Assembly: GCA_002269645.1 (NCBI GenBank)
Contig: NIVC01000609.1
Location: forward strand, 57,725 to 121,724
Reading direction: 5' to 3'
Source of the DNA: Macrostomum lignano
Taxonomy: Eukaryota
DNA: 64,000 nucleotides
The notes below the pieces were generated by a model. The model saw only the letters and a list, made by a program, of their open reading frames with translations. It had not been told where the DNA came from and made no database searches. Numbering within the stretch: the first letter of the stretch is position 1; every line of letters starts with the position of its first letter. Position numbers and translations under genes: made by a program. Below, in pieces: positions 1 to 64,000 of this stretch.

Positions 1-304
1 CTCACTCAGACACCCACCCACTCCTCACTCAGACACCCACCCACTCCTCACTCAGACACCCACCCACTCCTCACTCAGACACCCACCCACTCCTCACTCA
101 GACACCCACCCACTCCTCACTCAGACACCCATCCCACTCCTCACTCAGACACCCACCTCACTCCTCACTCAGACACCCACCTCACTCCTCACTCAGACAC
201 CCACCCACTCTTCACTCAGACACCCATCCCACTCCTCACTCAGACACCCACCTCACTCCTCACTCAGACACCCACCTCACTCCTCACTCAGACACCCACC
301 TCAC
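1..304. repeat. 23-bp minisatellite (ctcactcagacacccacccactc)n, continues off the window
   Basis: About 13 tandem units visible directly. Confidence 0.95.
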
Positions 305-2427
305 TCCTCCACTCGTCACCATTTCGCAGATTCAGTTGGGAGGCAGTCTGCATTAAAAACCCATCACAGTGTCATTGCCAGCTGAGGGCCCGCATTTTTC
401 CATATTTGGCACCTGATGAGCCGCCCCAGCGCAGTTAACTTGTCTTAGAATATTTATTCAAACGTATAATTTTTCCTCCCTTAGCATGATTAGACCCATC
501 CAATTTTTTTGACAAGAAATAAGCGATAAAGCCCGCATGCTTTCTGCTGTTTTACCTTTATTATCAAAGCTTTTTTATTCTCAACGCCCGAAAATCAAGA
601 AGGAGAATTGAGCCACTCACCGACATGGCTTCATCCGAGTGAAGGTCCTGAGGCATTCCGTTGCTGTCAGCCGAGGAGGACTGGGGTGGCTGCAACGGCA
701 AAATTATACCAGACATTTTACGAGTATAAAAGGAATTTTGCTATGCATGGTCGATCTAGTATATGCATTGTCGCTAGATCTATATGCATTGTCGCTAGAT
801 CTATATGCACTGTCGCTAGATCTATATGCATTGTCGCTAGATCTATATGCATTGTCGCTAGATCTATATGCATTGTCGCTAGATCTATATGCATTGTAGC
901 TAGATCTATATGCATTGTCGCTAGATCTATATGCATTGTCGCTAGATCTATATGCATTGTCGCTAGATCTATATGCATTGTCGCTAGATCTATATGCATT
1001 GTCGCTAGATCTATATGCATTGTCGCTAGATCTATATGCATTGTCGCTAGATCTATATGCATTGTCGCTAGATCTATATGCATTGTCGCTAGATCTATAT
1101 GCATTGTCACTAGATCTATATGCATTGTCGCTAGATCTATATGCACTGTCACTAGATCTATATGCACTGTCGCTAGATCTATATGCACTGTCGCAATAAC
1201 TACTGTCGCTAGACTTCTATCTCTGCCGCTTAGCCATGGGGCAAATATTCGTGCCGGAACTCATCAGTGGGGACATTAATATTAGTAAATTTCTAATTGA
1301 TCATTGCAGAACTATGACAATTGCCTTCAGAAGCTTTCTGGCGAATATTTCGTGTCGTGAAGATTTTCACAGGAAATTTTCTATCCTTCTTCTTTTTCGC
1401 GTGACAACTGCAGCAAGAGCCCTAAGCTCAAGAAAGGTGCGCCTTCAGCCCGGCAACTAATTAGAGAGAATATCCACTGAAAAATCTGTGTTCCTATGAA
1501 GCTGGGGAATTTTTTCGACTTGTCGACTTGTCGATCAGGTGGATCTCGGCGGCTGGTGATGATGGAATTTGGCAGCCCAGAATCACAAGATGAAGAACAG
1601 CGAATTGGAGAGGTGCCGGCACAAGCTGTTTAAGAATCTGCGCGCGGCTCCCCATCCGACGCAATGTTTGAGCAGTTTGGGAGTGGGAGTGACTGGGACA
1701 GGAGGCTGAGCTGGGAGAATGAGCACTGCAAGGAGATGAAAAACAATGCACTCGGGCGTACTGGGCCTGTTTGTCCAAGCCGGGGGCGGGCTTGGGACTT
1801 CAGCAGTCAAAGCTAGGGGGGGGGGTGGCAGAGAGTGCTCAAGGTCTCATAGGTGCAACCGCAATTGCTGCACCTGACGGCGAGATTAAGACAGTCTAAA
1901 ATTCACTCACTGCTCCCAATGTATATACCCCTGAGGACTCGGGGGGGCGGGCGGGGGTGAGGGGAGATGGGAGTATCAATGACAAAGTCATAAAGTCTCA
2001 AGTTTTATTACTTCTCACTTTGTAATTTGCATTCCTGATCCCATTCCTGATTACTGATGATCCCATTCCCATTACTGATGATCCCATTCCCATTACTGAT
2101 GATCCCATTCCTGATCACTGTTAATCCCATTCCTCATTACTGTTAATCCCATTTGTCATTACCGTTAATCCCATTTGTCATTACTGTTAATCCCATTCCT
2201 GACTACTGATGATCCAATAAAACAATTAACTGATAAAGCCATAATGCAATTTATAGGTAAAGTAACAAAAAATTAGTTTAATTGACAAGATTACAGCTAA
2301 AACTATTTTTGGTCTGACTATTTTCTTCCCGCCAATACGAGCGTACCTTAGCAGCGTGACTGTTGTCTTGATTCATTACTTGGCTGGGAAGATCTCCCGC
2401 ATTCTCCTCACACCTCGCTTTAGCCAT
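305..2427 (-). CDS. Candidate 5' part of an unknown minus-strand gene running off the left edge
   Basis: Putative exons: 2347-2427 (ATG..MAKARCEENAGDLPSQVMNQDNSHAAK, donor GTACGC), 621-689 (acceptor ttgcag, PPQSSSADSNGMPQDLHSDEAMS, donor GTGAGT) and 305-347 (TASQLNLRNGDEWR). Phases are compatible and there are no stops, but no homology was recognised. Confidence 0.3.
755..1215. repeat. 21-bp minisatellite (tgcattgtcgctagatctata)n
   Basis: About 21 units; explains the ORFs at 608-1279, 718-1188 and 915-1199. Confidence 0.95.
2030..2215. repeat. Degenerate ~22-bp minisatellite (gatcccattcccattactgat)n
   Basis: About 8 degenerate units. Confidence 0.8.
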
Positions 2428-2734
2428 CAATTTTCAATTTCCCCACTCTGTTTTTTAATTTCTGAGGCCTCGCTGGGCTCCCTCTCTTTTTGAAGCAGCA
2501 ATTTCCATATTTTAATTGAATTTCTCAGGCGTTCCAAGGTGCCGGAATCGCTCTATCTCCAAAGGCCCGCTTTAATTCTGAGTCCATTATAATTCAAAGT
2601 CAGCAATAGAAATGTTGCTTTGGAAATTTTGTTAGCTGGTTATAAAGGCTGATGGTCGAGGTAATATTTCTAATTCGGCTGAACAGCGGGAGTTTGGGAA
2701 TAGAAATAATAATAATAAACTACTTGACTCTAAG

Positions 2735-3690
2735 ACTGCCGGATCTATGACCCTGCGGAGGACAGACTGCCAGATCTATGACCCTGCGGAGGACAGACTG
2801 CCAGATCTATGACCCTGCTGAGGACAGACTGCCAGATCTATGACCCTGCGGAGGACAGACTGCCAGATCTATGACCCTGCGGAGGACAGACTGCCAGATC
2901 TATGACCCTGCAGAGGACAGACTGCAAGATCTATGACCCTGCTGAGGACAGACTGCCAGATCTATGACCCTGCGGAGGACAGACTGCCGGACTTATGACC
3001 CTGCTGAGGACAGACTGCCGGACTTATGACCCTGCGGAGGACAGACTGCCAGATCTATGACCCTGCTGAGGACAGACTGCCAGATCTATGACCCTGCGGA
3101 GGACAGACTGCCGGACTTATGACCCTGCTGAGGACAGACTGCCGGACTTATGACCCTGCGGAGGACAGACTGCCAGATCTATGACCCTGCGGAGGACAGA
3201 CTGCCAGATCTATGACCCTGCTGAGGACAGACTGCCGGATTTATGACCCTGCAGAGGACAGACTTCGAGAACAATGACCCTCCAGAAGACTGAATTCCAG
3301 ATCTATATGACTCTCCGGAGGACTGATGTATGACCCTCAAGAGAACAGACTTCCAGATCTATATGACTCTCCAGATGACAGATGTATGATCCTCAAGAGA
3401 ACAGACTTCCAGATCTATATGACTCTCCAGATGACAGATGTATGACCCTCAAGAGAACAGACTTCCAGATCTATATGACTCTCCAGATGACAGATGTATG
3501 ACCCTCAAGTGAACAGAATTCCAGATCTATATGACTCTCCAGATGACAGACGTATGACCCTCAAGTGAACAGAATTCCAGATCTATATGACTCTCCAGAT
3601 GACAGACGTATGACCCTCAAGTGAACAGAATTCCAGATCTATATGACTCTCCAGATGACAGACGTATGACCCTCAAGAGAACAGACTTCC
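2735..3690. repeat. 31-bp minisatellite (gactgccagatctatgaccctgcggaggaca)n grading into a related ~55-bp unit
   Basis: 31-mers to ~3260, then longer units sharing ccagatctat and atgaccct motifs. Confidence 0.9.
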
Positions 3691-3782
3691 AGATCTAATT
3701 CAAGGCCACAGGAGGTGCGTCAAATTATACACAGGTCAATTGAATCAAGTTGTACTTCTCGTGGAATTTCCCGCTAGCGAAT

Positions 3783-6700
3783 TTAAGACAGCTGAACTGA
3801 AGTGAAGTACAAAAGTTGGACAGCAATGCTGCAAAGTTTTGTATTCAGTCGGTCCTGCCTGAATTGTTGATAGAAAGAGAGACAGGTTTCGTATATGGAA
3901 TCAGCATATGGAAAACAGCCGCACCGGCAGTCTACCGTGACCCATGACAAGCTGTCCTGGGCTCTCGGGAACGACTTCGATTCCACACACCCACTTCTCT
4001 CTCCCTGCCTTCTCCGGCTATTCATGACGAAGGTTGACGATCCACTTTTAATTTGGCCTAGGTATGAATTAATTAATTCGTTGCTGATATTCTTTTCTCG
4101 GGGGGTTGCCGTGTCTTCGTTGAGAGAGAGGCACAGATAGAGAGGGAAAGAAGAGGGAGAGAAGAGGTGGAGAGACAGAGTGGAGAGAAAGAGGGGAGAG
4201 AAAGAGTGGAGAGACAGAGTGGAGAGAAAGAGTGGAGAGAAAGAGTGGAGAGACAGAGTGGAGAGACAGAGTGGAGAGAAAGAGTGGAGAGACAGAGTGG
4301 AGAGACAGAGTGGAGAGACAGAGTGGAGAGAAAGAGTAGAGAGACAGAGTGGAGAGACAGAGTGGAGAGAAAGAGTGGAGAGACAGAGTGGAGAGAAAGA
4401 GTGGAGAGAAAGAGTGGAGAGAAAGAGTGGAGAGAAAGAGTGGAGAGACAGAGTGGAGAGAAAGAGTGGAGAGAAAGAGTGGAGAGACAGAGTGGAGAGA
4501 CAGAGTGGAGAGACAGAGTGGAGAGACAGAGTGGAGAGACAGAGTGGAGAGAAAGAGTGGAGAGAAAGAGTGGAGAGAAAGAGTGGAGAGAAAGAGTGGA
4601 GAGAAAGAGTGGAGAGAAAGAGTGGAGAGAAAGAGTGGAGAGAAAGAGGAAAGAGAAAGATGGGGGAGAAAGAGAGAAAAGGTGGAATAAAAGGAGAGAA
4701 GAGGAAGGAAAAAGTAACCAAAAGCAGACCATTTGCACAGATTGAAAGTGAACTACATGCTGTTTAAAAATTGCTGCAAGCAGCCAGTCTCGCGGTGGCT
4801 AGACTTACCTGAATAAGTCGCCTCTGCTTTTGCTGCCGAGGCTTCGATCTCTTGCAGCCTCCTGCTCTCCTGCGCTTTCCCATCCTTGACAGCTGCTTCC
4901 CTCTCTGTCACTTTCTCTCCTGAACCTGCTTCGTCTTTCTTCTTTATACCCGTGCCTGCCTGTCCTTGCCTGCTCGAAAAAAACACTGATAGAGGGGCAC
5001 CAGGGGCCTTTGGGAAGTAAGTTTAGGAAGAGGATAGACCTAGCGCGAGCGCTTTGTAATCAAGCTGATACCCCGGCCTCCTCCCCTCTTCCCGAGTTCC
5101 CGGGTTGCGCCCAGGTGCCTGGCCTGTGTGCGTGCGTCAGCTTTCTCTGTCATTCGTTCCTCGCCGTCTGCTTCTCACTACTGCAGACTGCTATCAGCTG
5201 TCAGTCAAAGCAGGCTGCAAGTTTGCGGCTGTCGGGCGACGCTGCAGCCGGCCTCTAAACGACGTCTTATTGGCCCCCGAAAAAAAAGTGATGCTTGCGT
5301 CACTGTGTACAAGAAACTGCTTTTCACTCTCATTACCCTATGATTGCGTTTAAACCTAAACCTTAATCTCAATGGGAATAGCTTGGGAACAAGGACTAAG
5401 CATGGACTGTGTGAAGCTTCTGGATGGGGATTGTGAAGCTTCTGGATGGGGATTGTGAAGCTTCTGGATGGGGATTGTGAAGCTTCTGGATGGGGATTGT
5501 GAAGCTTCTGGATGGGGATTGTGAAGCTTCTGGATGGGGATTGTGAAGCTTCTGGATGGGGATTGTGAAGCTTCTGGATGGGGATTGTGAAGCTTCTGGA
5601 TGGGGATTGTGAAGCTTCTGGATGGGGATTGTGAAGCTTCTGGATGGGGATTGTGAAGCTTCTGGATGGGGATTGTGAAGCTTCTGGGTGGGGATTGTGA
5701 AGCTTCTGGATGGGGATTGTGAAGCTTCTGGATGGGGATTGTGAAGCTTCTGGATGGGGATTGTGAAAATTCTGGATGGGGATTATGAAGCTTCTGGGTG
5801 GGGATTATGAAGCTTCTGGGTGGGGATTGTGAAGCTTCTGGATGGGGATTGTGTAAGTTTGGAGATGGGGATCGTTCCATCCCTATGGGAATGGGGATGG
5901 AAAGTTAAAATTTCTATGAAGTTTCCGTGATTGGGTGGCCTGGTTACAACGAGATTCGCTTGAATCTTGGAAAATCACCTCTTGATCCAGGGCGACGGGA
6001 CGCCAAATCGTGTGCCCCACCCTGTTGGTCGTTAGTGCCATCCTATTTAATTATCCTTTACATGAGGTCTCTTCACGCTCTTGCCCAGCCTACGTCACGT
6101 TTTTATTCTTCAGCGACCAGGGCTGTGACGAATTGCAATCGGCGATTTTTAGGGAATTATCTGACCTAAAGTCTGACCACTCTCTCACAGCTTACCCCAC
6201 TCTCACACAGCTTACCCCACTCTCCTACAGCTTACACCACTCTCCCATAGCTTACCCCAATCTCCCACAGCTTACACCACTCTCCCATAGCTTACCCCAC
6301 TCTCCTACAGCTTACCCCACTCTCCCACAGCTTACCCCACTCTCCCATAGCTTACCCCACTCTCCCACAGCTTACTCCACTCTCCCACAGCTTACCCCAC
6401 TCTCCCATAGCTTACCCCACTCTCCCATAGCTTACCCCACTCTCCCATAGCTTACCCCACTCTCCCACAGCTTACCCCACTCTCCCATAGCTTACCCCAC
6501 TCTCCCATAGCTTACCCCACTCTCCCATAGCTTACCCCACTCTCCCATAGCTTACCCCACTCTCCCACAGCTTACCCCACTCTCCCATAGCTTACACCAC
6601 TCTCCCATAGCTTACCCCACTCTCCCACAGCTTACCCCACTCTCCCATAGCTTACCCAACTCTCCCATAGTTTACCCCACTCTCCCATAGCTTACCCCAC

Positions 6701-9700
6701 TCTCCCATAGCTTACACCACTCTCCCATAGCTTACCCCACTCTCCCATAGCTTACCCCACTCTCCCATAGCTTACCCCACTCTCCCATAGCTTACCCCAC
6801 TCTCCCACAGCTTACCCCACTCTCCCATAGCTTACACCACTCTCCCATAGCTTACCCTCATTCTCCCATAGCTTATCCAGCTTACCCCACTCTCCCACAG
6901 CTTATCCGACTCTCCCACCGCTTACCACACTCCCCCACTCTCCCACCGCTTAGCCTTATCCCACTCTCTCAACGCTTACCCCCACTCTCTCATATCTTAC
7001 CCAGCTTACCCCTACTCGAATTTGGACAGGCATTGCATTCTCTAATTCTCTCTGATTACTATTTATTTGCATCAAACGAATTTCCTTTAACTTACGCTTG
7101 TAAACACTTCGAGCTGTCACTCACCTTGGCTTCATTAGTCAGGCCATCAACAGCCGCCGCAGTCTCCCCAGCAGCAGCAGCTCCAGCAGCCACTCGAAAT
7201 CCGTTTCTTCCTGCAGCGGGTTTCCCAGTCGAAGCCTCTCTGTCCCGAACGCCGCCCTCTCTGCTGCTATGGCAACCCATGGCCGGCTTGTTGAAGCTCA
7301 AATTGCAAATCAATGCAGATCTCCCGTCTCAGCTGAGCGACCTCACGGAGCAGCTGAAATTAACGGTAAATCAGCCAGGCGTGCCAATTAATTAATCTGA
7401 CCCAGTCAGCACAGGTGAATTGTGTGTCGTTGGTCAAGCTTATAGTAAAGGATTAATGACATCTTGTGAGGAATTTTTGGGGCAGGACACTTTGACTGAG
7501 AGGTAGGACACTGCGGTTGAGGGGTAGGATACTTCGACTGAGGGGTAGGACACTTCGGTTGAGGGGTAGGACACTTCGGTTGAGGGGTAGGACAGTTCGG
7601 TTGAGGGGTAGGACACTTCGACTGAGGGGTAGGACACTTCGACTGAGGGGTAGGACACTTCGACTGAGGGGTAGGACACTTCGACTGAGGGGTAGGACAC
7701 TTCGACTGAGAATAGGACACTTCGACTGAGGGGTAGGACACTTCGATTGACGGGCAGGACACTTCGGTTGAGGGGTAGGACACTTCGACTGAGGAGTAGG
7801 ACACTTCGACTGAGGAGTAGGACACTACGTTTGAGGGGTAGGACACTTCGACTGATGGGTAGGACACTTCGACTGAGGGGTAGGACACTTCGACTGAGAA
7901 TAGGACACTTCGACTGAGGGGCAGGACACTTCGACTGAGGGGTAGGACACTTCGACTGAGGGATAGGACACTTCGACTGAGGGGCAGGACACTGCGGTTG
8001 AGGGGTAGGACACTTCGACTGAGGGGTAGGACACTTCGACTGAGGGATAGGACACTTCGACTGAGGGGTAGGACACTTCGACTGAGGGGCAGGACACTTC
8101 GACTGAGGGGTAGGACACTTCGACTGAGGGGCAGGACACTTCGGTTGAGGGGTAGGACACTACGGTTGAGGGGTACGACACTTCGACTGTGGGGTAGGAC
8201 ACATCGACTGAGGGGTAGGACACTTCGACTGAGGGGTAGGACACTTCGACTGAGGGGTAGGACACTTCGATTGACGGGCAGGACACTTCGGTTGAGGGGT
8301 AGGACACTACGGTTGAGAGGTAGGACACTTCGACTGATGGGTAGGACACTTCGACTGAGGGGCAGGACACTTCGACTGAGGGGTAGGACACTTAGACTGA
8401 GGGGTAGGACACTTCGACTGAGGGGCAGGACACTTCGGTTGAGGGGTAGGACACTACGGTTGAGGGGTACGACACTTCGACTGTGGGGTAGGACACATCG
8501 ACTGAGGGGTAGGACACTTCGACTGAGGGGTAGGACACTTCGACTGAGGGGTAGGACACTTCTATTGACGGGTAGGACACTTCGACTGAGGGGTAGGACA
8601 CTTCGACTGAGGGGTAGGACACTTCGACTGAGGGGTAGGACACTTCGGTTGAGGGTTAGGACACTACGGTTGAGGGGTAGGACACTTCGACTGGGGGGTA
8701 GGACACTTCGACTGAGAATAGGACACTTCGGTTGAGGAGTAGGACACTACGGTTGAGGGGTAGGACACTTCGACTGAGGGGTAGGACACTACGGTTGAGG
8801 GGTAGGACACTACGGTTGAGAGGTAGGACACTGCGGTTGAGGGGTAGGACACATCGACTGAGGGGTAGGACACATCGACTGAGGGGTAGGACACTTCGAC
8901 TGGGGGGTAGGACACTTCGACTGAGAATAGGACACTTCGGTTGAGGAGTAGGACACTACGGTTGAGGGGTAGGACACTTCGACTGAGGGGTAGGACACTA
9001 CGGTTGAGGGGTAGGACACTACGGTTGAGAGGTAGGACACTGCGGTTGAGGGGTAGGACACTTAGACTGAGGGGTAGGACACATCGACTGAGGGGTAGGA
9101 CACATCGACTGAGGGGCAGGACACTTCGACTAGGGTTTAGGACCAAGTTCAGAATTAACTAACTGATATACATCAAGAGACTCTGCGCTATGTGAAATGC
9201 ACTCAGACTTTCTCTCTGAACTTTTGCGCAAATTATGTATGGAACTATTTGACCAAAAATTTTCTTCTTTAGTGGCGGGGGGTACTCGTAAAACTTGGCA
9301 GATTCGCATTCCAACTGAGCGGGCTGGGGTGAAGGTCGTTTAACAGTTAGTGGTTTTTTTTTAGGTTTTGGGCCCGACCTCGTCAGGCTGCTTCCTTGTA
9401 CTGCGCACTAGGATTTCCGCAGTGAAATTATATCAAAGCCTTGGAAATTCGCGCTGGGCTGCTTAAGGACGACCTCTTCTGGTCACAGCTTTGAAGCTAA
9501 TTTAGCATAGATGGGCACTGGGCTGATTTTGTAAATAGTGAGTTGTTTTAGCTAAATAGCGATCTTGGACCTAGATTAGCAATCCATTCTATTCCTGCAT
9601 CCATGATGTAGGCTAGATTAGCAATCCATTCTATTCCTGCATCCATGATGTAGGCTAGATTAGCAATCCATTCTATTCCTGCATCCATGATGTAGGCTAG

Positions 9701-11790
9701 ATTAGCAATCCATTCTATTCCTGCATCCATGATGCAGGCTAGATTAGCAATCCATTCTATTCCTGCATCCATGATGTAGGCTAGATTAGCAATCCATTCT
9801 ATTCCTGCATCCATGATGTAGGCTAGATTAGCAATCCATTCTATCCCTGCATCCATGATGTAGGCTAGATTAGCAATCCATTCTATTCCTGCATCATGAT
9901 GTAGGCTAGATTAGCAATCCATTCTGTTCCTGCATCATGATGTAGGCTAGATTAGCAATCCATTCTATTCCAGCATCCTTGATGCAGGCTAGATTAGCAA
10001 TCCATTCTATTCCTGCATCCATGATGCAGGCTAGATTAGCAATCCATTCTATTAATGCATCCTTGATGCAGGCTAGATTAGCAATCCATTCTATTCCTGC
10101 ATCCATGATGTAGGCTAGATTAGCAATCCATTCTATTCCTGCATCCATGATGTAGGCTAGATTAGCAATCCATTCTATTCCTGCATCCATGATGTAGGCT
10201 AGATTAGCAATCCATTCTATTCCTTCATCCATGATGTAGGCTAGATTAGCAATCCATTCTGTTCCTGCATCCATGATGTAGGCTAGATTAGCAATCCATT
10301 CTATTCCTGCATCCATGATGCAGGCTAGATTAGCAATCCATTCTATTCCTGCATCATGATGTAGGCTAGATTAGCAATCCATTCTATTCCTGCATCATGA
10401 TGTAGGCTAGATTAGCAATCCATTCTATTCCTGCATCCTTGATGCAGGCTAGATTAGCAATTCATTCTATTCCTTCATCCATGATGCAGGCTAGATTAGC
10501 AATCCATTCTATTCCTTCATCCATGATGTAGGCTAGATTAGCAATCCATTCTATTCCTGCATCCATGATGTAGGCTAGATTAGCAATCCATTCTATTCCT
10601 GCATCCATGATGTAGGCTAGATTAGCAATCCATTCTATTTTTGCATCCATGATGTAGGCTAGATTAGCAATCCATTCTGTTCCTGCATCCATGATGCAGG
10701 CTAGATTAGCAATCCATTCTATTCCTGCATCCATGATGTAGGCTAGATTAGCAATCCATTCTATTCCTGCATCATGATGTAGGCTAGATTAGCAATCCAT
10801 TCTATTCCTGCATCCATGATGTAGGCTAGATTAGCAATCCATTCTATTCCTTATAGAACCAGTCGGCCTCCTTACTCACCAGTTGCCGACATCGCAGATA
10901 TACAGTGTACAGTCGGATATGCTTAGAATTGCTGCAGAAGAGGAGGCAATAGCGCGCTTGGCCCAGATGAAAAAAATGTTCTGGTCAGTCGGCCAGTCTG
11001 GCACCACTCGCCCACACCCTTGCGCTCTTCGCTCTCTTGGATTCCAGCTTGGCTTTTTACAAGAATCGACCTCAATAAGCGACCCAAGCTTTATTGGTCG
11101 GCTGGCCGCCACCAGTCAAATGGGAGCAGAGCAGAGCACAGCAGAGCAGAGCAGAGAAGAGATAGAAAGCAGAGATTTCTAGCTAGCTTGACTATGAAAT
11201 GTTTTTCGCTTCGCCACTCAACCTGGGATTCGTCCACGCTCGATTTCCACTATGTCGATGCCTTTCTGCCGCTCAAGGACTTCTAGATTAGAAATATCTA
11301 GATTAGAAACCAGAAAATGGGGTGAACCAAATATTTCCAGATTTATTTTACGCGCGTAGTTAAGCAAGTTAAGCAAAGTGGTAGCGGTTAGTTTCGTAGG
11401 GATAATTTTGGGGTCAATGTAAAGATCCATATGGGATTTCTGCTCCACAACTATAGACAATCTGCCATTGCTTGACTCCACAACCATAGACACAATCTGC
11501 CATTGTTTGACTCCACAACCATAGACACAATCTGCCATTGTTTGACTCCACAACCATAGACACAATCTGCCATTGTTTGACTCCACAACCATAGACACAA
11601 TCTGTCATTGCTTGACTCCACAACCATAGACACAATCTGCCATTGTTTGACTCCACAACCATAGACACAATCTGCCATTGAGTATTACCACGAAAAACAC
11701 CGAGTATCCCGAGTACTTCTCTCAACAAGAGGCCACAGCAGCAGAAGCACAGTCGCTCTCTATCTCGCTCTAGGGATTCGAATTTCTCCT
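3783..11790 (-). CDS. Candidate multi-exon gene of unknown function; start not located
   Basis: Unique GC-richer islands between arrays carry minus-strand splice signals: ~11687-11790 (..ERDRERLCFCCCGLLLREVLGILGVFR, donor GTAATA), 11223-11282 (EVLERQKGIDIVEIERGRIP), 10880-10931 (donor GTGAGT), 7125-7296 (donor GTGAGT), ~4810-4975 (donor GTAAGT) and terminal ~3783-4040 (..CRCGCFPYADSIYETCLSFYQQF..). Phases are mostly compatible, but one linking exon is uncertain and no homology was recognised. Confidence 0.3.
4140..4645. repeat. GA-rich 13-bp minisatellite (gagtggagagaaa/gagtggagagaca)n
   Basis: Direct tandem units. Confidence 0.95.
5410..5860. repeat. 22-bp minisatellite (gtgaagcttctggatggggatt)n
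   Basis: About 20 near-identical units. Confidence 0.95.
6180..7020. repeat. 20-bp minisatellite (cttaccccactctcccatag)n
   Basis: About 35 units, degenerating at the right end. Confidence 0.95.
7480..9135. repeat. 21-bp minisatellite (gaggggtaggacacttcgact)n
   Basis: About 78 units; source of the LRLRGRT / SYPSVEV pseudo-ORFs. Confidence 0.95.
9571..10852 (-). repeat. 42-bp satellite, copy 1 (atggatgcaggaatagaatggattgctaatctagcctacatc on the minus strand)
   Basis: About 30 units; same unit at 42001-42180 and 53103-54335. Confidence 0.95.
11450..11680. repeat. 35-bp minisatellite (gccattgtttgactccacaaccatagacacaatct)n
   Basis: About 6-7 units. Confidence 0.95.
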
Positions 11791-12039
11791 TTGCTCCTTC
11801 TCAGACAGCCGATGGAGATTTTGCGCGGTTTAATCAGACAGATTCGGGTCTGTTTTCTCTAGCTCTCGCTCGCCTCTTTGGTTGATCAAATTCTATAGTA
11901 AGTTCTGGAGAAGGGAAACTTTATGTATATCCTTAGTCTAATAAACCATAATTAAGTCACTGTGTGGTGCACTTCTGATTTGCTGCTAATGAATGCGAAT
12001 ATTTCCCTATCTGTTTTAATCAGCGACTGGTTCCGATTG

Positions 12040-12460
12040 CATGAACTATTGCAAGGGAATTGTGCTGATTGCATGAACTATTGCAAGGGAATTGTGCTGA
12101 TTGCATGAACTATTGCAAGGGAATTGTGCTGATTGCATGAACTATTGCAAGGGAATTGTGCTGATTGCATGAACTATTGCAAGGGAATTGTGCTGATTGC
12201 AAGAACTATTGCAAGGGAATTTTGCTGATTGGATGAACTATTGCAAGGGAATTGTGCTGATTGCATGAACTATTGCAAGGGAATTGTGCTGATTGCATGA
12301 ACTATTGCAAGGGAATTGTGCTGATTGCATGAACTATTGCAAGGGAATTGTGCTGATTGGATGAACTATTGCAAGGGAACTGTGCTGATTGCATGAACTA
12401 TTGCAAGGGAATTGTGCTGATTGCATGAACTATTGCAAGGGAATTGTGCTGATTGCATAA
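12040..12460. repeat. 32-bp minisatellite (tgcatgaactattgcaagggaattgtgctgat)n
   Basis: About 13 units. Confidence 0.95.
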
Positions 12461-12824
12461 AAGTCCGAGGCGGATTGCTTTTAAATTGCTTTGCAGATTC
12501 GCGCATTTCGAAATATAATAAAACTACATCTATTCTTTTATCCATCCTCATTTAGAGACGCATTGCCCTTCCTGTCCAAAAATTAAGCGGATTTACAGAA
12601 TCTGTTACGCACTAGCGTAATGATCCAAAATTCTGAGCCTTGTCGAGCCCTCGAAATGAAATCCCACCTGATCCGGGATATTTTATTGAGAAATAGGTTT
12701 AATTAAGAAAGCTTCGTACCAGCGAATCCAAAATAGAAACTTTATTATTCAATATGTGATAACAGAGTACCTGAATACTATTGCCATCGATCATTTTCAC
12801 CTTTACTGCATTTGTTAGTTAGTT

Positions 12825-13785
<961 letters not shown>

Positions 13786-14499
13786 CTCAGTCCGCTGACC
13801 TCTCGGCACGCACACGAATACTCGGATTAGAACGCAGGCACCCGCTCACCCAAACAAGGTGTACAGCGGCCCTGAATGACTCATTGTACACTCTTTGCAT
13901 GTATATGTACAGCATGTACACTCTTTGTGCCTTGGGGCTTGGCCCTCATGACACGACACACTTGGAATCGAGCCTGGGCCGCTGGCACATCAGAGCCATC
14001 CTGGACTGTTATCCTTCAGAGGCAATAGTTGAACATCTCGACAGTGGTCTTAGCCTTGACTGCCCTGCCTCAAATATGAATTTAGTACACCCGATTGCAT
14101 GGCTAGTAGCCATTCCTACTGCCATCTAATCAGGCGTCTGCCACCGAAGTGAAAAATTTGATTATTAAAAGTCTCTTTTAGAATAAAAAATCAACGGCTG
14201 TGCACTCACAAAGGCAATGGAGCCTCCTTCAGTTCCAATCAACTTTCGATAATAAATTAGCAAAGCAATGCTTCACTGCTTCTACATGTAACTTTCTAAT
14301 GCCAAATAGTACAAGGTTCCCTTCTAACGCTTGGCTTTTAAGCCTAGTGGCATAGTAGAACTTGTAATGAGTGCAGAGTGTGCAGAATATTTGTTTCGTA
14401 TTTATCAATGATTTTGGAATTCACGATTTTGAAAAACACTCAATCGCAACTGCTTGGCAAAGGCTTGCGCCGATCCTTCAGAGCTTCATATGCTTTGGT

Positions 14500-14985
14500 G
14501 AGCCTCACTTACCCTTCCCGATGCTTCAGTGAGCCTCACTAACCCTTCCCGATGCTTCAGTGAGCCTCACTTACCCTTCCCGATGCTTCAGTGAGCCTCA
14601 CTAACCCTTCCCGATGCTTCAGTGAGCCTCACTAACACTTCCCGATGCTTCAGTGAGCCTCACTAACACTTCCTGATGCTTCAGTAAGCCTCACTAACAC
14701 TTCCCGGTGCTTCAGTGAGCCTCACTAACACTTCCCGATGCTTCAGTGAGCCTTACTAACACTTCCCGATGCTTCAGTGAGCCTCACTAACACTTCCCGA
14801 TGCTTCAGTGAGCCTTACTAACACTTCCCGGTGCTTCAGTGGGCCTCACTAACACTTCCCGATGCTTCAGTGAGCCTTACTAACACTTCCCGATGCTTCA
14901 GTGAGCCTTACTAACACTTCCCGATGCTTCAGTGAGCCTTACTAACACTTCCCGATGCTTCAGTGAGCCTCACTTACCCTTCCCC
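14500..14985. repeat. 31-bp minisatellite (cttcccgatgcttcagtgagcctcactaaca)n
   Basis: About 15 units, each with a small gtgag-c-ctcac inverted repeat. Confidence 0.95.
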
Positions 14986-15559
14986 CATCCTTGTGAGTGG
15001 CACACTAGCCATAATGATATTCTAATGCAGCTTCAACTGAACCATACCCAATTAAAGAACGCTATGTTAAAGCATCAGTGAGATAGAAGTACAGCATTGA
15101 CAATTCAAAAAGATTAGGGTTGGAAAGAAATAGATAAACTAAAAAATGTTTTTCTTACTTTTTTATTACTCAGTTTCTTGTGAAAATGCCTGGGCTATAA
15201 AGCCCAAAAAAGTCAGAACAAGGTAGAAGTTGAAAACAGCAACGAAAAAACTGGAAGCATACTCGTAACAGAAGCTCAAAACATTACATACGACTTTTTG
15301 CCTTTTCAAAAAGATGGTAAATTCTTATTCTTAATAATCAACATTCGAAGTATTAAAGCTACAAAAACAGTGGCAAAAATTAGCAGAATGCAACAAATCA
15401 CCTAGCTAATAATGCAATCTTACCAAAGCGAAATATCGCACAGTTTACTAAAATTCACATCGAACCAAGAAATTATAATAGAAAACAAAGAAACAAAGTA
15501 ATTGAGTTTCCAATATAGCACCTTGGATTCGCCTGAGCCCCGTGTACATGTAGGCCTCT

Positions 15560-16954
15560 TCAACCAGACCACTTTAAGTCGAACACTACCGACTGCTCAT
15601 GGAAGGTGAACTTGCGGCGACCACTGCGGCTAACGCGGCTACTTATAGATCGGCGAGTCACCACCGAGCTGGCGCCGCCGCCGCCGCTGCCTCCGCTGGC
15701 GCCGCCGCGACGGGAATCGAGCCAGCCCATATCATAGCCGCTGCCGCATTTACCAGCTTGGCGAGCTTGTCTAGCAGCCTCGCGTAGCTTCTCAATCTTT
15801 TGGTCCCGGTTTGAATAGTGATCGACGCGCTCCCAGTACAACTCGCGCTCTCTCTGGCGCTCCAGCTCGCGCCCGTTGTTGCGCAACCACTCCAACTCTA
15901 GCTGGCGCTCCTCCTCCAGCATTTGCTCTTTAAACGCTTCGAACTGCAAATCCGAGGCCGACAGTTCGTGCCTCTGCGACGAGTTGCTGAATGGCGACAA
16001 GCCGAAGCAGCTAGACGTGTCCTGGCGCAGAAACGCGATGTTAACGCGAGAAGACGACGAACGCTGCCGCATCAACGCCACGGGTTGTTGACCGTGTCGA
16101 TAATTCAGATTGCTAGCAGACCGCGGAGGTGTTGACTGCGCGATCGAACGCGACGACGAGGCCTGTGGGGCCACCGAACGGATCCGGCTTGGTGCCGGGC
16201 GCGGAGGCGGCGGCGGCGATGGCACCACAAACTCCGAACTCGGTCCAACGATTGCCAGCGGCCCCGGAACCGCAGCGGCCGGGGCGGCACCGTTGTAGCT
16301 AGACACGGAAGAGACACTGGAAACAGAGGATCCGCTGCTAATGACGGACACGTTACGCTGCGACAGCCGGCTCACAACGCTGCCGGAGCCGGAATAGTAC
16401 GAGCCAACTGACGAACCGCCGGAGCTAGACTGGCCGCTCCGCTGACGCTGCGAGGAGCCCGACAACGAAGATGAAGACGACGATGACGACGTCGAGGTGT
16501 CGCTGAGACGAAATTGGCGCCGAACTGCGTAGCCACCTCTGCCGCCGACAACGCCGCTCGGGCTACGAAGCTGGCGGCCGACTGAGGGGCCAGCCCGATG
16601 GGGATTGTACCTACTCGATAGGCTGGCTCCGGCGCCTCCGCCGCCGCTAATAATGGAGCTGAGTCTAGCGCGGCCGCCGCTGCCGCCGTGGGCTCCCTCA
16701 GTGCGCAGTCTATCCGGTCGCCACCACATTGAGCGCAGGCTCTGGTGCTGCCGGCTTGAGGTGACAGTGGAGTCCATCGGAGAGCGGGACCTGTCCCGTT
16801 GACGTCCTGCCGAGCTTCGCATATCGCCACCCAAGCCGCTGATTATAGAGGCTCCGTCGCTCATTAGAAATCGTTGAAAATGCCGATTATTGTAGCCGTT
16901 CATTGCGCAACAGGATTCAAGTTTTAAGCGAATGAAGCTTAAAGACAGTCGCAT
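15560..16954 (-). CDS. Intronless Ser/Arg/Gly-rich protein with a charged coiled-coil-like segment; function unknown
   Basis: 464-codon non-repeat ORF, GC-rich against AT-rich flanks. Contains RDRSRSP and the charged helical segment FEAFKEQMLEEERQLELEWLRNNGRELERQRERELYWERV. The start could be ATG 16954 or ATG 16903. Confidence 0.75.
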   Translation of the reverse strand: MRLSLSFIRLKLESCCAMNGYNNRHFQRFLMSDGASIISGLGGDMRSSAGRQRDRSRSPMDSTVTSSRQHQSLRSMWWRPDRLRTEGAHGGSGGRARLSSIISGGGGAGASLSSRYNPHRAGPSVGRQLRSPSGVVGGRGGYAVRRQFRLSDTSTSSSSSSSSLSGSSQRQRSGQSSSGGSSVGSYYSGSGSVVSRLSQRNVSVISSGSSVSSVSSVSSYNGAAPAAAVPGPLAIVGPSSEFVVPSPPPPPRPAPSRIRSVAPQASSSRSIAQSTPPRSASNLNYRHGQQPVALMRQRSSSSRVNIAFLRQDTSSCFGLSPFSNSSQRHELSASDLQFEAFKEQMLEEERQLELEWLRNNGRELERQRERELYWERVDHYSNRDQKIEKLREAARQARQAGKCGSGYDMGWLDSRRGGASGGSGGGGASSVVTRRSISSRVSRSGRRKFTFHEQSVVFDLKWSG

Positions 16955-19509
16955 AAAACGAGAAAGGTAAAATAATTGATTTGGGTTCTGTTCAGTGTGT
17001 TTTGTTCATTTGGAGTAGAGATCAAAGAGTTTACTTTCATTTAAATAGCATGCATTTCTGCGGAACATACTACTCATATTAATATTTTATGTAGCAGATT
17101 GCATACTTCATAAGGAAAAAATAAATAAAACTTCTAACTCCTATTATATTGTACATAAGAATTTTACATATTAAATATTTTTAATGATTCCATTTTTAAT
17201 AGTCTGTAAAGATTGCACCTAAATAAACCAAAATCTAGAAAAAGTGCACCTCGGTAATATTTCAATAACTCTAGCTCATAAATATTGAATTTTAAAACAG
17301 CTATTTAAAATAATTTATGAATTTAAAATGCCCCAAAAGACTAAAAGATATGTGAAATTAAATTATGCGTAAAACTATTTTATATTGGTGCTACTATGCT
17401 AGATACAAGCTAATGATACATATTTTAATAAGGCTATACAAACATAAATATAGCTTTCTAAAATTCAAAAGGAAAAATATTCAAAGCCATTATCTATCTG
17501 AGCTTTCAGGAATAAAAACAGGCTTATTTGAATAATGAAGCTTTCCATATTTTAAATAAAAATTTTCATTTTTTTGTTCCCAGATTTAAATTAAATTGAA
17601 TTTCGGGAACATCACATTATATAAAAATAAGACTATTAGCATCAGCAATATTAGTAAGTCACAAAACCTTGCATTTAAATTCATGTCCACCAGAGGCAAA
17701 CATGTCAAATGGATCAATTTATTTTAATTATTGAATAAATTAAACGTGCAATATTTATTTATAAACTGCGATTTAGTATGTATTGTATTGATTGCATTCA
17801 TAAATAGTTGAATAATTAATGAATATGATTTTTATTGACTTTCAGACTCTTAGTCCAAAGTTCGCAGACTCGAACTAATTATTTACAAGCAAAAAAATCG
17901 AATCTAATAAGCAAATTGTAAGGGTATCGAGGTAAGACAACTGAAAATGAAATGCCGATAGCTATTTAACAATTGCAAACTTTGCACAACGAAACTAGTA
18001 ATTATTAACAAAACTCTACAGATTGTGGGTTTTTTACATAATGTTATCGGCATTACTTGCGTGTCAGTTCTAGCTCGGAGAGGAGGATCGCGCGGCCGGG
18101 CCCACGCAGTTAGAGAATAGATTTTGAAATCTTCAATGAACTATTAATGCAACATTATAAATACTGTACGGCAGTATTTCAAGCGTACTTTTGTAATAAA
18201 GAGTAAATAATATTTACTTTAGTGTATGTAATCATTCATCTAGCTAAACAACTTTGTTATAGCGGACATTCAAAAACATATGCAAACCGTCAAGTTAATT
18301 TTCAAAAGTAAATTCAAAGTTATGGCTTTAAAATTAACAAAATAATTGCAATGTTCAGACTACTCGTTTATGATGAAAGTATCATCTTTCGATATCTGTT
18401 TTGCGCAACAGAATTTACACGTAGCTATATATATTCTTATATTCTTATATCATTCTTATATATATATTGAGAATTACATGTACATTTGCTTCATAATTGT
18501 TGCTACCGCGTACGAGTGTACGTACGTACAGAAATCATTAAAATTGTCGTGCTGCTACATTTTCCGGAAATTTTTACGCTTGTATCCTAATACAGTAGTT
18601 GCAGTGTTTACTAATATAGCCCCACTATTCTGGAAACTTCTACGCTCTTCCTGTACGCCAAATAAAAATAGTAGTATTCTAGTTAGGAACTTCCCCGCGC
18701 ATCCAGAGGCGATAAATAGAAACGCCCCTAATGAGAGTTGTCAGACTGCGTCAGACCGCAGTTGTCAAACTGCGCTGACAACTACTATTACTACAAATAT
18801 ACATGTACATGCGCCATCCTCGCTCTGCCGAGCACTTTGTCGGGTTGGTTTACCAAAAAAAATCGAGGTCTCTGTTCGTTCGATTATTCAAAGATCAACA
18901 GTAATTGCAACCCTAAAAATCTTAGAAATGTTTTTTAAAGCTACTGCGCTTTCAAATCCTGATTTAACTTAGGCCAGTTTAGAATTAAAAAGCATTTTTC
19001 TTGCAAGATTTTAGCTAAGGCATATATAATTGTGCAGATCCAATCCTCACAAGAGACAACTTTGAGTTCGCTGGCATAATTCCCAATCGATGCTAGGGTT
19101 TCTGTTCCAGCACTCAAATGAGATCATAAATGCATCGCTTGTAAGCCGACCAAAGAAAATAAGAGTGAAATAATGAAGTAGCTTGTACATGTACATAGCG
19201 ATTTCAATAATCAATCCTTTCCTTCAGTTTGATTCAGCCTCTGTGAAGTCATTTACTACCATTTAAATAAGAAAGACCCATTCAAAACAAGCCTAAAATT
19301 TCTTGAACAATTAAATGCGCCACAAAATGGAGCAAAGAGGCTTTTATTTAAACACGAGACCAAAATTCAACAGCAACAAAGACAACAGTAAATTTATTAG
19401 GTTTTGTAAAGGGCTGTGATATTAGTACAGGAGAAGCAGGAAATTGTTAATATGTCTTGACAAAAACGCAACACGGGTATCATGGCACAGAGTCTTCTGA
19501 GGCGGATAA

Positions 19510-22500
19510 TCACTGATAATCCGTAGTGAAAATATCCGAGTTCGACAGGCCGGAGTCCGAGGAGTTCACGCTGGTGCCGCCGTGCCGCAGGCGCTTCTTG
19601 GCCCGCTGCCGGCGCCGATTAGCGATGCCGGCGCCTCCGCTGCTGCCTCCAGCGCCGCTGCCACCGCCGCTGGCGGCTCCGTCGTCGTCGCTGCTGCTAC
19701 TAGACGACGTCGAGCTGTTGTCTCCACGGCCGCCGCCGGCGCCGCCGCTGCCAGAGGCGCCGCTGCCGGAGCTACCGCCGCCCGACGAACGGGTAGCTCC
19801 GCTGCTGCTCCGCTTCTGCGGTCCGCCGCCTCCGCTGCCGCCGCCGCTGGACGCTCCAGATGATGGATGGCCGCGAGCGGCTGCGGCCGCCTTCCGACTG
19901 GGAACGGCACGGAGGCTGCGGGTGCGACCGCCCGCCTGCTCATCGTCCAGATCGTCGGCAGCCAAAGCCAGCAGGTCGATGAAGGTGTACCTGGATCAGC
20001 CAAGAGACAGATGGTCTTTGTTCTGCTTTAAGTGGCAAAAAGCCAACATTAAATGCTAGCTTTTTTAAATTAAAATTAGCAAACTTTTAAGCTACACTCG
20101 TATATCCACAGTAATTTAAACACTTGATAAATTTTAGCTAGAAGCGATGCTATTTAGTTACAAGCCTCCTAAACTAGAAACTCCACAAGCTATAAGCCTC
20201 CTAAACTAGAAACTCCCCAAGCTATAAGCTTCATAAATAGAAACTCCACAAGCTATAAGCTTCATAAACTGGAAACTCCACAAGCTATAAGCCTCCTAAA
20301 GTGGAAACTCCCCAAGCTATAAGCTTCATAAACTAAAAACTCCACAAGCTATAGCTTCATAAATTAAAAACTCCCCAAGCTATAAGCCTCCTAAACTAGA
20401 AACTCCACAAGCTCTAAGCTTCATAAACTAGAAACTCCCCAAACTATAAGCCTCCTAAACTAGAAACTCCACAAGCTATAGTTTCATAAATTAGAAACTC
20501 CCCAAGCTATAAGCCTCCTAAACTGGAAACTCCCCAAGCTATAAGCTTCATAAATTAGAAACTCCACAAGCTATAAGCTTCATAAACTGGAAACTCCCCA
20601 AGCTATAAGCTTCATCAACTAGAAACTCCCCAAGCTATAAGCTTCATCAACTAGAAACTCCCCAAGCTATAAGCTTCATAAACTAGAAACTCCACAAGCT
20701 ATAAGCTTCATAAACTGCAAACTCTAAGCTAGAAGCTATAAGCTTCATCAACTAGAAACTCCACAAGCTACAAGCCTCCTAAACTAGAAACTCCCCAAGC
20801 TATTAGCTTCATCAACTAGAAACTCCCCAAGCTATAAGCTTCATCAACTAGAAACTTCACAAGCTATAGCTTCATAAACTAGAAACTCTACAAGCTATAG
20901 GCCTCCTAAATTAGAAACTCCACAAGCTATAAGCTTCATAAACTGGAAACGCCACAAGCTATAAGCTTCATCAACTAGGAAGCTGGCGGTAACCTCAGCT
21001 CCGCGGGCGCCGCCCGCACAACCTCGCGCAGAGCCTCCTGCATGAGCTCGTGCTGCAGCAGTGACAGATTGCGCAGCCGCTGCCGCATAATGTCCAGATG
21101 GCGGAGACTCTGCTCTAGGGGAGGCGGCGACTGACGAGAGCTTCCACCGCCGCGTCCACCATGGGCGGAGGCTGCAGTCCCGCCTCCAGGCGACATCAGA
21201 CAGTTGTTGAGTATCTCGGCCAGTCTGTCCAATTTCTGTTCGGACCAAAAGTGCAGAATGCTCGGACACAGCGGGTCTGTTAGCTGAGGCTCGCGCCATA
21301 GGACAGCACAGACTAGATCGAAACTTGGCTGCTCAAGTTTGAGCATTAGCAACAGATTAGTGGTAGCTTCCGCATGCCGGCCGCTGTCAAGGTGAGGCAG
21401 CAGTGGCAGGAATCGTTCTGTAGGCAAATCCTGAGCATTCAACAGCTGCCAAAGGAATAGTTGTTCAACACTCTCCCAGGAGAGACTGTCTCGTAGTAGA
21501 GTCACCTGGTAATAAAATAAAATAACTTAAAATAACTTTTGCTTTTGTCTATGGCTAAAAGTGACAAATTCAGCGAAGTCTCATAGCAAAAGTTGGCTGT
21601 TTTATTTTTAAGTCAGGGCCGCTGTACACTGCCAGGATTTTTCCTGGGGGGTCATCTGACCCCCTCCCTGACCCCCTTTCGGATCCGCCATTGAGTAAAT
21701 TTCTGCTCTCTCTCCAACTTTGGAGGAAGTATAGAACAGTTGAATTTCACTTTTTCTTAAATTTTAAGGGGGGAGGGGTCATGACCCCTAGATTTTCTCG
21801 CAAGGGAAGGGTCATGAACCCTAGATTTTCTCGCGGGGGAGGGGTCATGACCCCTAGATTTTCTCGCGGGGGAGGGGCATGCTTGGACGCAACATAGGGA
21901 TTCACCCGGCTGTTTCTATTGGCAACACACACATGTAAGTCGCTATTGGACAGAATAATAGTCACGTGACTGCTCTCAGCCAATAGCGACTTACATGTGT
22001 GTGTTGCCAATAGAAACGGCCGGGTGATTCCTAAGGTTGTGCATGTATGGGAAGGGGTCATGACGGCCTAGATTTTCTCGCGGGGGAGGGGTCATGACCC
22101 CTTGATTTTCTCGCGGGGGAGGGGTCAGCTGACCACTTTGACCTCCTGGATCCGCCATTGCACAGTATACTGTGTAATGCATAAGCCGAACCAAAACAAT
22201 TACCAGATTATCTTTGCGGAACAATTCCAAGTGTCCCTGCATAATATCGGCCACCATAGTCTGCAGCTGGGAGCAGTCAATGCTGGACACAATGATGCGC
22301 ATCAGATGCGGATTATTCTGGCACTGGCTGGCAAAGTTGCGGAACACATCGGGCAGCAGGTAGGCCAATAGGCGCGGATCGTCCTGGGCTAGCAGGTTCA
22401 AATCTTTGAACAGGCAGGTGCGCAGATCGGGATTCTCTTGGCTTTTGCAAAACTCTTTGTAGGCAACAAATTTATCGTCCTGGCTTTGGGCTCGGTCCAC

Positions 22501-25500
22501 TTTGAGAAAGTATAACAGGTAATAGCCAATGCGAGGGTGTCTGGCCGCCATCTCCGATAGCAGCAGGTACAGCGGCTGCCGCTTCGGGTCGTCCTCAGAG
22601 TACTGGCATAGCGTTCGGCAGATCACGAATATGGGAGTGCTCACGCTGTCCTCCAGGCTCCTGCGGCATGCAGTCAGGGATCGGCGGGATCGTTAGGGCT
22701 CTTTGCCGCGTTCTCCTCTGCTTTCATTGCCCATATTATTCTCTCTGTTCCTTCCCAGATTCTCCTGATCTGCCTTCCTCATCCCGACTCTCCCCGATCC
22801 CCCGACTCTCCCCGATCCCCTGACTCTCCTCCCGATCCCCTGACTCTCCTCCCGATCCCCTGACTCTCCTCCCGATCCCCTGACTCTCCTCCCGATCCCT
22901 GACTCTCCCCAATCCCCTGACTCTCCCCGATCCTCTGACTCTCCCCGATCCCATAACTCTCCCCGATCCCCTGACTCTCCCCGATCCCTGACTCTCCCCG
23001 ATCCCCTGATTCTCCCCGATCCCCTGATTCTCCTCCCGATCCCCTGACTCTCCTCCCGATCCCCTGACTCTCCCCGATCCCCTGACTCTCCTCCCGATCC
23101 CCTGACTCTCCTCCCGATCCCCTGACTCTCCTCCCGATCCCCTGACTCTCCCCGATCCCCTGACTCTCCCCGATCCCCTGACTCTCTCCGATCTCCTGAC
23201 TCTCCTCCCGATCCCCTGACTCTCCCCGATCCCCTGACTCTCCCCGATCCCCTGACTCTCCCCGATCCTCTGACTCTCCTCCCGATCCCCTGACTCTCCC
23301 CGATCCCCTGACTCTCCCCGATCCCTGACTCTCTCCGATCCTCTGACTCTCCCCGATCCCCTGACTCTCCCCCATCCAAAGACTCTCCCAATCCCTTGAC
23401 TCTCCCCCATCCGAAGACTCTCCCAATGCCTTGGCTCTTCCCCATCCAGACTCTCCTAATCGCTTGACTCTCCCAATCCCTTGACTCTCCCATACCCAAA
23501 AACTCTCCCAATCCCCTGACTCTCCGCCATTCAAAGACTCTCCCAATCCCCTACTTTTTCCCATCCCCTGATTAGCGTACTTCCGAAGAAAGTATCGTGC
23601 AAAAGCTCCGCAGGGAACTCACGAAGCATCGGCCGACTCCCCGGGAAAGATGGGGTCCTCCAACTGCGAGTGGCAGATTTCGCACAGGCAGGTGGCTATA
23701 CGACGCGAAAAGTCCAAATCGATGTCCTCCTCTTCTATGATGCCCTGCACCACCTGGTACATGATCTCGCACTGGGCCTCAGTATCGCTGCGAGAGTTTT
23801 AAAATAATAATTGTATTATATTAGGTTAGTAATTTCACATTGTCCTTAAGTCTTTAGCTTGATTGCACAATTCCTAGCAATAAGCTTCAATTCAGTGTAA
23901 AAAACTTTACCTTTCATCTCTAAGCTGCATAAGGCGATCCCGCATGACTGGGTCCAACTGCTGCAGGTAGGACTCAATATCCACCCTGTCTACCTGGTAA
24001 TGACAGCGCAGCTTCAGGCGTTGAAAGTCCCGACGAAGATCAAAAAACGCGCCGCTAGCGCCGCCGACAGTTCCACCGGCGCCGCCGCCAGCGCCGTTCT
24101 CTGCGTCCGACATTTCGGCGTCGCTGAACTCGGCAGATTCCGAACGGCGACGCCCTCTGCCACCGCCAGAGCCGACAAAAGTTGCCGCCGCAGCTGCAGC
24201 CGACGGTTCCATCGACACGTCCGGCTGGACGCTGGCTGGGGCGGCGGATGGCGCTGGCGGCGCCGGAGGCGTCGGCGGTTTCGGCGGCGGAGTGGCGGAG
24301 CGCGACAAGGACTCGTGGTGATGCCCGCCGCCTGAAGTCGAGGAGGCCGGCGGCGTCGACGTCTGCCGAGCGATGCCGCCGCTGCTGGAGACGCCGCTGC
24401 TGGAGACGCCGCTGCTGGCAGCCGATACGATGATTGCCGAATCATAGATTGGCGTCGGTTGAAGGCCGCCGACAACCGCTGAAGCGGGGTCTGGCAGCCT
24501 GGCGGACTGGCGTAATGGGGAACACGGAACTAATTCAGGTGCTTAGTCGCTGAGTGATTGTTTGAAATAAAAGGGAGATTGGCGACGGTGAATCGCCTAG
24601 CGATAAAAACAATTGTTCAGAATATCGCCCGTGTCCGACAGAAATATGTTCCTCTCCCCCTGAATCCACCCCGACAATCCCATCTCCCTAAATGTTTTCC
24701 CCCCGAAAATCCCAACCCCCTACCTGAATCTTTCTCACCGAAAATCCCATCCACCCGAATCTTTCCCACCGAAAATCCCATCCACCCTGAATCTTTCACC
24801 CCGAAAATCCCATCCCCCGGAATCTTTCAACCCAAGAATCCCATCTCCCTGAATCTTTCCCACCAAAATCCCATCCACCCTGAATCTTTCACCCCGAAAA
24901 TCCCATCCCCCGGAATCTTTCCCACCAAAATCCCATCTCCCTGAATCTTTCACTTCGAAAATTCCATCTCCCCTGAATCTTTCACTTCGAAAATTCCATC
25001 TCCCCTGAATCTTTCACCCCGAAAATCCCATCTCCCTTGAATCTTTCCCCCCGAAAATCCCATCTCCCTTGAATCTTTCCCCCCGAAAATCCCATCTCCC
25101 CTGAATCTTTCACCCCGAAAATTCCATCTCCCCTGAATCTTTCACCCCGAAAATTCCATTCCCCTGAATCTTTCACCCCGAAAATCCCATCTCCCCTGAA
25201 TCTTTCACCCCGAAAATCCCATCCACCCTGAATCTTTCACCCCGAAAATTCCATCTCCGAAAAACGTTCTTTCCGCTATCAAATTCTCCAGACTCACCGC
25301 AGCCGCAGCCGCCTGAGGCGCCTGTGCCGGCACCAGATCGGCAAACGTGTGCCTCAACAGGCCGTGCATCTGTTTGTCCATCTTAGCCAAATCGAATATA
25401 TGCGCCAGACTGTGCACAACTTTTCGTTCGACTGCGGACAGCAGACACAAGCGGAGCCTGCGCCGCAGGTCGCCAGCCAGAGCCGGATAATAATTATCGG

Positions 25501-28500
25501 CTAATCGGCATAGAAAATCCAGCATGCCAATAGCCAGGTGCTGCTGATGCGATCTGGCTAAATTGTTTTGAATAACCAGCACGCCGGGCTCAATGTTCAT
25601 GAGATTGTGCTGCGCCGGGTCGAACATCAGCCAATCGTAATAGAGCGCCAATTTCATATTGCAAACCACTGTTGGCGATGTACAGCTAAGTATTAGCCAG
25701 CTAATGAATGCCCAGCGCTGTACAACCTCGGAGGCGATTGTCTCATTAGACGGATGCACCTGGGTGACTACGAAACGAATCCAATCTACTCGGAGACTCT
25801 GCGACTCGGGCGTGTTCAGGTATTTGCGAGTTAACCAATCTAGATAGCGTTTGTGCGAGCCCATGTGTACGAACTTCAGGTACCTGGAGGGGCATTGGGA
25901 TGGTAGGATTTTATTAGTGACTAGAATTCCTCAGTGAATTGGATTTCCCAATGGGATTCCCACTTATTGGGATTCCTCGCTGACTGGAATTTTCCACTGG
26001 GATTTCCCACAGATCAATATTTCCCACTGATTGGGACTACCCACTGCTTAGAATTATCGATTGATTAGGATTCCCTAAGGATTCGGATTACCCACTGATT
26101 GGGATTTCCCGGCTATTGGGATTTCCCACTGAGATTCCCAACAGATTAGGACTTCCCACCGATTGGGATTACCCACTGATTAGGATTCCCTAAGGATTCG
26201 GATTACCCACTGATTGGGATTTTCCCCTGATTAAGATTTCCCACTGATTGGGATTTCCCGGCTATTGGGATTTCTCACTGGGATTCCTAACAGATTAGGA
26301 CTTCCCACCGATTGGGATTACCCACTGATTGGAATTATCGACTGATTAGGATTCCCTAAGGATTCGGATTACCCACTGATTGGGATTTTCCACTGATTAA
26401 GATTTCCCACTGATTGGGATTTCCCGGCTATTGGGATTTCTCACTGGGATTCCCAACAGATTAGGACTTCCCACCGATTGGGATTACCCACTGATTACAA
26501 TTATCGACTGATTCGGATTCCCTACGGATTCGGATTCCCACTGATTGGGATTTCGCAGCTATTGTGATTTCCCGCTGGGATTCCCACCTGATTTGGATTT
26601 CCCACTAAATAGGATTCTCTTGAATAGAATTTACTTGTGATATAGCAGTGATTTTTTCGAGCCTGGAACGATTTAATACATGGAATTCTCCACTGATTGG
26701 GAATCTCTATTGACTGTAATTCCCATAAAACAAAGCCACCAACTTACCACTTGATTCGCTGTTCCATATCGTGAGTCAGCCGGCTTGTAATGCACACGGG
26801 ACTGGGCGGTTGGGCCAACAGCTGGGAAACTCCGGTAAATTTCGGAGACAGGCTGGTCGGCGAGTGCAGAATCTCCGACCAGAGACGTTCGAACTCGGGA
26901 AGCTTGGCCAGGTCCTATGCGGGAAACCGGTGGGAGTGCACTAATGCATAAGTGACTCTCCCTTCTGATCTAACAGGTTGAATGCTTAGCTGTGACTCTC
27001 CCTTCTGATCTAACAGGTTGAATGCTTAGCTGTGACTCTCCCCTCTGATCTAACAGGTTGGATGCTTAGCTGTGACTCTCCCTTCTGATCTAACAGGTTG
27101 AATGCTTAGCTGTGACTCTCCCCTCTGATCTAACAGGTTGGATGCTTAGCTGTGACTCTCCCTTCTGATCTAACAGATTGAATGCTTAGCTGTGACTCTC
27201 CCCTCTGATCTAACAGGTTGGATGCTTAGCTGTGACTCTCCCCTCTGATCTAACAGATTGAATGCTTAGCTGTGACTCTCCCTCTGATCTAACAGGTTGG
27301 ATGCTTAGCTGTGACTCTCCCCTCTGATCTAACAGGTTGGATGCTTAGCTGTGACTCTCCCCTCTGATCTAACAGGTTGGATGCTTAGCTGTGACTCTCC
27401 CCTCTGATCTAACAGGTTGGATGCTTAGCTGTGACTCTCCCTCTGATCTAACAGGTTGGATGCTTAGCTGTGACTCTCCCTCTGATCTAACAGGTTGGAT
27501 GCTTAGCTGTGACTCTCCCCTCTGATCTAACAGGTTGGATGCTTAGCTGTGACTCTCCCCTCTGATCTAACAGGTTGGATGCTTAGCTGTGACTCTCCCC
27601 TCTGATCTAACAGGTTGAATGCTTAACTGTGACTCTCCCCTCTGATCTAACAGGTTGGATGCTTAGCTGTGACTCTCCCCTCTGATCTAACAGATTGAAT
27701 GCTTAGCTGTGACTCTCCCTCTGATCTAACAGGTTGGATGCTTAGCTGTGACTCTCCCCTCTGATCTAACAGGTTGGATGCTTAGCTGTGACTCTCCCCT
27801 CTGATCTAACAGGTTGGATGCTTAGCCGTGACTCTCCCCTCTGATCTAACAGGTTGGATGCTTAGCTGTGACTCTCCCTTCTGATCTAACAGGTTGAATG
27901 CTTAGCTGTGACTCGCCCCTCTAATATAACAGGTTGGATGCTTAGCTGTGACCATACATGCGCAACAGTCGGCCGAGTCGGCCGATCCGGCCGACCGATT
28001 TGGCGGCCAATCAAGGAAGTCGCAAAAATGCCCACCCAAAAAATAACCTGAAGAGTAGTACTAAGTAGCTGACGAGGCATTTTAGCTTAATAAAACAGTC
28101 ATAGTTACTCCTGCCGTTTACCCAAAGTTGCGTTAATTTTGCTTTCGGGTTTTTTTATATGTAAGTCGCATTTTTGGCCAAAAACTACGTCGCATTTTTG
28201 TTAAAACTAAGTCGCACGGCTGACCGAATTTTGGAGGTTGCACATGTATGGCTGTGACTCTCCCCTCTGATCTAACAGGTTGAATGATTAGCTGTGACTC
28301 TCCCCTCTGATCTAACAGGTTGGATGCTTAGCTGTGACTCTCCCCTCTGATCTAACAGGTTGAATGCTTAGCTGTGACTCTCCCCTTGGGTCCCGAGCAG
28401 CATGAGCTAAATTCACAGGTTAACTCACCTGCAACAGACGCAGCAGATCCCGCCCAATACTCAGACAGTCTGTAAAATTATCCCTCAGCAATGGCAATAC

Positions 28501-30916
28501 AAAATCAATTTCTCGTTTTCTTAAGCGCTCCAACGCGCCCTGTAAACCGTGGCTAACAGGCGCGGCGTGATCGGCAATGATTCTGAGATAAGAGTACACA
28601 ACCACTGGCACCACAGCCTTCTTATCTAGCCAATTGTGCCTGTGCTGGCTCAGTATGTCTAGCACAGTTTCAACCAGCCACAGATTCAATGGAGACAAAT
28701 CTCCGCCAGTCATCCTGCGCAGAAGATGATGCAACACGTGCTCGGCATTGATTGTATTGCTTTTGACCAGCTCGTGAAATAGCCATAGCAACTGGCGCCG
28801 AGGCGTATCCAATAATTTAGCCCAATATTCGCCTAGCAACCGGCTGATTTCTGTGACGGCCAAATTTAAATTGTCTTTAGTAGTTAGCAGCAAGAATTTG
28901 AATGCTTTGGCCGCAAATGCTGGCTCACATAGGGAGGAATAGAGGAGGCCCAGCTGTACCGCGTTGCATGCATTATGCGATGTGAGCGACTGCAGAAAAT
29001 GGTATGGCAAATTTGTCATTTTGAAATCAAATTTGACAGCAAAATGTTAATCTTACAAAATGCGTTCACTACTTACATGCTTTAGTAGTACATCATTCAT
29101 AGCTGATTCGGAATCTTCAATTGAGTTTAGCAGCTGTTTGACTTCATTGTAGGCAGATTGCAGCAACTACAAACACAAAATGGATTTCTCTACATGAACT
29201 CATTGGATAGGCAATGATGCTCTTAACAATACTGTCCTCATATTTGTTTTATATTTTATTTATATCATATGCCTTGAATTTTAAGCTTAGTAGAGAACCT
29301 AAATATATGGCCTCTGAGAAAATTTAAGTTATACAATGAGTCTATAACATGGCCTAATTTTTATTATCATACTGCACAATATAGGCTTATTAACATAATC
29401 TTTAAATAATACAAAGCAATCTATTAAGCAAGCTAGATAACAAAGATAAGATGAGCTAAATTAAATATCTCTCAAAGTCTAGTATATATATAGCATATCT
29501 AATATAGAATTAAATCTATATGCTAAAACTACTTCTACTAAAACTATAGATATGGCTATAAGAGTTATAGATACAAAAGGTTTTACATAGAAAAAAGTAA
29601 ATACAAATACAGAATAGTTTGGACCTTAGTTGGCTACAATAAGGTTAGCCCATGTTGTAGATCATATTTTTTGTATATGCTAAAAAACTTAGCTTGGTAG
29701 TGTTTACTAATAAAAATTGCATGATTAAAACAATTAGAAATAATATAACAATTCAAAGTATTATTTGATATAAAAACCTAATATAATTTTGTTGTCAAAA
29801 TTTTCAAATAAATACTAGTACTATTATTACAAAGTCATAGTTTCTTTGCTACTAAGTAGTGGTAATAGGCTTTAATTAGGCTTTAATAGGGAGAGTCACC
29901 CTTTTAGCATATTTTATGCAATGATCTGATACTTTTATATTTACTAGATATGCTTTTGGATTATAAAAGGGTGTTTATAAATAGTATTTATATGAAAATG
30001 ATAATGTCAAAAAATTGTTTTTCTTGTATATACATTAGATGTACATTAGCTAGAGGCTAGAGCTTTTAAATGCTAGAATTTTTTAGCATTTATTATACCT
30101 TACCTACAACATGGCCTTTACTAGACATTTGGCTATTATATCAATTAACAAATGAATTCTTATCTTTTTAACTTCATTGCTATAGCTACTCCATAGTCTA
30201 GATCATACTAGGTGCATGCTTAAAACAAAAATTTAATAGGCCTGATTACAAATGCACACCAAAAAATAGAGTGCATACCCATTCTTAAAACTATGCCAGT
30301 GTGTAACAATAAATGACTTTTTATGTTATAGGCTCCTAACAATAAATGACCTTTTTGAATTATGTAGACCCCCTAATGGACCCTTCTTGGCAAATAATTT
30401 GATAGATTTTTCTTTTTTTGGTGATACTATTTGTAATGAAAATTTGATACACACAAAAGTTAGTTTGAATGCTTTATTACAAGCTTAAAAACCTAGAAAG
30501 CTGGAAATTTACACTTTAAAATGAACTTTTTTCATTTTATTAATTCACAATAACTCTTCCGTGTGATTCTATAAAGTGCATGCCAGGTGTGCATGCCTAC
30601 TTTTGGCATGCAAAGCCAATGCATGCCTGAATTTTTGGGCATATACTACATGATCCAGTGTGGTAGCTACTATATTATTCCATTGTTAGGCCCTACTATA
30701 TTTAGAATTATTTTAGATTTCAAATGGTTCTATTTAAGGCCAAATCATTTAAAATAATTTAATACTTAGTTAGGCCATAATATTTAAAATTAATACTATT
30801 AGACAATGGCATGCTTCCTCAACTCATTAACAAACAATAATTAATAAACATACCTTGACTGCATCTGGTACAACTTCGATAGCATCCTGTTGGATTAGAC
30901 CTGGAATAGTAGTCAT
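19510..30916 (-). CDS. INTS3: Integrator complex subunit 3 (SOSS-A), 10 exons, ~1225 aa
   Basis: Exons 30854-30916, 29077-29166, 28429-28989, 26748-26914, 25298-25883, 23911-24506, 23623-23787, 22204-22660, 20994-21505, 19510-19990. All introns are GT-AG with matching phases (3678 nt). Motifs match INTS3: IGRDLLRLLQ, PEFERLW, VHPSNE, KLALYYDWL, MNIEPG, DTEAQCE, RIGYYLLY, WESVEQ. Confidence 0.95.
20165..20975. repeat. 32-bp minisatellite (aagctataagcttcataaactagaaactccac)n in INTS3 intron 9
   Basis: About 25 units running up to the exon 9 donor. Confidence 0.95.
21614..21693. mobile_element. Short MITE-like element (CAGGGCCG...GGATCCGCCATTG)
   Basis: The GGATCCGCCATTG end recurs at 22149-22161. 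The 5' motif tcagggccgctgtacac recurs on the minus strand near 13860-13876. Confidence 0.45.
21877..22050. mobile_element. 174-bp palindromic MITE inserted into a 33-bp repeat in INTS3 intron 8
   Basis: ~53-bp inverted arms (21897-21949 / 21980-22031) around a central AGTCACGTGACT. The end ggttgtgcatgtatgg resembles the TIR of the 27952-28251 element. Flanked by ggaggg/gaaggg (candidate 6-bp TSD, 1 mismatch). Confidence 0.7.
22785..23570. repeat. ~19-22-bp minisatellite (gactctccccgatcccct)n in INTS3 intron 7
   Basis: Tandem units; source of the GESGDR pseudo-ORFs. Confidence 0.95.
24650..25255. repeat. ~32-bp minisatellite (tgaatctttcaccccgaaaatcccatctcccc)n in INTS3 intron 5
   Basis: About 18 units. 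Confidence 0.9.
25930..26700. repeat. Degenerate composite repeat (gattgggatttcccact core) in INTS3 intron 4
   Basis: Recurring ~18-bp core with higher-order blocks (gattccctaaggattcggattaccc at ~26070, 26185, 26350). Confidence 0.85.
26950..28385. repeat. 40-bp minisatellite (gtgactctcccctctgatctaacaggttggatgcttagct)n in INTS3 intron 3, interrupted by a MITE
   Basis: About 25 units left of 27952 and 3 units right of 28251. Confidence 0.95.
27952..28251. mobile_element. 300-bp non-autonomous DNA transposon (MITE) with 15-bp TIRs and a 6-bp TSD
   Basis: Starts CCATACATGCGCAAC and ends GTTGCACATGTATGG (14/15 inverted match). CTGTGA is duplicated at 27946-27951 and 28252-28257, and the interrupted repeat unit is restored when the element is removed. 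Confidence 0.9.
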
Positions 30917-32022
30917 TATGCTTTAAGGCGAATTTAGGGCCTAAGAGTAAGAGTCAAAATGAAGCAAAACAGATTCTGGTCTTTGTAAATTCAAACATGA
31001 AAATGTAGGTCAAGAACCACAAACCACTATTTTAACCTAGGTAGTACTAGTAGGTAGGCCTACCAAGATAGCTTAGATAGTAAAAAATCTGTGTCTCTAT
31101 TAAACTTGAGATCCAGCTTAAAAGTGGAAAGCTAGGCCGAATCAAGGACGAAAAGCGCGATTGATTGCAGTTCAGTAGTGGAGTGAGAAAATTCACACGA
31201 CCAAAAAACAAATTTTTGAAAAAACGTTTCTTAGAAAGGAAAAATACAATCCACTTCAGTGCTTCGGTAACAAGCAGATTTACGTCTGTCAACACTTTAT
31301 TATTATTATTATTATTAGGTTTAGCAATAATTAGTTTAATAGTTAACATCTCAAATATCTTATTGCACATAGTGTTAAACTTTCTAGTTAAACTGTATTA
31401 TACTTTGTTTAAACTTGCGCATTAACTTTGTGAAAAATTTAAAGGCAAAGAAATTAAGCGAAGCCGACACGGGCCAGCCATGCACCGCCGTAAAAAATAA
31501 TACGTAAAAAATACCCGGGCCATAAAAAGTAAAAAACATTTTATGATAGTTGGAAACATACAAGCTCTTTTTTAGCAGCGCCTTCTATGAACAAATGCAA
31601 TAGCACTTTTTAAGAGCCCAGCCCGCTGGCGTTGCTCCAAGTAAGGCAGTCTTTGCTCATCAGCTCATGGTTCATTGGTACCTCACGACTCACGTGCGTC
31701 CCATGGGCCGTGGGATTGCTCATGCACTTCTAAACAGGGGCATTGGTGGCCCGCTAGGTGGCTAGGCCTTTATGCCCTACTCTTCTATAGGCCTATTGTA
31801 CTAATTAGGCTTTTATTAAGTATCAGGTTTAGAAAATCTGGTTGTGCTTAGCTTGTAGGAAGATCCTAGGGGACCTAGGCTTGCTATATGCAGGCCATAG
31901 GCCCTATACAATGCAGGAAGCTTGGTATATATTATTGGCATATTGTTTTGATTAGTTGCTTTTCATTCTTATTATTATATTATTATATGTTTTGTATCAC
32001 TTCTATTATTATGGACTAAAGG

Positions 32023-32462
32023 TAGGGGGCAACTGGGATGGCCAAAGTCGGGCCCAGGAATGAGGACTTGGGCCCAGATTGAGCCTTGGGAATTTGGGAC
32101 AAGATCTTTAGGACAGGTCAATAATTGAAAAAGAATCATCATAATAAATCTAAATACTTTTAGCATATATATAGATAACTATTAAATATATAATAAATTT
32201 ATATTTAATTAAATTTAAATTTAATGTATTGAGTAAGAATTATTTTTTAATACATTAGTTAAGACTTAAGAATAGACAAGAGTTACATTACAAGACTTAA
32301 TAGGCCTACTCAAATATTTGCATATGGTTAGTGCCTTTAAGGAAAAAAGACTTGCCCACTCCCAATTTCCCAACTTTTTTAGGGTCGAGCCCAGGTTGGG
32401 CCACAATTTTGGTCGGGATTCCCAACTTTTTGGGGCTGGGCCCGGGACTAGGTCGCCCTCTA
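32023..32462. mobile_element. Old fold-back/MITE-like element with an AT-rich core
   Basis: Ends TAGGGGGCAAC and GTCGCCCTCTA are inverted (2 mismatches). There are degenerate inverted GC-rich subterminal blocks. No clear TSD. Confidence 0.35.
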
Positions 32463-33036
32463 ACTAAATGTAACAATGGCCAGTTGCACTAGCCATAGCC
32501 ATCAACATGGTTTTAATTAAAAATTAGGCCTATTAGTAGTAGTAGTAAGTTGGCTCAGGCAAGAAGCCTGTTTGGCCAGTATATTTCTGTGTATTTAAGT
32601 TATTTTAGCATTAGTTGTTTAATTACGATTAAGTTCAAAAGGTTAAATTTTTACACGAGTTACAATGCGAGTTACGATATTTGTAAAATTATTTAGGTAT
32701 TTGAAAGAGCGTTTTTTGTAAAAAGATATAGTATTTTGCAAGCGCGCAATATTTCAAAGCGTGAAAAATGAACGAAAAATGAACAAAAACGAACTTTGAA
32801 AGAACTTTACGTTAAACAAATTTATTAGGTCTTAGGCCTATCTTACTTTTAAAAGACTTAACTTTTTGTAACTTTTTTTATAAAAGTTGCCTTTTATTTA
32901 CTTTTTGTCTTATTAGTTAGCCAGATTGGTTGGGTCAGCCAATGGTAATAATTACATATGCTATGTATAAAATGCTTACTTAAGGAATCAATCAAAAACT
33001 ATAAACATTTGTTTTAATTCACTTAAGTCTATCCTA

Positions 33037-34323
33037 ATGGTATGAGACTATAGAACTAGGACCTGTATCCTATTTGTTTGCTAAAAAAGTTTTATATCAT
33101 ATTAAAATTTTAATGTTATTAGTACTTAACCATATATTCTGCATCCCTTTTGCAGGCTGTCATTGCTTCTATTGCTAAATCGGCACTCAGTGCCCACTGC
33201 CCACAGCCACACTATGTTCGCGAGTACACCTTGGTGTTGCTGCGCAGCCAGTGTGGCAGCCAGATACTGCTGGGCTATAAGAAGCGTGGATTTGGTCAAG
33301 GCAAATGGAATGGATTTGGCGGGAAGGTAGGGCTGGGAAACTGAAGACTGGGGAATTGCTTTGCTTTTGTAATCCTTGCTCATTGTTCTAGCTTACTGTT
33401 TACTGTATTTATAAATTGCTGATCTCATTCAACTGATTAATGATCACCTGTCTTAGACTGCTTATGATCCTATCTCTCTGATAATTGATTCCATCTGTTG
33501 GATATTTTTGATCCCATTTACCATGTTGCTGATCCCATCTCTCTGACCATTGATACTATCTCTCTGACCCCTGATCCCATCTTCGTGACCACTAATCGCA
33601 TCTCTCTGACCCCTGATATCATCTTATTGACGCCTGATCCCATCTCTCAGACCATTAGTTCGATCTCTCGGATATTGCTAATCCCATCTCTCGGATATTG
33701 CTGATCCCATCTCTCGGATATTGCTGATCCCATCTCTCAGATATTGCTGATCCCATCTCTCGGATATTGCTGATCCCATCTCTCAGATATCGCTGATCCC
33801 ATCTCTAACCGCCCCCACCCCCCGCCAGGTGGAAGTAGGTGAGACGCCTTTGGCCGCGGCAATCCGCGAGCTGCACGAAGAGTCCAGCCTTGAGGTGCGG
33901 CCGGCCGACATCCGCCTAGCCGGCCGCATGCTGTTCCAATTCGCCGACGAGACTCGCGTATTCCGAGTGCACATCTACACTGGCAGCCGCTGGACCGGCC
34001 AGCCAGTTGAATCGGACGAGATGCGGCCGCGCTGGTTTAATCTGGCCGACATACCGTTCGACAACATGTGGCCGGACGACGCCTATTGGCTGCCGAAGGT
34101 GCTGGCTGGCCAGTCTGTGATTGGCTACTTTCTGTACGCTGCCGACAAGGTCACGGTGCTGCATCACTGTCTGCGCGACCTGGTAGAGCCTTTGCGCGGC
34201 GATGAGGAATCCAACGAGGCGGCTGATGATGAAGACGAAATTGAAGCTGCCATAGTGAGCAATATTGGTCAGCCCGTCTGCGTCTGCGGTGCCAACCTGC
34301 CAACTCCGCTGCCTGTCAGCTAG
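33037..34323 (+). CDS. NUDT1: Oxidized purine nucleoside triphosphate hydrolase (MTH1-like Nudix hydrolase), ~222 aa
   Basis: Exons 33037-33039 (ATG only, donor GTATGA; inferred), 33156-33326 and 33829-34323. Contains the MTH1 signature [25 protein letters not shown], the Nudix box [33 protein letters not shown] and MWPDDAYW. Confidence 0.92.
33640..33810. repeat. 23-bp minisatellite (gctgatcccatctctcggatatt)n in NUDT1 intron 2
   Basis: About 6 clean units, preceded by degenerate copies from ~33470. Confidence 0.85.
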
Positions 34324-34609
34324 GCTGATTATCAGTTTTTTATTATGCTTAGCTTTAGCACTTGTCAAAATTAACAAATATTTCGCATTTAGAAGTCTGT
34401 AATAACATTTGTAATCTATTTTTTCTCCTGCCAGTTAGTGCAATCAGCTTCTAACTTATCTTGTTTTATTCAATTGTGTGTAAGGTGCTACTACTTCAAG
34501 GAAGTTTTGTGCTTTTTTCTCAGTTTTAAAATACAACGAGTTATCACTTAATTCTACGTTGTTACGTTCTTGCTTTCCAATTGAATTTGTTTATAAAAAC
34601 GGGAAAAGT

Positions 34610-34995
34610 CTAACTAAATCGATACTCCAGCTTAGTCTAGTTCTCAACACTAAAATATCGATAATCATCGATCTAACTAAATCGATACTCCGGCTCAGTC
34701 TAGTTCTCAACACTAAAATATCGATCTAACTAAATCGATAATCCAGCTCAGTCTAGTTCTCAATAGATCGATAATCCAGCTCAGTCTAGTTCTCAATAAA
34801 TCGATACTCCAGCTCAGTCTAGTTCTCAACACTAAAATATCGATAATTATCGATCTAACTAAATCGATAATCCAGCTCAGTCTAGTTCTCAATAAATCGA
34901 TACTCCAGCTCAGTCTAGTTCTCAACACTAAAATATCGATAATTATCGATCTAACTAAATCGATAATCCAGCTCAGTCTAGTTCTCAGCACTAAA
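34610..34995. repeat. Composite repeat rich in ATCGAT/TATCGATA between NUDT1 and the ABHD6-like gene
   Basis: Units aatcgataatccagctcagtctagttctcaa alternate with cactaaaatatcgataattatcgatctaac. Confidence 0.9.
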
Positions 34996-35037
34996 CTATC
35001 GGTAGGTATAACCGCCAAATTCAGGTCCTAAGCGTTG

Positions 35038-37167
35038 ATGGATTTATACGAGTCGCCGCTAGGCGAGCAGCGTCGGTCTCCATGGCAACAGTCGCATAGT
35101 CGCGATAGCGGCACGTCAGAACCGACACTCGATGCCGGCAGCACAGACAGCACTCTGTGGCTGGTCAGCCGCATCCTGTATCCACTGTTGGTGTGCCTGA
35201 TCAACTTCTCCCTAGCCATCGGTGCCTGGCTGTGCCTGCTGCACCCGCTGAGGCTCTACCGGCTTCTCCGCTGGCTGCGGGCCCGCCAAGCCGGCCTTCG
35301 ATTTCGCCTGGTGCCGCTGGACGGCGCGCACTACCGTCTGGCTGAGAAGGACCGACCGGACCGGCTGCGGCCGTCGCTGCTGCTGCTGCACAGCGTCGCC
35401 GATGACTGCACAGTGTGGACAGAGTTCGTGCGGCTGGCAGATTCCACTGTTAGTTGGTTAAAAAACTTCCTACCTTAATGTAGTAACCATAACCAAATTG
35501 CAACTGGGGTGAGGTAACGCTTTTATCACAAGCCCTAAATTTCATATATATAACGCCACATCACTAAGGGGGGCATGAGGAGGGAGGTACTCTGTAGCTG
35601 ACGCCCCCTCTGTACTTCTGGTGCCCCTCTGTATCTTGCGCTTCTATGTATCTGGCGTGCCCCTCTGTATCTGGCGTCTCTATCTGGCGTCCCTCTGTGT
35701 CTGGCGTCTATCTGGCGTCTCTATCTGGCGTCCCTCTGTGTCTGGCGTCTATCTGGCGTCTCTATCTGGCGTCCCTCTGTGTCTGGCGTCTATCTGGCGT
35801 CTCTATCTGGCGTCCCTCTATGTCTGGCGTCTCTATCTGGCGTCCCTCTATGTCTGGCGTCTCTATCTGGCGTCCCTCTGTGTCTGGCGTGCCCGTCTGT
35901 ATCTGGCGCCCCTCTGTGTCTGGCGTGCCCCTGTAGCTGACGCCCCTGCTTCAGGTGACACGACAATTTCCATTTCACTTCAGCACGAGCCGAGATTAAC
36001 TCGAATTTAATATTCGTATTCATCAATCATTTTAAACCACAAATTTATCAATACACTACATATAGCAGTAGACAGCTAGCCGGTTTCTTAATTAAAATAA
36101 ATATTTTGTTACTATTTTCCTGGCAGCTTGATCACGTGATCGCCGTCGATCTGCCGGGCCACGGCGGCAGCCTGGTTGGCTCGGAGGAAGACTTTGATTT
36201 CGGCCCGCTGGCTGACAGGATTCGCAAAGTTCTGTTGGCTGCCGGCCTGCCGCCCAACCAGCGATTGCACGCTGTCGGGTGCGGCGCGGGCGCCGGCGTG
36301 GCTTTGGCCTTGGCTGTTGGCTGGCCCAGCCAGGTTGAACTGCTCACCATGGTGTCTCCACTGCTGCCGCCGCTGACAACAGGGGATGACGGCACTGGTG
36401 TCAATAAAGACGGCAATGATAGAGCCGGTGACGGCAATGATAGAGCCAGTGACGGCAATGATAGAGCCAGAGACGGCAATGATAGAGCCAGAGATGGCAA
36501 TGATAGAGCCAGTGACGGCAATGATAGAGCCAGAGACGGCGATGATAGAGCCGGTGACGGCAATGATAGAGCCAGAGACGGCGATGATAGAGCCGGTGAC
36601 GGCAATGATAGAGCCAGAGACGGCAATGATAGAGCCGGTAACGGCAATGATAGAGCCGGTGATGGCAATGATAGAGCCAGTGACGGCAATGATAGAGCCG
36701 ACTGGCAAAGATACAACAGCGACCTGTACAACTGGCTGCTGCCCTACAATCAGGACCTGCTCACTGAGTCCATTCGGCGCCGTTTCTACCGACCAGCGGC
36801 CACTGGTGGACTGTCGATACTCTGGTGGCCGATGCGCTCAGTCTGGCTGTCGGACAGGCTGCCTAAGCTGAATTTTTATCGGGCTTTGCTGGCCAATCTG
36901 GCTGAAGAGCCTGGCCAGACCGATCTGCTGGCCTTGGCTGGCCGGGTTCGCGTGCCCGCTCACATTGTCTGGGGCGCGCAAGATGAGGCGAGTTTCAGCA
37001 TCTTGCATCTTGGGATGGCAGCCTCTGGGAGAGAAAAACTGTAGGGCCTGTATTGAGCCTGACGGATAAAAAGGCTAATTCGGGAGAAGAGCGGGGAGGG
37101 AGAAGAGAGGGGATGGGAGAAAAGAGGGGAGAGGAGAAGACAGGGGATGGGAAAAGAGAGGGGACGG

Positions 37168-37198
<31 letters not shown>

Positions 37199-37995
37199 GA
37201 GATAAGAGGAGATGGGGGAAGAGAGGGGAGAGAAGAGAGGGGAGAAGAGAGGGGAGAGAAGAGAGGGGAGAAGGAGAGGGGAGAGAAGAGAGGGGAGAGG
37301 AGAAAAGAAGAAAGGGGAGAGGAGAAAAAATGGGATGGGAGAAGAGGGGAGAGAAGATAAGAGGGGATGGGAGAAGAGAGGGGAGAGAAGAGAGTGGAGA
37401 GGAGATAAGAGGGGAGAGGAGATGAGAGGGGATGGGATGGGAGAAGAGACTCGTCACGGTTCGTTTCGATCCATTTCGCCTGTTTCGCGAGCGCGTGTGC
37501 GCAAGAGCTCACTAGTTTTTCCGTGTCTCTATCTACGAGTATGAAGAAACCAGAATAGAAAGGGAAGGGTAATAGGTGGGATGAAAAAAACAGATGTGAG
37601 ATGAAAACAGACTTTCTGTGCACACGTATATAATGAAATTTTATATCTATAGTTAACGCAGGAGGGAGAGTTGGAGCAACAGATGTTGGAAGTAGAATCT
37701 CGAGACAGTTTTATATTAAGAATGAAAATGGAAAAGCTCTAAAATGGGGAGAGAGTTATTGAGTTGGGGTATATAGCAGACTACATTATTCGTGTATTTA
37801 CAGCTGTATTAACCCTGCGCATTGCAGATTTCCCCAGCATACAACGCTGACCTGCTGCGCGACCGGCTACAGAATTTGGTACAGTTTGATCTGCTGGACG
37901 AATGCGGCCACTGTCCAGAGACTGAGTGTCCGGGTGTGCTGTATAACTTAGTGCACAAGTTTCGCAAAAATATGTCGATAAAAAAGTATAAATAA
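35038..37995 (+). CDS. ABHD6-like alpha/beta-hydrolase, probably catalytically inactive, ~479 aa
   Basis: Exons 35038-35448, 36127-36987 (GC donor GAG|GCGAGT) and 37828-37995. Order and motifs follow ABHD6: N-terminal TM, LLLLH, VIAVDLPGHG, HAVGxGxG elbow, NFYRALL, VPAHIVWGAQD, LLDECGH. Confidence 0.88.
35610..35947. repeat. ~15-18-bp minisatellite (tctatctggcgtc / cctctgtgtctggcg) in ABHD6-like intron 1
   Basis: Tandem units bounded by two ctgtagctgacgcccc motifs (35592, 35931). Confidence 0.9.
37085..37445. repeat. GA-rich low-complexity tract in ABHD6-like intron 2
   Basis: Purine-only degenerate repeat. Confidence 0.9.
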
Positions 37996-38104
37996 GTTTG
38001 CGGGTTGTTCATTGATTTTTTCAAACTTGTGTAGATACGCTTCTAAGTACGCGAGCTTTCCTTTTGGCCCGAATGTACACCTGCCTTACTCAAATCCCTA
38101 ACCC

Positions 38105-38590
38105 GAATGTACATGCCATAGACCAGCCTCTGCCCCCAATGTACATGCCACAGACCAGCCTCTGCCCCCAATGTACATGTACATGCCACAGACCAGCCTC
38201 TGCCCCCAATGTACATGTACATGCCACAGACCAGCCTCTGCCCCCAATGTACATGTACATGCCATAGACCAGCCTCTGCCCCCAATGTACATTCCACAGA
38301 CCAGCCTCTGCCCCCAATGTACATTCCACAGACCAGCCTCTGCCCCAAATGTACATGTCACATACCACCCTATGCCCCCAATGTACATGCCATAGACCAG
38401 CCTCTGCCCCCAATGTACATGCCACAGACCAGCCTCTGCCCCCAATGTACAAGCCACAGACCAGCCTCTGCCCTCAATGTACATGCCACAGACCAGCCTC
38501 TGCCCCCAATGTACATGCCACAGACCAGCCTCTGCCCCCAATGTACAAGCCACAGACCAGCCTCTGCCCTCAATGTACATGCCATAGACC
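38105..38590. repeat. 32-bp minisatellite (ccacagaccagcctctgcccccaatgtacatg)n
   Basis: About 14 units with a variable internal (tacatg)n. Confidence 0.95.
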
Positions 38591-40386
38591 TTTACATGTC
38601 TTTGCTTCCTATGCACAAACATGTGCTTTACCTTGACCAACCTCTCCCCTTAAAGTCGGCTTATACCAACTCTGTTCGGATTTAAATCTCAATTTAAAAC
38701 TGGCATGAATTAGCATGCACAATAGAAAGCTGTTTTTCCTAGCTACTCTGCATTTTTATGACTTACTCTAGTCTCTAGTACTGATCTTGATGCTCTTCTG
38801 TTGCAAAGATTTCTATATAATATTGAATGTGCAAAAATTATTTAAATGAACTGATATTAAATTTGGCTTCCTGTGCTTGGTTTATTTCAAGAAATTCTAA
38901 TTCTACATCTCTATGGTTTTTTAAGCATCAGAATCTGTAGTCCAAATTCAGGATACCAGCTGGCATCAGTCGGAAAATTGGAAAATCAAATAAAAAACCA
39001 GCATCTCTACTCTACCCTTTACACTGCTGGCCTGCAGAAGTTGCAGAAATCTGCAGACTCCGTGTATAAAGAATAGTCAAATTTTACAATTAAAAAATGG
39101 AACTTAAAATTAACTGGCATCCGAGGTCCGAATTCACGATGCAAAAAGTATTAAGCTGATGATGCACGCTATGACACAAAGGTTCCTACATGTATGTGGA
39201 AAACGCATAATCAAAAAATATTTCTTATTTAAGTCGCTGCGAAGTAGTCCAAACAAGAAGCCCCGCGCGCATACGATGGACTCGTGTTATGCTTGCTGGA
39301 TGGGATCCCCCCCTGCATTTTCACCTGTCCATGCCAACTCGCGTATGCTGATGCATCAATCAATTGTTCCCCAGCTGGTGTTTGGCGCTTCCAGCGCGGG
39401 GGGGGGGGGGTTTAGGGTGATAAGTTGTCAAACTTTGCCAGCCTGCGCCGGGGCGCGGGACATGACAGGCAGGTAAAAATCAAGCAAGAAAACCGACGAT
39501 GCTGTAACCTGTCGAGCTGTTTTCCAGGCTGCGTCAAACGCTTTGATAAGGTCAGTCGGTGTGTGGGCAAAGGTAAAGAGAAGCTCCCTGGGAGAAAAAT
39601 AAGATGAAAAGCGCGTTAAACTGATTCCCTATGCCGCGTTTGCCTAACTTAATTAACTGATGAAGCTGGCATTGGAATCGGTGAGGGTAGCTTTGCCAAG
39701 GAGCTCAGTACTCGGAAATCTGAAGAGAATTTAAAACGATTTTACAAGCTTTCGATAGGCTGATTGTAAATTACTATTTCTATATAGCGCTAAGCATGTT
39801 TCTAGCTAATATTTTCTGTATCTGAAAAGTATATTTTCAGAATTAGATTGATTATTAAGATTAAAATCTTGGTTTCGTATGAGGACAATAAAGTATTAAG
39901 TCTTTTCCTTTTTCGTTGTTTCTTGGCTTAAACAATCGGCTGGGACATTAGGTCTCGCTGAGGTTTGTCTTTGCTTCAAAACTGCTTCTTAAGCGAAGGT
40001 TTGAGAAGACAAATGTTTTATAGTTTACCTGTAGTTCCGAAGGGGCTTAAGCGGACACCAACGGGACGGCACACCCTGACTGACGCTGTTAAGTCGTTAG
40101 GGAAACGAGGTTGCACCCGACAATACTCGAAGTACACGCTACGTACTACTCTGACATCGCAAGTGTGACTGGGACACGGTAGCAATGCTTTGGAGCGCTG
40201 CATCGGAATTTCTACGAGTCAACAGAAGTTCTTTGCAGTGCCATCTCAGCCCGGACTGGACACAAAGTGCATGTGAACATCTATTAAAGTAATTGAATAC
40301 TGAAAGAAGTAATGTTTTCTTTTTTCGTGCTTCTACGAGTATTAAGTTTCTATTGTACCAATAAAATATGGATTATACAATACTGA

Positions 40387-40975
40387 TATGGTTGTTATAG
40401 TTTTCTGGTAAATGTAAAGTTGATTCCCGTCTTTTGTTTCACTTATTGTTGTTGTTAAACGAAAGGGTCCTAAGGCGGGACCCGCGGATCAGCCACATGG
40501 AAGGGCTCTGCCGCGAGGGGCACTGCCAGGGGCACAGCATTAGCTTTTTTAGAGCCCAAGATACCCCGAGAGAGACGGAGATTGGGCCCGCGCATAAAGC
40601 GCCGGAGGGCGAAGTTGACCCAAGCCTAGGGTCAAGACACCGCCAAACCAACAGTGGAATCAGGGACGGTGTTAGGACCGAGTCCACCCAGGCTACCCCC
40701 CCCCCCCCAGCAGACAAGTCCTCGGGAGTGCGCGAAAAACAGAATTGGATTAAATTACTAAAAGCCGTCCAAGAGCGGGGAAACCCAGAAGTCTTGGAAA
40801 GGGCTAACTATTGGAGCGAGTCTGGAAGGCTTGTATCCGAGGGGGAGACTCTAGGCGGACATAGCAACACCTCTATTGCTACCAACTCAAGGGCATCGCC
40901 TATCCAGCTCATTATGGTTGTTATAGTGTTCTGGTAAATGTAAAGTTGATTCCCGTCTTTTGTTTCACTTATTGT
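40387..40975 (-). mobile_element. 463-bp retroposon-like insert (40450-40912) between 63-bp direct repeats
   Basis: Direct repeats at 40387-40449 and 40913-40975 (1 mismatch). On the minus strand the insert ends with a stem-loop (gggtcc..ggaccc) and a short (AAC)n tail. Confidence 0.55.
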
Positions 40976-41079
40976 AGCCGCGAACGGCTGAAAACTCGTT
41001 TGTGGGCCTAGGACTACATGGCCGAAACTGTTTGCGGCCATGGATAATTAAAACAAGCCATGCAGGAAAAATACGTTTC

Positions 41080-41545
41080 TGTATAGTCTATGCCCGGGGC
41101 CAAGTGGAAAATAAAAACGTTTCTGTAGTCTATGGTTGGGCCGAAGTATGGAATAAAAACGTTTCTGTAGTCTATGGCTGGGCACAAGTGTGGAATAAAA
41201 ACGTTTCTGGTAGTCTTTGGCTGCGCCCAAGTGGGGAATAAAAACGTTTCTGTAGTCTATGGCCGGGCCCAAGTGTGGAATAAAAACGTTTCTGTAGTCT
41301 ATGGCCGGGCCCAAGTGGGAAATAAAAACGTTTCTGTAGTCTATGGCCGGGCCCAAGTGGGAAATAAAAACGTTTCTGTAGTCTATGGCCGGGCCCAAGT
41401 GGGAAATAAAAACGTTTCTGTAGTCTATGGCCGGGCACAAGTGTGGAATAAAAACGTTTCTGTAGTCTATGGCTGCGCCCAAGTGGGGAATAAATACACA
41501 TCTCTGTAGTCTATGGCCTGGGCCCAGAGAAGACGCTTCTGTAGT
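41080..41545. repeat. 42-bp minisatellite (ccaagtgggaaataaaaacgtttctgtagtctatggccgggc)n
   Basis: About 11 units; unrelated to the other 42-bp satellite. Confidence 0.95.
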
Positions 41546-41927
41546 CTCATCTATAGCCCCAAAACAATACGACGTAATTGTATTGAACCATATATATACA
41601 TAGAGCGGCCAAGTGGAGGAGAAATAATGTAACCGCGATTTATCTCCAGATTACAAACTCTATTGGCAAAATTGCAATCAAGTTTGGCCTTATAAGTTCG
41701 GAATTCCACGGCCACTGGCCCAGCATTCCTCGCTCCCGGCAACCCACCCCACGTTTTTTCTGGCCGATAGCGAATGAGGCAGCAGCAGCGGAGAGCCCAA
41801 TCCCAGTTTTATCCGCCAGCCCGCGCGCCCGCTATCTGAGCCGCACCAAGCTCTTGACACGGACAAGACCGGCTTCTTTGAAGTTTCAGAAATTTGCGCC
41901 AAACTCTTAGCTTTCTGTAGGCTTGGC

Positions 41928-52608
<10,681 letters not shown>

Positions 52609-53102
52609 AAAACAGTATTTTTCAGAACAAATCAATCCTGCAAGTCTTTATTGAAGTCCTAATCTCTTAAAATACATAATCGAATGGGTTTTCTCAGAGT
52701 AATCTATTACAGTACCTATAAAAAACTTTAGCTAAAAGGAAACATATTCAATTTTAAGGGCCAAGTCAAGGCGTCAGTTCCCACATTATCATGATATGCC
52801 CTCTCAGTAATCAGCTAATAATAGTAGTACTAACAGCAAGATAATAGGTAAACAACTGTAACTGGGTAAAATTGCTCCATGACATATTGAAATGTATCTC
52901 ATTTAATCTGCCATAACTTATTCAAACGCTTCCTAACCTCTGAAATCGCTCGTACCTGTAGCTTGTGTCCGCTTGTGACAGCTTCTAGTTAAGATTCTCC
53001 ATTTATCATATAAACTCTGTTATGCATATAAATAAAAGATTTGTGTAAAGTGCCTCTGTACTCTAACTTTGCTATGTACTTAAGGCTTGCAAAATATTCA
53101 CG

Positions 53103-54335
53103 ATGGATTGCTAATCTAGCCTACATCATGGATGCAGGAACAGAATGGATTGCTAATCTAGCCTACATCATGGATGAAGGAATAGAATGGATTGCTAATC
53201 TAGCCTAGAAATTGGATGCAGGAACAGAATGGATTGCTAATCTAGCCTACATCATGGATGCAGGAATAGAATGGATTGCTAATCTAGCCTACATCATGGA
53301 TGAAGGAACAGAGTGGATTGCTAATCTAGCCTACATCAAGGATGAAGGAACAGAATGGATTGCTAATGTAGCCTACATTATTGATGAAGGAATAGAATGG
53401 ATTGCTAATCTAGCCTACATCATTGATGCCGGATAGGATGGATTGCTAATCTAGCCTACATCATGGATACAGGAATAGAATGGATTGCTAATCTAGCCTA
53501 CATCATGGATGAAGGAATAGAATGGATTGCTAATCTAGCCTACATCATGGATGCAGGAATAGAATGGATTGCTAATCTAGCCTACATCATGGATGAAGGA
53601 ATAGAATGGATTGCTAATCTAGCCTACATCATGGATGAAGGAACAGAATGGATTGCTAATCTAGCCTACATCATGGATGAAGGAATAGAATGGATTGCTA
53701 ATCTAGCCTACATCATGGATGCAGGAATAGAATGGATTGCTAATCTAGCCTACATCATGGATTCAGGAATAGAATGGATTGCTAATCTAGCCTACATCAT
53801 GGATGCAGGAATAGAATGGATTGCTAATCTAGCCTACATCATGGATGCAGGAATAGAATGGATTGCTAATCTAGCCTAGATAATGGATGAAGGAACAGAG
53901 TGAATTGCTAATCTAGCCTACATCATGGATGAAGGAACAGAGTGGATTGCTAATCTAGCCTACATCATGGATACAGGGATAGAATGGATTGCTAATCTAG
54001 CCTACATCATGGATGCAGGAATAGAATGGATTGCTAATCTAGCCTACATCATGGATGAAGGAATAGAATGGATTGCTAATCTAGCCTACATCATGGATGC
54101 AGGAATAGAATGGATTGCTAATCTAGCCTACATCATGGATGCAGGAATAGAATGGATTGCTAATCTAGCCTAGATAATGGATGAAGGAACAGAGTGAATT
54201 GCTAATCTAGCCTACATCATGGATGAAGGAACAGAGTGGATTGCTAATCTAGCCTACATCATGGATACAGGGATAGAATGGATTGCTAATCTAGCCTACA
54301 TCATGGATGAAGGATTAGAGTAGATTGCTAATCAG
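53103..54335 (+). repeat. 42-bp satellite, copy 3 (opposite orientation to copies 1 and 2)
   Basis: About 29 units; source of the MDAGIEWIANLAYI pseudo-ORFs. Confidence 0.95.
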
Positions 54336-54559
54336 GCCAAGGCATTATACATACCCGGTAACTTATTAAACAACTTAATAAGGACTCCGCATCAAGATGA
54401 CTATTTAGAAGCGTCTATCACATCCAGTAACCAGTTGCTCTTATTGTTCTATGGCAATTAGCTGTTCTCACTAGAAGCTAACAATTATTTTAACAACCGC
54501 TGTAAAAGTACATGTATAGTTCTGCGCAGCAAGAAATTCACACAGCCAGCCAGCCAGCC

Positions 54560-55499
54560 ATGATTCGCATCAGCAACCAGCAGGAGTTCGCCTCCATAGC
54601 GCTGGGCTCGGACGCCAAGCTGTGGATCGAGCAGTCGTCAAGCGCCGCGCCGAACGGCGAGATGCGAATCCGGTTCCGCGCATTCCGCCCCGCCCCCTGG
54701 ACGTCCTGCCTACGTACGCCGCCGCTGACGGAGTCGCCTCTACCGCTTGGCCACCCGTCCCGGTGGCGGCCACCCTCTACCTGTCGCCCAATCACGAGGA
54801 CGTCGAGGAGGCCAGGTGCAAACGGATACTGGTGACTCGGCGAAGCGGCAACGGAGAGTCCTGCAAGGTGCGGCCGCGGTTGTGGCTGTGCGAGAATCTT
54901 TTGGAGGAAAGGGGATGTCTGGAAGTGCAGTGGGATCTCTGGATGATAGTGGGATCTCTAAGAGGGTAATGGGGTCTCTAGAAAGGTAGTGGGATGTCTG
55001 AAAGGTAGTGGGGTTTCTAAGAGGGTAGTGGGATCTGTGGAAAAGTAGTGGAATCTCTGGAAGGGTAGTGGCTAGTGGGATCTCTTGAAGGTAGGATCTC
55101 TGGAAGGTAGTAGGATCTCTGGAAGGGCAGTGGAATCTCTAGGAAGGTAGTAGGATCTCCTTAATGGTAGTGGGATCTCTGGGATGGTAGTGGGATCTCT
55201 GCGAGGGTAGTGGGGTCTATGGAAGGGTAGTGGCATCTCTGGAATGGTATTGGAATCTATATGATAGAGGGTAGTGAATTGTAAAATGTACTCGATACAT
55301 GTACATGCAACTGTAAATCACCCAATCCAATCAGGATCTGTTGGGCTTCGTGCCAGGACGCGACAGCGACACTGACGACCTGGTGCTTGTGCAGCTGGAG
55401 CAGATAGAGGAGCGGGCGCAGGCCACCGATGTACCGGTGGGTGTGGAACTTCTGGTCAGCTCGCATACCAGCTCATCCGTCACTGGCCTGGTCGACTGA
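54560..55499 (+). CDS. Frame-switched two-exon gene, ~156 aa, tentatively ornithine decarboxylase antizyme-like
   Basis: ORF1 54560-54697 (Kozak-like gccagccATG, 46 codons, ~89% GC3). ORF2 54700-54867 is in a different frame, with donor AAG|GTGCGG, followed by exon 2 at 55335-55499 in phase. Antizyme-like motifs: RIxNxxxF, WxxVxxxxTLYL, EExxCxxILV, LGFVPG. Confidence 0.6.
54930..55260. repeat. Degenerate ~22-bp minisatellite (ggtagtgggatctctggaa)n in the intron of the antizyme-like gene
   Basis: About 14 degenerate units. Confidence 0.85.
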
Positions 55500-56659
55500 G
55501 CTTTTGAGCTCAATTTTTTACCTGTTTTGCAGAAACTCCATTGAAGCAAACAATCGACTTTGGCGCGTAAATTCATTACCGACGTTTTTTGAAAGTTGAA
55601 ATTTAGCAATACAGTAAACATATAGCGAATCATTAAAAATCCGTGTCTTGCTACTAACAGTAGTAGCTATACCCAATGAAACGATTGTACCTATTAAAGT
55701 CTGCGACTTTGAAACGGGGCGCTTCTATGACGTCTATCTGAGGCGTGCCAGAGTCGCCAAACAATCACTGAGTTGTGTCTAAAGCGCATCTGCGTCACTG
55801 TGAATTAGAATCGTATTTCGGATTTACAACTCTATTTAGTCTACTTGAGTTAGTAGAAAGTTAAGCGCAAACACAACGACGCTTTTACGATTCTACAACT
55901 CAACGCATTACAGTAGTGTTTGAGTCGTTGAAAATTCACCAAGAGTCGCCCCAGACTCACTAGTGAGTTGCTTGCAATGAATCTTTAGCGATTCTTGTCA
56001 CGGTAACGTTTTCAACGGTATGGCAGGTAGAATTAAAGAATGAATTCAAAACAATTATATAAAACACAGATATACTATTCGCACTTAGTAAATTATTAAT
56101 TAATTAGTACAAGATCATAAATAGGTATAGTATATTTAGATAACCACAGTATATTATTAGTTATTTAAAGTTTATATCTGCGAAGTTTTACGAAGCGAAC
56201 AAACGACTGCATCAGGGAATTGCTCTAAATCGTTAAATTAATTAAATAATTATTACATACTTACTAACTAGCTTACTACGTATATAATCATTACAATTAG
56301 CAATCATATATGTAGTACTATATATATATATAATATAACAATATAAAAAGCGACATACAAAGTCACCCACCTCTCTCTCACTTAAACAAGTAGGCGATAG
56401 ACAAGCAGTAGTATATATTGATGATAAAAACACGGTACAGTACACGCGCACTCAATAAGTAAAACGGGACCAACTCTTAAGTGGACAAAGGAGAGGGGAG
56501 AAACGGCGAACGATGGAGAACAACTGGGAGCGGCGGCTGCGGAGAGGTTCAGCGCAATTTTAAGCTAAAAAGGAACTCAATCATCATTATCACTGTCTCA
56601 GTATTGTAGGGTTCACGCCTCTACTGCGTTCACGGATATTCAATTCCAAAATTAACGGC

Positions 56660-58091
56660 CTAGCGTTTCGCGTTACCATAGGAACCGCGCGCGGGCGGCA
56701 CTTTAAAGCTGGCGGCGGCCTGGTACTGCAGCTGATAGGCCAGTGGGTGCACTTTGAAGCCGTACAGGCGCGGCACGAACTGATTGGCTGGCCGCTTGGG
56801 CCGGTATTCCGGGTGGACTAAAAATAGCATATGGGGAAACCCCGTGCCGAAATAGGCCCCGTCGGTGTGGTGGTGCCGCGAAGACTTCGGCGTGTAGACG
56901 TCCTGGCATTTGGGGCAGTACAGCTTCACCATGGCCTCGCCAGGCACGTCGGATAGGCCTGCAGGGTGAGGGCGATGGGGGAAGGAGTGTTGTGACCCAC
57001 CCCGTTCTTATCAAACCAGCGCCCACCCCCTTTCTTATAAAAAACGCACCCACCCCCATTCTTATCAAACCCGCACCCACTTCATTCTTATTAAACCCGC
57101 ACCCACCCCATTCTTATCAAACCCGCACCCACCCCATTCTTATCAAACCCGCACCCACTTCATTCTTATTAAACCCGCACCCACCCCATTCTTATCAAAC
57201 CCGCACCCACCCCATTCTTATCAAACCCGCACTCACCCCATTCTTATCAAACCCGCATACACCCCATTCTTATCAAACCCGCACCAACCCCATTCTTATC
57301 AAACCCGCACCCACTTCATTCTTATTAAACCCGCACCCACCCCATTCTTATCAAACCCGCACCCACCCCATTCTTATCAAACCCGCACCCACTTCATTCT
57401 TATTAAACCCGCACCCACCCCATTCTTATCAAACCCGCACCCACCCCATTCTTATCAAACCCGCACTCACCCCATTCTTATCAAACCCGCATACACCCCA
57501 TTCTTATCAAACCCGCACCAACCCCATTCTTATCAAACCCGCACTCACCCTATTCTTATCAAATCCGCACCCACCCATTCTTATCAAACCCGCACCCACC
57601 CCATTCTTATCAAACCCGCATCCACTTCATTCTTATCAAACCCGCACCCACCCATTCTTATCAAACCCGCACCCACCCCAACCTCCTCAACACACGCGGC
57701 AGAACACACAAGAGTCCAATCGCTCACCAATGGGCATCACTGGCTGATTCTCGCAATAGACCCGAGGACAGTAGCTGAACTCGCCATTCTGCCATTTCTC
57801 AATCATCTGGGCGATGCCGCGGTTAGTCATGATGTAGCGAGCGTGGATGAGGCCGTACAGCATCTCGGCGGCCTGCTCAATGATGTCGGATTGGTTGGCA
57901 TCGGACAGGTTGTCATCGGCTTCAAGATCGAGAATCATGTCCAGCGCCTGGTGATAGTGGGGCACCTGTTCGTTCAGGCCGGTCAAGTTGAACTTGTCCT
58001 GAATGTAGTCTTCATCGACTTCGCAGAAGAATTCGTTGCCGCGAAGGCCGCAGAACCAGGAGATCCAAGACACTTCTTCACTGGAGCTCAT
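56660..58091 (-). CDS. CSNK2B: Casein kinase II regulatory subunit beta, 2 exons, 220 aa
   Basis: Exons 57728-58091 and 56660-56958 (phase 1, PIG|LSD). [39 protein letters not shown], the zinc ligands CPRVYC and CPKC, and [14 protein letters not shown] are near-invariant CK2-beta sequence. Confidence 0.98.
56995..57680. repeat. ~25-bp minisatellite (ccccattcttatcaaacccgcaccca)n filling the CSNK2B intron
   Basis: About 27 units; G-rich on the sense strand. Confidence 0.95.
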
Positions 58092-58989
58092 GGCGCTTTG
58101 TTATAATTAACGGCGCACGGGCATGAATATGAATAATGTAAATTGATAACTTGCAGCTGGCTACTAACAGTAACAGGTAACGGCTTGTCTTGTTCAGAAA
58201 ATAGTAAACAAAGTGCTTTGTCACTGCGTTTGTCAAGTGAAACTAACCAATTAATTTTTTATTTGGTAATCCTTTAAAACATCGGCCACATGAAGTATTG
58301 TTCAAATAGTCTAACAATTTTTAGGGGAAAATCGCCAGAAACTAAAAGCAACTGCTGGGTAAGAGAAGCAAAAACAAGAGTACAAAAAATATCTGCGATT
58401 ATAAAAAGAAGAATAAAATGTCTCAATCATGCTATCAGTAGTACTGTACAGATATATATATTGACTATGTAAAGAGCTCATCATAAACTCTCGAAACGAA
58501 TACCAAATTAAAAACAATATGGGCGTGAAAGTGCTCAGAAATATACAGACTATTAATGGAAGATTAACTCTTAATAAGAGACAAAAGTGCATTAAATAAC
58601 GCTTGAGCGTTTCAGTGTAACCATGGCAACAAAACAGGCTGGGAAGCGTCGAAAAGAATAAAACAAAATAATAAAGCTGACTAAAAATATCAATGAAACC
58701 ATCAGTATTGCAACGTAGTAGATGACAATGGAATGAGGAAAAAGTATGAATAAACGTGAAAACTTGACATGAAGAATCTGTGCGCCTTAGCAGCATAACA
58801 ATATTAACAATAAGAGATAAGTGACCTTGGAGTATGCACATATTGCATAGCATAGCTAGTGAGAAAATGTTATGTCTATAACATCAAAGGAATCTATTAG
58901 CTAGATTTTTGTATAGATGGCCCACAGCTCATGGATAGATGCTATCTAGATATCAGAGATAGCATCTATGTGCGAGTTACGAGCGTAAT

Positions 58990-59270
58990 ACTCTATAATA
59001 ATAATAATAATATAGATACGATAGACAGATGCTGCTTAGATATCATATAGATACAATAGATAGGTGCTGTCTAGATATCATATAGGATACAGTAGGTAGA
59101 TGCTGTCTAGATATCATATAGATACGGTAGGTAGATACTGTCTAGATATCATATAGATAAGGTAGATAGATACTGTCAAAATATCATATAGAAACGATAG
59201 CTAGATACTGTCTAGATACGGTAGATAGATGCTGGGTGGGTAGTGTGCAGTTGCCATCTATATCTAGACG
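58990..59270. repeat. Degenerate ~35-bp repeat (gtagatagatgctgtctagatatcatatagatac)
   Basis: About 6-7 units. Confidence 0.75.
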
Positions 59271-59318
59271 CCTAAGTACTAAATTCTCTACTACAAGTAG
59301 GCAATCGCAATTTTGTCC

Positions 59319-62300
59319 CTAACTAGTGCGGCAGCTTCGTATCAGACCGGCTGCACCGTCGCAAGAGATGAAGGACGAGGCTGGGCCGATGGCAACAGTC
59401 GATGGCGGGACGCCAGCAGCCGGACCAGCCGAGGCTGAAGCGGCGGCAACTGATGATGCGGTGGGCCCCAGCTTAGCCAAAGCAGACCGCCGTCTAGCCA
59501 TGACAGCTAGCAACAGGCAGAGCGGTAAAGCCGCTGCAGCCAGAAGCAGAAAACGGTCTTTGTTGGGTGACGCTGCTCGAGATGATGTTGACACAGAAGA
59601 TCGGATGCTGCTAGGAATAAAACGAAACCAACGAAGCAGCAAAGAGCCTGCAAATGCAATTAAGTTAAACAAATAATTGGTAGAAATTGATTGCTATCAT
59701 ATACATAGAACTATAAAATAAAATTGAGTTTGCAATCAGCTTCCATACAGCATCATGCCTTAGTATTTTCTTGATTTCAAATTCATTTGGTCTGCGAATG
59801 CTTGATTAGGATAAAAAGCTCCGCATATGTATACATGTATGTATTAATGTTGTGTACTTTCTCAATCTCATTAATTAATCCGCTTTCCCTTTGCCTTTCT
59901 TGGCAACTCTTATCTAGTCCCTGACAGTCTTATATTCTCCCTGACAGGTCTCATCATATCGCTGACAGGTCTTATCTTGTCCCTGAAAGGTCTTATCTTG
60001 TCCCTGACAGGTCTAATCTTATTCCTGACAGATCTTATCTTGTCCCTGACAGGTTTAATCTTATTCCTGACAGATCATATCTTATCCCTGTCAGGTCTAA
60101 TCTTATTCCTGACAGAACGTATCTAATCTCGGACAGATATTATCTTGTCCCTGAAAGATCTTATCTTGTCCCTGAAAGATCTTGTCTTATCTCTGACAGA
60201 TCTTATCTGGTCCCTGACGGATCTTATCTTGTCTTTAACAAATCCATCTTGTCCCTGACAGGTTGTATCCGTCTCGTCTCTTGTCTAGACACACCTAGCT
60301 TTCCGCCTACACGCTTAACATTGTCCTAACACACCAATATTGTCCCAACACACTAACTCCTGCCCATACACCCCACAACCACATCAGCGCAACTCACTCC
60401 GCAGTTTAGACAGCCAGCTCGCAGACTCGCTCCCGGAGTTGCCGGGACAAGGCCGGTCATCTGACGAGCCAACAGTGGGCGCAGCGGCGGCAGCCAGAGG
60501 ACTGGACTGAGCGGCAACATCCTCATCATCAGCAGCAGCATCGGCCATATGCTCAATAGTAGAGAATGCTGTAGAATCCGATGCAGTCAGATTCAATAGC
60601 AAATCGTTGCCCAGACTAGTTTCATACTGTTCAGCGTATCGCAAATCTAATCGAGCTGTCAATCTATCAGAGTCTGTCAGATCCGAGCCGCGATGTAAAA
60701 CAGGATTATCCATCTGGCCAGATGCCTCCTCCAGCACAGCGGCCACTCGGCGAGTCTCGGCCGGGCCAACTGGGCCGCTAAAGCTGTTATTATTGGAATT
60801 GCGACCCGTAGGCAGCAGAGCGGCAAACTGTTGCATTGGCAGGCGTTGCCAGGCAACCCGATCAACAGCATTAGTCGGTAGGCGGATTACGCTAGCCGAA
60901 ACTGCGGCTGCTGCGTCGCCGAGGTCAACCTCGTCCGGGCCGAGGCACAGCACCACTAGCGACGGACTGCCCGACGCGGCAGCTCGAAGAACGCGCCGAC
61001 ATTCGGCGGCCGATTCGCGGGTAGCAACCAACGCCAGGCAACGGCAATTCCCTGGGAGCAGCTCGCCGCCGCTGCCACTCTGACTATCAATCGAGTCCCA
61101 AGCGGTGAGCGAGTAGCAACAGAGTCCGAGCTGCATTCGCAGTCGCCTACTAAAGTAAGCGGCAAACTGAACAGCCAGCCAGTCGTCAGTGTCGCCAGAA
61201 TAGTACAGCGAACTGGCCAATATAATATCGTAGCAAGCGGCCGGATCATAGGCCGACCTCGCTAACGGTCGATAGTCATCAATTGGAGTCCAAGTGACGC
61301 GCAGAATACGCGCCAGGGCGCGCCAACCGGCGCTATCAGTATCTAGAATAGTTGAGCCGGCGCCAAACTGTAACAACGGATAGGCCAGAAAGTCAACCTC
61401 CGCCGGGCTCAACAATCCGGCATCGGTGTCGCCGTCGGCAACGTCCAGATTGGCCACCAGATAGCGGCCGCTCCAGGCGGGCCGGCGGCTGACCAGGTGT
61501 ACAAATAGGCGAGGTAAGAAAGCGCGGAACAATCTGACAGTGCTAGGAGTGACCAGGAACATGCAGTACTCAGCATCGGCTAGCGGGTCATCGGAGTCTT
61601 CATCGTCGCCATCTAGCCGACTGAGAAGCTGCTCAGCTGGCAGGCTCAGACAGCGGCAGGAGCGACGCTCGGCCTCCAACGCTAAACTGAGCCGTTGAAC
61701 GAAGTCTTTCACCGAGCCAGCGGCCGCATCGCCCTCACTGAATAAGAGCCCGTCGGCGCTAACCAATGCCAGTTTGAAATCGCGCCGGCGGCCGTAACAG
61801 CTGCCGGATTCGAACTCGCTGGCCAGCTGGCCGACGTTAACGCCGGCCAGGCTGTCGTCTGAGAAGGCGCCGCCTGACTGCGGGGAGTTTCGGCATGGCG
61901 GGGAGTTGGGGTGATTTTTAATAATCCCAAAAGCGTTGCCCTGACGGAACTAAGAGCCTGTATAGGAGAATATTCCATAGGGGATAGGGACATGATACCC
62001 CTCATGGGATCTTTTGGGCGATTTGCTACTCTATACTCGTACTCTAAATAATCTTTGGGCGTATCTCCCACTCCCTACAGATTCCTACGGTACAATCTGC
62101 CACTCCCTACAGGTTCCTACGGTACAATCTGCCACTCCCTACAGGTTCCTACGGTACAATCTGCCGCTCCCTACAGAATCCTACGGTACAATCTGCCGCT
62201 CCCTACAGAATCCTACGGCACAATCTCCCACTCCCTACAGAATCCTACGGTACAATCCCCCACTCCCTACAGAATCCTACGGCACAATCCTCCACTCCCT

Positions 62301-63362
62301 ACAGATTCCTACGGCACAATCTGCCACTCCCTACAGAATCCTACGGTACGAGCTACAATCTACCACTCCCTACAGAATCCTACGGCACAATCTGCCACTC
62401 CTACAGAATCCTACGGCACAATCTGCCACTCCCTACAGAATCCTACGGCACAATCTGCCACTCCCTACAGAATCCTACGGTACGAGCTACAATCTACCAC
62501 TCCCTACAGAATCCTACGGTACAATCTCCCACTCCTTACAGAATCCTACGGCACAATCTGCCACTCCCTACAGAATCCTACGGCACAATCTGCCACTCCC
62601 TACAGAATCCTACGGCACAATCTGCCCCAATCGAGCAGGTCTGCCACTCCTTAATTCCAGCAGAAAATAACATTTACCCCGGACACATCGGGTGAGACGC
62701 TGCGCGTCTCAAATTCGTCTACAACCCGTCGGACGCGCCCGGATGCCGCCGAGTCGAACTCGTCGCCGGCGGCACCCAAGTCTTCAGGCGACTCGTTCAA
62801 CATTAGGAAGATCGCCTTCCAGCACTCGGACTCCGCTAGCCAGATGGACTCAGCCTCGGACTCATCGAAGGTGTCGCCAGTCAAAGCTCGGAAAACAATC
62901 GGCTCTTGAGCCGAGGCCGCCTCGAAATCTAAGCCGTTAGTTAGGCCTTCAAATTCTTCCATAGCAACAAAGATTAAACGCCGTCGGCAGCGTTGGCGAC
63001 ACCTGGCCCCACCGAGACCGGCCAGAAACTTTTTCAATGGTACTAGAGAGCGCGGACTGACTACTAACAGGCAGTAGTCAGATAGGGACAGCAAATTAGA
63101 TAGATAATTTCCAACTTCGTTTTCATTCTCAGCTACTGAGGCGGAGGACACGGCTGCGGCAGCGACATCGAAGCCGAACAGCTGGCAGGCAGCGGACTGG
63201 CGCAGCCCAATAATTCATCGATTCGCCGTTTCAACAGGGCAGCGAATCGTTCAGCCAGACGGTCGGGCCTGGCCGGCACCACAGATTTCAAGGCGCGGCC
63301 ATAGTCCGAGGCGAGACCACGGTGAACCGGTGAGGCCTGGCCTGGCCGCTGTCCGCTGCCAT
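59319..63362 (-). CDS. Three-exon gene for a ~830-aa protein with three TIR/SEFIR-like domains and a C-proximal TM helix; two 1-nt frameshifts in exon 1
   Basis: Exon 1 62678-63362 (donor GTAAAT), exon 2 60398-61877 (alternative in-frame acceptor at 61940; donor GTGAGT, phase 1), exon 3 59319-59647 (acceptor tttgcag, phase 1). Exon 1 needs one extra C at 63315 and one extra G at 63206-63208 to read through. Three internal repeats show a beta/alpha pattern like TIR. Confidence 0.7.
59930..60270. repeat. ~21-bp minisatellite (cctgacaggtcttatcttgtc)n in intron 2 of the TIR-like gene
   Basis: About 15 degenerate units. Confidence 0.9.
62070..62630. repeat. ~32-bp minisatellite (ctgccactccctacagaatcctacggcacaat)n in intron 1 of the TIR-like gene
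   Basis: About 17 units. Confidence 0.95.
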
Positions 63363-64000
63363 GCCAGCAATAATTGTGTTTTATTGCTGAAATTATTTGT
63401 CAGTTTTGGGATGGAGAAGTAGAAAAATAAGCTGTTCGTCCTTGACCTGTCACTGCTTGAAATCCTAAAAATTCCTACATGTATTTAGGTTTATCTGCAA
63501 TTTCCAACAATCTTAAAGTTATAAATCTTTGTAGGTTGTCTTTTGTTTTTTACCTTTCAGCTTTAGGTTTTCCAATATTGCATGTTGGATTTATAAACTT
63601 TATCTGAGCTATATAAATTTCTCATTTTTGCAAGTACAATTAAAACCAAGTTGCAAAATTGGGGTACACATAGCAGGGGTTTCCACTGTAGCTATAGGAA
63701 GTTAAAGATGTGGATGTTTTTACGCAGAACATATGGATATGGGTATGGTTACAGGACAAGAACATACAATTCCTATTTCTTACAACATTGGCCATGCAAG
63801 TTGAAATTTTTGGCTCTAATTAGGGGAACTGACTTTTTGGCAAAGATACTAGAAAACTAGATGGGCCACTCAGCATATTTGCCTGTAATCTACTTTCAGT
63901 TCAGTAGAGTTTATTAAACAGAAAAATTTTATTTTGTTTTTTATTTTATTTTAAAGCCAAGGCTTGTTTATTGGCTCTTAACCCCCAGCTTAAACCTTCC

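What the first reader, a model, noticed from the sequence alone, without database searches (positions are those of the whole stretch)
59319..63362. Membrane-anchored protein with three tandem TIR-like domains and no receptor ectodomain
Joining the three exons, which match in phase, gives ~830 aa with three similar alpha/beta units. Unit 1: RFTVVLASDYG..FAALLKRRIDELLGL..DYCLLVVSP..WKAIFLML. Unit 2: FKLALVSADG..FVQRLSLALE..EYCMFLVTP..WRALARIL. Unit 3: YDIILASSLY..FAAYFSRRLRMQLGL..CRCLALVAT..WQRL. This follows the TIR pattern: beta-A YDVFIS, helix-A FVxxLxxxL, beta-C xCIVVLSP and a terminal W helix. Exon 3 adds FLLLAAAALPLCLLLAVMA followed by RRR (59496-59552), a single TM with a basic flank. I see no catalytic Glu at the WCxxE position in any unit, so a scaffold role is more likely than NADase activity. 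Known TIR proteins are TLR/IL-1R receptors, soluble adaptors or SARM. A cytosolic triple-TIR protein with a C-proximal anchor is not an architecture I can name and could be an undescribed organelle-anchored innate immune adaptor.
Basis: partly seen in the sequence, partly recalled or inferred. Interest (0 to 1): 0.8.

Follow-up and report, generated by a model that had tools for sequence, protein, structure and literature searches.

The report
Flatworm-only triple-repeat membrane protein gene
This is a real three-exon gene of the flatworm Macrostomum lignano, already deposited as a "hypothetical protein", that encodes three copies of a lineage-specific alpha/beta domain plus one membrane helix; the proposed TIR (innate-immunity) identity has only a weak structural hint and no sequence support.

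Summary
The gene model is right. The three exons, both GT-AG junctions and the stop match GenBank proteins of Macrostomum lignano. The window is the last 64 kb of contig NIVC01000609.1.

Exon 1 in this window is not one open frame. Two 1-nt C-run contractions split it into three frames, so the deposited product here (PAA79909.1) has 697 aa and starts at Met135. A 98%-identical copy elsewhere encodes the intact 831-aa protein.

The three units are truly homologous. Within this protein that is not significant, but it is strong through the only relative found, a 30%-identical paralogue in the same species (E 1e-40 to 6e-13 between its units).

One strong hydrophobic segment is present. It is not clearly conserved in the paralogue.

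TIR identity is not established:
- Pfam, PADLOC, NCBIfam, PDB sequence and profile searches, and hhalign against a validated TIR profile all gave nothing.
- A TIR HMM scored no better than decoys.
- An AlphaFold model of unit 1 (pLDDT 78) has TLR10 TIR as its best PDB match, at only E=0.034 and TM 0.35/0.45.

Verdict: an uncharacterised, lineage-restricted protein that may be remotely TIR-like.

The parts
62678..63362 (-). Exon 1 (ATG at 63362). In this window it is broken into three reading frames. It encodes unit 1 plus a linker.
   Evidence: Three-frame translation. tblastn of P0004 splits into three frames. The DNA alignment with the intact copy L001 differs only by two 1-nt gaps.
63310..63311 (-). 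Frameshift site 1. The C-run is CC here and CCC in the intact copy (TCGCC^TCGG).
63172..63174 (-). Frameshift site 2. The C-run is C here and CC in the intact copy (TCGGC^TTCG).
62960..62962 (-). Internal ATG (Met135 of the full protein, MEEFEG…). It is used as the start of the deposited 697-aa product of this locus (PAA79909.1).
   Evidence: P0003 is 100% identical to the window from 62962.
62774..63332 (-). Unit 1 of the repeated alpha/beta domain (interrupted by the two frameshifts).
   Evidence: Alignment A2. P4_U1 vs P7_U1 gives E=3e-31. AlphaFold model has pLDDT 78 and pTM 0.81.
61878..62677 (-). Intron 1 (GT…AG), mostly a 32-bp minisatellite of 17 copies at 62063-62626.
60398..61877 (-). 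Exon 2. It holds units 2 and 3 and about 190 aa of low-complexity linker.
   Evidence: Open frame. 99.8-100% identical to P0003.
61269..61787 (-). Unit 2
   Evidence: P4_U2 vs P7_U2 gives E=1e-24. hhalign U1-U2 gives 98%.
60798..61241 (-). Unit 3 (the most degenerate unit).
   Evidence: P4_U3 vs P7_U3 gives E=8e-10. hhalign U2-U3 gives 90%.
59648..60397 (-). Intron 2 (A|GTGAGT … TTGCAG|), containing a 21-bp minisatellite of 17 copies at 59908-60263.
59319..59647 (-). Exon 3, including the stop codon TAG at 59321-59319.
   Evidence: 100% identical to the C-termini of P0003 and P0004.
59496..59552 (-). Predicted transmembrane helix FLLLAAAALPLCLLLAVMA, followed by RRR.
   Evidence: Kyte-Doolittle 19-residue mean of 2.68. 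It is the only peak >=1.6 in the protein.

Best explanation
Shown:
- This is a genuine gene known so far only from the free-living flatworm Macrostomum lignano. This locus is BOX15_Mlig033572g3; the intact copy is BOX15_Mlig023861g1.
- The full product has 831 aa. It consists of three tandem, homologous copies of a 150-185-aa alpha/beta domain with no detectable sequence relatives outside this species, then about 190 aa of low-complexity linker, one hydrophobic transmembrane helix, and a 58-aa Ala/Ser/Pro-rich tail.

Inferred, assembly:
- The two frameshifts in exon 1 of this window are most likely homopolymer-length errors of the PacBio-based Mlig_3_7 assembly, not biology.

Inferred, mechanism:
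- The repeated domain is a doubly wound alpha/beta module, possibly a very divergent TIR-like (flavodoxin-like) fold.
- Three such modules held on a membrane would most plausibly act as a non-enzymatic homotypic or heterotypic assembly platform, not as an NAD+ hydrolase.
For: Gene and product:
- Identity with deposited proteins, same junctions and same stop.
- The Mlig_3_7 paper describes a genome-guided, RNA-seq-based transcriptome assembly (PMC5730564). That the deposited gene models come from it is inferred.

Triple repeat:
- Paralogue units match each other at E=1e-40, 2e-22 and 6e-13.
- Unit-for-unit matches to this protein give E=3e-31, 1e-24 and 8e-10.
- Profile comparison gives 98%, 90% and 21%. 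The 30% identity retained between paralogues argues for constraint.

Restricted distribution:
- An exhaustive phmmer search of 1.84 billion representative proteins found only two clusters, both from M. lignano.

Transmembrane helix:
-.

Assembly error:
- The window differs from copy L001 in exon 1 only by CCC>CC and CC>C.
- A third copy, L002, has an intact exon 1 but two other 1-nt homopolymer deletions in exon 2, TT>T and CCC>CC.
- The assembly is Canu on PacBio reads.

Fold:
- The AlphaFold model of unit 1 has pLDDT 78 and pTM 0.81, with beta-alpha alternation.
- Among the top 36 PDB hits, 9 are TIR domains, including rank 1 (TLR10, E 0.034, prob 0.87).
Against: - No sequence or profile method links the units to TIR or to any other family.
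- TIR-HMM scores are matched by reversed and shuffled decoys.
- Foldseek TM-scores are below 0.5, and no hit reaches E<=1e-3.
- TIR hits are interleaved with Tm-1, DHODH, O-GlcNAcase and TIM-barrel hits.
- The BFVD library gives nothing.
- Only unit 1 could be modelled, with a six-sequence alignment. The model lacks a beta-B strand.
- The transmembrane helix is not clearly conserved in the paralogue, whose maximum hydropathy is 1.65. The tails are not significantly similar.
- Substitutions between copies (4 synonymous, 7 non-synonymous) are too few to show constraint.
- No expression, localisation or functional data were found.
Confidence: 0.4

Rival explanations
1. The repeated unit is a lineage-specific alpha/beta domain with no evolutionary relation to TIR. 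The Foldseek resemblance is the generic similarity of small three-layer alpha/beta sandwiches. The protein's role (structural, secretory-pathway, reproductive or other) has nothing to do with TIR-type signalling.
For: - All sequence and profile tests are negative, with decoy-level scores.
- TM-scores are 0.26-0.45, and non-TIR alpha/beta proteins are interleaved at the same E-values.
- Bona fide flatworm TIR proteins are detectable by standard domain searches; 20 are reported in S. mediterranea (PMC7958881). This one is not.
- The neighbouring genes are housekeeping genes: INTS3, NUDIX, T-box, CK2 beta.
Against: - The top PDB hit is a TIR with Foldseek probability 0.87.
- TIRs, not the far more numerous CheY or flavodoxin folds, dominate the small-domain hits.
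- By eye, the conserved pattern (aromatic-x-hydrophobic beta-A; 'SEYC-hhhh-S' beta-C followed by a helix; Trp in the last helix) is collinear with TIR boxes 1-3.
Confidence: 0.4
2. The copy in this window is a truly decaying duplicate. The two exon-1 frameshifts are real, so this locus yields either nothing or an N-terminally truncated 697-aa protein with only two and a third units. The intact function rests on the other copy or copies.
For: - The frameshifts are in the deposited sequence.
- The DV1 line carries extra chromosomes and 180 Mb of >=95%-identical duplicated blocks, so redundant copies can decay (PMC5730564).
- Non-synonymous changes outnumber synonymous ones between copies, 7 to 4.
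Against: - All four indels seen in three copies are 1-nt contractions of homopolymer runs. This is typical of PacBio consensus error.
- They sit at different places in different copies, while exon 1 is otherwise base-for-base identical between copies.
Confidence: 0.2
3. The units are catalytically active TIR NADases of the SARM1, plant TIR or Thoeris type.
For: Only the weak Foldseek similarity to TIR domains.
Against: - No TIR profile match of any kind.
- In the only plausible register, the position after beta-C that holds the catalytic Glu is Arg or Gly in the conserved 'FLxRL' motif of the units (alignment A2; this register is an inference).
Confidence: 0.03
4. There is no gene here: chance ORFs in GC-rich DNA between minisatellites, or an annotation artefact.
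For: - There are no homologues outside the species.
- The composition is low-complexity and Ala-rich.
- ORFs are open on both strands.
Against: - A 30%-identical paralogue keeps the same three-unit order, with E-values down to 1e-31.
- The splice sites are canonical and phase-matched.
- Exon 1, 496 codons of exon 2 and exon 3 are all open in the L001 copy.
- The AlphaFold model is confident.
Confidence: 0.02

Closest known systems
M. lignano paralogue PAA77530.1 / PAA64332.1 (BOX15_Mlig030938g1 / Mlig018063g1), hypothetical protein
   Same: It has the same three tandem units in the same order, at 30% identity over about 320 aa. Unit-for-unit E-values run from 3e-31 to 8e-10.
   Different: - A long QERQ-type coiled-coil or low-complexity region replaces the Ala/Asp-rich linker.
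- It has no clear transmembrane helix (maximum hydropathy 1.65).
- Its three units are much better conserved among themselves.
TIR domains (Pfam PF01582/PF13676; e.g. TLR10 TIR 2J67, PdTIR 3H16, TcpB 4LQC, oyster TIR-STING 6WT7)
   Same: - They are the best, though weak, structural matches of the unit-1 model.
- The beta-alpha order is the same, the size is similar, and a Trp-containing last helix is shared.
   Different: - No sequence or profile similarity.
- TM is 0.26-0.45.
- A large insertion sits where the BB-loop and alpha-B region would be, and the beta-B strand is not modelled.
- There is no Glu at the presumed catalytic position.
Ectodomain-less transmembrane TIR proteins of cnidarians (Hydra TRR-1/2, PDB 4W8G; Nematostella TIR-only receptor)
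   Same: A membrane-bound protein with putative TIR-type modules and no LRR or Ig ectodomain. Such architectures are already described (PMC7958881; 4W8G was hit by the TIR profile).
   Different: - Those have an N-terminal transmembrane helix followed by a single, canonical, Pfam-detectable TIR.
- Here there are three non-canonical units before a C-proximal helix.
Multi-TIR 'ecTIR-DC' proteins of bivalves and other invertebrates (Gerdol et al. 2017; recalled from memory, paper not read here)
   Same: Tandem TIR domains without receptor ectodomains occur in invertebrates.
   Different: Those TIRs are recognised by standard profiles, and they are not reported from Macrostomum.

Membership tests
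TIR / STIR superfamily | Significant match to a TIR-clan profile (TIR, TIR_2, SEFIR, TIR-like) | tested here: not met
   - Pfam at E<=10 for whole proteins and all six units: none.
- PADLOC and NCBIfam: none.
- Own 9-member TIR HMM with filters off: best 3.7 bits, equal to reversed and shuffled decoys.
TIR / STIR superfamily | Profile-profile similarity (HHpred-type) to TIR | tested here: not met
   - hhalign of the six-unit family profile against MyD88 and against a diverse TIR alignment gave probability 0.3-1.1%, with 14-20 columns aligned out of register.
- That TIR alignment retrieves 88 PDB TIR chains.
- Sensitivity was limited: Neff 3.0 and no secondary-structure scoring.
TIR / STIR superfamily | TIR fold: five-stranded parallel sheet (order 2-1-3-4-5) with five helices | tested here: inconclusive
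   - AlphaFold unit 1: pLDDT 78, pTM 0.81, four strands alternating with helices.
- Foldseek PDB top hit is TLR10 TIR at E 0.034, prob 0.87, TM 0.35/0.45. Other TIRs score E 0.16-0.5. No hit reaches E<=1e-3.
TIR / STIR superfamily | Box 1, box 2 (BB-loop) and box 3 (FW) motifs | tested here: inconclusive
   - Collinear look-alikes are visible in alignment A2: Y/F-x-h-h-h beta-A; 'PSSSG' in the paralogue; W in the last helix.
- No statistical support.
Enzymatic TIR NADases | Catalytic Glu in the helix after beta-C | tested here: inconclusive
   - No reliable alignment to TIR exists.
- In the hypothetical register the position is Arg or Gly of 'FLxRL'.
Single-pass / tail-anchored membrane proteins | One hydrophobic helix of about 19-21 residues and no signal peptide | tested here: met
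   - Kyte-Doolittle 2.68 at residues 755-773 of the 831-aa protein, the only peak.
- The N-terminus MAADSGQARPHRF has no hydrophobic core, read directly from the sequence.
Single-pass / tail-anchored membrane proteins | Classical tail anchor: helix within about 30-40 residues of the C-terminus | tested here: not met
   58 residues follow the helix.
Macrostomum triple-unit family (this gene and its paralogue) | Three collinear homologous units | tested here: met
   (BLASTP and hhalign); alignment A2.

The most novel reading that the evidence does not exclude
The units are a cryptic, extremely divergent branch of the TIR superfamily, invisible to all current profiles. In a phylum that has lost Toll-like receptors, the flatworm then carries membrane-tethered triple-TIR assembly platforms that could nucleate TIR-TIR signalling without a receptor ectodomain.
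Probability: 0.25. Interest if true: 0.6.

Novelty: new variant of a known kind. Interest (0 to 1): 0.35.

Why it matters
Platyhelminthes, M. lignano included, lack Toll-like receptors (PMC8609888) but keep some TIR adaptors (PMC7958881).

- If the TIR-like reading holds, a membrane-anchored triple-TIR protein that escapes all profile searches would add an unexpected component to flatworm innate signalling. It would also show that TIR censuses based on Pfam undercount.
- If it fails, this is one more species-restricted gene family of unknown function. It still has some use as an example of an internally triplicated orphan domain.

It is also a warning about this assembly: homopolymer indels in Mlig_3_7 truncate deposited proteins (697 and 545 aa instead of 831 aa).

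M. lignano has working transgenesis and RNAi, so the question is experimentally tractable.

Tried and rejected
Searches that found nothing:
- The word-indexed protein search with exon 2 and with the paralogue N-terminus did not even recover the query proteins themselves. That index is not informative for this family.
- The third search, with MyD88 TIR as bait, returned only vertebrate MyD88. This was too narrow for a good TIR profile.
- I therefore built a diverse TIR alignment from nine sequences written from memory. I validated it as a TIR profile against PDB, where it hit 88 TIR chains.
- Pfam, PADLOC and NCBIfam gave nothing. The only marginal Pfam hits (CH_2, LytTR, SRTM1 at E 0.07-0.26) were dismissed as noise.
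- A literature search for the gene identifiers found nothing.

Structure attempts:
- Single-sequence AlphaFold of units 2+3 gave pLDDT 37 and is unusable.
- The Foldseek BFVD search was uninformative.

Apparent signals that did not hold up:
- Nominal P-values of about 0.003 for the TIR HMM against the paralogue units looked promising. They collapsed against shuffled, reversed and reversed-HMM controls.

Readings rejected:
- The UniProt models P0001 and P0006, which fuse this gene to casein kinase II beta. GenBank calls CK2 beta as a separate gene 1.2 kb downstream at all three loci, and the stop codon at 59319 is conserved.
- Small introns as an explanation of the exon-1 frame changes. The intact copy simply has one more C at each site.
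- Tail similarity between the paralogues is not significant.
Full report
**Where the window comes from**

The window is eukaryotic. It has GC-rich exons, introns packed with minisatellites, and conserved metazoan genes. Cluster look-ups name the organism as Macrostomum lignano. The last 7,682 bases of the window are identical to the end of contig NIVC01000609.1 of assembly GCA_002269645.1, known as Mlig_3_7. According to its paper, that assembly was built with Canu from PacBio reads plus Illumina and 454 data. The same paper describes a genome-guided RNA-seq transcriptome assembly (PMC5730564).

**Checking the observation**

The gene lies on the minus strand.
- ATG at 63362.
- Donor GGG|GTAAAT after 62678.
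- Acceptor …CCGCAG| before 61877.
- Donor CGGA|GTGAGT after 60398.
- Acceptor …TTGCAG| before 59647.
- TAG ending at 59319.

The same junctions and the same C-terminus are found in deposited proteins. P0003 (PAA79909.1, 697 aa) is 100% identical to this window. P0004 (PAA63119.1, 831 aa) comes from a 98%-identical copy on NIVC01001871.1.

All quoted peptide strings of units 2 and 3 are present. So is the hydrophobic stretch at 59552..59496.

Exon 1 is different: in this window it is not one ORF. The ATG frame ends after 24 codons, and the sense continues first in one and then in the other frame. The intact copy reads RFTVVSPSDYG and ELLGCASPLPASCSAFDV.

At DNA level, exon 1 of the window and of the intact copy differ only by two single-base contractions of C-runs: CCC>CC near 63311 and CC>C near 63173. 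This is why the deposited product of this locus starts at Met135 (62962).

A third copy (NIVC01000350.1, P0005, 545 aa) has an intact exon 1. It has two other single-base homopolymer deletions in exon 2. So there are four indels, all 1-nt homopolymer contractions, at different sites in otherwise near-identical copies of a PacBio assembly. I judge assembly error more likely than real decay, roughly 4:1. Only read pile-ups can settle this.

**Are there three homologous units?**

Within this protein alone the similarity is not significant. BLASTP gives E 0.005-0.1 over 11-26 residues, and shuffle z-scores are 2.1, 2.4 and 0.7.

An exhaustive phmmer search of 1.84 billion representative proteins found only two clusters. 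One is the gene's own copies. The other is a 30%-identical protein of the same species (PAA64332.1 and PAA77530.1).

In that paralogue the three units are plainly related to each other, with E=1e-40, 2e-22 and 6e-13. Each matches the corresponding unit here, with E=3e-31, 1e-24 and 8e-10. Profile-profile comparison of unit pairs gives 98%, 90% and 21% probability. The triplication is therefore real and predates the paralogue split.

**Is it TIR?**

Sequence evidence is uniformly negative.
- Pfam at E<=10 on the whole proteins and on all six units returned no TIR-clan family.
- PADLOC and NCBIfam returned nothing.
- PDB sequence searches with the protein, with a three-unit profile and with a six-unit profile returned nothing relevant.
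- hhalign of the six-unit profile gave probabilities of 0.3-1.1%, with short out-of-register matches. The targets were MyD88, a MyD88 alignment, and a diverse nine-member TIR alignment. That last alignment was written from memory and then shown to recover 88 PDB TIR chains.
- With HMMER filters off, the TIR HMM scored at most 3.7 bits on the units. Shuffled sequences, reversed sequences and a reversed HMM scored nearly the same.

Structure gives the only positive hint.
- Single-sequence AlphaFold of units 2+3 failed, with pLDDT 37.
- Unit 1 with the six-unit alignment gave a confident model, pLDDT 78 and pTM 0.81. Strands at residues 3-6, 87-92, 120-124 and about 146 alternate with helices.
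- Against PDB, the best Foldseek hit is the TLR10 TIR domain (E 0.034, probability 0.87, TM 0.35 by query and 0.45 by target).
- PdTIR, TcpB/BtpA and the oyster TIR-STING follow at E 0.16-0.5.
- These TIR hits are interleaved with Tm-1, DHODH, O-GlcNAcase and triosephosphate isomerase, and nothing reaches E<=1e-3.
- BFVD gave nothing.

I read this as 'TIR-like is the leading but unproven candidate fold', at about 45%. The alternative is a lineage-specific doubly wound alpha/beta domain with only generic resemblance.

By eye, the family consensus (beta-A 'Y-K-h-h-h', 'SEYC-hhhh-S' followed by 'F-x-x-F-L-x-R-L', and Trp in the last helix) is collinear with TIR boxes. In that register the catalytic Glu position holds Arg or Gly. 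This is a lead, not a test.

**Membrane anchor and topology**

The 831-aa protein has exactly one strong hydrophobic segment, at residues 755-773 with a Kyte-Doolittle mean of 2.68. There is no N-terminal signal sequence.
- 58 residues follow the helix, so it is not a classical tail anchor.
- The RRR cluster is on the C-terminal side.
- The paralogue has no comparable peak (1.65). The tails are not significantly similar.
- The paralogue model is marked partial, and its C-terminus looks unreliable.

**Context**

The neighbours are ordinary.
- Casein kinase II beta lies 1.2 kb downstream on the same strand. It has two intact exons and is 87-89% identical to human.
- Integrator subunit 3, a NUDIX protein, an alpha/beta hydrolase and a T-box gene are also present.
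- There is no immune gene cluster.
- Two UniProt models fuse this gene to CK2 beta (P0001, P0006). GenBank keeps them separate at all three loci.

**Mechanism**

Shown: a spliced gene model whose junctions match the deposited models, a triplicated alpha/beta domain conserved between paralogues, and one hydrophobic helix.

Inferred: three tandem protein-interaction-type modules tethered to a membrane would act as a multivalent assembly platform. If they are TIR-like, they are non-catalytic. I put about 0.4 on this overall reading. I put about 0.4 on 'novel domain unrelated to TIR, function open'. NADase activity and a non-gene are each very unlikely.

**Comparison and novelty**

- The closest true relative is the same-species paralogue.
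- The closest known kind is the TIR domain. Two membership criteria (profile match and profile-profile match) were tested and not met, and the fold criterion is inconclusive. I therefore do not file it as a TIR protein.
- Ectodomain-less transmembrane TIR proteins are already known in cnidarians (PMC7958881). That part of the architecture would not be unprecedented.
- Flatworms lack TLRs (PMC8609888) but have Pfam-detectable TIR proteins (PMC7958881).
- The protein is deposited only as 'hypothetical'. No paper mentions its identifiers.

**Verdict**

The anatomy is largely confirmed, with an important correction to exon 1. The TIR and immune interpretation is unproven. Interest is moderate to low (0.35). 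It would rise to about 0.6 if a deep-alignment HHpred run or a structure showed a cryptic TIR.

Noticed in passing
window 63311, 63173; L002 exon 2 (about 8115 and 8344 in locus coordinates): Single-base homopolymer contractions truncate the deposited proteins of two of three near-identical copies, giving 697 and 545 aa instead of 831. This suggests that systematic indel errors in Mlig_3_7 propagate into GenBank and UniProt protein sets.
   Followed up: partly
window 56696-58091 (-): Casein kinase II beta has only two coding exons, and the intron is filled by a repeat array. UniProt models A0A1I8HRW8 and A0A1I8HX14 wrongly fuse it to the upstream triple-unit gene. Whether the two genes share a trans-spliced polycistronic precursor, which is common in M. 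lignano, is open.
   Followed up: partly
window 62063-62626, 59908-60263, 59010-59218: Both introns and the 3' flank of the gene are dominated by minisatellites: 32 bp x17, 21 bp x17 and 35 bp x6. Array lengths differ between the gene copies.
   Followed up: no
window 43800-45800: About 2 kb of extreme strand-asymmetric purine-rich repeat (GC skew -0.95, AT skew -0.88). It reads as (ERRGE)n in ORF lists and is almost certainly non-coding satellite.
   Followed up: no
window 36106-37044 (+): An alpha/beta-hydrolase ORF runs in frame through a (DGNDRA)n minisatellite. It could be a coding repeat expansion or an intron read through by the ORF finder.
   Followed up: no
window 20975-29019 (-); 49681-50100 (+); 33829-34323 (+): Integrator complex subunit 3 (several exons), a T-box gene exon and a NUDIX exon are all ordinary conserved genes. 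Many other tandem arrays (e.g. 600-1300, 3800-4750, 7400-9150, 47500-48650, 50100-51100) produce long spurious ORFs on both strands.
   Followed up: partly
window 15560-16954 (-): A 464-aa Ser/Gly/Ala-rich ORF with no Pfam match. It gave a weak tblastn match (27% over about 90 aa, E 2e-4) to the Ala/Ser-rich tail of the triple-unit protein. This is probably compositional.
   Followed up: no
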